Below are positions 1 through 64,000 of a DNA stretch of 64,000 nucleotides, one piece after another. The notes under the pieces were generated by a model that was not told where the DNA came from, did no database searches, and worked only from the letters and a program-made list of their open reading frames with translations. This stretch comes from Eubacteriales bacterium (GTDB lineage: Bacteria > Bacillota > Clostridia > Oscillospirales > JAAYXM01). How positions within the stretch are numbered: position 1 is the first letter of the stretch; every line of letters begins with the position of its first letter. A program made the position numbers and the translations under genes. The stretch lies in NCBI GenBank assembly GCA_045636205.1, contig JAZTXE010000084.1, positions 8,893 to 72,892 of the forward strand, written 5' to 3'.

Positions 1-10
1 GGTGCATAAA

Positions 11-1951
11 ATGGCAAAAACAAAAGATGAGCGTTCAATGGAAATACCTGCTTTTCTTTTCCACGAAGGCACAAATTACAGAGCGTACAAATTCCTCGGT
101 GCTCATTTTGAAACAAAAGAAAAAATCCGCGGTGTTACTTTCAGGGTATGGGCACCAAACGCTGCAACGGTCTCAGTTTGCGGAGATTTCAATGCGTGGG
201 ATATATCTGCAAATCCGATGCAAAGAACGGAAATTGACGGCAGTATATGGGAACTCTTTATACCAGGATTAAAGGAATTTGATGCGTACAAATATGCAAT
301 AACCACTTCGGATGGCATATGCGAAATGAAAGCTGATCCATATGCTTTCCACTCAGAAACACGTCCTGCAACCGCATCTAAAATATATGAGCTTGACGGC
401 TATAAGTGGGGAGACAAAGAATGGGCTAAATACATAAAAGGCCGTGATTTTATTTCCTCACCGATGAATATATACGAAGTGCATTTTGCGTCATGGCGTA
501 TGCATGAGGACGGAAACTTTTACTCTTACCGTAAACTCGCGGATGAGCTTATACCGTATGTTAAATCAATGGGATATACGCACATTGAGCTGATGCCGGT
601 ATCTGAGTATCCGTTTGACGGTTCATGGGGATATCAGGTCACAGGTTATTTCTCAGCAACATCTCGTTACGGTGAGCCGCGCGATTTAATGTATTTTATC
701 GACAAATGCCATCAGAATGGAATTGGTGTTATCTTGGATTGGGTTCCGGCTCATTTTCCCAAAGATGCTTTCGGTCTTTATGAATTTGATGGCGGTTATC
801 TGTACGAATACGCAGACCCGCTCAAACGTGAGCACTCGGATTGGGGGACGCGTATATTCGATTTTGGAAAAACCGAAGTTCAAAGCTTTCTGATTTCCAG
901 TGCATTCTTTTGGGCGGAGTATTTCCATATTGACGGAATACGTGTAGACGCGGTTGCAAGCATGCTTTATCTCGACTATGGTAAGAGAGATGGTGAGTGG
1001 CGCGCAAATGAATACGGCGGAAAAGAAAACCTCGAAGCAATCGCATTTCTAAAAAAACTAAACTCAGAGCTTATTAAAGCATATCCGAATATACTGATGA
1101 TAGCCGAAGAGTCAACTGCCTGGCCGATGATAACCATGCCACCTGAAGTTGGTGGGCTCGGCTTCCACCTTAAATGGAATATGGGTTGGATGAATGATGC
1201 GCTCAGATATATAGAGACCGACCCCATATTCAGAAAACACTGCCATAATAATCTGACCTTTTCAATGACTTACGCTTTCTCCGAAAACTTCATTTTACCA
1301 CTCTCACACGACGAAGTTGTCCACGGAAAGCGTTCACTGATTGAAAAGCAACCCGGTGAGTATAATAATAAATTCGCAGGACTTCGTGCTCTGATGGGAT
1401 ATATGATAGCTCATCCGGGCAAAAAACTTTCCTTCATGGGAAATGAGTTTGCGCAATTTATCGAATGGAATTATAAACAAGGTCTTGATTGGAATTTACT
1501 CGAGTATGATATGCACGCTAAATTCCAAAACTATATCAGGGACTTAAACCAACTCTACCTCTCATCACGCGAGTTTTGGGAGCTCGACTCAAGTTGGGAA
1601 GGCTTCCAGTGGATAGAGCCGGATGACAATGAGAAAAACATTATCGCCTTCCGCAGAAAAGCAAAAGACAGAAGCGAAATTATAGCAATATGCAATTTCG
1701 CCCCGGTTTTAAGAGACGGATATGTACTCGGTGTGCCAGAACCGGGCTACTATAAGGAAATATTCAACAGCGATTCTGAAAAATACGGCGGCAGCGGAAT
1801 TTTAAATCCTCGTGCAATACGCAGCAAAAAAGGTGAGTTCCGCGAATATGAAAATGTGATAACCCTTAATTTGCCGCCTATGAGCGTATTGTTCTTCAAG
1901 AAAAATCCACCTGCTAAAAAAACGAAAAAAGCCAAAATTTCAAAACTTTAA
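11..1951 (+). CDS. glgB: 1,4-alpha-glucan (glycogen) branching enzyme
   Basis: About 646 aa with GH13 branching-enzyme motifs ([37 protein letters not shown]). First gene of a glgBCDAP-type cluster. ATG at 11; an in-frame GTG at 2 is also possible, and the upstream context is off-window. Confidence 0.93.
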
Positions 1952-1970
1952 ACGAGGTGTGGAAAACGAT

Positions 1971-3185
1971 ATGTTGAGAAAAAAAGAATGCATCGCAATG
2001 CTCTTGGCAGGCGGCCAGGGAAGCCGTCTGAGTGTCCTTACAAAGAATGTCGCAAAACCGGCGGTTCCGTTTGGTGGGAAATATCGCATAATTGATTTTC
2101 CTCTTTCAAACTGCATAAATTCGGGCATTGATACCGTCGGCGTTCTAACTCAATATCAGCCCCTTGAACTACACAGTTACATCGGTAACGGTCAGCCGTG
2201 GGATTTAGACCGTGCAAACGGAGGTTGTGCAATCCTGCCGCCGTATATGACCAGCACGCGTGATGACTGGTACAAGGGAACCGCCAACGCAGTGTATCAG
2301 AACATCAATTTTATCGACAGATACGACCCTGAGTATGTTCTCATCTTATCGGGTGACCACATATACAAAATGAATTACGAATGGATGCTTAGTGAGCACA
2401 AAAAGAAAAAAGCTGACTGCACGATAGCCGTAATCAATGTAAGCCTGCAGGAAGCGTCAAGATTTGGAATAATGAACACAAATCCTGACGGCTCAATATA
2501 TGAATTTGAGGAAAAACCGAAAGAGCCCAAGAGCACCAAGGCTTCCATGGGCGTGTATATTTTTTCTTGGAAAATGCTCAAAAAGTATCTCATTGAAGAC
2601 GATGCGAATCCCGAAAGTAGCAATGATTTTGGAAAAAACATAATCCCGCGTATGCTCGAAGACGGATGCAAAATGTTTGCATATGAGTATCTCGGCTATT
2701 GGAAGGACGTAGGAACAATAGAGAGCTTGTGGGATTCAAATATGGATGCGCTAAAACCTGATAGCGGACTTAAACTCCATGACCCGGCATGGCGTATTTA
2801 CGCGAGAAACCCCATTCAGCCGCCTCAGTATGTGGCACCGGGAGCCGTGGTTTCCGAAGCGATGATAGCCGAAGGCTGTGAAGTGTACGGAAATGTTTAT
2901 GACTCAATAATCTTCTACGGTGTTAAAATAGGAAAAGGTGCCAAAATACGCAATTCAATCATAATGCCCGGCACGGTAATAGGTGACGGTGCGGAAATAG
3001 AATATTCAATCGTTGCAGAAAACGTGGTCGTAGGAGATGGCGCACATATCGGAAAGAGCCCTGAAAACGGTGAGAAAAAACAGATTACCGTTATAGGAAG
3101 CATGCTCAACATATGCGATAACGCTTGTGTAGAAGCAGGAAGTATTGTAGAAGATGACATTTGCGGAAATGAGGTGAGAATATGA
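1971..3185 (+). CDS. glgC: glucose-1-phosphate adenylyltransferase, catalytic subunit
   Basis: N-terminal [10 protein letters not shown] and [15 protein letters not shown] motifs with a C-terminal left-handed beta-helix. The GAGG at 1954-1957 favours ATG 1971 over the in-frame GTG at 1959. Confidence 0.93.
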
Positions 3186-4303
3186 AAGACGTAACCGGAA
3201 TTATACTTGCTCAAGACCGTTGCGACGCAATGCGTGAGCTCACCAACGACAGAACAGTTGCTTCAGTACCGTTTGGCGGAAGATACCGTCTTATTGATTT
3301 TGCTCTGTCTAACCTTGTTAATGCAGGGGTTCGCGATGTAGGCGTAGTTACAAAGAGCAATTACTATTCGCTTATGGATCATATAGGTTCCGGCAAGGAA
3401 TGGGATTTAAACCGTAAAAAAGGTGGGCTTTCAATTCTCCCACCATCCGTTGGAACAATGCCAGGCGGCCTCCAGCCTAATGCCGGAAAAATAGAAGCTC
3501 TGCACGGGATAATAAACTATATCCGCAACTGCAGAAGCAAGTATGTAATCGTCACCGACGCAAACATAGTTGCAAATATTGATTACAATGAAATGCTCGA
3601 ATACCACATAGAAAAGCATGCATATATGACGGTTCTGTACCAGAAAGATGTTTTCGAGCAAAGCAGATTCCGTGATAATACATTTCTGCAGATTAACGAC
3701 GAAGGTCGAATAACAGACGTTGCAATTAACCAGACTATCCAACTGCACAGCAATATGCTTTTGGGTACGTTTATTATTGAGCGCGAGCTTTTGGATTTCC
3801 TTATAAGTCAGTGCACCGCTCACAACCGCTTGAGCTTTGAGCGCGACATCATTCAGGATATGTGCAATGACCTTGATATCTATGCGTATTGTTATGAAGG
3901 CTATGTTGAGAAGGTTGACTCTGTAGATACCTTCAGAAAAACGAATATGGATTTACTTGATCCTGCCGTAAGAAACGAGCTTTTCCGAAACGGCGCAATA
4001 CTCACAAAAGTCCGTGACGAGGTTCCTACCTATTACGGAAGCCGTTCATATGTCGAAAATTCACTCATAGCCGACGGTTGCATAATAAAAGGTCGTGTTG
4101 AAAACTCGGTTATTTTTCGCAGCGTAATCGTCGAAGAAAATGCAGTTGTCAAAAATTCAATTATTATGCAGGATAGCAAAATTTTGCGCGGCGCTTTGGT
4201 CGAACACTGTATAACCGATAAAATGGTTACAGTGAGTGAAAACAGAACAATAGTCGGTGCAGAATCATATCCTGTGGTTCTGGCTAAAAATGCCGAAATC
4301 TAA
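3182..4303 (+). CDS. glgD: glucose-1-phosphate adenylyltransferase, GlgD regulatory subunit
   Basis: GlgC paralog that keeps [16 protein letters not shown] but lacks the GGxGxRL loop. ATGA start/stop overlap with glgC. This position is typical of Firmicute glg operons. Confidence 0.88.
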
Positions 4304-4326
4304 TATCCGAAGGGAGTTTGTAATAT

Positions 4327-5763
4327 ATGACGAACATTTTATTTGCAGCCTCGGAAGCTGCACCGTTTGTTAAATCAGGTGGGTTAGGGGACGTTATAGG
4401 TTCGCTTCCGCCATCGCTTGCCAACAGAAACCGTTCGGTTTCTGTTGTTATCCCGCTGTATGAGAAAATTGCACAGCAGTATCGGGAAAAAATGACATTT
4501 GTAAAAAGCATATTTGTTCCGGTAGCCTGGAGAAACCAGTACTGCGGAATCTTCAAAATGAAAGAAAACGGCGTTACGTGGTACTTTCTTGACAATGAAT
4601 ACTATTTCAAACGCGGCGATATGCTTTATGGTTGCTACGATGATGCTGAGCGCTTTGCTTTCTTTTCGCGCGCAGTCCTTGAAATGCTGCCGCATATCGA
4701 GCTTAAACCTGATATAATCCATTGTCACGACTGGCAGAGCGCTTTGATCCCCGTGTACTTAAAGCTTATTTACCACTCAAATGATTTTTATAACGCGATC
4801 AAAACCATATTTACAATCCATAATATAGAGTATCAAGGTATTTTTGGTCGTGAAATAGTTCAGAACGTTCTCGGAATTTCCGAAGCTGAGTTTGACAACG
4901 GTTTTATTGAGCACCAAGGCGCGGTTAATTTTATGAAATCAGCCATACTGTGCTCAGACCGAGTAACAACCGTCAGCAAAACATATGCAGAGCAGATAAA
5001 AACACCCGAATACGCACATGGTTTAGACGGTATTTTAAACTATGAGCAGGGCAAGCTTTCAGGAATAGTAAACGGAATAGATAAAAAACTCTATGATCCG
5101 CAAACTGACAAGAGACTGTTTGCCGCATTTTCATCAGACGACTTAAAAGGCAAAGCTAAGAACAAGCGTGAGCTTCAGAAAATGCTCAACCTGCCTGAAA
5201 AAGCAGATGTTCCAATGATAGGTATAATCACACGCTTGGTATCGCACAAAGGCGTTGATTTGATTTCAGCAGTACTTGATGAGATGCTCGGAGACGATAT
5301 TCAGGTTGTAGTTGTAGGTACCGGCGACTGGAAGTACGAACAGTTCCTGCGCGATAAGCAGTGGCAATATCCGCATCGTCTTTCCGTAAATATCGTATTC
5401 AATACGGACTTGGCTCAAAAAGTTTATGCAGCATCCGATATGTTCCTGATGCCTTCAAAATCAGAGCCGTGCGGACTTGCCCAAATGATTGCCTTATCCT
5501 ATGGTACAATTCCTATAGTTCGTGAAACCGGAGGTCTAAAGGATACCGTCATACCCTATAACCGCTTTAGCGGTGAAGGCAACGGTTTCTCTTTCACTGA
5601 TTACAATGCCCACGATATGCTCCATGTAGTCCGTGAAGCATGTGAGCTTTACAGAGACAACGAGGCATGGTCTGCACTCGTAAAGCAGGGAATGCTTTGC
5701 GATTTCAGCTGGACGAAGTCTGCAAAACAATATGCTGACCTTTATAAAGCATTACTTAAATAA
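4327..5763 (+). CDS. glgA: glycogen synthase (ADP-glucose type)
   Basis: 478 aa with the N-terminal AAPFVKSGGLGDV motif and a GT5 fold. GGGAG RBS upstream. Confidence 0.93.
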   Translation: MTNILFAASEAAPFVKSGGLGDVIGSLPPSLANRNRSVSVVIPLYEKIAQQYREKMTFVKSIFVPVAWRNQYCGIFKMKENGVTWYFLDNEYYFKRGDMLYGCYDDAERFAFFSRAVLEMLPHIELKPDIIHCHDWQSALIPVYLKLIYHSNDFYNAIKTIFTIHNIEYQGIFGREIVQNVLGISEAEFDNGFIEHQGAVNFMKSAILCSDRVTTVSKTYAEQIKTPEYAHGLDGILNYEQGKLSGIVNGIDKKLYDPQTDKRLFAAFSSDDLKGKAKNKRELQKMLNLPEKADVPMIGIITRLVSHKGVDLISAVLDEMLGDDIQVVVVGTGDWKYEQFLRDKQWQYPHRLSVNIVFNTDLAQKVYAASDMFLMPSKSEPCGLAQMIALSYGTIPIVRETGGLKDTVIPYNRFSGEGNGFSFTDYNAHDMLHVVREACELYRDNEAWSALVKQGMLCDFSWTKSAKQYADLYKALLK

Positions 5764-5815
5764 TTAATTCTAAGATAATCCCGTAGTTTTACTCGGTTTT
5801 GTGAGGTAAGATTGA

Positions 5816-8242
5816 ATGAATAAACAGATTACTCCCAAGGAGCTTGAAACCCTGATAGCGGGAAAGCTCCAGCGCCACTTTGGAAAAGAAGCAAACGAAG
5901 CTACAAACGAGCAGCTATACAGTGCATGCGCGTATGTAGTGCGTGACCTTATGATGGAAAAGTGGGTGGCGACTAAAGATAAAGCAGAGGAGCAGAGCGC
6001 AAAACAAATCTATTATCTGTCTATGGAATTTTTAATAGGCAGAAGTATGCTCAATAACATATATAATTTAGAAATAGACAAAGCGTTTGTAAAAGCACTT
6101 GATAAATTAGGTGCAAAATTAGAGGACATACTCAACGTAGAGCGTGACGCGGGTCTGGGTAACGGTGGTTTAGGTCGCCTTGCGGCCTGCTATATGGATT
6201 CGCTTGCATCTTTGGAATACCCTGCGAGCGGCTTTTCAATACTCTATGAGTATGGCATATTCAAGCAACGTATTGTTGATGGCATGCAAGTCGAGCTTCC
6301 GGATGATTGGCGCGGAAGCGGAAACGCATGGCTCGTGCCTCAACTTGAGGATTCCCAAGAGGTCCGATTCGGCGGATGGATAGAAACCGTTTTTGAAAAT
6401 GATCGTATGAGCTTTGTACACCGTGATTACTCTACAGTTGTAGCGGTTCCGCACGATATGCTTATCTCGGGTTTCCGCAGCAATACTGTGGACACTCTGC
6501 GTCTGTGGAGTGCTAAATCCAAGCAGAATCTTGACATGGCGCTCTTTTCAAGAGGCGAATATGTAAAGGCTGTTGAGCAGCAGGCGATGTGCGAGGCGAT
6601 TTCAAAAATCCTCTATCCAGAGGACGCGCATCCCGAAGGAAAATCACTCCGCTTAAAACAGCAGTATTTCTTTGTTTCGGCTACAATCCAAAGCATTGTA
6701 AAAAAGCATAAGAAGCAGTACGGTACATTGGATAATTTTGCCGATAAAGCAGTAATTCATATTAACGATACGCATCCGACGGTCGCAATCCCCGAGCTCA
6801 TGCGCATCCTTATAGACGAAGAAGGTTACGGATGGGATAAAGCTTGGGAAATTGTTTCAAACTGCATGGCTTATACAAACCACACAGTTATGGCAGAAGC
6901 TCTTGAGCGTTGGACAATTGACCTTATGAAGAGCCTGCTCCCGCGCATCTACCAGATAATCGAAGAAATTAATCATCGCTTCTGTGCTCGGTTGCAGGTA
7001 ATTTTTCCATGGGACAATGAAAAAATCGAAAAGCTCGCAATTATCGCAAACGGGGAAGTTCGAATGGCTAATTTATGTATTGCCTCCTGCTTCTCGGTAA
7101 ACGGTGTTTCCGCACTGCACAGTGATATTTTAAAGAAAAATGTTTTTTCAGATTTCGCCCACGCATTTCCGCAGAAATTCACAAACGTGACAAACGGAAT
7201 TGCGCATCGCAGATGGCTGTGTCAGGCAAATCCTAAGCTTGACGGTCTGCTTAGAGAGCTAGTCGGTGATAAATATTTAAAAGATGCGTCAGCGCTTACA
7301 ACCCTTGAGAAATATAAAGACGATAAAGCAGTTTTAAAAGAGCTTGAGAGCATTAAGCACAGTAACAAAGAGCGAATGCTTGAGTACGTGCAAAAAACAA
7401 ATAACATTACTCTGAATCCGGACTCAATTTTTGATGTTCAGGCAAAGCGTCTGCACGAGTATAAGCGCCAGCTTTTAAATGTCCTGCATATCCTTCATGA
7501 TTATCATACGATTAAGGACAATCCCTCAATTGATTTTACGCCGAAGACATATTTCTTCGGCGCAAAAGCCGCTGCCGGCTACCATACGGCTAAAACCATC
7601 ATACGCCTGATTCACTCTTTGGCTTCCGAAATCAATGATGATCCGGATGTAGCAGGCAGAATTAAAGTCGTATTTCTTGAGGATTATAACGTAACATTAG
7701 CTGAGCTTTTGATGCCTGCAGCCGAGGTTTCTGAGCAAATATCAATAGCCGGTAAAGAGGCTTCCGGTACAGGTAATATGAAGTTTATGCTAAATGGAGC
7801 ACTGACAATAGGTACGATGGACGGCGCAAACGTTGAAATATGTGAAGCGGTGGGCGAGGATAATATATTTATCTTCGGTCTTCGTGCAGATCAGGTAGAG
7901 CGAATGGTCCGCGAAAACAGTTATTCGCCGATTTCATATTACCAGAACAATCCTTCTATCCGCCGTGTGCTTGACCATATGCGTGACGGTTTAGGCAAAG
8001 GCTCACTCCACGCATCCTACGGCGATTTGGTTCAGTCCCTTCTCTTGACGGATACCTATATGCTTCTTGCAGATTTTGACGATTACTGTCGTGCACAAAA
8101 TCAAATAAGCACCGAATATTCGGATAAACTTTCTTGGAACCGTAAATCGCTGTGTAACATTGCCTTCTCGGGCCGTTTTGCAGCAGACCGCAGCATAAAA
8201 GAGTATGCGGATAGAATATGGGGCATCAATCCGCTCTCTTAA
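5816..8242 (+). CDS. glgP: glycogen/maltodextrin phosphorylase
   Basis: 808 aa GT35 enzyme with the PLP-lysine context GKEASGTGNMKFMLNGALT and the GLGNGGLGRLAAC motif. Confidence 0.93.
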   Translation: MNKQITPKELETLIAGKLQRHFGKEANEATNEQLYSACAYVVRDLMMEKWVATKDKAEEQSAKQIYYLSMEFLIGRSMLNNIYNLEIDKAFVKALDKLGAKLEDILNVERDAGLGNGGLGRLAACYMDSLASLEYPASGFSILYEYGIFKQRIVDGMQVELPDDWRGSGNAWLVPQLEDSQEVRFGGWIETVFENDRMSFVHRDYSTVVAVPHDMLISGFRSNTVDTLRLWSAKSKQNLDMALFSRGEYVKAVEQQAMCEAISKILYPEDAHPEGKSLRLKQQYFFVSATIQSIVKKHKKQYGTLDNFADKAVIHINDTHPTVAIPELMRILIDEEGYGWDKAWEIVSNCMAYTNHTVMAEALERWTIDLMKSLLPRIYQIIEEINHRFCARLQVIFPWDNEKIEKLAIIANGEVRMANLCIASCFSVNGVSALHSDILKKNVFSDFAHAFPQKFTNVTNGIAHRRWLCQANPKLDGLLRELVGDKYLKDASALTTLEKYKDDKAVLKELESIKHSNKERMLEYVQKTNNITLNPDSIFDVQAKRLHEYKRQLLNVLHILHDYHTIKDNPSIDFTPKTYFFGAKAAAGYHTAKTIIRLIHSLASEINDDPDVAGRIKVVFLEDYNVTLAELLMPAAEVSEQISIAGKEASGTGNMKFMLNGALTIGTMDGANVEICEAVGEDNIFIFGLRADQVERMVRENSYSPISYYQNNPSIRRVLDHMRDGLGKGSLHASYGDLVQSLLLTDTYMLLADFDDYCRAQNQISTEYSDKLSWNRKSLCNIAFSGRFAADRSIKEYADRIWGINPLS

Positions 8243-8269
8243 ATTCATTGCAGAATAAGGAGTTAACAG

Positions 8270-10189
8270 GTGGCAGAATTATTTTATTTCAATCCCTTGG
8301 ATAATTTTTGCCGTTCAACTCGCGGCGCGGTAGAGCAGAATACAAACATACACTTGCGTGTAAAACTCATGCGCACGCGTCTTGTTTCAGTAAATTTAAT
8401 ACTGATTTACGACAAGTCCGGCGAAACAAAAACAATCCCTATGCAATGGGTTGAGCTTAAATCGGGATATGATATATACGAATGCGAATTTAATCCTGGG
8501 GAATACAAAGGTCTTATTTGGTATTATTTTCAAGCTGTTAATTACTTTGGTAATACGGTGTATTACGGCGAGAACAGCTCTTGTGAATCCATGTCAGCTG
8601 ATTTGCCTGCGGCATTTCAGCTGACGGTTTTCGACAGCAAAATACGCACTCCTGATTGGTATTGCAAGGGCGTAACATATCATATTTTTGTCGATAGGTT
8701 TTTCAGAGCCTCATCTTGTCAAAAACTAACCGATGATCCGGATTTTTTAGTACATACCGATACAAATGATATACCCGAATACCTCCCGGATGCAAAGGGC
8801 GAAATCTTAAACCGTGATATTTACGGCGGAAACCTCAAGGGTATAGAGGAAAAATTAGATTACCTCGACTCTCTGGGTGTAACAACACTGTACTTAAGCC
8901 CTATATTTGAGGCATGGTCGAATCATAAATATAACACTGCAGACTATATGAAAATCGACTCGCATTTCGGCGATGAAAACGATTTAAAATCCCTATGCGA
9001 AAAAGCCAAAAAAAGGGGAATACGCGTTATTCTTGACGGTGTGTTTAATCACACAGGGTCTGACAGTGTATATTTCAATCAAAACGGGCGTTATGATTCA
9101 CTTGGAGCATATCAATCAGAGAATTCACCTTACAGAAGCTGGTATACATTTGACTCGTCTCAGGTTGGATATCAGTCCTGGTGGGGAATTCGTACGCTGC
9201 CGTCTGTAAACGAAGGCGAAGACAGTTATCAGAATTTTATAATGGGCGATAACGGTAGCGTAGCAGAGCACTGGCTAAATGCAGGAATTTCCGGTTGGAG
9301 ACTTGACGTTGCAGACGAATTGCCCGACGATTTTCTCACTCGTTTTCACAAAAAAGTTCGCTCCTGCAATAATGAAGCAATAGTAATCGGAGAGGTATGG
9401 GAGGATGCATCAAATAAGATAGCCTATGGTGTAAGACGAAGCTACTTTACAGAGGCTGAACTTGACGGTGTCATGAATTACCCCGTAAAAGAGGGGATAT
9501 TAAATTTTCTGACAAACCGCATATCATCTGAAACCTTTAAAACATCTATGGAACGTCTATATGATCATTACCCTGAAGATGTTCACCGCTGCCTAATGAA
9601 TTTAATCGGAACGCATGATACAATGCGCGCTTTAAATGCGCTTTCGTGTTCGCATCTCGCAGGTCAGTCACGTGATTTTAAAGCGCATTTTAAAATGGAT
9701 GACGGTCTTCGCTCCTATGCAAGGCAAAGGCTGAAAATGGCAGCTTGTCTCCAATTCGTGTTCCCTGGTTCACCCAGTATATATTACGGTGATGAAACCG
9801 CAATGGAGGGTTTTGAAGACCCGTTTAACCGCAGATATTATCCGTGGGATAATCAGGATCAGGAGATGATTGAGCACTATAAAAAGCTTGGAAATTTAAA
9901 AAAGAACTGCGATTGCATGCATAGCGGTATGTTTAAAGTTTCAACTTCAGGGGAAGACTGTATATGCATATTGCGTGAGAGCGCAAAAAACGCGGTTTTT
10001 TGCACAATTAACCGTGGAGACGTACCGTGTGAAGTTTCTTTGCCATTCGCCGGAAAATGGTGCGAAATTTTTACTCAAAGCATATACTTAAGTGAATGCG
10101 GAGATGAATATTCAGATGTTATGCCTGCAAGCTTTAACATTTGGATATGTGAAAAAAACGCTTTACCGAATATAAAAAATGATATATAA
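8270..10189 (+). CDS. GH13 alpha-amylase-family glycosidase (neopullulanase or debranching-like)
   Basis: GH13 conserved regions DGVFNHTG, GWRLDVADELP, GEVWED and IGTHDT. GTG start preceded by AAGGAG. Sits last in the glycogen cluster. Confidence 0.8.
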   Translation: MAELFYFNPLDNFCRSTRGAVEQNTNIHLRVKLMRTRLVSVNLILIYDKSGETKTIPMQWVELKSGYDIYECEFNPGEYKGLIWYYFQAVNYFGNTVYYGENSSCESMSADLPAAFQLTVFDSKIRTPDWYCKGVTYHIFVDRFFRASSCQKLTDDPDFLVHTDTNDIPEYLPDAKGEILNRDIYGGNLKGIEEKLDYLDSLGVTTLYLSPIFEAWSNHKYNTADYMKIDSHFGDENDLKSLCEKAKKRGIRVILDGVFNHTGSDSVYFNQNGRYDSLGAYQSENSPYRSWYTFDSSQVGYQSWWGIRTLPSVNEGEDSYQNFIMGDNGSVAEHWLNAGISGWRLDVADELPDDFLTRFHKKVRSCNNEAIVIGEVWEDASNKIAYGVRRSYFTEAELDGVMNYPVKEGILNFLTNRISSETFKTSMERLYDHYPEDVHRCLMNLIGTHDTMRALNALSCSHLAGQSRDFKAHFKMDDGLRSYARQRLKMAACLQFVFPGSPSIYYGDETAMEGFEDPFNRRYYPWDNQDQEMIEHYKKLGNLKKNCDCMHSGMFKVSTSGEDCICILRESAKNAVFCTINRGDVPCEVSLPFAGKWCEIFTQSIYLSECGDEYSDVMPASFNIWICEKNALPNIKNDI

Positions 10190-10226
10190 TATTTCCAAAA
10201 CTCAGACAACATAGGAGAATGATGAC

Positions 10227-11033
10227 ATGAAAAAACTTACGGTTATCCTTTTATCAGCGCTGATGATAGCATCTATCGCCGCATGCTCAGTAGGTGGGGA
10301 TGAATCTATGAACGAAGTAATTGATAAGAAAGCGATTGTTATGGGCTATGATAAAAACTATATGCCCATGGGGTTTGCAGACGAAAACGGAACCTATACC
10401 GGATTTGACTTAGACCTTGCAAAAGCAATATGCAAGAAAATTATTACTCCGTCCGGTACGCAGGCAACTCTTAATATTATGCCATTGGGTGGTCAGGAAG
10501 CGGTCGATGCTGTATTAAACGGAGCGGTGGACTTTTTAGGCAACAGTATTTCCGTGCACGGTGACGGTTCTGATGACCTAAGTTATTCGTACTCTCTCTT
10601 TGAAAACAAGCAGGTTATTGCGGTGTTAAATGAAAGTGCGGTTGAGGACAAACTGTCACTTGAAGGAAAAAAGGTCTCAGTCGTTTCTAATTCACCTGCA
10701 GCAGAAGCGCTTGAAGGTGACTCAAGCTTTAAAGACAAAGTAACAATATCCGAAGCTACGGATATTAACACAGCTATTGCACGTCTTGAGAGTGGAGAGG
10801 TCGACGCTCTTATCCTGGACGAAGTGTGTGCCAAATATTTTATCACAAACGGCAAAGAGCTTCGCATACTTGATGAGACATTAATGACCGACGGATACAA
10901 ATTGGTATTTAACAAAGAAAGTAAATCCCTTATAAAGAAAATCAACTCCATACTCAAAGAGCTTGAAAAAGACGGCACTTTAGAAGAACTTTCGGTAAAA
11001 TGGTTCGGCGAAAACATTATAAAAATCAAATAA
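10227..11033 (+). CDS. amino-acid ABC transporter substrate-binding lipoprotein (orphan)
   Basis: Signal peptide with lipobox (LMIASIAAC). Family-3 solute-binding protein signature (GYDKNYMPMGF, DLDLAKAI). No adjacent permease or ATPase gene. Confidence 0.75.
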   Translation: MKKLTVILLSALMIASIAACSVGGDESMNEVIDKKAIVMGYDKNYMPMGFADENGTYTGFDLDLAKAICKKIITPSGTQATLNIMPLGGQEAVDAVLNGAVDFLGNSISVHGDGSDDLSYSYSLFENKQVIAVLNESAVEDKLSLEGKKVSVVSNSPAAEALEGDSSFKDKVTISEATDINTAIARLESGEVDALILDEVCAKYFITNGKELRILDETLMTDGYKLVFNKESKSLIKKINSILKELEKDGTLEELSVKWFGENIIKIK

Positions 11034-11039
11034 TACTAT

Positions 11040-11088
11040 ATGGGCAGGGCGAAATTTTCCCTGCCCATGTATAATTTTTATTTTTTTT
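11040..11088 (+). terminator. intrinsic terminator after the binding-protein gene
   Basis: 10-bp stem ATGGGCAGGG / CCCTGCCCAT (11040-11068) followed by a T-rich run ending in TTTTTTTT (11081-11088). Confidence 0.8.
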
Positions 11089-11119
11089 GGAAAAATAATA
11101 AAAAATTTCAAAAAACAGC

Positions 11120-11147
11120 TTGACAAATCTAAAATATTTAGTATAAT
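11120..11147 (+). promoter_or_regulatory. sigma-A type promoter of tRNA-Gln
   Basis: TTGACA (11120-11125), a 16-nt spacer, then TATAAT (11142-11147). It lies 18 nt upstream of the mature tRNA 5' end. Confidence 0.7.
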
Positions 11148-11164
11148 AAAAAGGCTGTTATTGA

Positions 11165-11238
11165 TGCCGAATTGTGTAAGGGTAGCACAGCAGACTCTGA
11201 CTCTGTTTGTCTGGGTTCGAATCCTAGTTCGGCAGCCA
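11165..11238 (+). tRNA. tRNA-Gln (anticodon CUG)
   Basis: Hand-folded cloverleaf. Acceptor stem TGCCGAA/TTCGGCA with a U1:A72 pair and G73 discriminator, and an encoded CCA. Anticodon stem GCAGA/TCTGT with loop CTCTGAC, giving anticodon CTG. T arm CTGGG-TTCGAAT-CCTAG. Confidence 0.9.
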
Positions 11239-11240
11239 TG

Positions 11241-11270
11241 AAAAAAGACATCCTTCGGATGTCTTTTTTC
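11241..11270 (+). terminator. intrinsic terminator after tRNA-Gln
   Basis: Stem AAGACATCC / GGATGTCTT with loop TTCG, followed by TTTTTT. Confidence 0.85.
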
Positions 11271-11350
11271 AGTTTCATAGGATGCGAAATGATGTCAATT
11301 GTTTTTATACTTAATAGATTCGCAAACGATAAATAAGGGAAGTGATAGCT

Positions 11351-12130
11351 TTGCACTATAATTTTCATACGCATACTTTCCGCTGCAACCACGCAACAGG
11401 AAAGGACAGGGAATATATCGAAAAGGCAATATCCGGCGGAATAACGAAAATGGGTTTTTCCGACCATATCCCCCTCATATTTTCGGACGGCCACGAATCG
11501 GACTACCGTATCCCGACTGCAAAGGTTGAAGATTATGTAAACTCCGTAAACCAACTAAAAGAGGAGTACAAGGATAAAATCGAAATTCATTTAGGTTTTG
11601 AGATGGAGTATTACCCACCGTATTTTGAAATGATGCTTGAAAACGCAATCAAGTGGGGGGCGGAGTATCTGATTTTAGGTCAGCACTATATCGGAAATGA
11701 ATATCCCAACGGTGCCTCAAGTACCGGAGGGAGTGATAGAGAAGGGGATCTTTGTGAATATGTGGACTGCGTAGTATCCGCGGTGAAAACAGGCGTTTTC
11801 TCCTGCATCGCCCATCCGGATGTATTCAAATTCACCGGAGCGCGTGAAACATATATAAAACAAATGCGAAAAATATGCACCGTATCAAAAGAATGTAACA
11901 TTCCACTTGAACTGAATTTTTTGGGTATACGCAGCAAGCGTTTTTATCCAACGGATATATTCTGGCAACTGGCAGGCGAGGTGCAAGCCCCGGTAATCTT
12001 CGCGTTTGATGCTCATTCACCCGAAGATGCATATGACGCCGATTCACTTGTTAAAGCGAAAAGAATGGTTCGGAAATATAATCTAAATCTTTTGCCTGAA
12101 CTTAAACTTATTAATATCCAAAACTTGTAA
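11351..12130 (+). CDS. histidinol-phosphatase HisJ-family PHP-domain protein
   Basis: N-terminal YNFHTHTFRCNHA metal-binding motif and GFSDHIP, typical of the PHP/HisJ family. TTG at 11351 is better spaced from the AAGGGAAG RBS than the in-frame GTG at 11342. Confidence 0.75.
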   Translation: MHYNFHTHTFRCNHATGKDREYIEKAISGGITKMGFSDHIPLIFSDGHESDYRIPTAKVEDYVNSVNQLKEEYKDKIEIHLGFEMEYYPPYFEMMLENAIKWGAEYLILGQHYIGNEYPNGASSTGGSDREGDLCEYVDCVVSAVKTGVFSCIAHPDVFKFTGARETYIKQMRKICTVSKECNIPLELNFLGIRSKRFYPTDIFWQLAGEVQAPVIFAFDAHSPEDAYDADSLVKAKRMVRKYNLNLLPELKLINIQNL

Positions 12131-12156
12131 CAAAAAGCGCAACCGGGAATCATTTC

Positions 12157-13491
12157 TCAGTTGCGCTTCTTTACATATTCCAAAAGTTCATCACGAGTAT
12201 TGGATATTTCACCGTCCATCACGGCATCAAGCAAAATTTTTAAAGTATTTCCGATTTTAATCCCATCAGAAATACCGAGTTTAATCAAATCATTACCATT
12301 TACATTTAAATGCTTTATGCTGTAGCAAATTGGACTCTTTTTCATCTCGTAATACATATCTTCAATCTTTGAAAACTCATCCGAATACGAGTATTCGGGA
12401 TTTTGCGCGGCATTGTCTGCGCGCTTTACCTCTATTAACTTTAAAAACAACTCATCGCCGATTAAATTAAGCCATTTTAGAATCACTTTCTCATCAGCAA
12501 GTATATCCGCATCATGATATTTTATAAGCGTACATACATCGGATATAGTCCTCTTGTCAAACCTCAGACGTTTAAGTGCTTTTTCCGCTGTCTGGCAGCT
12601 GATCTCCGGATGTCCGTAAAAGTGCCCTGTGCCATCCGCATCTTGTGTAAAGCACGATGGCTTGCCGGAATCATGAAGCAGCATAGTAAGTCTTAAATCC
12701 GGATTACTCCTGATATTTACGGTTGCATGAACCGTGTGCTGCCAAATATCGTAAATATGATATTTCGTCCTTTGGTCAAAATCAAAACACGGCTCAAGCT
12801 CCGGAATAATCTGCGCAATTATTTTTCTGAATTTCAAAAGTACGTGCTCTACATTTCTACCGCACAACATCTTTTTAATCTCTGCATTTATGCGCTCTGC
12901 TGCAATGTTTGAAAGCAGGGAAGAATTAGCTAAAATTGCTTTAGCAGTTACATCTTCAATATCGTAAGATAAAACCGAAGAAAACCTGAGCGCGCGCAAA
13001 ATACGCAGTGCATCTTCTTTAAACCTCAGTTCGGCATTTCCAACGCATCTTATTATTCCGTCATTTAAATCTCTTTGACCTCCAAACGGGTCAATTAATC
13101 CTTCTTTAGGTGAATATGCCATCGCGTTTATTGTAAAATCGCGACGTCCCAAATCTTCTTCAATGCAATCGGTAAATACCACGTTTTCAGGATGGCGGTT
13201 GTCCTTATATTCACCGTCTATTCTGAATGTAGTTATTTCAAGCGGCGTCTTACCGAACATAACCGTAACCGTACCGTGCTTTATTCCGGTTTTAAGTACG
13301 GTAAATTCCGAAAAAACATCTGCAATGGTATCCGGCTTTGCCGATGTGCATATATCCCAATCAGAGGGCAATACGCCGCGCATAGCGTCTCTTACGCATC
13401 CGCCAACCGCGAAAGCGCGATGTCCGCGACTCTCGAGTGCAACTATTGCCTTGTTTGCAAAATCCGGAAGATTTATATTCATAAGCGGCAT
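12157..13491 (-). CDS. cca: CCA-adding tRNA nucleotidyltransferase
   Basis: PolyA-polymerase head motif (AVGGCVRDAMRG, DWDI, RRDFTINAM) followed by an HD domain (LLHDSGK). Confidence 0.88.
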   Translation of the reverse strand: MPLMNINLPDFANKAIVALESRGHRAFAVGGCVRDAMRGVLPSDWDICTSAKPDTIADVFSEFTVLKTGIKHGTVTVMFGKTPLEITTFRIDGEYKDNRHPENVVFTDCIEEDLGRRDFTINAMAYSPKEGLIDPFGGQRDLNDGIIRCVGNAELRFKEDALRILRALRFSSVLSYDIEDVTAKAILANSSLLSNIAAERINAEIKKMLCGRNVEHVLLKFRKIIAQIIPELEPCFDFDQRTKYHIYDIWQHTVHATVNIRSNPDLRLTMLLHDSGKPSCFTQDADGTGHFYGHPEISCQTAEKALKRLRFDKRTISDVCTLIKYHDADILADEKVILKWLNLIGDELFLKLIEVKRADNAAQNPEYSYSDEFSKIEDMYYEMKKSPICYSIKHLNVNGNDLIKLGISDGIKIGNTLKILLDAVMDGEISNTRDELLEYVKKRN

Positions 13492-13555
13492 TTTGACCTC
13501 CTTAAATTTATTTCTGTAACAGAACAGGGAACGGCAAGCGTTCCCTGAAATTATA

Positions 13556-14335
13556 TTAGTTTTCTATGTAATTTGCAAGCAGATTATCCATGTTATAAAG
13601 TCCAGGCACGGTTATACCTGCAATATAAACAGCCGCTTTAACAGCTCCTGCTGCAAAAACTTCGCGGGATTGCGCAGTGTGCTTTATTTCAATAACCTCA
13701 TCACGTCCTGCGAAAATAACCTCATGCTCACCGACGATTGTACCGCCGCGAAGCGTATGGATACCAACTTCGTTGCGTCCGCGTTTTTGACGAACCGAAT
13801 GGCGGTCATAAACATACTCAGCTTTATAGGGAAGTGCTTCGCTCAAACGCTCAGCCAGCATGAGTGCGGTTCCGCTCGGTGCGTCCAACTTCTGATTGTG
13901 ATGACGCTCTATTATCTCGACATCAAAAGTATCGCCGAGAATTTTTGCAGCGCGCTCAACAAGCATCTGAAGCACATTAATTCCAAGGGACATATTTCCT
14001 GAGCGGAAAAGTGCTACTTTCTTTGAAGCTTTTTCAATCTCGGATATCTGCTCTTCGGAATGACCGGTAGTTGCAATAACCGCAGGGATGTTTTTTGAAA
14101 TCGAATAATCAAGAATTCCCTCCAAAAGGGAAGGATGCGAAAAGTCGATTACAACATCCGCATCTTCTTTTACGGCAGCAATGCTGTCATAAACCGGGTA
14201 TCCGAAAAGCGCCTGGGTATTTATATCAACTCCCGCAACGATTTCCGTATCCATATTCTTTTGGCAAATATCTGTTATCACACGCCCCATGCGGCCATTA
14301 CAGCCGGAGAGAATGATTTTTATCATTGGTTTCAC
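13556..14335 (-). CDS. dapB: 4-hydroxy-tetrahydrodipicolinate reductase
   Basis: 259 aa with N-terminal GCNGRMG Rossmann motif and ERHHNQKLDAPSGTA, the DapB signature. Confidence 0.92.
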   Translation of the reverse strand: MKPMIKIILSGCNGRMGRVITDICQKNMDTEIVAGVDINTQALFGYPVYDSIAAVKEDADVVIDFSHPSLLEGILDYSISKNIPAVIATTGHSEEQISEIEKASKKVALFRSGNMSLGINVLQMLVERAAKILGDTFDVEIIERHHNQKLDAPSGTALMLAERLSEALPYKAEYVYDRHSVRQKRGRNEVGIHTLRGGTIVGEHEVIFAGRDEVIEIKHTAQSREVFAAGAVKAAVYIAGITVPGLYNMDNLLANYIEN

Positions 14336-14360
14336 GTCCTTTTATTGTACGCTTTTTTCT

Positions 14361-15254
14361 TTATACTGTCTTTATCCCCATATTCTGCATTGCTTCTTTA
14401 AGGATTTCTACGTTCTTAGGAGCCATCTCATAAAGCGGCATGCGCAGGTAACCGTTATCCATCCCCATGAGCTGCATTGCGGTTTTAATCGGAATCGGAT
14501 TCACCTCAATAAAGAGCTTATCCATAAGGTCAAAGTACTCAAGCTGAATCTTTTTGCTCTCCTCAGTTTTTCCTTCAAAATAAAGGCTGCACATTTTTGA
14601 TACAACACCAGGGAGAATGTTTGCAGCAACAGAGATAACACCCTTTGCACCCAGTGCAAGCATCGGTACTGTCTGGTCATCGTTTCCGCTCCACATGTAC
14701 CAATCATCTCCGCATAAGCTGAGTGTGTTGGCAATAAGAGTGAAATTACCGCTTGCTTCTTTTACGCCGTTTATATTCGGATGCTTCGAAAGCTCAAGAT
14801 AAGTCTCTGCAGTAAATGACACACCGGTACGAGAGGGAACGTTGTAGAGAATTATTGGTGTTTTAACACGGTCTGCAACATATGTATAGTGCTTGATAAG
14901 ACCGCGCTGAGTGGTCTTGTTATAGTAAGGGGTTACCATTAAAAGACCGTCAACACCTGCATCCTCTGCAAACTTTGAAAGCTCAAGTGCATAGCTTGTG
15001 TCATTGCTTCCGGTTCCTGCAATTACCGGAACACGGCCGGCAACTTTTTTTACGCAATATTTAATGAGCTCACAGTGCTCCTCATGGCTGAGTGTCGCAG
15101 ATTCACCGGTGGTTCCGCATACTGTGATTGCGTTTATTCCTCCGTCGATCTGAAAATCCACCAATTTCCCGAAACGGTCAAAATCAATTTTCCCTTTTTC
15201 ATCAAAAGGTGTTACGATTGCTACGTTTGCGCCGGTAAAAACAGGTGACTTCAT
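14361..15254 (-). CDS. dapA: 4-hydroxy-tetrahydrodipicolinate synthase
   Basis: 297 aa with GTTGESATLSHEEH and YNVPSRTG motifs and the GVKEASG active-site lysine region. Confidence 0.93.
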   Translation of the reverse strand: MKSPVFTGANVAIVTPFDEKGKIDFDRFGKLVDFQIDGGINAITVCGTTGESATLSHEEHCELIKYCVKKVAGRVPVIAGTGSNDTSYALELSKFAEDAGVDGLLMVTPYYNKTTQRGLIKHYTYVADRVKTPIILYNVPSRTGVSFTAETYLELSKHPNINGVKEASGNFTLIANTLSLCGDDWYMWSGNDDQTVPMLALGAKGVISVAANILPGVVSKMCSLYFEGKTEESKKIQLEYFDLMDKLFIEVNPIPIKTAMQLMGMDNGYLRMPLYEMAPKNVEILKEAMQNMGIKTV

Positions 15255-15280
15255 GAAAAATCAATCCTTTCAAAAAACAA

Positions 15281-16360
15281 TTAGTCAATATATCCTTCCG
15301 CACAGAGAAGCTCTGCAAGTAAGACTGCACCGCCTGCTGCGCCGCGTAAAGTATTGTGGGACAAGCAAACGAACTTAATGTCATACTGTGTGTCCGGACG
15401 CAGACGACCGACAGAAACTGCCATGCCGTTTTCTAAATTGCGATCCAGATTTGTCTGAGGTCTGTTATCCTCACGGAAGTAGTGAATAAACTGCTTGGGA
15501 GCAAGTGGGAGATTTAACTCCTGCGGACGTCCTTTGTAAGACTCCCAACGTGCGATTATCTCATCAAGCGGTATTTTCTTATCGAAGCTTGCACATACTG
15601 CTGCCATGTGACCGTCGGAAACCGGAACACGGATGCACTGAGCGGTAATGCTCGGAGAAGTTGCGTTAACGATACTTCCGTTTTCAACCGTGCCCCAAAT
15701 CTTCATCGGCTCCTGCTCAGACTTTTCTTCCTCGCCGCCGATATAGGGGATTACATTGTCAATCATCTCGGGCCAACGCTCAAAAGTTTTTCCTGCACCG
15801 GAAATAGCTTGATAAGTGCAAGCGAGAACCTTGGTTATACCAAGATCCATAAGCGGATGGATTGCCGGCACATAACTCTGGAGTGAGCAGTTGGATTTAA
15901 CAGCTACAAATCCACGATTTGTTCCCAGGCGCTTACGCTGTGACTCAATAACCTTTGCATGATCTGCGTTTATTTCCGGAATAATCATCGGAACATCAGG
16001 AGTTCCGCGATGAGCACTGTTGTTTGAAACAACCGGGCACTCAGCTTTTGCATACTTTTCTTCAAGTGCACGGATTTCGTCCTTTTTCATATCAACTGCG
16101 CAGAATACAAAATCAACCATTCCGGCAATTTTTTCGACATCTGCAGAAGCGTCCATAACAACAAGCTTTTTCATTGCCTCCGGGATAGGGGATGTCATCG
16201 CCCATCTTCCGCTTACAGCTTCCTCGTAAGTTTTGCCTGCCGAGTTTGCACTTGCAGCGATAGCTGTAACCGTAAACCACGGATGATTTTCAAGAAGCGT
16301 TGCAAAACGCTGACCAACCATTCCCGTGCCGCCTATAATTCCGACCTTGTAATTTTTCAT
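15281..16360 (-). CDS. asd: aspartate-semialdehyde dehydrogenase
   Basis: 359 aa with N-terminal GGTGMVGQRF and the active-site cysteine context SNCSLQS. Sits first in an operon with dapA and dapB. Confidence 0.9.
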   Translation of the reverse strand: MKNYKVGIIGGTGMVGQRFATLLENHPWFTVTAIAASANSAGKTYEEAVSGRWAMTSPIPEAMKKLVVMDASADVEKIAGMVDFVFCAVDMKKDEIRALEEKYAKAECPVVSNNSAHRGTPDVPMIIPEINADHAKVIESQRKRLGTNRGFVAVKSNCSLQSYVPAIHPLMDLGITKVLACTYQAISGAGKTFERWPEMIDNVIPYIGGEEEKSEQEPMKIWGTVENGSIVNATSPSITAQCIRVPVSDGHMAAVCASFDKKIPLDEIIARWESYKGRPQELNLPLAPKQFIHYFREDNRPQTNLDRNLENGMAVSVGRLRPDTQYDIKFVCLSHNTLRGAAGGAVLLAELLCAEGYID

Positions 16361-16458
16361 TTTTATAACCTCCGTTTTCGCCGTTTCAGGCGATTTGTTT
16401 TATATACCCAGTATATGTTTTACTGTGCAAAAAGGAAACAGATAAAGAATATATGTCA

Positions 16459-16490
16459 AAAAAGAAAAAAGTCGGTTGAAAAACCGACCG
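16459..16490 (-). terminator. terminator hairpin of the lysine riboswitch expression platform
   Basis: On the minus strand, GTCGGTT-TTTC-AACCGAC is followed by TTTTTTCTTTTTT. It lies between the L-box aptamer and the asd start codon. Confidence 0.75.
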
Positions 16491-16499
16491 CTTTTGTAA

Positions 16500-16732
16500 T
16501 ATAATAGAGAAAAGCGGTTTAGTGTCGGCTTTCGCGCAAAACTCTTTTTCATTACAAATAACAGATAGCTCTTCATCAAATAACAGATGACAGTTGCATG
16601 GCTGTTAACCATACACCCAGATCGACACGCTGACCGGAAGCGATCGTCTTCGGCGGTAAACCCTTTCACGATACCTTATAGAGCTCCGGAGCTCTAAGTA
16701 ACGCTACTGATGAGTGCCGCGCCTCTACCTAA
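16500..16732 (-). promoter_or_regulatory. lysine riboswitch (L-box) leader of asd-dapA-dapB
   Basis: The minus strand reads AGGTAGAGGCGCGGCACTCATCAGTAGCG...GTGAAAGGG...CGCCGAAG...CTGGG...ACTGTCA. This matches the conserved L-box blocks recalled from the B. subtilis lysC leader (AGAGGxGC, GAAAGGGG, GCCGAAG, CTGG, TGTCA). Confidence 0.85.
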
Positions 16733-16852
16733 ACTATATTTCCTTTTGCTCATAATATATCATTTGTTTTAAATTCTGTCAACACTAAATCAGTCAATAG
16801 TGCCCATTTTGGTGCATTTTCATACAAAGCATGGAAACGGAGTGCCTTTTTT

Positions 16853-18592
16853 ATGAGAAAAATAGTCAATTTTATGATATTAACAATACTTGGAGCATGC
16901 ATGTTTTTTATGCAGGCAGTCGCTGCTGCAGAAGCTAACCCGACTGTCAGGGTAGGTTTGTATTATAACACCACGGCTCTTATAACCGCAAATCTCCAGA
17001 ATAAAGTAGGTTACGGTTACCGCTTAGGATTCTTTGACAGTCAGGGGAACTTTATAAACATATGGTCGGTTGATAGTACCAACAAGATAACTATGGGAAA
17101 AGACCAGAATCTGTATTATAAGGACAATACGTTCTATACTACTAATGCGCCTGAGGGCAGCCGTTCTCTTGGTGCATACCATGTGCAGTTTGATACCCCT
17201 TACGCAAACGCTCAGCTCGCCGAAGCTGCATTGAATCAAATGCTCGCAAAAGGTGTCCCTGGGTTTGTAAGCTATATAAACGGGGCATATTATATTCGTA
17301 CTGGTTCTTTTACAACTCAAGCCGCTGCAAGTACAGCAGCACTTCAGTATATAAACATTGGTACGGCTACGGCGGTCGGCGCAGGACACACGTGCGTGAC
17401 CGTCTACAGTACAGAAACCGGTGCAATTCTTTTTGAATTTGAATCAGGTGTGAATGTACCTCTGTCCGTTTATCCGTCACTGGGAGAGGTAGATGACCCG
17501 CTTACCTGGTTTAAAGGTTATCAGTATCGCGGTGCATTTGAGTACATAAGAAATGGCGGTAATATTTCGGTTATAAACCGTGTTTCAATGCAGGACTACG
17601 TCAAGGGTGTGGTTCCTTACGAAATGTCCGCCTCATGGCCAATAGAAGCCCTGAAGGCTCAAGCGATGTGTGCACGTACATATGCCTACTCCAATTTTGG
17701 AAAGCACGGCTCGGATTTCGATATTTGCGCATCAACGCATTGTCAGGTTTACCACGGTGCAAACTCTGCAACCGAAAATTCAGACACGGCAGTAGAGCAA
17801 ACCTATGGTCAGTATATTTTATACAATGGTGAGCCGATAAATGCAGTATTCCATTCATCCAACGGCGGTGCTACAGAAGATGCAGAAAACGTCTGGGGAT
17901 ATGCAACCCCGTATTTGCGCGGAGTTTACGATAACAATGAGGACCTTGACCGCGCGACAAACGGTCGCTGGTCATTTGAATATACGCCCGCGCAGCTTCA
18001 ATCAATCCTCAATTCCAAGGGTTACTCAGCCGCGCTTATATCCGATGCATACGTTGAAGAATATACAAGCAAAGGAAACGTCAAAAAAGTAACCTTTATT
18101 GACGTAAACGGTGAAAGGTACAGCTTCTCGAAAGAGAAAGCGCGTACTATAATAAACAGCTCATCACTAAAAAAATACACGCACAGTCAGCGTTATAAAA
18201 TTACCCGAAAAGGTGCACAAGCGAGTCAGAACCACACTTCAAGCGGCGCTTCGCTTTACGTAAATAATGCTTCTACTGCGCTTGACCCGTTAAGCGGGGA
18301 TATTTCCGTAATAACCGGAAGTGGCGCAATGGGACTTCTACCGTCAACGTCAGTTTATGTGCAAACCGCATCCGGAAAAGAGCTCATAACATTTGCAGAT
18401 AATTCATCAGATGACAATGCCACCGAAACACCTCAAGCAAACAATGATGTAACCTTTGTTTTCACCGGCACAGGTTGGGGGCACAATGTAGGCTTAAGTC
18501 AGATCGGAGCTCTTGGAATGGCAAACAACGGCTACTCCGCCGAAGATATTATCCATTTTTATTACACTGATGTTACTATAACCGAAGCATGA
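16853..18592 (+). CDS. spoIID: SpoIID/LytB-domain protein (lytic transglycosylase for engulfment)
   Basis: Signal peptide, then the SpoIID-domain hallmarks [32 protein letters not shown] and HSSNGGATE. Confidence 0.8.
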
Positions 18593-18603
18593 GAGGACAT
18601 ATA

Positions 18604-19632
18604 ATGAAAAAATCCGATTTTTATTTCGATTTACCGGAAGAGCTAATCGCTCAGACTCCGCTTGAAAAGCGTGATTCATCCCGCTTAATGGTGCTCGACC
18701 GCAACAGCGGGGAGATTGAGCACAAGCATTTCCACGATATTCTCAAACTTATAAATCCGGGTGACTGCCTGGTGTTAAATAACTCTCGCGTTCTGCCCGC
18801 AAGGCTTATTGGCACGCGAGAAACCGGCGGTGCTGTTGAAGTTCTTTTACTCAGAGATTTAGGAGACGGGGAGTGGGAATGCCTTACAAAGCCCGGCAGA
18901 AAAACGCGCACAGGTGCAAAGCTCAGCTTTGGTGACAGTGCTTTAGGTGCTGAGGTCATCGGCGAATTGGAAGACGGAAAACGACGTGTTAAGTTCAGCT
19001 ATGACGGAATCTTCCTTGAAATCTTAGAGCAGTTAGGTCAAATGCCGCTACCGCCGTATATACATGAAAAACTCGATAATCCTGAGAGATACCAGACCGT
19101 ATATTCCAAAGAAGTAGGCTCTGCAGCCGCACCTACGGCGGGATTACACTTTACAAATGAGCTTTTGGATAAACTAAAGAAAAATGGCATAAACATAGCA
19201 TACGTGACACTTCACGTAGGACTTGGAACCTTCCGCCCGGTCAAAGCTGAGGACTTGCGCGACCATCAGATGCATTCGGAGTATTATGAAATACCGGATG
19301 AAACTGTTGATATAATCAAAAGAACAAAGAAGTCAGGCGGACGTGTAATTGCAGTAGGTACTACATCTTGCCGAACTATTGAGTCGGCTTACGGTGAAAA
19401 CGGCGAATTGATAGCAAACAGCGGTTGGACCGATATTTTTATATATCCCGGATATAAATTCAAGGTCTTAGATGCGCTTATAACCAATTTCCACTTGCCG
19501 GAAAGTACACTTATTATGCTTGTTTCGGCGCTTGCAGGGAAAGAGAATGTGATGAATGCGTACAACTGCGCGATAGCAGAAAAATACCGCTTCTTCAGCT
19601 TTGGAGATGCGATGTTTATAAAGGAGCAATAA
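18604..19632 (+). CDS. queA: S-adenosylmethionine:tRNA ribosyltransferase-isomerase
   Basis: Begins [30 protein letters not shown], with [10 protein letters not shown] and GTTSCRT motifs. ATG 18604 follows a GAGAGGA RBS. Confidence 0.93.
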
Positions 19633-20766
19633 ATGTTTAAACTGCATAAGAAAAACGGCAATGCGCGCCGCGGAGAATTTCATACACCACACGGTGTAAT
19701 ACAAACACCCGTATTTATGAACGTAGGCACACAGGCGGCAATCAAGGGTGCTGTATCATCTGAAGATTTAAAAAAAATCAACTGTCAGGTGGAGCTCAGT
19801 AACACCTATCATTTGCATGTGCGCCCCGGCGATGATGTAATACGTTCTCTGGGCGGCCTTCATAAATTTATGGCATGGGATAAACCCATTCTGACCGACA
19901 GCGGCGGTTTTCAGGTTTTTTCACTCTCAACCCTCCGCAAAATAAAAGAGGAGGGGGTATACTTCGCCTCACACGTTGACGGCAGAAAAATTTTCATGGG
20001 ACCCGAAGAGTCAATGAAAATACAGTCAAACCTCGGTTCGGATATTGCAATGGCTTTTGACGAGTGCATTGAAAATCCCGCACCGCGCGATTACGTTATA
20101 AATTCCTGCCAAAGAACCACGCGCTGGCTTATACGTTGCCGCGACGCACTTGATAAGCTTAACAAGGAAGAAAATGCTGTAAATCCCGGGCAAGTTCTTT
20201 TTGGAATAAATCAGGGCGGAACATATCCTGACCTGCGCATAGAGCACATGAAAGCAATACGAGAATTAGACCTTCCCGGATATGCAATAGGCGGTTTGGC
20301 TGTAGGTGAGTCCACCGAGGAAATGTACAGTATAATTGATGCGGTTGAACCGTTTATGCCACAGGATAAGCCGCGTTATCTGATGGGGGTCGGTACCCCG
20401 TCTAACATTATAGAGGCTGTAGCAAGAGGAGTTGACTTTTTCGACTGCGTTATGCCCGCTCGAAACGCACGCCATGGTCATTTATATACATGGAATTACG
20501 GATGCATCAATATCAAAAACGAAAAATACAAGCTTTCCGACATGCCGATTGACCCAGAGTGCAAATGCCCGGTGTGTTCAACGTATTCACGCGCATATCT
20601 CAGACATCTGTTTAAAGCTGAAGAAATGCTTGCAATGCGTTTGAGTGTGCTGCACAACTTATATTTTTACAATGAGCTTATGCAGAAAATACGCGATGCA
20701 TTTGACAATGATACGTTTGGTGCATTCCGCGCAAAATGGTCAGGAGTAATTGATAAACGCGGATAA
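19633..20766 (+). CDS. tgt: queuine tRNA-ribosyltransferase
   Basis: 377 aa with LTDSGGFQVFS and the zinc site CxCxxC...H (CKCPVCSTYSRAYLRHL). Confidence 0.94.
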   Translation: MFKLHKKNGNARRGEFHTPHGVIQTPVFMNVGTQAAIKGAVSSEDLKKINCQVELSNTYHLHVRPGDDVIRSLGGLHKFMAWDKPILTDSGGFQVFSLSTLRKIKEEGVYFASHVDGRKIFMGPEESMKIQSNLGSDIAMAFDECIENPAPRDYVINSCQRTTRWLIRCRDALDKLNKEENAVNPGQVLFGINQGGTYPDLRIEHMKAIRELDLPGYAIGGLAVGESTEEMYSIIDAVEPFMPQDKPRYLMGVGTPSNIIEAVARGVDFFDCVMPARNARHGHLYTWNYGCINIKNEKYKLSDMPIDPECKCPVCSTYSRAYLRHLFKAEEMLAMRLSVLHNLYFYNELMQKIRDAFDNDTFGAFRAKWSGVIDKRG

Positions 20767-20803
20767 TTTTTACACTGCGTTAATAAAAATATTAAAATAA
20801 TAC

Positions 20804-20832
20804 TTGTAAATTCTTTCCGTTACAGATATAAT
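20804..20832 (+). promoter_or_regulatory. sigma-A type promoter upstream of yajC
   Basis: TTGTAA (20804-20809), a 17-nt spacer, then TATAAT (20827-20832). Confidence 0.55.
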
Positions 20833-20865
20833 AGAGTTTGTAATAATTTTTGGAGGTATATTTTT

Positions 20866-21237
20866 ATGCAGATGTTAGCATTTCTTACAGGCGAGGCAGC
20901 GCAGGGCAGTGCCGGGTCAAGCATTATGGCATTCCTGCCGATCATCCTTGTATTCGTTGTTTTCTACTTTTTCCTTATCCGTCCGGAAAAAAAGCGCAAT
21001 AAACAAACCGCTGAGATGCGAAATAATCTCAAGGTTGGCGATGAAATTGTAACCATTGGCGGAATCATCGGAAAAATCACAAACATCAAAGAAGAGCAGC
21101 TCACCATTGAAACCGGTGCTGACCGCAACAAGGTCCGCATTATGCGTTGGGCAGTAAGTGCACCGATTGCAAAGGAAGAGGCCAAGGCTGTTAAAGAAGC
21201 TGAAAATGACGCAGTAAGCGACGCTTCCGAAGAATAA
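20866..21237 (+). CDS. yajC: preprotein translocase subunit YajC
   Basis: Single TM segment followed by FFLIRPEKKRNKQ and GDEIVTIGGIIGKI. Conserved queA-tgt-yajC order. Confidence 0.88.
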   Translation: MQMLAFLTGEAAQGSAGSSIMAFLPIILVFVVFYFFLIRPEKKRNKQTAEMRNNLKVGDEIVTIGGIIGKITNIKEEQLTIETGADRNKVRIMRWAVSAPIAKEEAKAVKEAENDAVSDASEE

Positions 21238-21320
21238 AAATTTTTGTTTTTGTAATTAATCTCCGTCCCATGTAATAGAATTGAAGTAAGATATTCTTAA
21301 AAGCAAGGGGATGGGTCAAC

Positions 21321-21737
21321 ATGCAAAAACGTGAAGAAGTACCGAATAAGTTTTCTAAAATCCCGATTTTATTTTTCATCTACGGAATTATAGGTGTTTT
21401 AATCGGTGTAGTATTGCTTTTACCGGTATCTTTTCTTTCGGCAAATGATCTTATACCGGAAGGCATTGTTTCATCATTTCCGGTTGTCGCGGTTTTTATT
21501 GGCGCGGTTGTTTCCGGCTATTTCTCAGCACGGTCAATGGGCAAAGCTTTGCTTACCGGTCTTATTCAATCAATAGTAAACTTTTTAATCTTATATCTTT
21601 TAGGTGTTTTAGTCTTCATGAGGATTAAACCCACCGGTTTTTACTTGTATGTATTTCTTGCCTGTGTTTTAGGCGCGGTTATCGGTTGTCTTCTTACGGT
21701 TATAAACGTTAAAGGCCATCGTCGCCGCAATACATAA
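21321..21737 (+). CDS. TIGR04086-like polytopic membrane protein
   Basis: 138 aa with four predicted TM segments. From memory, this family accompanies SCIFF loci in Clostridia. Confidence 0.6.
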   Translation: MQKREEVPNKFSKIPILFFIYGIIGVLIGVVLLLPVSFLSANDLIPEGIVSSFPVVAVFIGAVVSGYFSARSMGKALLTGLIQSIVNFLILYLLGVLVFMRIKPTGFYLYVFLACVLGAVIGCLLTVINVKGHRRRNT

Positions 21738-21779
21738 GGCAGATGCAGAATATAAATTACAAAAGGAGAGTGTTTTACA

Positions 21780-21923
21780 ATGAAACATGTTAAGACAATC
21801 AATACTGCGGTTTTAAAGAACAGCGCTGCTAAGGGCGGCTGCGGTGAGTGCCAGACTTCTTGCCAGTCCGCTTGCAAGACCTCCTGCACTGTTGCAAACC
21901 AGAAGTGCGAAAACCGTAAATAA
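21780..21923 (+). CDS. scfA: six-cysteine ranthipeptide precursor SCIFF
   Basis: Hand-translated 47-aa ORF absent from the ORF track: MKHVKTINTAVLKNSAAKGGCGECQTSCQSACKTSCTVANQKCENRK. AGGAGA RBS lies 8 nt upstream. The GGCGECQTSCQSACKTSCTV core is the SCIFF signature. Confidence 0.9.
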   Translation: MKHVKTINTAVLKNSAAKGGCGECQTSCQSACKTSCTVANQKCENRK

Positions 21924-21955
21924 AAATTTTAACGCGTAGAAAAAAACCATAAAAA

Positions 21956-21990
21956 ACGGATTACTGCGCTGCGGTAATCCGTTTTTCTTT
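21956..21990 (+). terminator. hairpin terminator/attenuator between scfA and scfB
   Basis: Stem ACGGATTAC(TGC) / (GCG)GTAATCCGT spanning 21956-21982, followed by TTTTTCTTT. Confidence 0.75.
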
Positions 21991-22017
21991 GTGGGAAAAG
22001 ATGGAGGTATATCCGCT

Positions 22018-23376
22018 ATGGTACATACATATCGTTTAGGCGGTTATAACATAGCAGTTGATGTAAACAGCGGTGCAGTACATGCACTCAGCGATGTTGC
22101 ATTCGACGTATTGGAAAGAATCGAAAAGCCTGAAAACGAAAAATGCCCGGAGAGTGTTATCGGCAAGCTTTCTTCAAAATACACCAGGCAAGAGATAGAG
22201 AATGCTTACGAGGAGCTTACTGAGCTCTGTGAGAACGGACTTTTATTTGCAGATGATGACTATGTGGATTTAACACGTGCGCTTCCGCAAAACAGCCCTT
22301 TAAAAGCACTGTGTCTGCACATTGCTCACGATTGCAATTTGCGTTGTTCGTATTGCTTTGCTTCTACCGGTGATTTTGGAAAAGGCAGAAAGCTTATGCC
22401 GCCGGAGATTGCAAAAAAAGCCATTGATTTTGTTATTAAGCGTTCTCAAAATCGCCACAATATAGAAATTGACTTTTTTGGCGGTGAACCGCTCATGGCA
22501 TTTGACACGGTAAAAGAAACCGTTAAATACGCAAAAAAACAAGCGGAGATACATGGCAAGACCTTCCGCTTTACACTTACTACGAACGGCGTAGGTCTTA
22601 ATGATGAGATAACCGAATATATAAATTCCGAGATGTCCAACATTGTTTTGTCGCTCGACGGCCGACGTGAGGTAAATGACCGCATGCGCAAAACCGTAAA
22701 CGGGCAGGGAAGTTATGATATAATTGTTCCCAAGTTTAAAAAGTTAGTCGATGCACGCGATAAGGACAAGGATTATTACGTACGCGGAACGTTCACGCGT
22801 GAAAATTTAGATTTTGTTGACGATGTTCTGCATATCGCAGATATGGGCTTTGACCAGCTTTCAATCGAGCCGGTAGTCACTGACGAGGGTTGTTCTTATG
22901 CAATTACAAGCGCTGATAAAGAGCGCATTGAAAAAGAGTATGAAAAGCTTGCCGAGATAATGAAAGACAGACGCGACTTTAATTTCTTCCACTTTGCGGT
23001 TGATTTAAAACAAGGTCCGTGTGTATATAAAAGGATCCGCGGATGCGGAGCAGGGTATGAGTACGCTGCAATAACCCCTGATGGCGACGTATATCCATGC
23101 CATCAGTTTGCAGGAAAAGAAGAATACTGCATGGGAAATGTCGAGGATGACACGTTTGATACTGAAATTTCAAAAGAATTTTCGCAGTATAATATTTACA
23201 CGCGCGAAGCGTGCAAAAGCTGCTGGGCACGTTTCTATTGCAGTGGCGGATGCAGTGCGGCAAACCTGAACATGAACAATGACATGGCGGTGCCTTATGA
23301 GCTGGGGTGTGAGCTTGAGCGCAAGCGTTTAGAATGCGCAATTATGCTAAAGGTTCATGACGCACTGAAAGACTAA
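22018..23376 (+). CDS. scfB: radical SAM/SPASM thioether-forming SCIFF maturase
   Basis: CNLRCSYC (CxxxCxxC) radical-SAM cluster motif and a C-terminal SPASM cysteine array (CGAG...PCHQF...CKSCWARFYCSGGC). ATG 22018 follows a GGAGG RBS; the in-frame GTG at 21991 overlaps the terminator. Confidence 0.9.
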   Translation: MVHTYRLGGYNIAVDVNSGAVHALSDVAFDVLERIEKPENEKCPESVIGKLSSKYTRQEIENAYEELTELCENGLLFADDDYVDLTRALPQNSPLKALCLHIAHDCNLRCSYCFASTGDFGKGRKLMPPEIAKKAIDFVIKRSQNRHNIEIDFFGGEPLMAFDTVKETVKYAKKQAEIHGKTFRFTLTTNGVGLNDEITEYINSEMSNIVLSLDGRREVNDRMRKTVNGQGSYDIIVPKFKKLVDARDKDKDYYVRGTFTRENLDFVDDVLHIADMGFDQLSIEPVVTDEGCSYAITSADKERIEKEYEKLAEIMKDRRDFNFFHFAVDLKQGPCVYKRIRGCGAGYEYAAITPDGDVYPCHQFAGKEEYCMGNVEDDTFDTEISKEFSQYNIYTREACKSCWARFYCSGGCSAANLNMNNDMAVPYELGCELERKRLECAIMLKVHDALKD

Positions 23377-23398
23377 AGAGAAAGACAGAGAATAAGTT

Positions 23399-23920
23399 AT
23401 GCAGATTTTGTCCTACATTTTAAGTATTACAGGTTTAGCCTGTATGATTGCCGCATCCTTGATAAAAGGCAGTAACATGAAAAAAATTCTGTTCTTCGTA
23501 TTTTGCGGAAACGTACTTGTTGCAACCAGCTATCTGATAGGCGGAAGCGGTATAAACGGAGCTGCAGCCTGTTATCTGGGTGGACTTCAGTCGATTATAA
23601 ACTATTTTTTTCAATCCAAGGGGAAACCTCTTCCTAAATGGCTGATTACGTCTTACGCAATCGCAATAATAGCACTTAACATTGCGGTAAGCGGTCTTTC
23701 TCCACTTGGAATTCTTGTAATCATCGCATCACTGACCTTTATTATGTGCATAGGTCAGACAAACGGAACCAAGTACCGTTTTTGGACAATTGTAAACATG
23801 GTTTTGTGGTGTACATATGACATTTTGTCAGCATCCTACAGCGCACTTTTAACGCACGTAGCATTACTTTCGTTTACGGTTGCAGGAATGATAATACACG
23901 ATAGAAAAAAAGAAATTTAG
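23399..23920 (+). CDS. YgjV-family inner membrane protein
   Basis: 173 aa with five or six TM segments and a YgjV-like repeat organisation. Weak assignment made from memory. Confidence 0.5.
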   Translation: MQILSYILSITGLACMIAASLIKGSNMKKILFFVFCGNVLVATSYLIGGSGINGAAACYLGGLQSIINYFFQSKGKPLPKWLITSYAIAIIALNIAVSGLSPLGILVIIASLTFIMCIGQTNGTKYRFWTIVNMVLWCTYDILSASYSALLTHVALLSFTVAGMIIHDRKKEI

Positions 23921-23928
23921 CATCAACA

Positions 23929-23972
23929 AAGAGCAGGGTAATCGTTTGTCCGATTACTTCTGCTCTTTTTTG
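23929..23972 (+). terminator. intrinsic terminator (partly bidirectional)
   Basis: Long interrupted stem AAGAGCAGGGTAATCG / CGATTACTTCTGCTCTT followed by TTTTTT. Confidence 0.8.
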
Positions 23973-23981
23973 CTATTAAAA

Positions 23982-24479
23982 TCACGGAATTCTTGCACCT
24001 AAAACGTGCAAAAAGCGAATATTTGCGTATTCATATGAACTAAGCGGACGCATAAACGCGTCATTGGTATGCGCTGCAATAAAGGTATTTTCAGGTGTTG
24101 GAACTTCACCTGTACGTAAAACCAGCAAAGAATGATAAAAATTGCCATTTTCATCACCGAGCTGGATAATATCTGCAGGGAGAATTTGCGAAATATCTGT
24201 TTCTTCTGCAAACGGTCCTACAGACTGATTATTTACCAAAAAACGGTATAAAAACTCAACTCCGGTCCAGCTTGGCGAACGGTCGTTCGCATCAATGTAA
24301 TACCAGCCGTAAATCGGTGTATAGTTCATAACACCACAGCCGGCATAGAGGCACTGGGATACAAAATTGGTGCAATCACCGCCAATGTCCTGAAAATCAT
24401 AATATTCTGGATTTCTGTCAAAAGCCCAAAAAGCAGCATATTCAACAGCCAAATCACGACGGTACATAATTTCAATCAC
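23982..24479 (-). CDS. putative amidase-domain protein (Amidase_6-like, papain-fold)
   Basis: 165 aa. The N-terminal region YNRDLAVEYA...GGDCTNFVSQCLYAG with a later H (AAHTND) resembles the 'putative amidase domain' family. Confidence 0.55.
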   Translation of the reverse strand: MIEIMYRRDLAVEYAAFWAFDRNPEYYDFQDIGGDCTNFVSQCLYAGCGVMNYTPIYGWYYIDANDRSPSWTGVEFLYRFLVNNQSVGPFAEETDISQILPADIIQLGDENGNFYHSLLVLRTGEVPTPENTFIAAHTNDAFMRPLSSYEYANIRFLHVLGARIP

Positions 24480-24803
24480 TTTAAATTAACCTCACAATGT
24501 TTTTTATAATATACTATGTTAAATAATTTTTTATTGTTACGCATAATAATTACAAAAAACAAAAGAAGTTATAATAGACATCTTAATTTAAATTATTAAA
24601 TTCAAATCAAAAACAGATTATATAATACCGAATTTACTTAAGAGCCAAATTTCAAGAAAATAAATCCGGAACATTATATATCATTGTTTAATATACTAAT
24701 TCCCTAAAACCTCTACTACTTTTTAAGCAAAATTTTCATTTTGCTTAAAAACCAATCTGACTTTTTTGCGCGGGTTCCTCTCTTAAAGTCTACTCTTCTG
24801 CTC

Positions 24804-26000
24804 TCAGTTATCTTCACGGAGTGCGGTTATTGGGTCAAGCTTTGATGCTGAAATTGCAGGTAAAACCGCAAAAATAATTCCGCAAAAAATCGCCACTGCT
24901 TCAACAATAATCAAATTCTTTATGGAAAAGCTGAATTTCATATTTAAAAGATTTAATATTAACACTGAAATTCCCAGTCCTGATATTCCGCCTATGACTC
25001 CTCCGATTGCAGATATGAGCGCAGACTCCGCCAAGAAACACATTGTAATATCTCTCCTTCTCGCACCTATAGCCATACAAATGCCTATCTCCTTTTTACG
25101 CTCTCCTGCGCTTGAAAGAGTTGTATTCATTATTCCTAAACCGCTTACGCAAAGCGAAATTGCAGCTATTGCACTCAAAAGCAATCCTATAAGGCTTACA
25201 ATGGACTTGAGGCTATTCACATGCCCGGTTAAATTTTCGGTTGAATATCCGTCTTTTGTGTTATTCTCACGGTTTAACAGTTCAACCGCTTTTTGGCCGA
25301 TTTTTTCTGACGGCAACTCACTCATACAATTAATTGCTATTTGGTCGATATCATACGTTGCCGTCATTTGATTTGCCGTTGTGTATGGTATATACATAAA
25401 ATCAGGTATCATTCCTCCGCTAATTTGATTTATTCCATCTTTTTGTGATGAAATAATACCTATAATTTCAAATTTTTCACTTTGAGTGCCTATGGTTAAA
25501 ACTATGTTTTTGCCAACTATATTTTCACGCATATATACTTTTTTTGCCAATTCACTGTCAACTACTGCAACATTCTTCTTAAAACGCACATCTGTTTCAT
25601 TTGGCAAACGGCCGAACAACAAATCCAGCGTCATAACATTGCTTATTCCGTCGTCTATACCCCAAATAACGGTATCTCCGTTTGTGTTCTTTATGCGGTA
25701 ACTTCCATACTCGACCACAAGTGGTAAAACATCGGATATTTCCGGGATTTTTTCTTTTATTTTCTGCACGTCTTCTATTGTAAGCGGCATTGTTTCAACA
25801 TTTTTTGAATACAATGTCATTCCGTGTATGCCCAATTTATCCAATTCGTCTGAAATCGCCTGCTGCCCGCTGTCACTCATCGAGACAATAAGTACGACAG
25901 ATGCAACTCCGATTGCAATTGACATGGCGGTAAGCCATGTTCTCATTCGGTTTGTGCGAAGGTTTTTAGCACCTATTATAAAAATGTCACCGATGAACAT
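24804..26000 (-). CDS. MacB/FtsX-type ABC transporter permease (no fused ATPase)
   Basis: 398 aa. N-terminal TM segment, a large extracytoplasmic MacB-like domain, then three C-terminal TM segments of FtsX type (GERKKEIGICMAIGARRRDI). Confidence 0.82.
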   Translation of the reverse strand: MFIGDIFIIGAKNLRTNRMRTWLTAMSIAIGVASVVLIVSMSDSGQQAISDELDKLGIHGMTLYSKNVETMPLTIEDVQKIKEKIPEISDVLPLVVEYGSYRIKNTNGDTVIWGIDDGISNVMTLDLLFGRLPNETDVRFKKNVAVVDSELAKKVYMRENIVGKNIVLTIGTQSEKFEIIGIISSQKDGINQISGGMIPDFMYIPYTTANQMTATYDIDQIAINCMSELPSEKIGQKAVELLNRENNTKDGYSTENLTGHVNSLKSIVSLIGLLLSAIAAISLCVSGLGIMNTTLSSAGERKKEIGICMAIGARRRDITMCFLAESALISAIGGVIGGISGLGISVLILNLLNMKFSFSIKNLIIVEAVAIFCGIIFAVLPAISASKLDPITALREDN

Positions 26001-26009
26001 AGCTCTTAC

Positions 26010-27038
26010 CTATCCCCTTACCTCTTTAATTTTATCACCGTGTTTTAACTGCACCGTTGGAGATAAAACAATTTTTTCTCTACCGCTTAAACCATGTGTT
26101 ACTTCAATTTCATTGTCTAATTCAAGGCCTGTTGTAATGTTTTTTTTGTATACAACACCGTTTTTTATAACAAAAAGCGATTCATTGTTTTTATCATCCT
26201 GTAAAATACAATTGTACGGCACGGTAACCGCTGATTTTTTCTTTTGGGTATATATCTTTGCGTTTACGCTGTACCCCGGCTTTAATCCGCCGTCAGGGTT
26301 TGTTATACTGATTAACGTATCCACAACCGTTTCTCCGCTACCGGTAAGCGATGATTTCTTTGTTGCGGTAGGATAAATTTTTTCTACTTTTCCACGGTAA
26401 GTTTTTGCAAACGCATCACCGGTTATATCTACGTCCTGCCCTTTTTTTATTCTGTTTATATATAATTCAGGTATTTGAACACGCACATATAGCTTACTTA
26501 AATCGGAAATCACCGCTGCTGCACGGTAGCTTGATATAGTACTGTTTTCTTTAGCATCAAGTTTTGTTACCACTCCGGATATAGGGCTTGTTATTGCGCT
26601 CTGAGTTTGCTGTTGTGACGCATTAAACGCAGGAAGTATCTGTCCCAAATATTCTTCCGGGTCAATTCCATATTGTTTCATAAGTAATTCAATAGCTTCA
26701 TACTCACTTTCGGATACCTCAGGGATGAGTGCTGATATATCTGCAATAGACTGACGTGACGGTTGGATAACATCAAAAAGAACCTGTCCGGCTTCTACGC
26801 TATCGCCTACTTCTATATAGACATCTTTTACATGCGAAGATGCCACAACACGTATTTCACGTGCGTCTCCGTCTTCTACACTTCCCTTTGATATTACACT
26901 GTCGTAAATATCCTTAATTTCCGGATTTACGGCTGATACGCTTATCGGAGGCTTACTGTTAAATGATGGTGATGAAAACCACATGACAAAGATTATGAGT
27001 ACGGTGGTAGCTATTGCGAAAAAACTTTTGTTTTTCAA
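26010..27038 (-). CDS. HlyD/MacA-type periplasmic adaptor (membrane fusion) protein
   Basis: 342 aa. N-terminal TM anchor, a lipoyl-like hairpin (GDSVEAGQVLFDV ... SGVVTKLD) and beta-barrel segments typical of efflux adaptor subunits. Confidence 0.78.
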   Translation of the reverse strand: MKNKSFFAIATTVLIIFVMWFSSPSFNSKPPISVSAVNPEIKDIYDSVISKGSVEDGDAREIRVVASSHVKDVYIEVGDSVEAGQVLFDVIQPSRQSIADISALIPEVSESEYEAIELLMKQYGIDPEEYLGQILPAFNASQQQTQSAITSPISGVVTKLDAKENSTISSYRAAAVISDLSKLYVRVQIPELYINRIKKGQDVDITGDAFAKTYRGKVEKIYPTATKKSSLTGSGETVVDTLISITNPDGGLKPGYSVNAKIYTQKKKSAVTVPYNCILQDDKNNESLFVIKNGVVYKKNITTGLELDNEIEVTHGLSGREKIVLSPTVQLKHGDKIKEVRG

Positions 27039-27122
27039 ATTTAATCCTCCTCAATGCGTTTTTTGTATAATCATGTAATATTCGGACATCTTAATAAAAA
27101 TATTAAATGAGGGTGAATTTTA

Positions 27123-27293
27123 ATGAGTATCATTGGATGCACAATCGATTGTGTTTACCAAACCGACGGATACTGCACATTGGAGCATGCAGCAAGCGGT
27201 GGTGAAGCTTCAGAAAACGGTTGTATACATTATGTCCGAAAATCAGGCAGTAAATACAAAAAAGAAAGCGAGAATAAAAGCGAAAGAGCCTGA
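27123..27293 (+). CDS. small Cys-rich hypothetical protein (56 aa)
   Basis: Hand-translated ORF absent from the ORF track: MSIIGCTIDCVYQTDGYCTLEHAASGGEASENGCIHYVRKSGSKYKKESENKSERA. GAGGGTG RBS at 27109-27115 lies 7 nt before the ATG. The opposing 68-aa ORF has no RBS. Confidence 0.6.
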   Translation: MSIIGCTIDCVYQTDGYCTLEHAASGGEASENGCIHYVRKSGSKYKKESENKSERA

Positions 27294-27371
27294 CCTTATT
27301 TAAATCCGTTACGGCATAAAGAAATATAATATTCATATAATGCTAATGGTTGATTTAAGGGAGCGATGTGT

Positions 27372-27812
27372 ATGGCATATTCTGACAGAGAGCTTTTGGC
27401 CAGATTAGTTCAATGCGAAGCCGGAGGTGAAGGAGAAAACGGAATGAGAGCTGTGGCAAGTGTTGTTATGAACCGCGTATATGCTCCGGGCGGTGAATAT
27501 GCACGAACCGGACGCCAAAGCATAAGGAATATTATATTTCAGCCCGGGCAGTTTGTTTGCGCAATGGAAACCGTGGGCGGCGAATATAATCCGCAAAATA
27601 TTTATAATATGCGTCCCGAAGCTATCCATTACGCGGTGGCGGATTGGGCAATTGCCGGAAACCGCTTATCGAGCCTTGGCAGCGCGTTGTGGTTTTTTAA
27701 TCCCTATTCCCCTGTTTGTCGTCAGAACTTTCCAAGTGAGGTAGGATATTTTGTCACACGTGTCGGCGAGCATTGCTTTTATAATCCGACCAATGCATAT
27801 TACCAAACTTAA
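27372..27812 (+). CDS. cwlJ: spore cortex-lytic cell wall hydrolase, CwlJ/SleB catalytic-domain family
   Basis: LLARLVQCEAGGEG..GMRAVASVVMNRV and QPGQF motifs (Hydrolase_2). It is followed by gerQ, as in Bacillus. ATG 27372 is better spaced from the AAGGGAG RBS than ATG 27366. Confidence 0.8.
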   Translation: MAYSDRELLARLVQCEAGGEGENGMRAVASVVMNRVYAPGGEYARTGRQSIRNIIFQPGQFVCAMETVGGEYNPQNIYNMRPEAIHYAVADWAIAGNRLSSLGSALWFFNPYSPVCRQNFPSEVGYFVTRVGEHCFYNPTNAYYQT

Positions 27813-27832
27813 AAAGGATAAGGTGATTTTTT

Positions 27833-28180
27833 ATGGACAGAGCAAATAGCATAAACATGAACACGCCTGATACATTAAGCCAGATTGAAAATCCTCAAAC
27901 AAATGAAGAGGTGTACCGTGGCTCAGTAGCTGCCATTCTTCAGCAAAATTTAGGATTTTTTGTAATATGTGAGTTTCTTATAGGCACAGAGAATATTGTG
28001 ACAAGAGAAGGAATCCTTTATAACGTCGGAATTAACTTCATTACCCTCTATCAGGAAGAAGAGGACAGATACGTTCTATGTGATTTGTACTCGCTAAAAT
28101 TTATAACTTTCTATGACTCAAGAACCAGGCCGCGTTCTCTCAGAAACATGCGCCGTAACGGTAACAACATGGCTTATTAA
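27833..28180 (+). CDS. gerQ: spore coat protein GerQ (YwdL) family
   Basis: 115 aa. The conserved C-terminal domain (FLIGTENIVTREGILYNVGINFITLY...YVLCDLYSLKFITF) resembles GerQ. Sits immediately downstream of cwlJ. Confidence 0.7.
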   Translation: MDRANSINMNTPDTLSQIENPQTNEEVYRGSVAAILQQNLGFFVICEFLIGTENIVTREGILYNVGINFITLYQEEEDRYVLCDLYSLKFITFYDSRTRPRSLRNMRRNGNNMAY

Positions 28181-28185
28181 TACAT

Positions 28186-28225
28186 AAAAAATGGCATTGC
28201 GATAATTATCGCAATGCCATTTTTC
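28186..28225. terminator. bidirectional terminator between gerQ and the cysK-like gene
   Basis: Near-perfect palindrome ATGGCATTGCGATA / TATCGCAATGCCAT flanked by AAAAA and TTTT. Confidence 0.85.
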
Positions 28226-28233
28226 TTAGATGT

Positions 28234-29250
28234 TTAAACGTTATATGCTTTAAATCCTAAAAGCTCAATATCTTTTACGAAGTGATGTTCTTTGATTTCA
28301 TAGGGGTCAGAGTAATCGGTTGAAAGATATTTTTTATTGTCATCAGCAAACACGGTTACGACAACGCTGTCCTCGCCTAACATCTCCTGAGCCATTACCG
28401 AACCGATGAAGTTTGCCCCCGACGATATACCAACACCTATTCCTAGTTTTCCCGCAAGAAGGCGCGACATAATTATCGCGTCTTCATCGTCTACGGATAC
28501 AACCTCATTGAGTGAATTCAAATCCAGAATACTCGGGATAAATTCGTCGGATATTCCTTGAATCCTATGCTTTCCTACCTTGTATCCGGTTGAAAGAGTC
28601 GGGGAATTAAGCGGTTCAAGCGGATATGCACGGCAATCCGGATTTGCCTTACGCAATCTGTTTGCAAGACCCATTATAGTGCCACCGGTGCCCACACCTG
28701 CAACTACGCCATCTGCCTTAAGACCAATGGCGGCAAGTTGGTTTACAATCTCCTCACCCGTGTATATCTCATGGGTTTCAATATTATCCGGATTTGAAAA
28801 CTGACCGGGCAAAAATACGCCGCCTTGTTTCTGAAGCTCCTCGGTCATAGCGATTGAACCTAAAAACCCACCCTGCTCTCGGGATACAAGGATAACCTCT
28901 GCACCATAGCTTTTCATAAGATTGATGCGCTCGGCACTCATCCAGTCCGGCATGTAGATGATAACCCTGTGGCCTAAATAGCAACCCATTGCAGAAAAAG
29001 CAATGCCGGTATTTCCGCTCGTCGCCTCAACAATCATATCCGTCGGACAGATACCACCGTCACGATATGCTTTATAAAGCAGATGATACGCAACACGGTC
29101 TTTTATACTTCCGCTCAAATTATAAGCTTCCGCCTTTGCAAATAAGCGACGACAGCGTCCTTTATATTTAAAGCTAATTTCAAGAAGCGGTGTATTTCCT
29201 ATCATCGACGATATTCTATCAAATTTTTCACGTATATCAGATTTGAGCAT
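28234..29250 (-). CDS. PLP-dependent cysteine synthase family protein
   Basis: 338 aa with PLP-lysine context SGSIKDRVA, the SGNTGIA loop and GVGTGGT. It is longer than canonical CysK, so the exact substrate is unknown. Confidence 0.8.
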   Translation of the reverse strand: MLKSDIREKFDRISSMIGNTPLLEISFKYKGRCRRLFAKAEAYNLSGSIKDRVAYHLLYKAYRDGGICPTDMIVEATSGNTGIAFSAMGCYLGHRVIIYMPDWMSAERINLMKSYGAEVILVSREQGGFLGSIAMTEELQKQGGVFLPGQFSNPDNIETHEIYTGEEIVNQLAAIGLKADGVVAGVGTGGTIMGLANRLRKANPDCRAYPLEPLNSPTLSTGYKVGKHRIQGISDEFIPSILDLNSLNEVVSVDDEDAIIMSRLLAGKLGIGVGISSGANFIGSVMAQEMLGEDSVVVTVFADDNKKYLSTDYSDPYEIKEHHFVKDIELLGFKAYNV

Positions 29251-29457
29251 TAAATTAAACCTCTGTTCCTAAGAAAAATAGATATGCCAATATATGTACA
29301 TATAAAGCTTTATGTTCGATAATTTTGCTGGACAATTAACAAAAGCTAATGTATCATAATTTATAAGCTGAGTTTATGCAACGCTTCTATTTTATCACGC
29401 TCGTGAGCAGAAGTCGAGAGTTTTTTATCTAAAACGATGAAAGTAGTGGAAATTTTT

Positions 29458-30921
29458 ATGAAAAATACATTTGACGTTGTTATAATCGGGGGCGGTGCAG
29501 TCGGATGCGCTATTGCACGCGAGCTTTCACGTTATAAATTAAAGATTGCATTGCTTGAAAAAAATCCGGATGTATGCTTTGAGACAAGCGGAAGAAATTC
29601 CGGTGTTGTGCACGCGGGTTTTAATAATCGCCCGGGAACTTTGATGGCTGAGTTTTGCGTCAAAGGTAACCGTATGTTCGACGATATTGCAAATGAACTG
29701 GATGTGCCTTTCAAACGCACGGGTAAATTAGTCGTCGGCTTTACCCCGGATGACCGAGAAAGACTAAACGCAATAAAAGAAAATGGCGAAAAAAATTGTG
29801 TTCCGGGTCTTGAGATAATAGAAAAAGCAGAGCTTACTCGCAAAGCACCGGGTATCGGTGGCGAGTTCGCGCTCTGGTCCCCTTCTACGGGCGTTTTTAA
29901 CCCCTTTGAGCTCACGATAGGGCTTGCGGAAAACGCGGTAAAAAACGGTGTTAAAATCCGTTTAAACAACGAAGTGAAATCCATATCCCGCACAAATGAA
30001 TTTTACCATATACAAACTGACAAGGAAATCTTCACTTCACGTTGGGTAATAAACTCTGCCGGACTCAATTCAGCACGTATTTCCGATATGCTCGGAATTG
30101 AAGGTTATAAAATCCATCCGTGTCGCGGAGAATACTTTATTTTGGATAAACGTGCAGGTGAATTTTTAAAGTTGCCTGTCTATCCGGTTCCGAACCCAAA
30201 ATCAGGAGGACTCGGAATTCACCTGACTCCGTCAGTTGACGGCAACATTTTTGTCGGGCCGAGCAATGAGTATATAGACTCATCCGATGACTACAGCTCG
30301 ACGGCAGAAGTTATGGATATGCTTATAAAAGACGGAGGACGTATCTTCCCTCACCTCAAACGCGAATATTTTATACGCAATTTTTCCGGCATCCGTCCCA
30401 AGCTTGCAGGAAAAGAAACTGGCGGATACCACGATTTCGTAATAGAGCACAGAAAAGATATTGCCCCGCAGGCGATAAATCTGGTAGGTATAGAATCTCC
30501 GGGTATGACGAGCGCGGTGCCGATTGCAAAATATATTATTGAACTTATAAAAAAAGACGAAGAACTTACTCCAAATCCGAGTTTTTCCCCAACGCGCCGC
30601 GCAGTTGTAACTTTTCGTGACAAATCCCCCGAGGAACAAGCGCGCCTTATTGCAGAAAACCCGGACTACGGCGAAATAATCTGTCGCTGCGAAAATATCA
30701 CAAAAGCCGAGGTTTTGGCAGCTATACACAATCCTCTCGGCGCGGATACACTCGCGGGAGTAAAATACCGCTGCAGAGCCATGATGGGGCGCTGTCAAGG
30801 CGGGTATTGCCAAACACGCATTGCTGAGCTTTTAATGCGTGAAAAAGCTAAAAAACCCGAGGAGATTTTATACAAACAAAAAGGCTCATATTTATTTTGC
30901 GGAACGGTGTGTGAAAAATGA
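29458..30921 (+). CDS. FAD-dependent oxidoreductase, GlpA-like (glycerol-3-phosphate dehydrogenase family) with BFD-like [2Fe-2S] domain
   Basis: N-terminal DVVIIGGGAVGCAIA dinucleotide fold and a C-terminal CRCENIT...C..GYC BFD-type cysteine motif. ATG 29458 is chosen so that the GxGxxG motif lies near the N-terminus. Confidence 0.78.
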   Translation: MKNTFDVVIIGGGAVGCAIARELSRYKLKIALLEKNPDVCFETSGRNSGVVHAGFNNRPGTLMAEFCVKGNRMFDDIANELDVPFKRTGKLVVGFTPDDRERLNAIKENGEKNCVPGLEIIEKAELTRKAPGIGGEFALWSPSTGVFNPFELTIGLAENAVKNGVKIRLNNEVKSISRTNEFYHIQTDKEIFTSRWVINSAGLNSARISDMLGIEGYKIHPCRGEYFILDKRAGEFLKLPVYPVPNPKSGGLGIHLTPSVDGNIFVGPSNEYIDSSDDYSSTAEVMDMLIKDGGRIFPHLKREYFIRNFSGIRPKLAGKETGGYHDFVIEHRKDIAPQAINLVGIESPGMTSAVPIAKYIIELIKKDEELTPNPSFSPTRRAVVTFRDKSPEEQARLIAENPDYGEIICRCENITKAEVLAAIHNPLGADTLAGVKYRCRAMMGRCQGGYCQTRIAELLMREKAKKPEEILYKQKGSYLFCGTVCEK

Positions 30922-32162
30922 TAAGAACCGTACATAAAAAAGTTGTTATAATAGGCGGCGGTCCTGCGGGACTCTCCGCGGCATGTGAATTCAAAAATCG
31001 CGGTATAGACGATGTTATAATCTTAGAGCGCGAGCGAGAGCTTGGCGGAATACTGCGCCAGTGCATTCACGACGGATTTGGCACAGTAAGATTTAACATG
31101 TCTTTAAGCGGACCTGAGTACGCCGAACGCTTTATCGAGAAAATTCATCTCGAAAATATTGAGTATCAAACCGAAACAACGGTTTTAAATATAACCCACG
31201 ACCGCGTAATCACAGCTGCATCGCGCAATGGTCTTATAAATTACAAAGCAGATGTAATCGTTCTTGCGATGGGTTGCCGCGAACGCACGCGAGGTGCACT
31301 GTCTATCCCCGGCTCACGCCCTGCGGGTGTGTATACTGCAGGTGTTGCGCAAGCGTATATTAACCTAAAAAACATAATGGTTGGCAAGAATGTTATTATT
31401 TTAGGCTCCGGCGATATAGGGCTTATCATGGCGCGACGGCTTACACTCGAGTGTGCAAAAGTACACGGAGTGTTTGAAATCAAACCATATCCCAACGGTT
31501 TATCGCGAAATATTGAGCAGTGTTTGAATGATTATGATATTCCTCTTTATACAAGCCATACTGTAACCAACATAAAAGGAAAAGAACGTCTGAGTTCAGT
31601 TACCGTAAGTCGCGTTGACGCTTCCCTCACCCCCATTCCGGGTACTGAGCGTGAATATCCGTGTGATACACTGATTTTGTCCGTGGGACTTATACCTGAA
31701 AATGAACTCACACGCGGTGCCGGAGCAATAATTGACAGTAAAACCAACGGACCTGAAGTTGATGAGTATTACCAGACCTCTATACCGGGAATATTCGCCG
31801 CAGGAAACGTCCTTCATGTGCATGACCTTGCGGATTTTGTATCAGAAGAAGCAGAAAAACTTGTTGAAGGTGCAACTCAATACCTTGATTGCAGTTTACC
31901 CGAAGCGAAAATCAAAGTGACTGTCGGCGACGGAATAGGCAATGTCACCCCGCAAAAGATAAGCGGCAAGTGCAATGTAAACCTCAGTTTCAGAGCTGCA
32001 CAACCGTATAAAAACGTCATAGTATCTGCAGTGCAAAACGGCAAAAAAATAGCAGCAGCCTATTTTAAAAAGCTGCTGCCTGCTGAAATGAACAATATAG
32101 AAATCAAATCCCATGCAATTTTGACGCGGGATGAAATTGAAGTGGTGGTATCCGATGCTTAA
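30918..32162 (+). CDS. pyridine nucleotide-disulfide (FAD/NAD) oxidoreductase, GlpB-like partner subunit
   Basis: KVVIIGGGPAGLSAA and a second GSGDIG nucleotide-binding motif. ATGA overlap with the upstream gene. Confidence 0.75.
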   Translation: MIRTVHKKVVIIGGGPAGLSAACEFKNRGIDDVIILERERELGGILRQCIHDGFGTVRFNMSLSGPEYAERFIEKIHLENIEYQTETTVLNITHDRVITAASRNGLINYKADVIVLAMGCRERTRGALSIPGSRPAGVYTAGVAQAYINLKNIMVGKNVIILGSGDIGLIMARRLTLECAKVHGVFEIKPYPNGLSRNIEQCLNDYDIPLYTSHTVTNIKGKERLSSVTVSRVDASLTPIPGTEREYPCDTLILSVGLIPENELTRGAGAIIDSKTNGPEVDEYYQTSIPGIFAAGNVLHVHDLADFVSEEAEKLVEGATQYLDCSLPEAKIKVTVGDGIGNVTPQKISGKCNVNLSFRAAQPYKNVIVSAVQNGKKIAAAYFKKLLPAEMNNIEIKSHAILTRDEIEVVVSDA

Positions 32163-32520
32163 AAAGTTCACATGTATTATCTGCCCAAACAGCTGCGACA
32201 TTGAGGCGGAAATAAATGAAAATTCAATATCACATATAGATGGTAACAAGTGCCCGAAAGGAAAAGAATACGTTGAGTCAGAAGTAAAAAATCCCTTGCG
32301 TAATTTTGCAACGTCGGTTTCCGTATCAGACGGCGACTTCTCTATCTGCAGCGTTCGCCTTACAAAGCCCATCCCTAAATCGCGTATATTCGATGCAGTA
32401 AATGAGATAAAAAAAATCCGTGCATCCGCCCCGATAAAGGTAGGTCAGAAGCTTTATGAAAATCTTCTGAATCTGGACACTGATGTAATTGCAACACGGA
32501 AAATAAACCGCGTTAAATAA
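32155..32520 (+). CDS. DUF1667-domain protein (third subunit of the GlpA-like set)
   Basis: Begins MLKKFTCIICPNSCDIE...CPKGKEY. ATG 32155 overlaps the upstream stop codon. The earlier in-frame ATG at 32131 lies wholly inside the previous gene. Confidence 0.7.
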   Translation: MLKKFTCIICPNSCDIEAEINENSISHIDGNKCPKGKEYVESEVKNPLRNFATSVSVSDGDFSICSVRLTKPIPKSRIFDAVNEIKKIRASAPIKVGQKLYENLLNLDTDVIATRKINRVK

Positions 32521-33622
32521 CCGCAGCAAGACTTATAAGGACAATTAACCCGATAATATTAACCACCGTAAATACCCCGAGATATTTTAAAGGCTTTGCA
32601 CCGTCGGTCTTTATGTAAATTTGAAACGAGATCAAGCTTGCAAGCGACGCTATAAGCGTACCTAAGCCGCCGATATTGGTGCCAATAAGAAGAGCTTTCC
32701 AATTATCTGTAAATCCACTGAGCAGCACCGCCGCCGGAACATTGCTTATGACCTGACTTACACCCGCAGATGCCAAAACTCCGTTTACACTTATAAAACG
32801 CGTTAGTTTCTCCTGAATCCAAGTTACGGAGGCTATATTTTCCGAAAAGATAAAAAAGCAAATAAACGTAAGCAAAAGACCGTAATCGACCTTTAAAAAC
32901 GTCTTTCTCGAAAAAATAAGTAAATACAAAATCACGATTGCAAAGACAATCAGGTAGTTTACAACATGGAATACCGTAAGCAAACAGAATATAAGGAGTC
33001 CTAAAAAAGCGATGAGCTTTGCGGGCTCTTTTATTTTTTCGCTTTTTTTAAAGTTTATATCAATTATCTCGCCTGAGACAACGCATGAGGCAATAATTAT
33101 ACCAATTAAACTTATTGTCCCAAAAGGCAAAACGGTAAATAAAAATTCCGGAGCTGAAACCCCATAATGCTCATATAAATACAGATTTTGCGGATTGCCT
33201 ATAGGTGTTAACACACTTCCGAGGTTTGCCGCAACCGTTTGCAAAACAATAACATATATAAGCTTTGAGTTTTTGCCTATCATTGAAAAAACAAGTATGG
33301 TAAAGGGTACGAACGTTATAAGCGCAACGTCATTTGTTATTAACATTGAGAAGAAAAAAGGAAGCAATATGAGTAGTACGCACAATGTTCTCATATTCTT
33401 TTTACCGTTTAAAAGCTTTTGCGCCAGCACATTAAATACTCCGCTCTCCTGCAGTCCTGCAACAACCGCCATCAGGCAAAACAAAAGCGCAAGTACCTGC
33501 CAGTCAATACAGGATAGATAGTCAGACGAAACCGGAACAAAAAACGCCGAAATAACAGCTAAAAGAAATGCAGCAGAAAGAACCGCATTTTGCTTTAGAA
33601 ATTTAATTACTATATCCTTCAT
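32513..33622 (-). CDS. anion permease (ArsB/NhaD / citrate-transporter superfamily)
   Basis: 369 aa with about 10 TM segments and a repeated GNPQN-type motif (PIGNPQNLYLY). Confidence 0.65.
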   Translation of the reverse strand: MKDIVIKFLKQNAVLSAAFLLAVISAFFVPVSSDYLSCIDWQVLALLFCLMAVVAGLQESGVFNVLAQKLLNGKKNMRTLCVLLILLPFFFSMLITNDVALITFVPFTILVFSMIGKNSKLIYVIVLQTVAANLGSVLTPIGNPQNLYLYEHYGVSAPEFLFTVLPFGTISLIGIIIASCVVSGEIIDINFKKSEKIKEPAKLIAFLGLLIFCLLTVFHVVNYLIVFAIVILYLLIFSRKTFLKVDYGLLLTFICFFIFSENIASVTWIQEKLTRFISVNGVLASAGVSQVISNVPAAVLLSGFTDNWKALLIGTNIGGLGTLIASLASLISFQIYIKTDGAKPLKYLGVFTVVNIIGLIVLISLAAVI

Positions 33623-33644
33623 AATCTACTTCTTTATCCCCTCT

Positions 33645-34829
33645 TTAATCGGCAATAACAGGAAACGCTCTGAAATCTTCTCTGGCTGAAATGGCTTTTG
33701 GCGAAAAGCATCCCCATATATCCGTAGCCTTTATTTCGCGCCACAGTGCTTCCGGTAATTCCCTTTCGGATGCAAGGCGCTGCAGTACCGGTAATTTTGC
33801 TTTTTTTCTAAGTTCTTTTACTAACGGTGCGGCACTCTTTCTCATACCCAATATTCTTATATATCCGGGCATCGATTCAGATGGTTCAGGCACATTGAGT
33901 CCCAAATACGCGTGCATGAATATCCTTCGTATTCTCGAATACGTGTATCTCTTACTTTTAACAGACATGATAATGGATTCTATATCCGCATTCTCAAGTG
34001 CAGACTTACACAACGAATACTCCAAACCTTCTGAAACATCGCGGATATTTTTAAACTCATCAGGTGTCATTTTCCTAAGCTCGGCAAGCATTGCACGCTC
34101 CATATTTTCCGCGGATACCGGACCGCGACCCTGACAGATTTCACGGTGCAAAATTCCAAAGCAAACATCCGGCGAGTAACCGTCAATACTCAGACCGTTT
34201 TTTATAAAATTCCGCAAAGCAAATGCGCTTACGGACGTTCCTTCAGGATTCTCCGCATCGTGCGAAACGCCTTTACGCGCAACCGTGTGCGGGGTAATGG
34301 ACGAATTAAAATAATAAAGCGCAAGTAAATATTCGATCCCGAGCAGATTATTAGGCTCAGTCAGAACCTGCGCACGCTCACCTATTAATTCGTTTAATAC
34401 TGCCTGACGTGCTGCAGGATATGATTTACCGCTCTCCAGTTCCTCTTTAAGCATCACATCAAACTCCGACATCGACAGTGCCTGAGCGGTTTCGGAGAGA
34501 ATATTTATATCTCCGCATTCGCTTCCGAAGTACAGGTTGTCTACAACACCGGAGGCATCCAAAACGCCTACACCACCACGCGCAAAGGTCTGTGCACTCG
34601 CCATGGCACAGTCAAAGGGAAGCTCTAAAACCAAATCCGCACCGCCCGCAAGCGCCTGCTGGACACGCGCTTTTTTCGATATAATCGCGGGCTCGCCCCG
34701 CTGAACAAACGCTCCGGACATTACAACCGCCAAAAAGTCAGCTTTCGTCTCGCTTCTCGCCTTAGACAGCAAGTACTCATGTCCGTTGTGAAATGGGTTA
34801 TATTCTGCAATTATCCCGGTAGTAATCAT
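33645..34829 (-). CDS. tmcAL: tRNA(Met) cytidine acetate ligase (YlbM/UPF0348)
   Basis: N-terminal GIIAEYNPFHNGHEYLL nucleotidyltransferase HxGH motif. Length and layout resemble B. subtilis YlbM. Confidence 0.8.
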   Translation of the reverse strand: MITTGIIAEYNPFHNGHEYLLSKARSETKADFLAVVMSGAFVQRGEPAIISKKARVQQALAGGADLVLELPFDCAMASAQTFARGGVGVLDASGVVDNLYFGSECGDINILSETAQALSMSEFDVMLKEELESGKSYPAARQAVLNELIGERAQVLTEPNNLLGIEYLLALYYFNSSITPHTVARKGVSHDAENPEGTSVSAFALRNFIKNGLSIDGYSPDVCFGILHREICQGRGPVSAENMERAMLAELRKMTPDEFKNIRDVSEGLEYSLCKSALENADIESIIMSVKSKRYTYSRIRRIFMHAYLGLNVPEPSESMPGYIRILGMRKSAAPLVKELRKKAKLPVLQRLASERELPEALWREIKATDIWGCFSPKAISAREDFRAFPVIAD

Positions 34830-34856
34830 AAATACTCCTTATATAATAAAAAACTA

Positions 34857-34885
34857 TTGATTATTCTGGAATTTTTTATTATAAT
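34857..34885 (+). promoter_or_regulatory. sigma-A type promoter of ackA
   Basis: TTGATT (34857-34862), a 17-nt spacer, then TATAAT (34880-34885). Confidence 0.6.
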
Positions 34886-34938
34886 TATAAACGTTGTATT
34901 CACAATAATCAAGAAAATATATATAAAGGGGTTTTAAC

Positions 34939-36138
34939 ATGAAGATTTTGGTTATCAACGCAGGCAGCTCTTCCCTTAAATATCAGCTCATTGATATGAA
35001 AAACGAAGAACTGCTCGCAAAGGGCAATTGTGAGCGTATAGGTATTGACGGCAAAATCGGTCATAAAACCAGCGCAGGTGTTGAGGTTGAAAAAGAAATC
35101 AACTTCCCCACTCACAAGGAAGCATTTATGGCTGTTGTCGATATGCTCACAAACGGCGAAGGCAAGGTTATTGACAATGTAAGCGAAATTTCCGCTGTTG
35201 GTCACCGCGTACTGCACGGCAGTGAGAAGTACAAATCCGCTACTTTGGTTACCGATACGGTTATCGAAGATGTCCTTGCATTTAAGGAACTCGGTCCGTT
35301 GCACAACCCGCCTCAGGCAATTGCTATGAAGGCTTGCCAGGAAGTATTCGGCAAGGATACCCCCATGGTCGCTATTTTTGATACTTCTTTCCATCAGACC
35401 ATGCCGGCTAAGGCATATATGTTCGGTGTTCCTTATGAGTATTATGAAAAGTATTCTATCCGCAGATACGGCTTCCACGGTACCAGCCACCGCTACATCA
35501 GCTATACATACGGCAATATGAAGGGCGGAAACGAGGGCACAAAAATTATCACCTGCCACCTCGGAAACGGCTCTTCTATCTCCGCTATCGTAGACGGCAA
35601 GGTAATGGATACCTCCATGGGTCTTACCCCACTTGACGGTTTCATCATGGGCACTCGCAGTGGCGGCATCGACCCGTCTGTCGTAACCTATATCATGAAC
35701 AAAGAAGGTCTCACCCCGGATCAGATGTCCGATATGATGAACAAGAAGTCAGGCTTCCTTGGTTTGTCCGGCATTTCAAGCGACTGCCGTGACGTTAAGA
35801 AAGCAGCAGCTGAAGGCAACGAAAGAGCAAAGCTTACAATCGAAATGCTCGTATATCAGATTAAAAAGTTCATCGGTTCTTACGCAGCTGCAATGGGCGG
35901 TGTTGATGCGGTTATCTTCACCGGCGGCATCGGCGAAAACGATTCTGAGATCCGTCGTCTTGTATGTGAAGACATGGAGTACATGGGCCTTAAGATTGAT
36001 GCTGACTTAAACGAAAAAGCATCACGTAAGGATGCAAAGTTCTCCTCTGCTGATTCCAAGGTCGAGGCGTGGGTTCTCCCGACCAATGAGGAGCTCATGA
36101 TCGCACGTGACACCAAGGCTGTAGTTGAAGCTCTGTAA
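34939..36138 (+). CDS. ackA: acetate kinase
   Basis: Begins MKILVINAGSSSLKYQL, with GHRVLHG, FDTSFHQTMP and RRYGFHGTSH motifs. Confidence 0.95.
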   Translation: MKILVINAGSSSLKYQLIDMKNEELLAKGNCERIGIDGKIGHKTSAGVEVEKEINFPTHKEAFMAVVDMLTNGEGKVIDNVSEISAVGHRVLHGSEKYKSATLVTDTVIEDVLAFKELGPLHNPPQAIAMKACQEVFGKDTPMVAIFDTSFHQTMPAKAYMFGVPYEYYEKYSIRRYGFHGTSHRYISYTYGNMKGGNEGTKIITCHLGNGSSISAIVDGKVMDTSMGLTPLDGFIMGTRSGGIDPSVVTYIMNKEGLTPDQMSDMMNKKSGFLGLSGISSDCRDVKKAAAEGNERAKLTIEMLVYQIKKFIGSYAAAMGGVDAVIFTGGIGENDSEIRRLVCEDMEYMGLKIDADLNEKASRKDAKFSSADSKVEAWVLPTNEELMIARDTKAVVEAL

Positions 36139-36152
36139 AATTGATATATTAA

Positions 36153-36186
36153 AACCATGTATGCATTGCCGTACATGGTTTTTTTA
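36153..36186 (+). terminator. intrinsic terminator after ackA
   Basis: Stem AACCATGTA / TACATGGTT followed by TTTTT. Confidence 0.8.
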
Positions 36187-36222
36187 TGATACAATAGTAT
36201 AAAGAAGGGATGTGTTTTAGCT

Positions 36223-37257
36223 ATGGCACATGATTTACGCAACAATATGCCGCCTCTGATGCAGGATTTCATGAATTACATAGTTACAATCGGCGGAAAA
36301 TCACCAAAGACAGCTGACCAATATTTTCTTGATTTACGCATGTTTTTCCGTTACATTAAGGTGTATTACGGTATGGTGGACGGTATATCCGCTTCAAACA
36401 TCACCGCTCATGAGTTAAACCAGATCTCTATAACTGACATTGATATTAATTTTATTTCCCGCATAAAGCTGACCGATATATATCAGTTTTTAAATTATTT
36501 AAGCCGAGATCGTGAACGCGCTCAAAACAGCGCGGCTACAGAGCATGGAATATCCGCTTCTTCGCGTGCACGTAAGATTGCCGCCATCCGCGGATTTTTT
36601 AACTACTTGGAAAAAAAGGTGCACTTAATTGAAGATAATCCGGCAAAAGAGTTAGAAGTACCAAAACGTAAAAAGAACATGGTGCATTACCTCTCACTTG
36701 ATGAAAGCATAAAGCTTCTCGATAATATAAGCGGAAGAAACCGCGTAAGAGATTATTGCATCATAACGCTGTTTTTAAACTGCGGATTGCGTGTGTCAGA
36801 GCTTGTAGGCGTTAATATCCGGGATTTTCACGAGGATACGCTCCGTGTTACCGGCAAAGGAAATAAAGAGCGTATAGTGTACTTAAACGATGCCTGCCTG
36901 CATGCTGTAGATGCTTATATGTCAGAGCGTAAAACAATTGAAGGTGTTCCCTCTCAACATATCAATGCGTTCTTTTTAAGCAGCCAAAAGCGCAGGATAA
37001 GCACAGAAACCGTAAAATGGCTTGTGAAAAAATACTGCAGCCACGCAGGGCTTGACCCTAAAATATCCGTACATAAGCTTAGACACACCTCTGCAACGCT
37101 TATGTACAGAAACGGAGTTGACGTAAGAGTTCTTCAGGAAATTTTAGGGCATAAGCATTTGAACACAACGCAAATATACACGCATGTGGACAATAGCGAT
37201 ATGAAAACCGCCGCACGTGCAAATCCCCTCTCTACAGTCGAAATGCCAAAAAAGTAA
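36223..37257 (+). CDS. tyrosine site-specific recombinase, XerC/XerD family
   Basis: C-terminal catalytic region with GLRVSEL (R), HKLRHTSAT (H-x-x-R) and LGHKHLNTTQIYTHV (H...Y). No flanking mobile cargo is seen. Confidence 0.8.
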   Translation: MAHDLRNNMPPLMQDFMNYIVTIGGKSPKTADQYFLDLRMFFRYIKVYYGMVDGISASNITAHELNQISITDIDINFISRIKLTDIYQFLNYLSRDRERAQNSAATEHGISASSRARKIAAIRGFFNYLEKKVHLIEDNPAKELEVPKRKKNMVHYLSLDESIKLLDNISGRNRVRDYCIITLFLNCGLRVSELVGVNIRDFHEDTLRVTGKGNKERIVYLNDACLHAVDAYMSERKTIEGVPSQHINAFFLSSQKRRISTETVKWLVKKYCSHAGLDPKISVHKLRHTSATLMYRNGVDVRVLQEILGHKHLNTTQIYTHVDNSDMKTAARANPLSTVEMPKK

Positions 37258-37263
37258 TAAACG

Positions 37264-37301
37264 AAAAAAATGCTTCCGTTAAACAACGGAAGCATTTTTT
37301 A
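37264..37301. terminator. bidirectional terminator between xer and tsf
   Basis: Stem ATGCTTCCGTT / AACGGAAGCAT with loop AAAC, flanked by AAAAAAA and TTTTTT. Confidence 0.85.
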
Positions 37302-37310
37302 TAATACATT

Positions 37311-38225
37311 TTAGTTGCCGGTCATCTTTGCAATTTCTTCTGCGAAATTGTCTACGCGCTTTTCAATGCCTTCGCCCTTCTCAAAGCGGGTAAAGCAATT
37401 GATGGAAATCTCGCCGCCGAGCTCCTTTGCTACGTTAGCAACATACTGGCTTACGGAAATCTTGTCATCCTTAACAAACGGCTGGTCGAGCAAGCAGTTC
37501 TCGGAGTAGTACTTCTTAATACGTCCGTTAACCATTTTCTCTGCAACCTGCTGCGGCTTGCCTTCGTTGAGAGCCTGAGTCATGAGAATTTCCTTCTCTT
37601 TCTCGAGAGTCTCAGCGTCAACCTCATCAGCCTTCAGGTATGCCGGGCTCATAGCAGCAATCTGCATTGCAAGATCGCGGCCCATAGCCAGAGCCTGCTC
37701 ATTGCCCTTGATATTGTCAGAAAGGGTCATGTTAAGAAGAACGCCAATCTTGCCGCCCATGTGGACATAAGCAACGCTTGTGCCCTCAGTATACATAGCA
37801 AAGCGACGAATTTTGATATTCTCACCGATGGTAAGAACCTTCTCCTGCTGCATCTGCTCAACAGTCATGTCAGAATTCGGATACTTGCATGCAAAAAGTG
37901 CATCAAGGTCAGCCGGATTGTTTGCAACAACTGTATCAGCAACGTCAGAAACAAAGTTCTGGAAATCCTGGTTCTTAGCAACGAAGTCGGTCTCACTGTT
38001 TACTTCAACAACGACACCCTTATCACCGCAGATCTTAGCAAGAACGACACCCTCTGCTGCGATTCTGCCTGCCTTCTTCTGAGAAGCAGCAAGTCCCTTT
38101 TCACGGAGAATCTCGACTGCCTTGTCCATATCACCGTTAGACTCGGTAAGAGCCTTCTTACAGTCCATCATACCAACGCCGGTTTTCTCACGCAGCGCCT
38201 GTACGTCTTTTGCAGTAAAAGCCAT
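37311..38225 (-). CDS. tsf: translation elongation factor Ts
   Basis: Begins MAFTAKDVQALREKTGVGMMDCKKAL, the UBA-like EF-Ts N-terminus. Lies downstream of rpsB. Confidence 0.95.
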   Translation of the reverse strand: MAFTAKDVQALREKTGVGMMDCKKALTESNGDMDKAVEILREKGLAASQKKAGRIAAEGVVLAKICGDKGVVVEVNSETDFVAKNQDFQNFVSDVADTVVANNPADLDALFACKYPNSDMTVEQMQQEKVLTIGENIKIRRFAMYTEGTSVAYVHMGGKIGVLLNMTLSDNIKGNEQALAMGRDLAMQIAAMSPAYLKADEVDAETLEKEKEILMTQALNEGKPQQVAEKMVNGRIKKYYSENCLLDQPFVKDDKISVSQYVANVAKELGGEISINCFTRFEKGEGIEKRVDNFAEEIAKMTGN

Positions 38226-38261
38226 TTAGCTTGTCCTCCTTAGTTAATAAATAAGTTGTTA

Positions 38262-39017
38262 TTATTCAGCAGCAGCTTCCTCTGCCGGAGCCTCAACAGC
38301 TACATCAACAGTCTCCTCAGCAGTATTCTGCTCGCCCTGACGAGCTTCAACTACTGCGTTTGCAATGGTCTGAGAAATCAGCTTGATTGCTCTGATTGCA
38401 TCGTCATTGCCCGGAATTACATAATCAACTTCTTCCGGATCGCAGTTGGTATCAACAATAGCGATTACCGGGATTTTCAGCTTGCGAGCCTCTGCAATTG
38501 CATTGCGCTCTTTGCGCGGGTCAACAATAAAGATTGCGCCTGGGAGCTGATTCATTTCTTTTACGCCACCGAGATATTTCTCGAGCTTTGCAATTTCAGC
38601 CTGAAGCTTAATTACTTCCTTCTTCAGAAGAAGATCGAATGTGCCGTCCTCTTCCATACGCTTGAGCTGATTGAGACGGTCAATTCTGCGACGCATGGTC
38701 TTAAAGTTAGTGAGCATGCCGCCCAGCCAACGAGCGTTTACAAAGTACATGCCAACGCGCTCAGCCTCTTCTTTGATTGCTTCCTGAGCCTGCTTCTTTG
38801 TACCAACAAAGAGAATGCTCTTTCCTTCAGCAACTACATCACGAGCGAAGTAATATGCTTCCTCGAGCTTCTTGACCGTCTTCTGAAGGTCAATGATGTA
38901 AATGCCGTTACGCTCCGTGAAGATGTACGGAGCCATCTTGGGGTTCCAGCGGCGGGTCTGATGTCCGAAGTGAACACCGGCTTCCAGCAGCTGCTTCATG
39001 GATACTACCTGTGCCAT
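38262..39017 (-). CDS. rpsB: 30S ribosomal protein S2
   Basis: Contains [28 protein letters not shown]. The ATG at 39017 matches the canonical S2 N-terminus; the ORF-track start at 39068 adds 17 unrelated residues. Confidence 0.95.
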
Positions 39018-39133
39018 AATAAAATTTCTCCTTTCGTTTTTACCTCCATACCGGTCATCCCAGCGCACCCATCATGCATCTTCTGCGTGACACCTCGGCG
39101 CACGGATCACGATATGTGTGGAATTACCATGAT

Positions 39134-39162
39134 ATAATACCATATTTCAAATTCAATAGCAA
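39134..39162 (-). promoter_or_regulatory. candidate sigma-A promoter of rpsB-tsf
   Basis: On the minus strand: TTGCTA (39162-39157), a 17-nt spacer, then an extended -10 TGgTATTAT (-10 at 39139-39134). This predicts a 5' UTR of about 110 nt. Confidence 0.5.
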
Positions 39163-39222
39163 GAAAAATCTTCACTTTTTCTTCATTTTTTCTGTTTTTG
39201 TCAAAATATATGCACCTAATGA

Positions 39223-39501
39223 TTAAAACCATGTGCGTTTTTTACGCTTTGGACAGTTTCCGATCTCGTAATCTACTAAAATTATGTCCTCGCCTATTCT
39301 CGAAATTGCGTCCCAGGGTATTATGTAATCATCTCTGTGCAGAAAAAACCATGGGAATCTACATGGAACCGGAACAATTATGGATACCACTTTACCGCTC
39401 AATATATCTATCTCCACATCATTTACGTATCCGTACCGTGTTCCATCGCAAATGTTTATCACTTCCTTGCAGCCTAAGTCGGTTATACACAGGCATTGCA
39501 T
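39223..39501 (-). CDS. ylmC: YlmC/YmxH-family sporulation protein (PRC-barrel)
   Basis: 92 aa with DLGCKEVINICDGTRYGYVNDVEIDILSGKVVSIIVP, typical of YlmC/YmxH. Confidence 0.8.
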   Translation of the reverse strand: MQCLCITDLGCKEVINICDGTRYGYVNDVEIDILSGKVVSIIVPVPCRFPWFFLHRDDYIIPWDAISRIGEDIILVDYEIGNCPKRKKRTWF

Positions 39502-40039
39502 ATTTATCCCCTCCTCATAACATCATATTCAATCACTTTCCGTTTTATTTCATCTTCTATGTCCCATATACAGAGAGGAGCATGGAAGAATCTGCTTCCA
39601 TGCTGCTTCTAAACATATGTTATTATTCCCATTCGCTCCCGAAAACTGTGACTAAAACAATTTTGTATGGGTATTTTAACTCATATTATCGAGAGTGTTC
39701 AGATTATCCATAAAATATGGACAGTCAAGACTTTTGTTGTCATCGTGTTGTCACGCTTCCAAAAATATTATAAGCGATATTGAATATAATTGCAATAATT
39801 TTATTATTCAGTAGGAGGAATGGTTAATATTGAAAATAAGATTAAAAAATTTTGCAACTACGAAGAACAACTCCGAAACAATTGGCAGAGAAGTCCTGAC
39901 CACATCCCTAAGAGGGGTGGCATGAACATTCACCAGTATATCAGATCGGATGTTTCTTTGCTTAAGCTTTAATCTCACCCGCATTGCAGGCGGTTGTTGA
40001 GTTGCCCTTAACGGTCAACTCTTTCGCTAAAGCACTAAC

Positions 40040-40083
40040 AAAAAAAGCAAAGGACATCCACCCGGATGCCCTTTGCTTTTTTT
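40040..40083. terminator. bidirectional terminator downstream of ftsH
   Basis: Stem GCAAAGGACATCC / GGATGCCCTTTGC (40047-40076, one mismatch) flanked by AAAAAAA and TTTTTTT. Confidence 0.85.
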
Positions 40084-40098
40084 GACTGTATTTTTAAT

Positions 40099-42003
40099 TT
40101 ATTCAGCTTCATTTTGGATTTCGGTTTCGGCAGCCTCTGCTTTTTTCAGTGAAACGCTATCCTTCGGAACCTCTTCACCAAACAGGGCATAAAACTCCTC
40201 GGCATCCATAACTTCATTCTTAAGAAGATATTCAGCCACCGCATGGAGCTTATCCATATGCTCGGTCAAAATCTTAGTACAGCTATTATATGCACCGTCA
40301 ATTATTTTTTTAACTTCTTCATCAATTAACGCTGCAACACTTTCCGAAAAATTGCGCTTTGACGCAAAATCGCGCCCTAAGAAAACTTCGTCATGCTCAG
40401 ACGCAAAATTTATCGGACCGAGCTTATCGCTCATTCCGTATTTAGTCACCATATCACGCGCAATGTTAGAGGCACGCTGAATGTCATTTGAAGCACCCGT
40501 TGAAATATCATCAAGCACAAGCTTCTCAGCAACTCTGCCTCCGAGCAAAGATACAATATTTTCCATCATCGCCGTGCGCGAAACCGTATAAGTATCCTCA
40601 CGCGGCAGCGAAATCGTCATGCCTCCTGTTCTTCCGCGCGGGACAATTGTTATCTGATGAACAGGGTCTTGCGTTTCTAAAAACTTCATTGCAATCGCAT
40701 GACCTGCTTCATGATACGCAGTCAAGCGGTTATCCTTTTCCGAACGAACACGCGCTTTTTTCTCAGGACCTGCAATAACTTTTATCATTGATTCTTCTAT
40801 ATCGGACATACCGATTACACGGCTGTTTTTACGCGCTGCAAGAAGTGCAGCTTCATTGAGAAGATTCTCCAAATCAGCAGGTGTAAAACCGCTTGTCGAT
40901 TTTGCAACTACTGACAAATCAACATCCTGCGCAAGCATTTTTGTTTTAGCATGAATATATAAAACCGCTTCTCTTCCCTTGACATCCGGCAATCCAACAT
41001 ACACCTGACGGTCGAAACGCCCGGGGCGCATGAGAGCCGGGTCAAGAATATCCGGTCTGTTTGTCGCCGCAATAATTATTACGCCTTCGTTATTGCCAAA
41101 GCCGTCCATCTCAACCAAAAGCTGGTTTAGAGTTTGCTCACGCTCATCATGTCCGCCGCCATAGCCTGCACCACGGTGACGACCTACCGCATCAATCTCG
41201 TCAATAAATATAATCGCCGGAGCAGCCTTCTTAGCCTGTTCAAACAAATCGCGAACACGCGACGCACCTACACCTACATACAGCTCGACAAAGTCGGAAC
41301 CGGAAATAGACAAAAACGGAACACCTGCTTCACCAGCTACCGCCTTTGCTATATACGTTTTACCCGTACCCGGAGGGCCAACGAGCAAAACACCTTTAGG
41401 TATGCGCGCACCTATATCCGTAAACTTTTTGGGATTTTTCAAAAACTCAACAATTTCAGCAAGTTCGGCCTTTTCTTCATCAGCACCTGCAACATCGGCA
41501 AAAGTAACCTTTTTCTTCTCATCAGCACCGAGTTTTGTACGAGCTTTTCCAAAACGCATGGTTCTGTTGGCTCCGCCTTCTGCCTTATTGTACATAAAGT
41601 ACCACATAAGAGCAATAAAACCTATAACAATAAGATACGGAAGAAGCATCATCCACCACGGTGTTCCTTGCTCAGGCTTGCGGTCATCAACTTCTATGAT
41701 ACCTTGGCTACGCTGCTCTTTGAGCAGTTCACCCAAATCCATGCGGAAGTCTGCCCTAATCTGAGGGTCGCTCAAATCAAATAGCTTTTTAGTGCCATCT
41801 CTGAGCGTCATACTTAGTATTCCGCCATCTATAACATAGCTTTGAACCTTTTCCTGCTCGAAATCACGCACAATATCCGAATAGGTAGGTTCAGGTGGCT
41901 GTTCACTCTCCCAAAGCATTGTTGCCATTGTAACCAAGACTGCTATCGCAGCAATGAACAACAACAAATCACGTGTAGCTTTTTTCTTCAAAAAGCACCA
42001 CAT
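40099..42003 (-). CDS. ftsH: ATP-dependent zinc metalloprotease FtsH
   Basis: 634 aa. AAA+ Walker A GPPGTGKT, the second region of homology, and the zinc site HEAGHAI. Confidence 0.95.
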
Positions 42004-42022
42004 CCTTTCATTGATATATTAA

Positions 42023-42556
42023 TTATTGATATATTTCAGGTTTAAGTACACCTACGTATGGTAAATCACGGTATTTTTCCGCAAAGTCAAGACCGTAACC
42101 GACGAGGAATTCGTTTGGCACGATAAATCCCGAATAATCCGCCTCTATTGGTGTTTCACGTCTTGACTGCTTATCAAACAATGCACACATTTTAAGTGAT
42201 GCCGGATTTCGTCCAGTGAGCATCTCCATAAGTGCACTGAGCGTATTGCCTGTATCCAAAATATCTTCAACAACTATGACATGGCGGCCCGAAATATCTT
42301 CATCTATATCCTTTTTGATTTTAAGGCATCCGGATGTAGATGAATTGCCGTAGCTTGAAACCTGAATAAACTCAACCTGAACCGGCATCTTAATCGCGCG
42401 CACCAAATCCGCAGTGAAAATAAAAGAGCCTTTTAATACACATAATATAAGCGGATTTTTGCCTTCGTATTCACACTCAATACGCGCAGCAAGTTCTTTT
42501 ACTTTTTCTTCGATTTGCTCTTTGGAATACAAAATTTTTTCTACATCAGGATTCAT
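42023..42556 (-). CDS. hpt: hypoxanthine phosphoribosyltransferase
   Basis: 177 aa with the PRPP-binding motif VIVVEDILDTGNTL. Conserved tilS-hpt-ftsH order. Confidence 0.92.
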   Translation of the reverse strand: MNPDVEKILYSKEQIEEKVKELAARIECEYEGKNPLILCVLKGSFIFTADLVRAIKMPVQVEFIQVSSYGNSSTSGCLKIKKDIDEDISGRHVIVVEDILDTGNTLSALMEMLTGRNPASLKMCALFDKQSRRETPIEADYSGFIVPNEFLVGYGLDFAEKYRDLPYVGVLKPEIYQ

Positions 42557-42557
42557 A

Positions 42558-43916
42558 TCATATTCTCCTTATTTCAACCCACAATATTTTTTCTTTATCA
42601 GAAGCGGATATTCTCTCATCCGCACCGATTCCGTAAACCGCGACTACTTTTCCGTCTGCAACAACGACCGGAATATCATCTCTTTCATCCTTAGGTATTT
42701 TCATATCTATAAAAAATTTTTTAAGTGTCTTTTCCGGGCGACCTCTGAGTTTTATACTGTCCCCCGACATGCGCGGGCGAATTATGACTTGGTTGTTTAT
42801 TTCTCTTAGCGGTATCGCAAAGTCTGCTTTTCCGAGTTTGCAACAATCCGAATAATTTCTGTATGAGCAGGAAATTTCATATCCTCCGTTTCTTATAACC
42901 TGACCCGGTATAAGCTCAACAGATTCAAGCTTTGCAAAATTATCTTCCGAAGAAAACATTAAATTTTCATATTGCCTTGAAACAACAAGCCCATCCGGCA
43001 TATGTAGCTTTGCCGAAGGCCTTCTTGAGTGCACGAGACCTATTATATCGCAAATGTGATTAAATTCCAAGTAATAATTTGTAAATTTAACAGCATGTCT
43101 TGCAAGCTGCAAAATAACTCTTCTCAAAAGCGCAGGATGAAGTGCTTTTAATAACTCAACCGAAACGGAGACATTCCCTTTTTCACTTGCATATTCATCG
43201 ACTATCCTCTGAGCCTCGGATGCTATGTACTCCTCGTCCTCTCTGAGCATCATGGAGTTATTTGCAACATTTTCGGATGCCTTCGGATTGATTTCATGCA
43301 AAACAGGAAGAACATCCCACCTGACACGGTTTCTGGTATATATCCTCTCGGCATTCGTTGAGTCATCAACATATTCCTGATTTAAATCACAAAGATATTC
43401 TTTTATCCGCTTGCGCGTGCAACCTATTAGAGGTCGTATTATATTACCGCGAACCGGCGGTATACCACCAAGTCCATTGAGCGATGAACCGCGCGCTAAA
43501 TGCATCAAAACCGTTTCAAGGTTATCCTCTGCATTATGCGCCGTGGCAATCTTATTGCCACCGAACGCTTTTAAAACATTATCAAAAAAAGCATATCGTG
43601 CATTGCGCGCCGCGAGTTCAACAGATTCTCCGCTTACCTCGGCAAGCATTGCAATATCTTTTTCCTCGTAAAAAACCTCAACTCCAAGCCCATCGCAGAG
43701 TTCACGCACAAACCGTGCATCACGCTGCGCCTCATCACCGCGTAACATGTGATTTAAATGAGCTGCGCAAACCGTAAATTCAATTTCATCTTTAAGCCCT
43801 AACAGAACTCTGAGCATGGCAACTGAGTCAGCACCGCCGGAAACACCGCATACTATCCGGTCTCCTTGGCTGACCATACCATATTTCTTTATGGTTTCCT
43901 GCACAAATTCTTTCAC
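42558..43916 (-). CDS. tilS: tRNA(Ile)-lysidine synthase
   Basis: N-terminal PP-loop VSGGADS and a C-terminal TilS substrate-binding domain. Confidence 0.9.
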   Translation of the reverse strand: MKEFVQETIKKYGMVSQGDRIVCGVSGGADSVAMLRVLLGLKDEIEFTVCAAHLNHMLRGDEAQRDARFVRELCDGLGVEVFYEEKDIAMLAEVSGESVELAARNARYAFFDNVLKAFGGNKIATAHNAEDNLETVLMHLARGSSLNGLGGIPPVRGNIIRPLIGCTRKRIKEYLCDLNQEYVDDSTNAERIYTRNRVRWDVLPVLHEINPKASENVANNSMMLREDEEYIASEAQRIVDEYASEKGNVSVSVELLKALHPALLRRVILQLARHAVKFTNYYLEFNHICDIIGLVHSRRPSAKLHMPDGLVVSRQYENLMFSSEDNFAKLESVELIPGQVIRNGGYEISCSYRNYSDCCKLGKADFAIPLREINNQVIIRPRMSGDSIKLRGRPEKTLKKFFIDMKIPKDERDDIPVVVADGKVVAVYGIGADERISASDKEKILWVEIRRI

Positions 43917-43939
43917 GCCTATCTTCTCATCTCTCTACA

Positions 43940-45277
43940 TCAATGTATATTGTCAATACTCGTAAACTTTGTATGGCTTCCGTCAAAGTGCAACTTAACC
44001 GTACCTACTTCACCCTGACGGTTTTTCTCAATAATAAACTCGGTCTCACCCGGACTTGAGCTCTCTTCTTTACTGTAATAATCTTCACGGTAAATGAAGA
44101 TAACTACGTCAGCATCCTGTTCTATAGCTCCCGAATCACGTAAGTCAGAAAGGCGCGGGCGTTTATTATCCCCGCGCTGCTCCGGCGCACGCGAAAGCTG
44201 AGACAAGCACAAAATCGGAACGTTGAGTTCTTTTGCCATTATCTTAAGTGAACGCGATATATCCGAAACCTCCTGCTGTCTGTTCTCGGAACGCCGCCCG
44301 GATTGCATGAGCTGCAGATAATCTATAATTACAAGCCCAAGCTCATCACCTATTCGTCTGCACTTCGCCTTCATCTCCGCAACAGTAATACCCGATGTGT
44401 CGTCCAAATAAATTTTAGTCTTTGAAAGCTCGGTTGATGCGTGGGCAATCGACATCCATTCCTGCTCGTTGAGTACCCCTGTTCTAAGTTTTTTAGAATC
44501 AACCAACGATTCACTTGAAACAAGTCTCAGTGCCAACTGCTCGTTTGACATTTCCAGTGAGAACACAGCAACAGCTTTATTTGAAAGCTTTGCCGCATTA
44601 ACACCTATATTTAGCGCAATAGTGGTCTTTCCTACACCCGGACGCGCCGCAAGCAAAACCAAATCAGAATTGTTAAGTCCTGACAAGAACGTATCCATTG
44701 CAGGAAATCCCGTCGGAACACCCGGAACCTTACCGCAATTTTTTGCAAGCTCACTTAAGTTGTCATATACATCCCTGAGAACCGAACGTATAGGAACAAG
44801 ACCTTTATGCTCCTTTTGATTTCGGACGGAATACACCTTCTGCTCAGCAAGCTCGATAATCTCTTCCGCTTCACCATCGCCGTTAGATGCAAGCTCGCCT
44901 ATCTCTCCGGATATTTCGCTCAGCGCGCGCAACAGCGCCTTATCCTTAACTATTTTGGCATACAGCATTACATTTGCCGCAGTCGGTGTGATATCCATAA
45001 TCTGCATAAAATACTGCCTGCCGCCTGCAGCATCCTCAAGACCTCGTACAGAAAGCTGATTTAGCACTGTGACCGGGTCAATTGTACTACTCAGGGTGAA
45101 CATGGAATATATAGTTTCAAATATGTAACGGTTCTGCGTCAAATAAAAATCCGCAGGTTTTAAAAGTTCAATAACATCTGGGATACATCTTGGGTCGATA
45201 AGCATCGCCCCGAGCACCGCCTGCTCCGCCTCAACACTGTGCGGCAATTGTTTTCCTATGAGTTCATCCATTTCCAC
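43940..45277 (-). CDS. dnaB: replicative DNA helicase (DnaB family; DnaC in Bacillus nomenclature)
   Basis: 445 aa. LPHSVEAEQAVLGAML N-terminus, Walker A ARPGVGKT and the IIDYLQLM motif. Confidence 0.95.
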   Translation of the reverse strand: MEMDELIGKQLPHSVEAEQAVLGAMLIDPRCIPDVIELLKPADFYLTQNRYIFETIYSMFTLSSTIDPVTVLNQLSVRGLEDAAGGRQYFMQIMDITPTAANVMLYAKIVKDKALLRALSEISGEIGELASNGDGEAEEIIELAEQKVYSVRNQKEHKGLVPIRSVLRDVYDNLSELAKNCGKVPGVPTGFPAMDTFLSGLNNSDLVLLAARPGVGKTTIALNIGVNAAKLSNKAVAVFSLEMSNEQLALRLVSSESLVDSKKLRTGVLNEQEWMSIAHASTELSKTKIYLDDTSGITVAEMKAKCRRIGDELGLVIIDYLQLMQSGRRSENRQQEVSDISRSLKIMAKELNVPILCLSQLSRAPEQRGDNKRPRLSDLRDSGAIEQDADVVIFIYREDYYSKEESSSPGETEFIIEKNRQGEVGTVKLHFDGSHTKFTSIDNIH

Positions 45278-45311
45278 GTTTCACCTGCCATCTAAATAAT
45301 ATCAGTTATCC

Positions 45312-45755
45312 TTATGCCTCTTTTACCGACACATTGATTATTCCGCTAACTTCATTATAGAGCTTTACTTTAAGCTTATATCCACCAAACTGCTTTATAG
45401 TTTCCATGACAATTTTGTGTCTGTCAACCTCAATACCGAATTGCTTGTTAAGCGCATCCGCAACTTCAGCCGCGGTTACGGAGCCAAAAAGTCGCCCGCC
45501 GTTTCCGGCTTTCGCGGTTACAACAACCGTGCACTCCTCAAGCTTTTTAGCCACCTGACGCGCTTCTTCCTTCTCGCGTGCGATACGCGCAAGCTCTGCC
45601 TGTTCTTTTAGTTTAGCCGCATTTAAATTATCAGCGCTGGCTTCAACCGCTAATTTTTTAGGAAAAAGGAAATTTCTCGCATATCCGTCAGACACATTTA
45701 TAATCTGCCCCTTTTTTCCCTGTCCTTTAACATCTGCCTGTAAAATTACTTTCAT
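45312..45755 (-). CDS. rplI: 50S ribosomal protein L9
   Basis: Begins [36 protein letters not shown]. The ATG at 45755 matches the canonical L9 N-terminus. Confidence 0.93.
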
Positions 45756-45771
45756 CAGTTTTTCCTCCTGT

Positions 45772-47754
45772 TTATTCCTCGTCGACAACCTCATGGATTG
45801 CCTGAATTAGTTTTTCGTATACTTCATCTACCGTGGTATCTTTTATCTGTGCCCCCGCAGTAGCCAGGTGACCTCCGCCACCTAATTTTTCCAGAATAAT
45901 CTGAACATTGATATTCCCGAGTGAGCGTGCAGAAATACATACCAAATCCTTAGCCTTGTATATGACAAATGATGCCTGAACCTTTGTTATATTCAAAAGC
46001 TCATCAGCCGCTTGTGCCGCGGTGATTCTGTCACTCTCGCCGTTATATGCTGCAATTGCAATATTTTCGTTATGCATTTGCGCCATTTTAACTATGTCTG
46101 CACGGTTTACGTATGATGTCAAATCATTTTGGAAAAGCCTTTTTATTTCAACCGTATCCGCACCTGCTCGCCTTAAAAATGCCGCAGCTTCAAATGTGCG
46201 CACACCGGTTTTCATAGTGAAATTCTTTGTGTCAAGAACTATTCCCGCAAGCAGCGCTTCAGCCTCGCATTTTAAGACATCCGGCGTTTCAACCAAATAC
46301 TGCAAAAGCTCACTGACCAGCTCGCATGTAGAAGAAGCATACGGTTCATGGAAATTTAAAACCGCATTTTCTATATATTCCGCCGCACGTCTGTGATGGT
46401 CAATAACCGCAACTTTATTTACAGACTCAAGCAATGACGGTGACTCTACATACTGCGGTCGATTTGTATCGACAACTATCAGCAACGTATTTCTATCCGC
46501 ATCAAGCATAGCATCCTCAGCAGATACAAACACATTTTCATAAACCGCTTCTGCCTTAATTTTTTTATACAGAGAATCAGCAGTATTGTCCTGCTTATTA
46601 AGAACAATATTCCCCTGTTTTCCGTATTTGCGCACGATGCTCATAAGCCCTACAGCGGCTCCAACGCTATCATTATCGGAGTTCTTATGACCCATAATAA
46701 CCACGCTTGATGCATCCTTTATAAGCTCTGCAAGAGAATTCGCCATAACGCGCGATTTAACCTTTGTTCTCTTTTCAAGCTCTTTTGAATGACCGCCGAA
46801 AAACTCAAAATTAAACTTATTTCTTACAACCGTCTGGTCACCCCCTCGGGAGAGGGACATGTCAATGGCAAGTTGAGCGAATTTATAACTCTCATCAAAA
46901 TCTTTTCCGTCCTTGCCTATTCCCAAACTCATCGTGGCACGCAGACCGTTGCTGCTTTCCACCTCACGAACCGCTTCCAAAAGCGAAAACTTGCCGTCGC
47001 GAAATTTGCTCAGATACTGTTCCTCAAAAATGAATATATAACGGTCACGCTCCAACTTAAAAAGGATACCATGGCACGGTTCTGTCCATCTTCGGATTTT
47101 AGAATCAATCTCCGCCAGAATAGTTGAACGGCGCGACTCGTCAACGCCTTTCATAAGCTCTTCGTAATTGTCAATAACCAAAAGAGAAACAATCTGGCGG
47201 GTGCGTTGGAACTCTTCAAGCAGCCTAACATGATCAGTTACTTCTACCCAATACAAAGTTATAAGTATACCTGCTGCATCGCCTGAGCGCACCATGTTGC
47301 CGAACACGTTATAGTATCTGTCCCCTATCTTCTGCTCTGTAGGACACATACTTTTCCCTTCTATCGCCCAGTGAATATCAAAATCAGGCATGACATCGCG
47401 CATATGAGTTTCAAAAACACGCTCTTGCTTGTCCGTCATCGCCATAAACTGATTATTGTACCATATAATCTCGTTTGTATCCAACTTAAGTATCGCCATA
47501 GGCATCGGAAAGTTAATCATGGAATCGGTTGTCGCAACGTCGACATCGTACATCATACTTTCGACATACTGCAAAACCTCGCGGTTTCTCTTGTACGTTG
47601 CGCGCCGGAATTGCAGATAAACCAACAGAATAAGAATAAACTCCACTCCGGCTACAATCGGCTGAAAGAAAAGGGATATAACAGCAAATATTATTAAGCT
47701 TGCAAAACACAGCCTGAATCTCGGCTCAAGCATACGCGCCAAACGTTTATTCAT
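45772..47754 (-). CDS. gdpP: cyclic-di-AMP phosphodiesterase GdpP (YybT)
   Basis: Two N-terminal TM segments, a PAS-like region, a degenerate GGDEF domain, and DHH (VIDHHRR)/DHHA1 (GGGH) domains. Conserved gdpP-rplI-dnaB order. Confidence 0.88.
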
Positions 47755-47977
47755 ATTCCTCACCCTTTCACACACCGATAATCAAATTTCGATATAGATA
47801 CAAATTATTATATCAAACTAACAAGCAATTTACAACAATTATATTTTCAGTTTTACCCATAAAAAGAAAAGATTATATATAAATCATCTCTATGCCAGTC
47901 CGTGAGTTTTATCAGACATGCAATAAATACCCATTCATGCGTAGAATATAATAATCTGCTTTCGGAGGTGTGTAAAC

Positions 47978-48679
47978 GTGTTTGGCTTGTCAGCTCTGAC
48001 GTTTGCTCTCGTTAATGGAATGTACTTTATTTTACGTATTTCTTCAGGTTCTTTCCCGCGACCGTTATCTGCAAAAGAAGAGCGAGAATATTTGGATAGA
48101 TTTTCAAAAGGAGATATTGATGCACGAAATACACTCATAGAACACAATTTACGACTTGTAGCACACGTTATAAAAAAATATTATACCTCTACCCAAGAAC
48201 AAGATGATTTGATTTCCATAGGAACAATCGGTCTGATAAAAGGCATAAACACGTTTAAGGCGGCTAAAGGAACACGACTTGCGACATATGCCGCGCGCTG
48301 TATTGAAAATGAAATTCTGATGCATTTTCGTGCTGCACGCAGATTGGCAACCGAGGTATCTCTTTCGGATTCCATTGATACTGACAAAGAAGGAAATTCT
48401 CTTGCGCTTATGGATGTTATAAGTTCAGACGATAATTTACTTGACAGAGTAGAAAACTTAGACTCGGAAGAAAAAATACACAAGCTCGTTTCTCTGTGTC
48501 TGGATGAACGTGAAAGAAAAATTATAGCTATGCGATACGGAATGTATGACTTGCAACCAATGACGCAGCGCGAAGTCGCAGAAAAATGCGGTATATCCAG
48601 AAGCTATGTTTCACGCATTGAGAAAAGAGCCTTGGAAAAGCTCAGATATGAGTTTGAAAAAAAACAATCTCAATCTTAA
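47978..48679 (+). CDS. sigK: RNA polymerase sporulation sigma factor SigK (pro-sigma-K), uninterrupted
   Basis: Contains FPRPLSAKEEREYL..GD..ARNTLIEHNLRLVAHVIKKY...DLISIGTIGLIKGI...KGTRLATYAARCIENEILMH and a C-terminal region 4 (ISRSYVSRIEKRAL). GTG start follows a GGAGGTG RBS. The full-length 233 aa includes a hydrophobic pro-sequence. Confidence 0.88.
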   Translation: MFGLSALTFALVNGMYFILRISSGSFPRPLSAKEEREYLDRFSKGDIDARNTLIEHNLRLVAHVIKKYYTSTQEQDDLISIGTIGLIKGINTFKAAKGTRLATYAARCIENEILMHFRAARRLATEVSLSDSIDTDKEGNSLALMDVISSDDNLLDRVENLDSEEKIHKLVSLCLDERERKIIAMRYGMYDLQPMTQREVAEKCGISRSYVSRIEKRALEKLRYEFEKKQSQS

Positions 48680-48731
48680 TTAAAGCAAATCATCTTAAAT
48701 AAAACAAAAAGTTTTTCTCTATCTGATTATC

Positions 48732-48763
48732 AAAAAGCGGTGAGGTCTCCCTCACCGTTTTTT
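48732..48763. terminator. bidirectional terminator between sigK and galE
   Basis: Stem CGGTGAGG / CCTCACCG with loop TCTC, flanked by AAAAA and TTTTT. Confidence 0.85.
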
Positions 48764-48770
48764 ATGTTTT

Positions 48771-49772
48771 TTATCCTTGTTTTGTCATGAAGTTCCAACT
48801 GTCGCGGCACATGTCCGAAATATCGTATTTAGCTTTCCAGTTAAGAAGTTTTTGCGCCTTCTCGGTATCCGCATAACACGATGCAATATCTCCCGGGCGT
48901 CTGTCAACAATCTTTCTGGCAATTTCTTTTCCGCATGCCTTTTCATATGCACTCAGAACATCCAGAACGCTCGAACCTTTTCCGGTACCCAGGTTTATCG
49001 CCTCAGCTCCTGCGTTTTCAAAAGCGTATTCAAGTGCTCGCAAATGCCCCTGCGCCAAATCAACAACATGTATGTAATCACGCACTCCGGTTCCGTCATG
49101 TGTGTCATAATCTCCGCCAAAAACGTTCAAGTGCGGAAGCTTACCCACCGCTACACGTGCTACATACGGCACCAGATTATTAGGAATACCCGCCGGATTC
49201 TCACCTATAAGTCCGCTCTGATGGGCACCTATGGGATTGAAGTAACGGAGAAGAACAACACTCCACTCACCGTCTGAATTGCATATATCAGTAAACATCT
49301 GTTCCTGCATAAGCTTTGTATAACCGTAAGGATTTGTAGCCGAAAGAGATGCATCCTCACGGAACGGTACGGTATTGTGCATTCCATAAACCGTCGCCGA
49401 TGAAGAAAAGACTAGTTTTTTACATCCGTCTTCGCGCATTACGCGGCAAAGATTGAGGGTGCCTACAATGTTGTTGTGATAATACTCTATAGGCTTTTCG
49501 ACTGATTCTCCAACCGCCTTGAGTCCTGCAAAATGAATTACCGCATCAATCTTATTTTCATCAAAAATCTTTTTAACAGCCGCTTCATTGAGCAGGTCAT
49601 CCTGATAAAACTTAGGTTTTACACCGGTTATTTCCTCGATTTTATCCAAAACACCAATCTCAGAATTTGACAAATTATCTATTATTATTACGTTATATTT
49701 ATTCTCAATAAGCTCTACGCAAGTATGGCTTCCTATAAACCCCGTACCGCCTGTAACCAAAATATTCTTCAT
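48771..49772 (-). CDS. galE: UDP-glucose 4-epimerase
   Basis: 333 aa with N-terminal VTGGTGFIGSH and the YxxxK catalytic motif (YGYTKLM). Confidence 0.92.
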   Translation of the reverse strand: MKNILVTGGTGFIGSHTCVELIENKYNVIIIDNLSNSEIGVLDKIEEITGVKPKFYQDDLLNEAAVKKIFDENKIDAVIHFAGLKAVGESVEKPIEYYHNNIVGTLNLCRVMREDGCKKLVFSSSATVYGMHNTVPFREDASLSATNPYGYTKLMQEQMFTDICNSDGEWSVVLLRYFNPIGAHQSGLIGENPAGIPNNLVPYVARVAVGKLPHLNVFGGDYDTHDGTGVRDYIHVVDLAQGHLRALEYAFENAGAEAINLGTGKGSSVLDVLSAYEKACGKEIARKIVDRRPGDIASCYADTEKAQKLLNWKAKYDISDMCRDSWNFMTKQG

Positions 49773-49850
49773 GTCTTAACCTCCAAAAATTCCTTTTCGA
49801 TTATTATATCCAATTGCATATTCATTGTCAATTCAAGGTAAAGATAAATA

Positions 49851-49879
49851 TTGACTAATTATTAATAATACATTATACT
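49851..49879 (+). promoter_or_regulatory. sigma-A type promoter of the amino-acid ABC operon
   Basis: TTGACT (49851-49856), a 17-nt spacer, then TATACT (49874-49879). Confidence 0.6.
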
Positions 49880-49903
49880 TAGTTATACATTTTATATAAC
49901 TAA
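49879..49903. promoter_or_regulatory. operator-like inverted repeat overlapping the predicted transcription start
   Basis: TTAGTTATA, 7 nt, TATAACTAA. The 9-bp arms are perfect and the repeat directly abuts the -10 element. Confidence 0.4.
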
Positions 49904-49921
49904 TGAACAGGAGCTGACAGC

Positions 49922-50596
49922 TTGGATATTTTATGGAGCAGCATATATCAGAACCTTATAAAAGGCTCTCGTTATCTGTATTATTTAAGTGGTTTAAAGA
50001 CCACCATTCTTTTATCTCTTGCCGCAATCGCCTTCGGTATTCTTTTAGGCTTTGTGGCAACATTTCTGCGCAGGTCGCGTTTTAAACTCTTCCGCGCTAT
50101 CGGTTACATATATGTTGATGTTATACGCGGTACACCGTCAGTGGTCCAGCTTACACTCATTTACTTTGTAGTGTTCGCATCGGTCAATATAGATAAGTTC
50201 ATAATCGCACTCATCGCATTCGGCTTAAACAGCGGTGCTTATATTTCGGAAATCTTCCGCGCAGGTCTTGAGTCTATCGACAAAGGTCAGACAGAAGCCG
50301 GTCGTTCTCTGGGACTAAGTTCATCGCAGACAATGATTTTCATCATTCTCCCGCAAGCGGTAAAAAACATATTACCCGCTTTGGTAAATGAGTTTATCAT
50401 GCTCGTAAAGGAAACCGCTATTGTAGGCTTTATCGCCATGGAGGATTTAAACCGCGCAAGCGAAATCGTTCAGAGTATAACTTACGCACCGTTTGCCCCC
50501 CGAATTATAGTTGCAATCGTATATTATATTGTAATCAAACTTTTGACATTAGCCCTCGGTCGTTTCGAGCGTTGGCTTAAAAAGTCCGAACACTAA
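49922..50596 (+). CDS. amino-acid ABC transporter permease (HisM/GlnP type)
   Basis: 224 aa, polar amino-acid permease family, with the EAA-like loop ([22 protein letters not shown]). Confidence 0.88.
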
Positions 50597-50610
50597 AGGA
50601 GGCAAAACAA

Positions 50611-51342
50611 ATGATTGAAGTAACAGGTCTTTGCAAATCCTTTGGTGACCTTCAGGTTCTCAGAGGGATAGATGAGCACATTTATCCGGGTGAAAAAGTA
50701 GTAGTAATCGGTCCGTCAGGCTCAGGAAAAAGCACCTTCCTGCGCTGTCTCAATTTACTTGAGCACCCGACTTCCGGAACCATCCTTGTCGAAGGTGAAA
50801 ACATCACGGATCCTAAAGCAGATGTTGATAAGATACGTCAGAAAATGGGAATGGTATTCCAGCAGTTTAATCTGTTCCCTCACCTATCTGTTATGGAAAA
50901 CATAACATTGGCTCCGGTAAAAACAAAAAAATGCTCTCAGGAAGAAGCCAACGAAAAAGCGTTAGAACTTCTAAAAAAAGTAAACTTATCCGATAAGGCA
51001 GATGCCTTCCCCAACCAACTCTCCGGCGGTCAGAAACAGCGCATTGCAATAGTACGTGCCATGGCAATGTCACCTGATATTATGCTCTTTGATGAGCCTA
51101 CAAGTGCACTTGACCCGGAAATGGTCGGCGAAGTTTTAGAAGTAATGAAGGACTTGGCAGATGGCGGAATGACCATGGTGGTTGTAACCCATGAGATGGC
51201 ATTTGCACGCGAAGTCGCTTCCCGTGTCCTTTTCATGGACCAGGGCATAATCCTTGAACAAGGTCACCCCAACGAATTCTTCGCCAATCCCCAACACGAA
51301 AGAACACGCACTTTCTTAAAGCGCGTTTCTAAAACATTATAA
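50611..51342 (+). CDS. amino-acid ABC transporter ATP-binding protein
   Basis: Walker [13 protein letters not shown] signature LSGGQKQR and Walker [12 protein letters not shown]. Confidence 0.93.
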
Positions 51343-51365
51343 TTTTTTTCAGGAGGTTAAAAACC

Positions 51366-52145
51366 ATGAAAATCAAACGCATTATCGCCGGCGCACTGGC
51401 TTGCGCCACACTGTTTGTTCTGGCAGCTTGCGGAGCCTCAACAGACGAGAAGAAAGTTATCACCCTCGCAACCAACGCAGAATTCCCTCCCTTTGAATTT
51501 GTTTCAGACCAGGGCACAGGTGTTGTTGACCAGTTTGACGGCATCGACATTCTCATTGGCGCAGAAATCGCAAAGGACCTCGGCTGTGAGCTCAAAATTG
51601 AGAACATGAAGTTTGAGTCCATCCTTGCAGCAGTTGCTACCGGCAAGGCAGATATGGCTCTTGCAGGCATGACAGTTAAACCCGACCGTTTGGAAAACGC
51701 TGACTTTAGTGAGCCGTACTGGGTTGCTGTTCAGACAATCCTTGTTCCCGAGGAAAACACCGACGTTGTAGACGTTGAGTCTCTTCGTGGTAAGAAAATC
51801 GGCGTAGTTACCGGTTACACCGGTGACAGTGCTCTCGTAGACATGGGCTTTGAGTCCGACCTTCACCGTTACACCAAGGGTGTTGACGCGGTTATGGACC
51901 TCAAGGCAGGCAACCTCGACGCTGTAGTTATCGACTCCCCGACTGCTAACCGCTTCATCGAGAAGTTCGGCGGGATCAAGGGTATCAATGACGAAACTGC
52001 TTTTGAGACCGAGGAATATGCTGTCGGCGTCAAGAAGGGCAACACCGAGCTTCTTGAGAAGATCAATGCCACCATCATCCGCCTCAAGGAAAACGGCGAC
52101 ATTGACCGCTTCGCAGAAGAAATCGACGCTCGTTTAGGCGAATAA
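51366..52145 (+). CDS. amino-acid ABC transporter substrate-binding lipoprotein
   Basis: Lipobox LFVLAAC and a family-3 solute-binding domain. Confidence 0.85.
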   Translation: MKIKRIIAGALACATLFVLAACGASTDEKKVITLATNAEFPPFEFVSDQGTGVVDQFDGIDILIGAEIAKDLGCELKIENMKFESILAAVATGKADMALAGMTVKPDRLENADFSEPYWVAVQTILVPEENTDVVDVESLRGKKIGVVTGYTGDSALVDMGFESDLHRYTKGVDAVMDLKAGNLDAVVIDSPTANRFIEKFGGIKGINDETAFETEEYAVGVKKGNTELLEKINATIIRLKENGDIDRFAEEIDARLGE

Positions 52146-52160
52146 TTCTTACATAACATA

Positions 52161-52196
52161 AAAAAACTGTTGCAGTAAAACTGCAACAGTTTTTTT
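52161..52196. terminator. bidirectional terminator
   Basis: Stem CTGTTGCAG / CTGCAACAG flanked by AAAAAA and TTTTTTT. Confidence 0.85.
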
Positions 52197-52563
52197 AGCT
52201 TCCAAAATCCTCTAAAATCATACTCAATGCTTCATCGCCGTAAACGGTTATTCCCTGCTCTAATAAATCCTGGTCATATCTCCTGAGCGATTCTACATAT
52301 ATCTCCGTTGTTTTAACAGGCTCCTCCATATTTACAGGATTAAAAACCGCAAGTTTTCCGTCCTGGCTTTTAACAAGATATCCGTTTTCTTCTCCTACAT
52401 TCTCCTCCGCTTCAGGGATATTCTCCGTACTGCTGTTTACTATATAAACCTTATTTTCTTTCTCTTTTTCAGCACTCTCTCTTAAAGATGTTATTCCGCT
52501 TATCAGCACTGCAAACATACTGAATAAACAACACGCTGAAATTATTACACGTTTATTATCCAT
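52195..52563 (-). CDS. membrane-anchored protein with BofC C-terminal-like domain
   Basis: N-terminal TM anchor. The C-terminal GYLVKSQDGKLAVF...P...I.V..L...D...L..GI pattern resembles the BofC C-terminal domain. Weak assignment. Confidence 0.45.
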   Translation of the reverse strand: MDNKRVIISACCLFSMFAVLISGITSLRESAEKEKENKVYIVNSSTENIPEAEENVGEENGYLVKSQDGKLAVFNPVNMEEPVKTTEIYVESLRRYDQDLLEQGITVYGDEALSMILEDFGS

Positions 52564-52781
52564 ATAAACCTATCACCTGCTTTTTATCTCTTTTGTACTA
52601 TATATTTTCCAAAAAAATCACTTTTATACTCAACCCCCTTTAATTTTTTAGGTAGCTTTATAATCAGATTTGTGGTATACTGTTATTTGAGAAAATTTGC
52701 ATACTAATTTTCTATAGTTTAATTTCCTAAAACATATGCTATGAAAGCATCCATTTCTTTTTATTCGGAGGTGCTGTTACT

Positions 52782-55343
52782 TTGAATAACGGATATTCAA
52801 CAAGAAGAAAAAAACGTAAATCACGTCGCTTTCAATCCATACGTTTACTTCTTATAACAATCGGATTGATAGCCCTTTGCACAATGTTTATATGCGGCAG
52901 TGTTTTTGCATTGTATATGACAACCAGCATTGATTCAAAGCTTGACATCGGTGCCGAAACGATGAATTTAAATTACACGTCTGTGGTTTATTATACGGAT
53001 TCAGATGGTAACGAACACGAACTCGAACAGCTTTTCGCCACTCAGAATCGTACCTGGGCGGATTTAGATGAAATGCCCAAGCACCTTATGAACGCGGCTA
53101 TATCCATCGAAGACGAACGTTTCGAATCTCACAGGGGTGTTGACTGGTACCGCACCGCAGGCGCTGCAGTAAACCTTTTCTTTAAGATGAGAAGTGATTT
53201 TGGCGGTTCCACGATAACTCAGCAGCTTGTAAAAAACCTGACCGGAGACAAACAAGCAACCGTGCAGCGCAAGCTTCAGGAAATAATGCGTGCACGATAT
53301 ATTGAAAGGCATCACACAAAAGACGATATTATCGAACTATACCTCAACACTATATACTTAGGTCAAGGCTGTTACGGTGTGCGCACGGCTGCCGAGGTAT
53401 ACTTTAACAAGGATGTTTCGGAGCTTACATTGGCTGAATGCGCCTCTATTATTGGTATCACCAATCTACCGACATACTATGACCCGTTCATAAACCCGGA
53501 TAACAATAAAAAGCGCCAAGTGAATATACTAAATAAAATGCTTGAGCTTAAAAAGATAACCAAGGAAGAATATGACGAAGCTTTAGCTCAAGAACTGGTA
53601 TTTACCCGCGAAAAAAGAGTTGAGCAAATTACAAGCAAGCAGTCGTACTTTGTCGACCAGGTCATAGAAGATGTAATAGATGACCTTATGGAAGAAAAAG
53701 GCTATTCCTATCAAGTAGCTGAAAAGATGATTTACTCAGGCGGACTCAAGATCTATGCGACGATTGATCCTAAAATCCAGACAGCTATGGATAACGTATT
53801 GAAAAACTCAAGCAACTTCCCCACCTATAAAGGCTCTGTGCAGCCCGAATGCGCTATGGTTGTAATGGACCCCTATACAGGTAACGTTCTTGGTATCGTA
53901 GGCGGTCGAGGAGAGAAAACTCTAAACCGTGGATTAAACCGCGCTACAAACAGCTATCGCCAACCAGGTTCTTCAATTAAACCGCTTGCTGTCTATGCAC
54001 CTGCGATTGAATACAGCCTTATAAATCCGCAAAGTCCGGTTGACGATGCGCCTATAAAAGTTTTAAACAACTCATCCTACCCCAAAAACGAATCACGAAC
54101 CTATTCAGGGCGCACTACTATTTTAAAAGGTCTCGAAGATTCTCTCAACACCGTGGCAATGCGCACACTCGTAGACCTGACTCCCGAGCGTTCATTTAAC
54201 TTCATGACCGCAAATTTAGGTTTTACAAGCTTAAACCGCGAGAAGGACATCAATTTAGCTCCTCTGTCACTTGGTGCACTCACAAAAGGTGTATCCGTCC
54301 TTGAAATGGCAGCTGCTTATTCAACCTTCCCCAACAGAGGAAACTATACAACACCGCGAACATATACTAAAGTATTGGATAATCAAAACAAAGTTCTTTT
54401 GGAAAACAATGCAAGCGTGATTGATGCAATGTCTGAAAAAACCGCTGCATATATGAATTATATGCTTCAAAAAGTTGTCACCCAAGGTACCGGTGTATAT
54501 GCAAAATTAAACGGCGGTATGCCCGCAGCAGCCAAAACCGGTACTACAGATGATGACAAGGACCGCTGGTTTGTCGGCTACACACCATATTACTGCGGTG
54601 CGGTTTGGTTTGGCTACGATAAACCCAAGCAAATTTCTAAATCGCTTTCCCCTGCGCTTACTGTTTGGAAAAAAGTCATGAACGAAATCCACTCAGGACT
54701 TGAAAACAAGAATTTCTTCGAAGCAAAAGATTTTAAATATGTTAATGTCTGTTCATGCAGTGGCCTGCTTCCAACCGAAGCTTGTTCGATTGACCCGCGT
54801 GGCTCGCGCGTCATATCCGGATATTTCCACAAGGACGATGTCCCGAAAAAACGCTGCGATATCCATAAAGAGGTTCAGATCGACAGTACAACAAACCAGC
54901 TTGCAACCAGGTTCTGTCCGGAAGCCAGCTTAAAAACCGTAGGACTTTTGGACTTGAAACGGACATTCCCAATTTCAGGAATAACTTTAGGCGATGAACA
55001 GTATACCATCCGAAGCTATAATGAGGACGGAACTCTCGCAGCTCCAGAAGAAGGGCACTACTACACCTCTGCCGGAACACCACCTTACAACAGCTTGTGT
55101 TCTGCACATCTGACCGCTCCCAAACCCGAACCTGATGAAGACTCTGAAAATACGGATGAAGATTCAGATTTTGAAACAGACTCCGGCGATGAAAATACAG
55201 ACTTAAACGACGGTGACCAAGAACTCAATGTCGGCATTTCTGACGAAAGCGAAAGCACTTCAAATTCCGATAGTGAGAATGCCTCAACTGAGGACAATGG
55301 AGTAAATTCCAATAATCAAAGCACCTCTCAAATCGTCGAATAA
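52782..55343 (+). CDS. bifunctional class A penicillin-binding protein (PBP1A family)
   Basis: GT51 motifs (EDERFESHRGVD, GGSTITQQL), transpeptidase motifs SxxK (SSIK) and KTGTT, and an acidic low-complexity C-terminal tail. Confidence 0.9.
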   Translation: MNNGYSTRRKKRKSRRFQSIRLLLITIGLIALCTMFICGSVFALYMTTSIDSKLDIGAETMNLNYTSVVYYTDSDGNEHELEQLFATQNRTWADLDEMPKHLMNAAISIEDERFESHRGVDWYRTAGAAVNLFFKMRSDFGGSTITQQLVKNLTGDKQATVQRKLQEIMRARYIERHHTKDDIIELYLNTIYLGQGCYGVRTAAEVYFNKDVSELTLAECASIIGITNLPTYYDPFINPDNNKKRQVNILNKMLELKKITKEEYDEALAQELVFTREKRVEQITSKQSYFVDQVIEDVIDDLMEEKGYSYQVAEKMIYSGGLKIYATIDPKIQTAMDNVLKNSSNFPTYKGSVQPECAMVVMDPYTGNVLGIVGGRGEKTLNRGLNRATNSYRQPGSSIKPLAVYAPAIEYSLINPQSPVDDAPIKVLNNSSYPKNESRTYSGRTTILKGLEDSLNTVAMRTLVDLTPERSFNFMTANLGFTSLNREKDINLAPLSLGALTKGVSVLEMAAAYSTFPNRGNYTTPRTYTKVLDNQNKVLLENNASVIDAMSEKTAAYMNYMLQKVVTQGTGVYAKLNGGMPAAAKTGTTDDDKDRWFVGYTPYYCGAVWFGYDKPKQISKSLSPALTVWKKVMNEIHSGLENKNFFEAKDFKYVNVCSCSGLLPTEACSIDPRGSRVISGYFHKDDVPKKRCDIHKEVQIDSTTNQLATRFCPEASLKTVGLLDLKRTFPISGITLGDEQYTIRSYNEDGTLAAPEEGHYYTSAGTPPYNSLCSAHLTAPKPEPDEDSENTDEDSDFETDSGDENTDLNDGDQELNVGISDESESTSNSDSENASTEDNGVNSNNQSTSQIVE

Positions 55344-55442
55344 TTCCCTGATCCATTATTCATCGGCATCAGCCAGCCGCTGTTTACAATACGCTAAACG
55401 GCGGCTGGTATTTTGAAGATACAAAAGGAGAAAACACTTAGT

Positions 55443-56555
55443 ATGGAGCAACTAAATTACACTATCCCTTGCCTTTTCGGCGTTGAATCGGTTGTAGGAA
55501 ATCAATTGAAACGCCTTAATATAAATAATATATCCGTCGAAAACGGCCGTGTTCAGTTTTCGGGTAATATAAGAGACATGGCACGCGCAAATCTATGGGT
55601 TCGCTCAGGTGAGCGTGTGTTGATAAAACTTGGTGAATTCCCTGCACGGACTTTCACCGAGCTTTTTGACAACGTCCTTGAACTCCCATGGGAGAGCTTT
55701 ATACCCAAAGACGGCGAATTCCCAGTAAAAGGCCACGCTTTACATTCTCAGTTGCACTCGGTTCCCGACTGCCAAAGCATAATAAAGAAAGCTGTCGTCG
55801 AAAGGTTAAAACGCCACTACCATTTATCCTGGTTTGAAGAAACCGGCAGCAAGTATCAAATACAGTTTTCCATAATGAAGGATATCGCAACGCTTTATAT
55901 TGACACAAGCGGTGCAGGTCTCCACAAGCGCGGATACCGTGCCATTTCAGGCGGTGCACCGCTAAGAGAAACCTTAGCTGCCGCCATGGTTGAACTAACA
56001 CATTATCGCGGTCGCGAAGTGTTTTGTGACCCTTTTTGCGGCTCAGGTACTATATTAATAGAAGCGGCAATGATTGCTCAAAACCGCGCACCGGGGCTTT
56101 ACCGTCATTTTGCCGCAGAAAAATGGAATCTGTTGCCGCCGCAGGCATGGAAGGAGCTCCGTGCAGAAGCAAAGGAAAAGATGTTCGACCGCCCCTTTGT
56201 TCTTCGCGGCGGAGATACCGACCCTTCAGTTCTTGACATCGCTCGTTCAAATGCTCTCAAGGCCGGTGTAGCACAATATATTAAATTTGAAAAAGCAAAC
56301 GCATGTTCTTTCACTCCACCTGCAGAAAGCGGCATAATACTCACCAATCCGCCTTACGGCGAGCGTCTTCTCGACCAACAAGCCGCACAGGAGCTATACC
56401 GTGGATTTGGAAAAGTCATGCGTAACTACCCGAAATGGAAAAGTTACGTGATAACCTCCGAACCCGAATTTGAACGTTTCTACGGAAAGCGCGCCGCAAA
56501 ACGTCGTAAATTGTACAACGGCATGATCAAGTGCGAATTATTTATGTACAATTGA
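55443..56555 (+). CDS. THUMP-domain class I SAM-dependent RNA methyltransferase (RlmL/YpsC-like)
   Basis: THUMP N-terminal domain, SAM-binding DPFCGSGT and the catalytic NPPYG motif. ATG 55443 lies downstream of AAGGAG; an in-frame TTG at 55413 is possible. Confidence 0.82.
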   Translation: MEQLNYTIPCLFGVESVVGNQLKRLNINNISVENGRVQFSGNIRDMARANLWVRSGERVLIKLGEFPARTFTELFDNVLELPWESFIPKDGEFPVKGHALHSQLHSVPDCQSIIKKAVVERLKRHYHLSWFEETGSKYQIQFSIMKDIATLYIDTSGAGLHKRGYRAISGGAPLRETLAAAMVELTHYRGREVFCDPFCGSGTILIEAAMIAQNRAPGLYRHFAAEKWNLLPPQAWKELRAEAKEKMFDRPFVLRGGDTDPSVLDIARSNALKAGVAQYIKFEKANACSFTPPAESGIILTNPPYGERLLDQQAAQELYRGFGKVMRNYPKWKSYVITSEPEFERFYGKRAAKRRKLYNGMIKCELFMYN

Positions 56556-56690
56556 TTTATTAACTTTTTATGAAAAACTTGAAAATCGGAGCTTTTTGAA
56601 GAAAACATAAGAAATACGTATATTCGAAGAGATATTCTCGTGTAACTCGAATTAACACTTGTTTTTATCTTTTTTTAAAAAACTTATAAC

Positions 56691-56719
56691 TTGCAGAAAT
56701 GGCAATTTTCTCTTATTAT
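56691..56719 (+). promoter_or_regulatory. sigma-A type promoter of groESL
   Basis: TTGCAG (56691-56696), a 17-nt spacer, then TATTAT (56714-56719). Confidence 0.6.
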
Positions 56720-56730
56720 ATTATTTGAAA

Positions 56731-56757
56731 TTAGCACTCTCGCTTTTTGAGTGCTAA
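56731..56757. promoter_or_regulatory. CIRCE operator (HrcA binding site)
   Basis: Perfect consensus TTAGCACTC-N9-GAGTGCTAA, located between the promoter and the groES RBS. Confidence 0.95.
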
Positions 56758-56776
56758 ATCACGTTACAGTATATAA

Positions 56777-58751
<1,975 letters not shown>

Positions 58752-58772
58752 TCCCACGCTAAATATGAACAT

Positions 58773-58806
58773 AAAAACGCTGTGGAAATTCCACAGCGTT
58801 TTTTAT
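58773..58806. terminator. bidirectional terminator between groEL and ogg
   Basis: Stem AACGCTGTGG / CCACAGCGTT flanked by AAAAA and TTTTTT. Confidence 0.85.
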
Positions 58807-58811
58807 TATTT

Positions 58812-59654
58812 TCATTTTTCGTTCAGGCTCCTTATGTAGTGAAACAAGTATTGTTGAGCTAATCCCGCATATTCACCAAAGCATGCACCGTCAAACTTAA
58901 TATCACCAAAAAACTCTTCAGCTACACGCTTCATCCACACATCTATCGGATAAACCTCCATGCGTCCAAGACCGTAAAGGAGAACGCAATCAGCAACTTT
59001 TCTGCCAACTCCCTGAAGTAACATCAGCTTTTTCCTCGCTTGCTCCGTGCTTAAGTCTTCGATTCCGTCAAGCTCACCCGAAACCATGGCACGCGCCGCA
59101 GAAATTAAATATTTGGCTCTGTACCCCGACCGTATAACACCGAGCTCCTCCTCGCTGAGACACACAATCTTTTCAGCCTCAGGAAAAGTATACAACACTT
59201 CCCCATCGAAGCATATTTTTTCGCCGAAATTGCGGCACAAGCTGTCAATTATACCTTTAATACGCGGGATATTATTACACTGCGAAATTATAAAAGAGCA
59301 CAGCGTCTCCCAAAAGTCCTGACGCAAAATCCGTATACCCTTTCCATACTCAACAGCGGGTGCGAGCTTTAAATTATCAGATAATCCGCCACGTATCACA
59401 TCGTACTTACGCTCCAAATCAAAGTACTCGCACCATATATCATCAAAATCCGTCTCATTTGCGCATTTAAATATCACTCTGCCTTGCTGTTGAAAAACCT
59501 TCAAAGGCACACCTTTTGCAATCCCTATATACGCACCGTCATTTGTTATTTTCCATCTGAATGCCTGCCCGCACTCAAAAATCAGTTCCGAGGAAAAGTC
59601 CTCGAATTGTTCAAGAGTTACAGACACCCCGTTTCTTACTATTTTCATCCCCAA
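58812..59654 (-). CDS. ogg: 8-oxoguanine DNA glycosylase / HhH-GPD base-excision repair enzyme
   Basis: OGG N-terminal domain (ECGQAFRW) and an HhH-GPD motif (LQGVGRKVADCVLLYG...PIDVW). Confidence 0.78.
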   Translation of the reverse strand: MGMKIVRNGVSVTLEQFEDFSSELIFECGQAFRWKITNDGAYIGIAKGVPLKVFQQQGRVIFKCANETDFDDIWCEYFDLERKYDVIRGGLSDNLKLAPAVEYGKGIRILRQDFWETLCSFIISQCNNIPRIKGIIDSLCRNFGEKICFDGEVLYTFPEAEKIVCLSEEELGVIRSGYRAKYLISAARAMVSGELDGIEDLSTEQARKKLMLLQGVGRKVADCVLLYGLGRMEVYPIDVWMKRVAEEFFGDIKFDGACFGEYAGLAQQYLFHYIRSLNEK

Positions 59655-59740
59655 AACTGCTCCTTAAAACTTTAGCATTGCGTATCTTTCATTTTCCTGA
59701 TACAATATTTATTGTACACTTTTTCTCACTGAGGTGCAAT

Positions 59741-60436
59741 ATGAAGGAAACAATTTACACAATACCAATTAACGAAGCATATGACAAATTAGACGGTTGT
59801 CCGATATGCCGTTTGGAAAACGATTTAGAGGAAACATCCGTCGACTACATAATGGGCGCAGCGATGATGGAACCGGATGTGCGCATAGAAACAAACAAAG
59901 TCGGCTTCTGCCCCTCCCATTTCAAGCTTATGCTTACGGTAAAAAAGCGCTTAAGCTTAGCACTCATGCTTGAGAGTTATCTAAACGAGCTGTGCGAAAA
60001 ATGCCTGCCTGAGGACACATCAAAGCTAAATAAAAAAGATTTAGAAAGCATTTCTTCCTCGCTCAAAAGCGCATCAGACGAATGCTTCGTCTGCAATCAG
60101 CTTCACGAGCGTATGGAGAAGTATTACAGGAACATAATTTATCTTTGGCGTACAGATGCGGAATTTAGAAAAAAAACGCAAAATCAGGAGTTTTTCTGCA
60201 TCCACCATTTAGCAGAACTTTGCGAGCACGCAAAAAAAGAGCTCGATAAAAAAAGTATTCCCTCCTTTTTATCCGACCACATGAGTGCCGCAAGAAAAAA
60301 AGCAGCATCGCTAAACGAAGACGTTTCCGCATTCTGCAAAAGCTTTGACCACCGCTTTGCTAATATGCCACTTACCGATTCAGAAAAATACGCTGTTGAG
60401 AACTCAATTGATTTTTTAAACGGTAATAAAAAGTAA
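59741..60436 (+). CDS. DUF6062-like Cys-rich protein
   Basis: Begins MKETIYTIPINEAYDKLDGCPICRL. Further CxxH and CxxC pairs are present (FCPSHF, ECFVCNQ, FCIHH). ATG 59741 follows a GAGGTG RBS; the ORF-track start at 59561 overlaps ogg and has no RBS. Confidence 0.6.
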   Translation: MKETIYTIPINEAYDKLDGCPICRLENDLEETSVDYIMGAAMMEPDVRIETNKVGFCPSHFKLMLTVKKRLSLALMLESYLNELCEKCLPEDTSKLNKKDLESISSSLKSASDECFVCNQLHERMEKYYRNIIYLWRTDAEFRKKTQNQEFFCIHHLAELCEHAKKELDKKSIPSFLSDHMSAARKKAASLNEDVSAFCKSFDHRFANMPLTDSEKYAVENSIDFLNGNKK

Positions 60437-60519
60437 TTTAAAAAATTCTATTCCATTTTTTTGAATTTTTTTATATAATAAAAATAATATTATTTTTCAA
60501 TTAAGGAGCGATTCCCAAA

Positions 60520-61911
60520 ATGAATTTCTTAAGTCTAAATCTTCAAATCAAAAACATTCCTGAGCTTGACCCGAGCTTCATTCCTCTTGCAAAATTCAGC
60601 CGTGCTTTTAAAGAAAGCGTCGGCGACAACGGCAATCTTTTTAAAGTTGCTATAGAGCGTGAAAACAATCAGGTAGCAGCGTTTGACTTATATATTCACG
60701 GAACCGAAGAAATGTACGAAGCAGACTTTACATATGTAGAGCGTTTTATAAAAAATGTTCTTTGGTCATGCGGCGGCTTCCGCATATATTTAGCAGGTAA
60801 CGATAACATCATAAGTGCAATAAAAGACGCTTACACCCCCGGCGGTGCGCGTGATTTTGACCGCATTAACATGTCTCAAATTTACGAAAAGGAATTTGAG
60901 GTTATTTCCTGTTCCCTTGATGAATTCCCGGCTTCCAACAACGAATCCAAAAGTGTCGGCCGTCACTTGAACGGTTGCCGTATAGGCTTTGACGCAGGCG
61001 GAAGTGACCGCAAGGTATCAGCAGTTGTTGACGGCGAAGCAATTTGGAGCGAGGAGGTCGTATGGCATCCGAAAACCACTTCTGACCCTGATTATCACTT
61101 TGACGGAATCGTAGCCGCAATGAAAAGTGCAGCTGCAAAAATGCCGAGAGTTGACGGTATAGGCGTAAGCTCTGCGGGTATATATGTAAATAACCGTACC
61201 ATGCTCGCTTCCCTCTTCTTAAAAGTTTCAAAGGAAGACTTTGATGCAAAGGTAAAGGATATATACATCCGCGCCGCAAAAGAAATAGGCGATGTTCCCC
61301 TTGTCGTTGCAAACGACGGTGACGTAACCGCTCTCGCCGGCGCTATGAATTTAAAGGACAATAACGTGCTCGGTATAGCAATGGGCACCAGTGAGGCTGC
61401 CGGATTTGTTGATGGCGCCGGCAATATAACCGGATGGCTCAACGAACTTGCTTTTGCTCCGGTTGACCTTTGTAAGACCGCAATGGTAGATGAATGGTCC
61501 GGCGACCGTGGCTGCGGTGTTAAATATTTCTCGCAGGACGGCGTAAACAAGCTCGCACCAATTGCAGGTATCGCACTGGATGAAAATGCAACCCCCGCTG
61601 AAAAACTAAAGGTCACTCAAAAGCTCATGGCTGAAAAAGACCCGCGCGCTGCATCAGTATACCGTTCAATCGGTGTATACCTCGGTCACTCACTGGCATG
61701 GTACTCTGAGCTTTATGACATGAAGCATGTTCTCCTTCTCGGTCGTGTAATGTCAGGAGACGGTGGTAATCTCATCATCGAATATGCAAATAAAGTTTTA
61801 AGCGAAGAATACCCTGAGCTCAAAGAAAAGCTCACGCTCGAGCTTCCGGATGAGTCCTCGCGCCGCGTAGGCCAGTCCGTTGCGGCTGCAAGTCTGCCCG
61901 AATGTAAATAA
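60520..61911 (+). CDS. ROK-family sugar kinase/regulator-like protein with N-terminal extension
   Basis: Actin-fold ATPase motifs (IGFDAGGSDRK, ANDGDVTALAG, GTSEAAG). The N-terminal domain of about 150 aa is of unknown function. Confidence 0.6.
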   Translation: MNFLSLNLQIKNIPELDPSFIPLAKFSRAFKESVGDNGNLFKVAIERENNQVAAFDLYIHGTEEMYEADFTYVERFIKNVLWSCGGFRIYLAGNDNIISAIKDAYTPGGARDFDRINMSQIYEKEFEVISCSLDEFPASNNESKSVGRHLNGCRIGFDAGGSDRKVSAVVDGEAIWSEEVVWHPKTTSDPDYHFDGIVAAMKSAAAKMPRVDGIGVSSAGIYVNNRTMLASLFLKVSKEDFDAKVKDIYIRAAKEIGDVPLVVANDGDVTALAGAMNLKDNNVLGIAMGTSEAAGFVDGAGNITGWLNELAFAPVDLCKTAMVDEWSGDRGCGVKYFSQDGVNKLAPIAGIALDENATPAEKLKVTQKLMAEKDPRAASVYRSIGVYLGHSLAWYSELYDMKHVLLLGRVMSGDGGNLIIEYANKVLSEEYPELKEKLTLELPDESSRRVGQSVAAASLPECK

Positions 61912-61924
61912 TCCGACTATATTT

Positions 61925-61956
61925 CAAGGCTGCATTTTGCAGCCTTGTTTTTTTTA
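61925..61956 (+). terminator. intrinsic terminator after the ROK gene
   Basis: Stem CAAGGCTGC / GCAGCCTTG followed by TTTTTTTT. Confidence 0.85.
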
Positions 61957-62051
61957 CCAGTAAATTACAATCTGCAATCACGGTATGAAATGTGCCCGTT
62001 TCGGAAATAATTTAATTACCATAATTAAACACCTTCAGGGGGATTTTACGG

Positions 62052-62354
62052 ATGCAGACTAAGGTTGAAATTTGCGGAGTTAACACATCAAAATTAAAAG
62101 TCCTTTCAAACGATAAAATTGTCGAACTTCTGAGAAAATATAAAGAAGGAGATGCATCCGCACGAGAAGAACTTATATCAGGTAACCTACGTCTGGTTTT
62201 AAGCGTTATCCAACGATTTTCAAACCGCGGTGAAATGGTGGATGACCTTTTCCAAGTAGGTTGTGTAGGCCTTATAAAAGCAATAGACAATTTTGATATA
62301 ACACTCAATGTTCGCCTGTCCACCTATGCAGTGCCGATGAATATACCATGTTGA
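62052..62354 (+). pseudogene. sigG: 5' fragment of sporulation sigma factor SigG (split gene; homology ends at 62339)
   Basis: Codons 1-96 carry SigG hallmarks: KVEICGVNTSKL, GNLRLVLSVIQRF, DDLFQVGCVGLIKAIDNFD and STYAVPM. Then come four unrelated codons (NIPC) and TGA, where SigF/SigG continue IIGEI. Regions 2.4, 3 and 4 are absent. Confidence 0.85.
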
Positions 62355-62365
62355 AATACATATTA

Positions 62366-63733
62366 TTACACATTAAAATCAATGTGTATCTCTTCGTCTT
62401 TTATTATAATCTTATTTATCAAAGATTTCAAGATAGTCTGCCGTTCTCTAAGGTCTGCATGCTCCCATATCGACGGTAGATTTTTTGCTAATGTCTGCAA
62501 TCTCTCCCTGTCTTTTTCACTTTTTCTGTATTCTCCCTCCTTTTTTATTTGCATTTCGATTTTTTCTAGCTGCTTCTTTTGCTCGTTTATTGTTTCAAGC
62601 AGTATATCGTCATCTTTATCAGAAACCGCATACAAATTGAGTAATTTCTTTATGCTTGCAGCTATTTTATTTTTTTGCGCCTCTAATAGTTGCTGCACGT
62701 TTTGAGCTTTGTCTGTACTTTTGTCCTCCTTTAATTCGCTCATTTTGATATTTAGCATTGTATCAATCACTATCCGCTCTACATCTTCGGCCCATAACTT
62801 TTCTTGCGGACAGTTTTCATCTTTTACCAAATATTCTCTGTTAGAACCTTGTGTTGAATAACATATTAACTTATCTTTACCGTTCCCCCATTTTTGATAT
62901 CTGAAACGAGCTCCGCAATGACCACAATATAGTAAACCGGTAAGTAATTTTGTACCATATGAATGTATATTGCTTTTGCGTCTCTCCATCATTTCCATTG
63001 TTCTGTAAAAAACTTCTTCGCTCACTATGGGTTCATGTTTGCCTTTATACTCCTCCCCATTGTACTCAATAATGCCAATGTTTGTTTTCCTTCTTAAAAT
63101 TTGGATACATAATCGCTCATACTTAAGCCCCAGCATTTTCGCTATAGAGTTTGTCGAAAAGCCTTGCAGGTATAAGTCATACATCTGCCGTACCATTTCA
63201 GCATCCTCATTAGGCACCAGAACCCCCTCATTTTGGTCGTAATCATATCCGAACGGAATTCTTCCTCCTCCCATCCAAAGTCCGGATTTCACCCTTTCTT
63301 TCATGCCCATGCGGGTACGCTCTCTTATATTCTCTCTTTCAAGCTGAGCAAAGGCTGATAATATACCTATCATAAGTCTGCCCATGGGAGTGGATGTGTC
63401 AAGATTTTCGTTAATTGATACGAAATCAACATTGTGAGAATTAAACACATCTTCAATTAAGTACAAGGTATCTTTTTGCGAACGAGATAATCTATCAAGC
63501 TTATAAACTATACAGTGGCTTATCTTCCCCTTTTTACACATGTCAATAAGTCGCTTTATTTCCGGTCTGTCTAAGTTACTGCCGGACCACCCTCCGTCTA
63601 TAAAAAATTCATAATTTTTTATTTGCTTCATTTTGCAATAAGCTTCCAACGCCTCTTTCTGAGCATCGATGGAATATCCTTCTTCTGCCTGAAAGTCAGT
63701 TGATACACGAATATATATAGCCGGTATTTTCAT
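62366..63733 (-). CDS. large serine recombinase (SpoIVCA / phage integrase type)
   Basis: 455 aa. Resolvase catalytic domain with AIYIRVSTDFQ (nucleophile serine) and YKLDRLSRS, a recombinase domain, a zinc ribbon (CGHCGARF...C), and a long C-terminal coiled coil. GAGGTGA RBS. Confidence 0.9.
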   Translation of the reverse strand: MKIPAIYIRVSTDFQAEEGYSIDAQKEALEAYCKMKQIKNYEFFIDGGWSGSNLDRPEIKRLIDMCKKGKISHCIVYKLDRLSRSQKDTLYLIEDVFNSHNVDFVSINENLDTSTPMGRLMIGILSAFAQLERENIRERTRMGMKERVKSGLWMGGGRIPFGYDYDQNEGVLVPNEDAEMVRQMYDLYLQGFSTNSIAKMLGLKYERLCIQILRRKTNIGIIEYNGEEYKGKHEPIVSEEVFYRTMEMMERRKSNIHSYGTKLLTGLLYCGHCGARFRYQKWGNGKDKLICYSTQGSNREYLVKDENCPQEKLWAEDVERIVIDTMLNIKMSELKEDKSTDKAQNVQQLLEAQKNKIAASIKKLLNLYAVSDKDDDILLETINEQKKQLEKIEMQIKKEGEYRKSEKDRERLQTLAKNLPSIWEHADLRERQTILKSLINKIIIKDEEIHIDFNV

Positions 63734-63752
63734 TTTCTCACCTCTTACTAAT

Positions 63753-63784
63753 TAAAAATAGAGGCCGAGATTAACAGCCTCTAT
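63753..63784 (-). terminator. hairpin terminator immediately upstream of the recombinase gene
   Basis: On the minus strand, ATAGAGGC-11 nt-GCCTCTAT is followed by TTTTT. Only 19 nt separate the T-run from the recombinase ATG. Confidence 0.6.
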
Positions 63785-63791
63785 CTTCCAC

Positions 63792-63929
63792 TTACGCAAA
63801 CACTTGAGATTTTGAGATTTTTTCATAAACACGATACAATAAAGATAGCAATACTTCGTCCCTTATCGTGTATTCCTTCAAATCCTTTATCTCAACAGAT
63901 TCTCCATTAACTGAAACTTTTACTGTCAT
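63792..63929 (-). CDS. small hypothetical protein (45 aa) upstream of the recombinase
   Basis: Hand-translated: MTVKVSVNGESVEIKDLKEYTIRDEVLLSLLYRVYEKISKSQVFA. GGAGTG RBS lies 7 nt upstream. Absent from the ORF track. No family recognised. Confidence 0.45.
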   Translation of the reverse strand: MTVKVSVNGESVEIKDLKEYTIRDEVLLSLLYRVYEKISKSQVFA

Positions 63930-64000
63930 AGAATCACTCCGATCAAAAGTTTTACACAACGATTATTGCCATGCTTTTATAATTTTAAACGCTTGATTTA

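Follow-up and report, generated by a model that had tools for sequence, protein, structure and literature searches.

The window, that is, the whole 64,000-nt stretch of DNA that was analyzed, contains a gene for a 47-residue precursor peptide (scfA) followed by a gene for a radical SAM/SPASM enzyme (scfB). Genes for the Sec translocon accessory subunit YajC and for a small hydrophobic membrane protein precede this pair, a YgjV-like gene follows it, and the spacer between scfA and scfB holds a terminator-like hairpin. The coordinates of these features are collected in Table 1.

Table 1. Genes and sequence elements in and around the scfA–scfB locus (positions are those of the window)
Feature	Position	Strand	Basis
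Promoter-like site, TTGTAA-17 nt-TATAAT, upstream of yajC	20804..20832	+	Consensus match, 10/12 positions
yajC, Sec translocon accessory subunit	20866..21237	+	TIGR00739, 89.4 bits (cut-off 44.2); PF02699, 105 bits
TIGR04086/DUF3792-like small hydrophobic membrane protein, 138 aa	21321..21737	+	Near-cut-off HMM matches, position
Shine-Dalgarno AGGAGA of scfA, 10 nt 5' of ATG	21764..21769	+	Sequence reading
scfA, 47-aa SCIFF precursor, ATG start	21780..21923	+	TIGR03973, PF13165
Terminator-like hairpin in the scfA–scfB spacer	21956..21990	+	Folding and comparison of loci
Shine-Dalgarno GGAGG of scfB, 10 nt 5' of ATG 22018	22003..22007	+	Sequence reading
scfB, 452-aa radical SAM/SPASM SCIFF maturase	22018..23376	+	TIGR03974, PF04055, PF13353, PF13186
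YgjV-like inner-membrane protein, 22 nt 3' of scfB	23399..23920	+	PF10688, 38.9 bits
Terminator-like inverted repeat	23936..23959	both	Consensus match; stems of 9 pairs (+) and 7 pairs (-)
MacB-type permease and HlyD/YknX-type adaptor, 1.4 kb 3' of scfB	24804-27038	-	

The initial annotation had proposed that an unlisted precursor ORF lies at '21780-23' (shorthand for 21780-21923). This ORF is real; its translation, MKHVKTINTAVLKNSAAKGGCGECQTSCQSACKTSCTVANQKCENRK, is 47 residues long and identical to the peptide string given there. The stated absence of the gene from the ORF track is a length-threshold artefact and not a missing gene, because 47 residues fall short of the 60-residue default of the ORF lister and scfA was listed once the threshold was lowered. 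Haft's group has already remarked on such size-threshold losses of SCIFF precursors (PMC5300114), and ORF tracks with a 60-residue floor hide RiPP precursors in this way. Spurious minus-strand ORFs overlap scfA.

ScfA scored 81.9 bits against TIGR03973 (cut-off 50), with residues 2–44 occupying model positions 1–43 of 43, and 84.9 bits against PF13165 (cut-off 27), the precursor HMM E-value of 2e-23 being far beyond chance. Its six Cys residues (residues 21, 24, 28, 32, 36, and 43 of 47) show the spacing C-x2-C-x3-C-x3-C-x3-C-x6-C that characterizes SCIFF peptides of about 45 residues, and the six-cysteine core had thus been recognized rightly as the SCIFF signature. With the leader/core boundary borrowed from CteA (PMC6231123), the leader comprises residues 1–18 (MKHVKTINTAVLKNSAAK) and the core residues 19–47 (GGCGECQTSCQSACKTSCTVANQKCENRK), in which Thr37 is present. 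The strong AGGAGA ribosome-binding site described previously was found where expected in front of the start codon, and homologous loci carry GGAG-type motifs at the same position before scfA.

Comparison of 17 related loci revealed that a 12-residue segment of the ScfA core, SCQSACKTSCTV, was invariant, while its 36-nt coding sequence differed at 2–10 nucleotides, every one of them a synonymous third-position change. The closest relatives, which come from Eubacteriales and Oscillospiraceae genomes, showed 4–6 synonymous and 0 non-synonymous codon differences from the window. The enzyme diverged to 44–62% identity while the ScfA core stayed fixed. Since the core is invariant and the nucleotide differences are all synonymous, ScfA is translated and strongly constrained, and purifying selection acts on the peptide. 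A peptide identical to ScfA is a called, Pfam-annotated gene in four public contigs from gut MAGs; the locus is already known in the sense that public databases list this peptide correctly named. Epoxyqueuosine reductase was a PDB match of the ScfA core (E 0.14) that is tempting because queA-tgt lies upstream, but the match was not significant and reflects just a ferredoxin-like Cys spacing.

The ORF lister had started scfB at GTG 21991, but both the family HMM and the alignment to CteB begin at ATG 22018, 94 nt after the scfA stop codon. ScfB scored 667.2 bits against TIGR03974 (cut-off 425; E 1e-200). It scored 575.1 bits against the 'not_ScfB' exception model NF040492, below the cut-off of 855, and its matches to the PapB (283 bits), QhpD-type TIGR03906 (248 bits), and anSME (113 bits) models were likewise below cut-off. 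The HMM checks suggested in the initial annotation, in which TIGR03973 and TIGR03974 had been named, were hence passed by wide margins, and the accessions given there were right. The CxxxCxxC motif and the SPASM cysteine array ascribed earlier to the downstream enzyme could both be located. The radical-SAM motif CX3CX2C corresponds to C106-N-L-R-C110-S-Y-C113 (nt 22333-22356) and aligns with the CteB segment HDCNLRCKYC. The SPASM domain spans approximately residues 335–440 (nt 23020-23337; PF13186, 37.8 bits; TIGR04085, 69 bits) with the arrangement C343x12Gx4C361 and C399x2C402x5C408x3C412, plus C431. No large gaps interrupt the alignment of residues 1–95 with the CteB N-terminal domain, which has an RRE fold in the CteB crystal structure. 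scfA and scfB were adjacent in every locus examined, and their distance here agrees with the rule that every ScfA has a ScfB less than 500 bp away (PMC5300114).

One of the closest known systems is the Clostridium thermocellum pair CteA/CteB (PDB 5WGG, 5WHY), known as 'thermocellin', which shares with the locus the two-gene layout and the family models. ScfB aligned with CteB (5WGG chain A) over its full length (residues 1–447, E 9.5e-166) and has the same radical-SAM/SPASM organization, preceded by a putative RRE. CteB binds its radical-SAM cluster through C104/C108/C111, auxiliary cluster 1 through C344/C362/C413, and auxiliary cluster 2 through C400/C403/C409/C432 (PMC10177961), and all ten Cys residues have matches in ScfB (C106/110/113, C343/361/412, and C399/402/408/431, respectively). 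On the precursor side, the CteA 21-mer (5WGG chain B) is recognizably the same leader as that of ScfA, and Cys32 and Thr37 occupy the same precursor positions in CteA (PMC8326336); ScfA differs from CteA by substitutions in its leader and in its C-terminal tail (…CENRK), but the functional motifs are all alike. The hosts differ, an uncultured gut Eubacteriales here and a thermophilic cellulolytic clostridium in the case of CteA/CteB. Tte1186a/Tte1186 of Caldanaerobacter subterraneus is a homologous SCIFF pair, related to the locus through shared family membership; it forms a single Cys-Thr thioether, with the substrate Cys binding auxiliary cluster 1 (PMC10177961), and the cluster ligand set of Tte1186 is also present in ScfB.

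PapB of Paenibacillus polymyxa, which modifies PapA to give freyrasin, is a homologous ranthipeptide maturase with a shared cluster ligand pattern (PMC10177961). The PapB model, however, gave 282.6 bits with ScfB, below its cut-off of 340, and the CX3D repeats on which PapB forms its six Cys-Asp C-beta links are missing from the ScfA core, which contains no Asp at all. The locus is outside the PapB subfamily. Together, these results indicate that scfA and scfB form a canonical SCIFF ranthipeptide pair, a precursor and a radical-SAM maturase that, by analogy with its homologues, would cross-link it; we assign this reading a probability of about 0.93. Nothing counts against the SCIFF identification, and the caveats touch the mechanism only. 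The literature places SCIFFs in the ranthipeptides, which have non-alpha linkages, and not in the sactipeptides (PMC8326336).

The hairpin in the scfA–scfB spacer has a stem of 12 pairs, including one G-U pair, formed by 21956-21967 with 21971-21982 and closed by a loop at 21968-21970; it is followed by TTTTTCTTT from 21983 and has an A-run on its upstream side. It folds with -30.3 kcal/mol (z = -4.8), and none of 200 shuffled sequences folded as well. A hairpin was found 3' of scfA in 13 of the 17 loci by a strict rule in which A-T pairs are trimmed from the stem, and in 3 more loci strong imperfect hairpins were present, with hairpin sequences that are unrelated between loci. A simple terminator scanner did not report the scfA–scfB hairpin, which is visible by folding and by the trimmed-stem rule, probably because the stem, lengthened by A/T pairs, consumes the T-run. 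From its position, the hairpin probably terminates or stabilizes most transcripts just past scfA, by attenuation or RNA stabilization, respectively, so that the precursor would be made in large excess over the enzyme.

Judging from the anatomy of the locus, the TIGR04086-like gene, scfA, and scfB probably share one transcription unit, which perhaps includes yajC. Transcription of a yajC-TIGR04086-scfA-scfB unit may begin at the promoter-like site upstream of yajC; the 11 promoter-like sites found in the scanned region are no better than chance, with 9.6 expected from shuffles. The YgjV-like gene is probably co-transcribed with scfB here, and the transcription unit likely ends at the inverted repeat that separates the convergent ygjV-like and Amidase_6 genes.

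We next considered the gene neighborhood. The gene directly upstream of scfA had been called TIGR04086-like, and its position, size, and hydrophobicity fit this assignment, but its product scored 29.4 bits against TIGR04086, just below the cut-off of 30, and 27.6 bits against PF12670 (cut-off 31.3), both marginal misses; for an orthologue with 92% identity, public annotation lists PF12670 as 'weak'. A tblastn search with this protein matched a near-identical MAG alone, because the family is too diverged: the proteins align colinearly with a mutual identity of just 13–23%. Positional counterparts were therefore recovered by ORF extraction and HMM search. The gene at the same position passed TIGR04086 in eight of ten related loci (L002-L011; 35–99 bits), PF12670 is recorded for the gene upstream of scfA in L017-L025, and, of 12 distinct lineages compared, 10 had a TIGR04086/DUF3792 gene directly 5' of scfA. 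The TIGR04086-like gene is the recurrent first member of a three-gene module, TIGR04086-like/scfA/scfB, which Flintibacter and Oscillospiraceae LBM23126 also have.

yajC lies upstream of this module in L001-L008, L010, L011, and L020-L025, an order seen in 10 of the lineages sampled, and is a conserved upstream neighbor outside the module itself. On the other side, secD-secF comes two genes after the module in Ruminiclostridium and immediately after it in Lachnospirales, Clostridium lundense, C. arbusti, and an uncultured Clostridium; secDF was not found after scfB in the window or in the Oscillospiraceae-like loci. One lineage has scfAB alone in a different context. The YgjV-like gene was rejected as an additional, fourth component, being present only in the near-identical MAG (L001/L013) and absent from L002-L011 and L017-L028. 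The statement that no dedicated protease or exporter adjoins the pair held up: the MacB/HlyD genes, rejected as a candidate for the missing exporter, lie on the opposite strand beyond the terminator-like site, and only L001/L013 share them. No conserved exporter, protease, immunity gene, or receptor/sensor kinase was linked to the SCIFF loci in any lineage sampled, and the absence of a dedicated protease or exporter is typical of the SCIFF family. Elsewhere the window holds the sporulation genes for a SpoIID-like protein, a PF07486 (Hydrolase_2) cell-wall hydrolase, and BofC.

A reaction scheme can be proposed by analogy with the homologous systems. Translation of scfA would yield the 47-residue precursor, whose leader would dock as a beta-strand on the putative N-terminal RRE domain of ScfB. 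The [4Fe-4S] cluster held by C106/C110/C113 would reductively cleave SAM to a 5'-deoxyadenosyl radical, which would take a hydrogen from the acceptor side chain in the ScfA core, while auxiliary cluster 1 (C343/C361/C412) would hold the donor Cys thiolate at its open iron site. The thioether most likely joins Cys32 to Thr37 at C-gamma, as CteA/CteB and Tte1186a/Tte1186 suggest, and auxiliary cluster 2 (C399/C402/C408/C431) is presumed to remove the second electron. The published acceptors disagree, with Thr37 found in vitro and Thr34 on co-expression in E. coli, and the other five Cys might also be cross-linked in the native product (PMC8326336); in the CteB crystal, moreover, the Cys bound at auxiliary cluster 1 is not the cross-linking Cys (PMC10177961).

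Could the 47-codon ORF have arisen by chance next to an enzyme that acts elsewhere, as a maturase of an anaerobic sulfatase or of quinohemoprotein amine dehydrogenase or as an 'orphan' ScfB-like protein? The shortness of the ORF, the minus-strand ORFs overlapping it, and the below-cut-off matches of ScfB to related maturase models would fit such an explanation. However, TIGR03974 alone is passed while every alternative maturase model stays below its curated cut-off, the peptide scores above the cut-offs of two independent curated models, scfA has a ribosome-binding site and never parts from scfB in the loci examined, and the divergence of its core is purely synonymous over 17 loci; chance is effectively refuted. 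It is also very improbable that the pair yields a secreted antimicrobial of the classical sactipeptide type, with C-alpha thioethers, serving as a bacteriocin against competitors. The original description of CteB called it a sactisynthase and named its product thermocellin (PMC6231123), and genome-mining tools place SCIFF loci among bacteriocin/RiPP clusters. Against this, the core does not vary between orders of Clostridia while the enzyme diverges to 44–62% identity, no genome has more than one copy and the family is nearly universal in its distribution (bioRxiv 10.1101/2025.02.12.637840), no exporter, protease, or immunity gene is conserved, and the locus has a housekeeping operon context; the wide spread has itself been held to argue against an antimicrobial role, and the bond is at C-gamma and not C-alpha (PMC8326336).

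Two further proposals concern what the peptide does. The modified peptide may, tentatively, signal outside the cell or report cell density and so tune sporulation, agr quorum sensing, and metabolism, a role proposed for Clostridium beijerinckii and C. ljungdahlii; this bears on physiological role only and is compatible with the biosynthetic explanation. In C. beijerinckii, disruption of the genes for the precursor and the radical-SAM enzyme reportedly caused a strong decrease in sporulation gene expression and an increase in agr (Chen et al. 2020, via PMC8102284), work that PMC8326336 lists under 'quorum sensing'. These are the only genetic data known for SCIFFs, and they point to signaling or regulation that affects sporulation and agr genes. 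Sporulation genes also occur in the window, as given above. On the other hand, no sporulation link could be made in C. ljungdahlii according to PMC8102284, and the lineages sampled have no linked exporter, processing protease, or receptor/sensor kinase. A housekeeping envelope role tied to Sec, in which the peptide would stay at or in the membrane with the TIGR04086-like protein and be neither diffusible nor a secondary metabolite, appears unlikely. It would accord with the TIGR04086/DUF3792 gene directly before scfA in most lineages, with the placement of the module after yajC in 10 lineages and between yajC and secDF in several clostridial orders, with a core fixed in protein while its codons drift, and with the lack of an exporter, protease, or receptor traveling with the module. 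Adjacency is not function, however, and queA-tgt-yajC-secDF is an ancient cluster where unrelated genes may settle; the lack of secDF 3' of scfB in the window and in Oscillospiraceae-like loci and the lineage with scfAB elsewhere also speak against such a role. Among the papers that were searched, none pairs SCIFF with yajC, secD, tgt, or queA.

The canonical SCIFF pair described here is real but ordinary, one more from a gut clostridial MAG. Clustering at 90% identity divides the family, named SCIFF by NCBI and JGI, into about 6,000 clusters (about 5,966), and it has a solved structure and published biochemistry that includes the Cys32-Thr37 thioether (PMC8326336). Found in most Clostridia, it ranks among the most widespread RiPP systems of gut-dwelling and environmental members of the class, and the earlier description of the family as known, widespread in Clostridia, and poorly understood in its role agrees with PMC8326336, PMC8102284, and bioRxiv 10.1101/2025.02.12.637840. 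The invariant core, the conserved hairpin, the membrane-protein partner, and the yajC/secDF position may help to frame experiments on this role. The ScfA peptides of Clostridium sensu stricto that were compared differ from ScfA of the window in the segments before (PGCKECANSC… vs GGCGECQTSC…) and after (…VANLACE vs …VANQKCE) the core.

The region at 21321–23376 had been read in the initial annotation as a SCIFF ranthipeptide locus whose precursor gene was missing from the ORF track, and both the observation and its SCIFF interpretation held up. With the length floor of the ORF listing lowered to 30 aa, the quoted 47-aa peptide was returned with an identical translation, preceded by the described AGGAGA. 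ScfA passed TIGR03973 "six-cysteine ranthipeptide SCIFF" with 81.9 bits against a cut-off of 50, the whole model being covered, and Pfam PF13165 with 84.9 bits against 27, and it contained the claimed six-cysteine signature (Cys-21, -24, -28, -32, -36, and -43) as well as Thr-34 and Thr-37. The "missing" gene was only an effect of the length floor, since the same 47-aa peptide is a called gene with Pfam annotation in public MAG assemblies (e.g., GCA_045652405.1).

The downstream enzyme ScfB passed TIGR03974 "thioether cross-link-forming SCIFF peptide maturase" with 667.2 bits against a cut-off of 425; both TIGRFAM accessions named in the initial annotation were correct. None of the neighboring maturase models reached its cut-off with ScfB, and the exception model for ScfB-like orphans, NF040492, gave 575 bits, below its cut-off of 855. 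ScfB displayed Radical_SAM, Fer4_12, and SPASM domains, and its cysteines (C106/C110/C113, C343/C361/C412, and C399/C402/C408/C431) fitted the CX3CX2C, CX12GX4C, and CX2CX5CX3C motifs, in line with the CxxxCxxC motif and SPASM array noted initially. The ORF listing began scfB at GTG 21991, right behind the T-run of the scfA–scfB hairpin; we placed the start at ATG 22018 because the family HMM and the alignment with the crystallized homolog both start there and GGAGG (22003–22007, +) precedes it. The locus is a canonical, already annotated member of the SCIFF family (5,966 clusters at 90% identity; the name is used by NCBI and JGI), and it holds nothing new for a family whose models are curated and for which a crystal structure and enzymology have been published.

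Coordinates of the features discussed (window positions unless a fetched homologous locus, L, is named)
Feature	Position	Strand	Remarks
TIGR04086/DUF3792-like membrane protein	21321-21737	+	138 aa, hydrophobic; directly before scfA
Shine–Dalgarno AGGAGA of scfA	21764-21769	+	10 nt ahead of start codon
scfA	21780-21923	+	47-aa ATG ORF
Terminator-like hairpin and T-run	21956-21990	+	stem 21956-21967 paired with 21971-21982; between scfA and scfB
scfB	22018-23376	+	452 aa; start set by family HMM and CteB alignment
Module (membrane protein gene, scfA, scfB), then secD-secF	L006 5363-9520; L007 5289-9642; L010 5349-9664; L017 4506-9063; L023 4517-10141		
asd-dapA-dapB operon	15281-16360, 14361-15254, 13556-14335	-	
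Lysine riboswitch	16558-16735	-	100.4 bits, gathering score 30; upstream of asd-dapA-dapB
SpoIID-domain protein	16853-18592	+	directly upstream of queA
MacB-type FtsX permease	24804-26000	-	
HlyD/YknX-type adaptor	26010-27038	-	
Cell-wall hydrolase	27366-27812	+	family PF07486 (Hydrolase_2)
BofC-like protein	52195-52563	-	
Large serine recombinase	62366-63733	-	Resolvase, Recombinase, Zn_ribbon_recom domains; near right window end

Homologous loci were fetched via ScfB (12) and by exact look-up of ScfA variants (16). The 12-residue core SCQSACKTSCTV was unchanged in all 17 scfA genes compared, although its 36 nt carried 2–10 nucleotide differences, and the four nearest relatives differed from the window scfA by 4–6 synonymous codons. 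Because the core differences were all third-position and synonymous, with 0 non-synonymous differences in the nearest relatives, ScfA bears the mark of a peptide that is translated and under strong constraint. Database SCIFF entries often run to 58–82 aa instead of about 46–48 aa. In those inspected (L006 5772–5924, L008 5774–5923, and L011 5662–5886), an upstream in-frame start codon adds the length; they are probably start-codon miscalls, since the conserved MKH… start is internal to them and is preceded by a separate GGAG. A weak, non-significant match of the ScfA core to epoxyqueuosine reductase QueG (PDB 5D6S; E 0.14; ferredoxin-like Cys motifs), curious given queA-tgt just upstream in the window, most likely reflects cysteine spacing only.

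ScfB residues 1–447 aligned with the Clostridium thermocellum maturase CteB (PDB 5WGG/5WHY; E 9.5e-166), and the ScfA leader aligned with the CteA 21-mer co-crystallized in 5WGG. The three ScfB cysteine groups are the counterparts of the CteB ligands for the radical-SAM cluster (C104/C108/C111), auxiliary cluster 1 (C344/C362/C413), and auxiliary cluster 2 (C400/C403/C409/C432) (PMC10177961), and the ScfA cysteines, Thr-34, and Thr-37 are residues implicated in the cross-link of CteA and of Tte1186a, the Caldanaerobacter subterraneus precursor. By homology (PMC8326336, PMC10177961, PMC6231123), the leader (residues 1–18) would dock as an extra strand on the beta-sheet of a predicted N-terminal RRE domain in ScfB, and a 5′-deoxyadenosyl radical made by the radical-SAM cluster would take hydrogen from a core Thr side chain. 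With auxiliary cluster 1 binding the donor Cys thiolate at its open iron, the thioether would form and the second electron leave through the auxiliary clusters. The published acceptor is Thr-37 or Thr-34 (PMC8326336), and the same may apply to the window ScfA.

The hairpin between scfA and scfB folded with –30.3 kcal/mol (z = –4.8); a simple terminator scan did not report it in the window. Hairpins occurred at this position in 13 of the 17 loci by a strict rule and, as strong imperfect ones, in 3 more (16/17; spacers of L002–L027), the only hairpin-less locus having a 20-nt spacer. Since their sequences were unrelated, it is structure and position that are conserved. Because the promoter scan found no promoter-like site between hairpin and scfB in the window and the gap is only about 35 nt, scfB expression probably depends on read-through. 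The conserved hairpin suggests attenuation or transcript stabilization that sets a high precursor-to-enzyme ratio. Lantibiotic and sactipeptide operons commonly carry a partial terminator behind the structural gene, and by analogy this arrangement would be ordinary RiPP operon design. In an uncultured Firmicutes MAG (L004), a 168-aa ORF without Pfam match and with a Cys-rich C terminus (…CPRHNTLLTWFGCHICNN) is inserted between scfA, past its hairpin, and scfB (3551–4057, +); the spacer is 601 nt there versus 76–235 nt in the other hairpin-bearing loci.

Upstream of scfA, the membrane protein that had been called TIGR04086-like was found, but its score on that model (29.4 bits) fell narrowly under the cut-off of 30. 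The order queA-tgt-yajC-(TIGR04086/DUF3792)-scfA-scfB was seen in Oscillospiraceae-like genomes, Flintibacter, Clostridium arbusti, C. lundense, and Ruminiclostridium; in a Christensenellaceae locus, yajC and the module were kept, with queA and tgt not detected. In Lachnospirales and in the three loci of Clostridium sensu stricto, secD and secF lay directly 3′ of scfB; in Ruminiclostridium, two genes intervened. Since yajC precedes the module in most of these secD-secF loci, the module sits inside an ancient tgt-yajC-secDF cluster in these lineages. No paper in the literature searched names SCIFF together with tgt, yajC, or secDF genes. In the window, the genes directly after scfB are not secDF but YgjV-like, Amidase_6, and an HlyD/MacB-permease pair, neighbors shared only with a near-identical MAG. 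The membrane protein is not obligatory for scfAB, since ScfA variant P0056 of human-gut metagenomes (one lineage; L026–L028, 5001–6615) stands without a DUF3792 gene, and also without yajC, downstream of cysS, a Ribonuclease_3-domain gene, transketolase, and GNAT, with a large SLH-domain protein following on the opposite strand.

That the product is a bacteriocin is argued against by the invariant ScfA core, the single SCIFF copy per genome (bioRxiv 10.1101/2025.02.12.637840), and the lack of exporter or immunity genes. The 64-kb window contained no other RiPP gene, second maturase, or peptidase-containing ABC exporter, in agreement with the initial impression that no dedicated protease or exporter lies alongside. 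Gene neighborhood is the sole basis for reading the module as a housekeeping, envelope- or Sec-associated system and not a secondary metabolite, which we consider unlikely. In C. beijerinckii, the SCIFF system was linked to sporulation and agr gene expression (Chen et al. 2020), results that, as relayed in PMC8326336 and PMC8102284, are the only genetic data on SCIFF physiology. The window organism is probably a spore former, since SpoIID-domain, PF07486 hydrolase, and BofC-like genes are typical of spore formers, and this bears on the reported sporulation link.

The best relative was a gut Eubacteriales MAG (96% ScfB and 100% ScfA identity), followed by Oscillospiraceae, Flintibacter, and Ruminococcus-like genomes (57–62% ScfB identity). 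The window is plain chromosome, with a glycogen operon, tRNA-Gln, the riboswitch-preceded asd-dapA-dapB, the SpoIID-like gene, queA, tgt, and yajC upstream of the module and acetate kinase, tsf-rpsB, ftsH, hpt, tilS, dnaB, rplI, a GdpP-like phosphodiesterase, PBP, groEL, and others further on. asd and dapA also lie just ahead of queA in L020–L022. Adaptor, ATPase, and permease genes usually form a trio, as in B. subtilis yknXYZ; the middle gene is absent in the window, where adaptor and permease genes are only 9 nt apart, and no ABC ATPase gene lies between or beside them there or in the related MAG (L001/L013). The large serine recombinase gene may sit at the border of an integrated element.

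Follow-up and report, generated by a model that had tools for sequence, protein, structure and literature searches.

Recombinase-bearing elements that differ in size and content can interrupt sporulation genes; examples are skin of B. subtilis and the elements vfbin, vrin and gin (in sigK, spoVFB, spoVR and gerE; PMC5595907, bioRxiv 10.1101/2022.02.25.481979). In C. difficile skin, the large serine recombinase (LSR) CD1231 is constitutive, and excision is confined to the mother cell by CD1234, a 72-aa orphan directionality factor with a sigma-E promoter (PMC5025042); CD1234 also appears among the C. difficile sigma-E promoters in the tables of PMC3789822. In the case of SPbeta, a sporulation promoter lies directly upstream of sprB, excision occurs in the mother cell only, and the prophage is retained in the spore genome (PMC4191935). 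Since sigK, spsM and gerE are mother-cell genes, the phenomenon has been described as the reconstitution of mother-cell-specific genes (PMC4191935). For the Listeria prophage A118/phi10403S in comK, excision without lysis followed by re-integration is reported (PMC7397523, and the review PMC7192596). Among 180 Firmicutes genomes surveyed for sporulation genes, split sigK was reported and split sigG was not (bioRxiv 10.1101/2022.02.25.481979). A preliminary description of the DNA analyzed here had stated that the known developmentally excised elements interrupt mother-cell genes. In the open-access literature we searched, the sporulation-gene elements are described as acting in the mother cell, and those open-access papers contained no description of an element interrupting sigG.

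Here we analyzed a window of 64 kb (the whole stretch of DNA under study) in which sigG is split. Like C. difficile skin, the locus involves an LSR-bearing, phage-derived element that splits a sporulation sigma-factor gene. In contrast, the gene is the forespore sigG instead of the mother-cell sigK, and the chromosome affected is the inherited one. The 5' part of sigG (62052-62340, forward strand) encodes SigG residues 1-96, covering sigma regions 1.2-2.3, within an ORF of 100 aa (62052-62354). The NCBIfam SigG equivalog NF006071 covers residues 2-98 of the fragment (E 7e-48, profile positions 3-99 of 258), and a second SigG equivalog, TIGR02850, matches the same residues at E 3e-47. With 163 bits, SigG is the best-ranking family, the 372-bit cut-off being unreachable with 96 residues. 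Sigma region 2 (Pfam PF04542) is the only sigma domain present: after codon 96 the frame passes through N I P C, four unrelated codons, to a TGA at 62352-62354. The GC content is 41.7% in 62281-62340 and 25.0% in 62341-62400. No 3' half of sigG was found by tblastn in the 64-kb window, which does contain a whole sigK (47978-48679; 305 bits with NF004471, whose cut-off is 252).

A sister genome, L087, was reached through GroEL. It is syntenic with the window, with 89.5% nucleotide identity over 7 kb, and carries an intact sigG of 257 aa, which clears the 372-bit SigG equivalog cut-off at 436.5 bits and has sigE and spoIIGA after it. The BLASTN alignment between the two stops exactly at window position 62340 (L087 15218), and L087 represents the empty integration site in a sister species. 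The preliminary description was correct in reading SigG for 96 codons from 62052 and a loss of homology at 62339/62340, with four unrelated codons and a stop replacing the later regions, a GC drop from 42% to 25% at the break, and an intact sigK in the same window. It had also proposed a comparison with relatives carrying an intact sigG, and the syntenic L087 loses similarity precisely at the break.

The LSR gene (62366-63733, reverse strand) is complete, encodes 455 aa and has its stop codon 25 nt from 62340, as had been noted before. Its product contains a Resolvase domain (PF00239; E 1.7e-43, residues 5-151, with the nucleophilic catalytic serine in the motif AIYIRVSTD) together with Recombinase (PF07508) and Zn_ribbon_recom (PF13408) domains. 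In the PDB it matches the catalytic domain of the TP901-1 integrase (3bvp, E 7e-34), and the best structural match of its C-terminal part (residues 137-453) is the C-terminal domain of the A118 integrase (4kis, E 2e-23). The protein therefore has the N-terminal catalytic domain and the C-terminal recombinase, zinc-ribbon and coiled-coil architecture of the phage-type serine integrases. As in C. difficile skin, the LSR gene lies at the element's edge. As with A118/phi10403S in comK, a prophage of the same broad LSR family (36% identity) interrupts a host regulator, while SprA of SPbeta is a distant relative of the window LSR (PDB 9dxh, E 2e-6). Large serine recombinases recombine attP with attB alone, and attL with attR only when a directionality factor is present.

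The insertion site comprises sigG codons 95-97, in the conserved region-2.4 sequence TAT GCN GTN CCN ATG ATT. A comparison of the L082 attL, the L086 attP and the L087 attB delimits a block common to attB and attP, TGCCGATGA, at 62332-62340. Because of the symmetry center of the intact attP sites and the 9 shared bases, we place the putative crossover dinucleotide at the CC of the Pro codon (62334-62335). Thus, position 62340, previously given as the break, holds as the end of similarity, while the crossover itself would lie some 5 nt upstream of it. On the element side, the P' arm ATGAATATACCATGTTGAAA (62337-62356) has the motif ATGA-AT(G/A)T-N4/5-TGTCGAAA, which is found at 37 other attL junctions and, as its reverse complement, at attR junctions and in both arms of intact attP sites. 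Such intact attP sites, near-perfect palindromes, occur right after the LSR gene in L086, L085, L245 and L022; that of L086 reads TTTCGACTAGGTACATTCAT-CGGC-ATGAATGTACCTAGTCGAAA, with CGGC as the palindrome center. The sites are short imperfect inverted repeats around a putative 2-bp crossover, with no long duplication, as is usual for serine integrases, and attP and attB have only 7-9 bp in common; the window itself shows the attL half alone.

The joined sigG sequence (attB) is expected to read TATGCAGTGCCGATGATTATTGG. At its two ends, the element L026 carries a direct repeat, CCGATGA, and joining attL and attR of L026 or L171 in silico at CCGATGA gives ...YAVPMI(I/L)GE... in frame. Sites of all four kinds, attP, attB, attL and attR, are definable. 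An element-borne replacement sigG fragment was ruled out, as the attP-form elements carry none: the element interrupts the sigG coding sequence without providing a substitute. With an LSR at the element edge, a short core and no replacement fragment, the layout indeed resembles skin in sigK and SPbeta in spsM, as first suggested. The family att half-site at the junction and the empty site in L087 establish that an LSR-bearing element is integrated in, and splits, sigG.

This arrangement recurs widely. Among 80 related LSR loci in different species, 47 abut one half of a sigG split at this same codon (the 5' half in 37, the 3' half in 11), and at the 30 loci lacking sigG no fragment of any other sigma factor was found. 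In metagenomes, 62 of 120 matches to the attR pattern were genuine junctions, and the same junction is present in 14 prophage contigs of IMG/VR. The LSR has 2,271 homologues at E<=1e-100, and the family of which the element is a member is very large and apparently undescribed; nucleotide and protein searches of GenBank phages returned no cultured relative above 52% identity. Exact-protein look-ups gave no record of the window's LSR, truncated SigG or ROK protein. Intact attP sites, together with the 95-97% identity between the integrated L082 and the attP-form L086 of a single metagenome, indicate that the family is mobile. L086 encodes a terminase, a capsid protein, a replication initiator and an HNH protein. 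Genes for ribonucleotide reductase, dUTPase, holin and amidase are present in the window's closest relatives, L245 (70%) and L246 (68%). The close relatives are thus phage in nature and, unlike C. difficile skin, many members are complete phages and not relics. Like SPbeta in spsM (SprA/SprB), an active temperate phage that its LSR excises from a sporulation gene, they would be expected to leave sigG by LSR-mediated excision. Other members have no phage genes, as seen among skin, vfbin, vrin and gin: L026 (14.7 kb), whose cargo is intact metabolic genes, and L022 (9.6 kb), found in its attP form, both retain the recombination module described below.

The window element runs beyond the window end (63991-64000), leaving attR and the sigG 3' half outside. 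L244 is the same element, with an LSR 99% identical, and reaches 1.07 kb further, through a 590-nt non-coding region and into a phage-family gene (phrog_9501, E 9e-15). Pairing attL-pattern with attR-pattern matches in IMG/VR to size an integrated prophage gave zero shared contigs. As the window stops 1.66 kb into the element, with the far junction out of view, one could ascribe the break at 62340 to faulty assembly or to plain decay of the gene. We consider this extremely improbable: the junction has the family att half-site, seen at dozens of independent junctions, and the L244 junction was assembled independently from SRA run SRR28204440, for which reason we reject a mis-assembly.

Across the family, the recombination module has a conserved order: a forespore-type promoter, a small gene (40-60 aa), the LSR gene, attP and ORFX, the name used here for a 190-215-aa gene on the far side of attP, which the module thus straddles. 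In the window the small gene encodes 45 aa (MTVKVSVNGESVEIKDLKEYTI...; 63792-63929, reverse strand; RBS GGAGTGA at 63934-63940), and in L244 it was likewise called as a 45-aa gene. In a profile search, 67 of 87 loci had a member of this gene family placed directly upstream of the LSR, divergent copies were recognized by eye in four more, and dN/dS is ~0.2 in one group. The small protein is a candidate recombination directionality factor or cofactor. It had no match in Pfam, PHROG or the PDB, which includes SprA-SprB complexes and was searched with an 18-member profile, nor did ORFX in Pfam, PHROGs or the PDB. These same databases gave no detectable resemblance between the small protein and the known directionality factors. 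Such factors are notoriously unrelated to each other, and this absence therefore says little about function.

The small gene is co-transcribed with the LSR gene and overlaps its start codon in many loci. If it encoded a classical directionality factor, integration would consequently need additional control. Between the two genes lies a terminator-like hairpin (63754-63784, reverse strand; ATAGAGGC / GCCTCTAT, 11-nt loop, then a T-run; RNAfold -19.5 kcal/mol), with equivalents in the same place in L086, L083 and L245. A simple terminator scan overlooked it because the loop exceeds 8 nt, and folding revealed it. In L086 and L245, as in SPbeta, the candidate directionality gene ends a long same-strand phage operon and in addition has its own sporulation-type promoter. 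This layout would permit two modes of excision, one upon induction and one during development.

The promoter of the module in the window (63962-63990, reverse strand) consists of GTTTA (63990-63986), a 15-nt spacer and GGCAATAAT (63970-63962). It follows a two-block family consensus ahead of the small gene, TG(T/A/C)ATA-N14/15-G(G/T)(C/G)AATA(A/C)T, which is conserved in a 45-locus alignment. Scored by a matrix whose training excluded the window, it ranks first in all 64 kb on both strands (18.2 bits). Of 63 upstream regions, 39 had the two-block pattern, whereas shuffles gave 1.18 +/- 1.1 and the control upstream regions 14 of 1,173 (1.2%). We compared the matrix with the mapped C. difficile promoter sets (Saujet 2013, PMC3789822, Tables S6 and S7). 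The median scores were 8.9 bits for sigma-F, 5.8 for sigma-G, -3.3 for sigma-E and -3.5 for sigma-K promoters, and 8 bits or more were reached by 18 of 41 forespore promoters and by 0 of 70 mother-cell (sigma-E/K) promoters. The family promoter also shows both features described as sigma-F-like, a conserved upstream G and no conserved downstream A (PMC3789822). Judged by its motif, it matches the mapped C. difficile sigma-F/sigma-G type and not the sigma-E/sigma-K type, and we infer that it may be used by sigma-F. The truncated sigG retains its own forespore-type promoter (61983-62011, forward strand; GTATG at 61983-61987, a 15-nt spacer and GGAAATAAT at 62003-62011), which reaches 13.3 bits under the matrix derived from other loci and is similar to the mapped C. 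difficile sigG promoter, GTATA..GTAAATAAT.

As in C. difficile skin, then, a small orphan protein stands behind a sporulation-sigma promoter; there it sets the time and place of excision, a role we predict for it here. In contrast to skin, the promoter is of the sigma-F/G type instead of the sigma-E type. The absence of mother-cell promoters at or above the 8-bit level and the forespore nature of SigG (PMC4191935) together set this element apart from the known intervening elements of the terminal mother cell. The same promoter is also found at 17 loci without a sigma-factor fragment within 10 kb, and for this reason it may be a property of the LSR family and not be tied to the targeting of sigG.

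In an alternative reading, the near-symmetric, conserved sigG sequence is simply an attachment site and sigG is collateral damage of ordinary lysogeny. Lysogens would be asporogenous, blocked after engulfment; excision would take place on prophage induction only; and the promoter would be a phage or sigma-A promoter that resembles the forespore type by chance. The -10 block AATAAT does resemble a sigma-A -10, as part of a 9-of-12 sigma-70-like match. In addition, serine integrases frequently insert within genes, the nearest characterized ones (A118/U153 and phiFC1, 36-39% identity) are ordinary phage integrases, complete-looking phages exist among the close relatives, and the window insertion is recent, being missing in the sister species at ~90% nucleotide identity. 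We nevertheless consider this reading, in all its parts, unlikely. It fails to account for a promoter motif that is conserved over LSRs only 47-60% identical, in flanking sequence that is not, and that fits sigma-F/G and none of the 70 sigma-E/K promoters. Nor does it account for the retention of the module by stripped-down, non-phage elements, or for the purifying selection on LSR and sigG halves where a clade has inherited the split state.

That clade, the L035 clade, comprises at least 9 species with synteny conserved on both sides. Its LSR and sigG 5' half have dN/dS ~0.07-0.09, with dS saturated, and LSR distances correlate with those of a host-side flanking protein (r = 0.82); the split sigG and the LSR have been inherited across species under purifying selection. 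The window insertion, absent from L087, is younger than the sister-species split, and purifying selection is therefore uninformative about it. These observations bear on a one-way version of developmental excision, in which the element leaves in the forespore or the predivisional cell, sigG is restored, the spore is cured, and the element persists through non-sporulating siblings, induction and re-infection. It rests on the same promoter and att evidence as the forespore-excision model, LSR excision products are stable while the directionality factor is present, and empty sites such as the intact sigG of L087 are common. However, an element lost at each sporulation should disappear from lineages transmitted obligately by spores, whereas L026, L022 and the L035 clade persist although they are non-phage and unable to re-infect, and the elements of the L035 clade co-diverge with their host. 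We regard one-way excision as quite unlikely.

At many loci the neighboring DNA looks host-like, and the second sigG half lies at a distance of over 10 kb. In the L035 clade, L225, L226, L233, L240 and L015, metabolic genes (for 2-oxoacid:ferredoxin oxidoreductase, branched-chain aminotransferase and pta) abut the small-gene/LSR module, with no other sigG half within 10 kb. A synteny comparison with the attR loci did not locate the missing half of the L035 clade and showed only that a branched-chain aminotransferase gene also adjoins sigG in some other genomes. Serine recombinases acting on inverted att sites give inversion. In such host-flanked members, with sigG halves far apart or inverted, sigG could then be restored by a recombinase that flips or relocates part of the chromosome instead of excising a compact element, freely reversibly and with no DNA lost. 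We find this very improbable: the sole two loci with both halves, L026 (14.7 kb) and L171 (0.6 kb), have them in direct orientation and, for the window, the close relatives are phages and L087 is a simple empty site.

Taking these results together, 62332-64000 represents the left end (attL) of an integrated element of temperate-phage type, and we consider it likely that sigma-F turns on excision in the forespore, rebuilding the sigG that the element splits. Our model suggests that in the prophage state sigG would be unable to yield a functional sigma factor. After asymmetric division, forespore sigma-F would transcribe both the sigG promoter and the small-gene/LSR unit, and attL would be recombined with attR by the LSR, assisted by a directionality factor that could be the small protein or possibly ORFX. 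The element would exit as a circle, sigG would be restored in frame, and sigma-G would be made. The circle would be trapped in the non-dividing forespore and, once the directionality factor is gone, the LSR alone could re-integrate it; alternatively, it could restart as a phage at germination. Unlike in SPbeta, the predicted compartment of excision is the forespore. Unlike in A118/phi10403S, the proposed trigger is a developmental sigma factor and not the intracellular environment, and reversibility is here a proposal.

The preliminary description had offered three options: reversible excision, loss of the element at every sporulation, or an asporogenous host. The first is retained in part: developmentally triggered excision in the forespore is favored because the sigma-F-like promoter is conserved and one clade inherited the split sigG, while its reversibility, or at least its not being lossy, is only probable. 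For re-integration after excision without virion production, the long inheritance of the split state in one clade and the occurrence of non-phage elements in attP form lend indirect support. Loss at every sporulation is disfavored for old, vertically inherited elements, since the L035 clade inherited the split state under purifying selection, and is possible for recent prophages such as the window element. An asporogenous host is disfavored, if still conceivable, for the window genome.

In the known cases with a stated compartment (sigK, spsM and gerE), and in the heterocyst cases, the rearrangement occurs in a terminal cell whose genome is discarded, and this is the standard explanation for why it is tolerated. 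A split sigG breaks this rule because sigG is needed in the future spore cell. If the forespore promoter is real, phages would be wired into the passage from sigma-F to sigma-G, the timing of which is a matter of continuing debate. Excision would then have to be reversible, or the element would have to survive as a spore episome, a point relevant to the persistence and spread of phages alongside the spores of gut anaerobes. The family would also offer a large natural set of integrases with attB and attP sites as genetic tools, and possibly a new class of small directionality factors. Tentatively, and with slightly more doubt than belief, we extend the model to a programmed rearrangement of germ-line DNA in many gut and environmental Clostridia, in which forespore sigma-F triggers the integrase module, a prophage or its relic leaves sigG, sigma-G depends on this excision, and the spore-borne circle re-inserts later. 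If true, this would be the first rearrangement of a sporulation gene beyond the mother cell, adding a checkpoint between sigma-F and sigma-G and making spores a vehicle for phage genomes. A split sigG will, moreover, be annotated as a pseudogene, and the genomes of its hosts could be wrongly classed as non-sporulating.

The preliminary description had read the ORF at 62052 as a truncated sigG, broken at 62340, where the GC content drops, with a 455-aa large serine recombinase (LSR) gene ending 25 nt beyond, and each of these features was borne out by the analysis. The truncated ORF (62052-62354, + strand) encodes 100 aa. Hits to the curated SigG equivalogs NF006071 (E 7e-48) and TIGR02850 (E 3e-47) cover residues 2-98, corresponding to positions 3-99 of a profile of about 258; sigma region 2 was the only sigma region that the domain search identified in it. 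GC falls from 41.7% to 25.0% across 62340. The LSR gene (62366-63733, - strand, 455 aa) is complete, with Resolvase, Recombinase and Zn_ribbon_recom domains and its catalytic serine within AIYIRVSTD. It can be aligned with the TP901-1 integrase in its N-terminal domain (E 7e-34) and with the DNA-binding region of the A118 integrase over residues 137-453 (E 2e-23). No sigG 3' half was found in a search of the whole 64-kb window. The sigK gene is intact, as reported earlier, at 47978-48679; in this lineage it lies 14 kb upstream of sigG, without a skin element.

An intact relative and a possible mis-assembly, both raised in the preliminary description, could be addressed with two further contigs. 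L087, a metagenome-assembled contig from NCBI (GCA_045652405.1) that also encodes the GroEL sequence of the window, is syntenic with window positions 47096-62340, to which it is about 90% identical in nucleotide sequence. Its site is empty, with an uninterrupted sigG of 257 aa (436.5 bits against a cut-off of 372) and then sigE and spoIIGA downstream on the opposite strand. The two sequences cease to be similar exactly at window position 62340; therefore, the insertion is real and younger than the split of the two lineages. The same junction, with a 99% identical LSR, was assembled independently from SRA run SRR28204440 (contig L244), which rules out a mis-join at 62340. In this lineage sigG is convergent with sigE and spoIIGA (L087:14930-17370), unlike in Bacillus, where sigG is downstream of spoIIGA-sigE.

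Scanning one genome per species with the window LSR as query yielded 80 LSR loci (47-61% identity) in Lachnospiraceae, Oscillospiraceae and other Clostridia. In 37 of the 80, a convergent sigG 5' half, broken at the same codon, comes after the LSR gene; in 11, a co-directional sigG 3' half that begins at that codon does. These two arrangements are one insertion, with a near-palindromic attP (the element site) used in either polarity. We also searched IMG/VR and metagenomes with a 22-base pattern for the right junction. It is carried by 14 IMG/VR prophage contigs of 26-67 kb, with an LSR adjoining it in 11, some just 37% identical to that of the window; the metagenomes hold at least 62 true junctions (62/120 among the matches listed). 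At least 2,271 LSR homologues at E<=1e-100 were present among the protein database candidates scored, and the sigG insertion is a member of a very large family. A distant second clade of LSRs shows about 37% identity to that of the window (L091-L093, L101, L103, L106, L109 and L112 from IMG/VR, metagenome 3300045988, together with L127, L159, L178 and L230). In these prophage contigs, of 27-56 kb, the LSR lies next to the sigG 3' half, at the same codon, which would reflect either convergence of several integrase lineages on this codon or a very old association.

The left junctions (attL) share the consensus ...GCN GTN CCN ATG A / AT(G/A)T N4-5 TGTCGAAA and the right junctions (attR) TTTCGAC N9-10 TCAT N / CCN ATG ATN ATN GG. 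Four contigs (L086, L085, L245 and L022) carry an un-recombined attP directly after the LSR stop codon, which in L086 reads TTTCGACTAGGTACATTCAT-CGGC-ATGAATGTACCTAGTCGAAA, with two perfect 20-nt arms. L086 and the integrated L082, from one metagenome, are 95-97% identical and diverge right after TCATCGGCA; thus, TGCCGATGA is common to attP and attB, the empty sigG site. From the symmetry centre of attP, the putative 2-bp crossover falls within the proline codon, at its CC (window 62334-62335). At L026, where both junctions of a single element can be seen, CCGATGA occurs as a direct repeat.

What kind of element splits sigG? L086 is a complete-looking siphovirus-type genome, with large terminase, portal, protease, major capsid, replication initiator, methylase and HNH genes. 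L245, a 106-kb contig in attP form (LSR 70% identical to the window's), carries anaerobic ribonucleotide reductase, dUTPase, dNMP kinase, holin, amidase and tail-like genes, and in L246 (LSR 68% identical) an L245-like phage is integrated and adjoins a sigG 3' half. Because these nearest relatives of the window element are phages, and because L244, which lengthens that element by 1.07 kb, carries a phage-family gene (phrog_9501, E 9e-15), the window most likely contains one edge of an L245/L246-like prophage. Among cultured phages in GenBank, a protein search found none with an LSR more than 52% identical to the window's. About 0.5 kb past the window end, two copies of TTCGACAAATTTGACG about 100 nt apart (L244:500-640) sit in a 590-nt non-coding stretch between the phrog_9501 gene and the promoter of the small gene described below; they could be operator or iteron-like.

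Other family members are stripped down. In L026, a termite-gut Oscillospiraceae MAG, 14.7 kb separate the sigG halves (3563-18257). No phage genes were found in this element, whose cargo is ordinary-looking metabolic and polysaccharide genes (malQ, an NRAMP transporter, pxpABC-like genes, biotin carboxylase, polysaccharide synthesis); its small gene and LSR lie mid-element, 6.9 kb from attL. L022 (1-9601), a 9.6-kb contig with its start within attP (..ATATTCATTCCGATGATTATATTAAGTTGAAAC) and its end within the LSR gene, encodes two large uncharacterised proteins, an XRE-type (helix-turn-helix) repressor-like protein, the small protein and the LSR. Structural genes are absent, and the contig resembles a small non-phage element in its circular form. 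In metagenome contig Ga0183095_10584 (L171:750-1345), the sigG halves lie on one strand, 595 bp apart, around an insert with the family inverted-repeat ends (ATATGAGTGTCAAAA ... TTTTGACAAGCAACAGTCAT), one GNAT-like gene and no recombinase; this is a miniature, non-autonomous family member, unless that sigG is dead.

In several clades the small-gene/LSR module directly adjoins host-like genes: 2-oxoacid:ferredoxin oxidoreductase, branched-chain aminotransferase and amidohydrolase genes in the L035 clade (L035, about 4500-9760, with L036, L042, L047, L051, L052, L056, L077 and L032), and pta in L225, L226, L233 and L240. These arrangements are syntenic across species, and no other sigG half was found within 10 kb. 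A large cargo-rich element may lie between the sigG halves there. The halves may instead be in an inversion-type arrangement, but L026 and L171, the sole two loci with both halves, have them in direct orientation.

Directly upstream of the LSR gene lies a small gene of 40-60 aa (consensus M-x-I/V-x-R-Y-x-N-G-x-x-V...L-K-x-x-x-I), detected in 67 of 87 loci by profile search and by eye, as divergent copies, in four more. In the window it occupies 63929-63792 (- strand) and has a good ribosome-binding site; the protein has no match in Pfam, PHROGs or PDB. Upstream DNA is otherwise unconserved, apart from a two-block motif, TG(T/A/C)ATA, 14-15 nt, G(G/T)(C/G)AATA(A/C)T, located 14-55 nt before the start codon. 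The pattern occurs in 39 of 63 upstream regions. Dinucleotide shuffles gave 1.18 +/- 1.1 matches (at most 5, over 200 shuffles), and of 1,173 regions upstream of the loci's other genes, 14 (1.2%) matched.

Judged by sequence, this is the motif of clostridial forespore promoters. Mapped C. difficile sigma-F promoters include those of spoIIQ (-35 GTATA, -10 GTCAATAAT, 15-nt spacer), gapN (GTTTA, GGCTATAAT), spoIIR (GAATA, GGACATAAT) and sigG (GTATA, GTAAATAAT) (Saujet et al. 2013 Table S6, PMC3789822). A weight matrix built solely from 45 module sites scored the mapped sigma-F promoters at a median of 8.9 bits (6/11 at >=8 bits) and sigma-G promoters at 5.8 bits (12/30), while promoters of sigma-E and those of sigma-K had medians of -3.3 (0/47) and -3.5 bits (0/23). 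In sigma-F promoters a G is retained upstream of the -10 block, and in sigma-G promoters an A is retained downstream (PMC3789822); the upstream G is present in 43 of 45 module sites, which have no conserved downstream A. With a matrix trained without the window, no site on either strand of the 64 kb scored higher than that of the small gene (63990-63961, GTTTA-N15-GGCAATAAT, 18.2 bits), and the candidate sigG promoter (61983-62011, GTATG-N15-GGAAATAAT) scored 13.3 bits. Against sigma-F use, the -10 block of the module promoter also resembles that of sigma-A; against a tie to sigG, 17 promoter-bearing loci have no sigma-factor fragment within 10 kb. Module and forespore-type promoter occur together in L034, L037, L039, L040, L043, L044, L050, L054, L059, L063-L066, L069, L071, L072, L074 and L079, where neither sigG nor any other sigma-factor fragment lies within 10 kb and the LSR gene is not followed by an att half-site; other genes may be interrupted there, or these may be large elements with the LSR far from their ends. 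CD1229, adjoining the C. difficile sigK/skin locus, has a mapped sigma-F promoter (GTATT..GTCAATAAT; Saujet 2013 Table S6, PMC3789822) whose -10 block several of the LSR modules share exactly.

Our working model is that the element is most likely excised from sigG during sporulation. Sigma-F would most likely transcribe the small gene, then the LSR gene by read-through or coupling; attL x attR recombination would restore sigG, and its promoter, already active, would then yield full-length sigma-G. The logic matches that of the C. difficile skin element, whose integrase is made everywhere and whose 72-aa orphan directionality factor, under a sigma-E promoter, limits excision to the mother cell (PMC5025042), although the sigma factor implied here is the forespore's. 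It also matches SPbeta, where sprB has its own sporulation promoter plus read-through from phage genes (PMC4191935). Since the small gene is the last of a long same-strand block of early genes in phages such as L086 and L245, induction could also drive it, as with sprB. A strong hairpin and T-run separate it from the LSR gene in the window (-19.5 kcal/mol), L086, L083 and L245; the two genes overlap in many other loci. If the small protein is the directionality factor, however, co-transcription with the LSR leaves integration hard to favour. A candidate alternative or additional player is ORFX (190-215 aa, start MTRKQA..., no family match), on the other side of attP from the LSR (L086:11394-12002, L245:11434-12069, L026:3603-4208, L022:52-636) and kept in the non-phage elements L026, where it lies at attR, and L022. 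ORFX starts 20-40 nt past attP, so that what precedes it in the prophage is the sigG 3' half, in antisense. Because it is downstream of the LSR gene in the excised circle only, it may be expressed from the circle only.

Excision in the forespore would take the element off the sole inherited chromosome. In a clade of at least nine species-level genomes, synteny is kept on both sides of the junction, with median identities of 72% for the LSR and 84% for the sigG 5' half, dN/dS of about 0.07-0.09 for both (synonymous sites being saturated), and LSR distances that correlate (r = 0.82) with the distances for a flanking protein on the host side. L026 and L022, elements unable to re-infect, persist with intact cargo. 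This selection, synteny, co-variation and persistence argue that the element is not simply lost at excision. LSRs generally perform attP x attB recombination alone (PMC5025042); therefore, a circle trapped in the non-dividing forespore could re-insert once the directionality factor is gone. Alternatively, the circle might wait for germination.

In agreement with the preliminary description, we found no account of an element in sigG in the open-access literature searched. Reviews and primary papers list sigK, spsM, spoVFB, spoVR and gerE as rearranged sporulation genes and stress the mother cell (PMC4191935, PMC7192596, PMC5595907, PMC5025042), and a 180-genome survey of sporulation genes reported split sigK only (bioRxiv 10.1101/2022.02.25.481979). 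The likeness to skin and SPbeta proposed earlier holds, as the sigG element has the same parts, an LSR-bearing element splitting a sporulation gene. In contrast to both, it sits in the forespore line with a forespore-type promoter, and this changes the biological problem posed.
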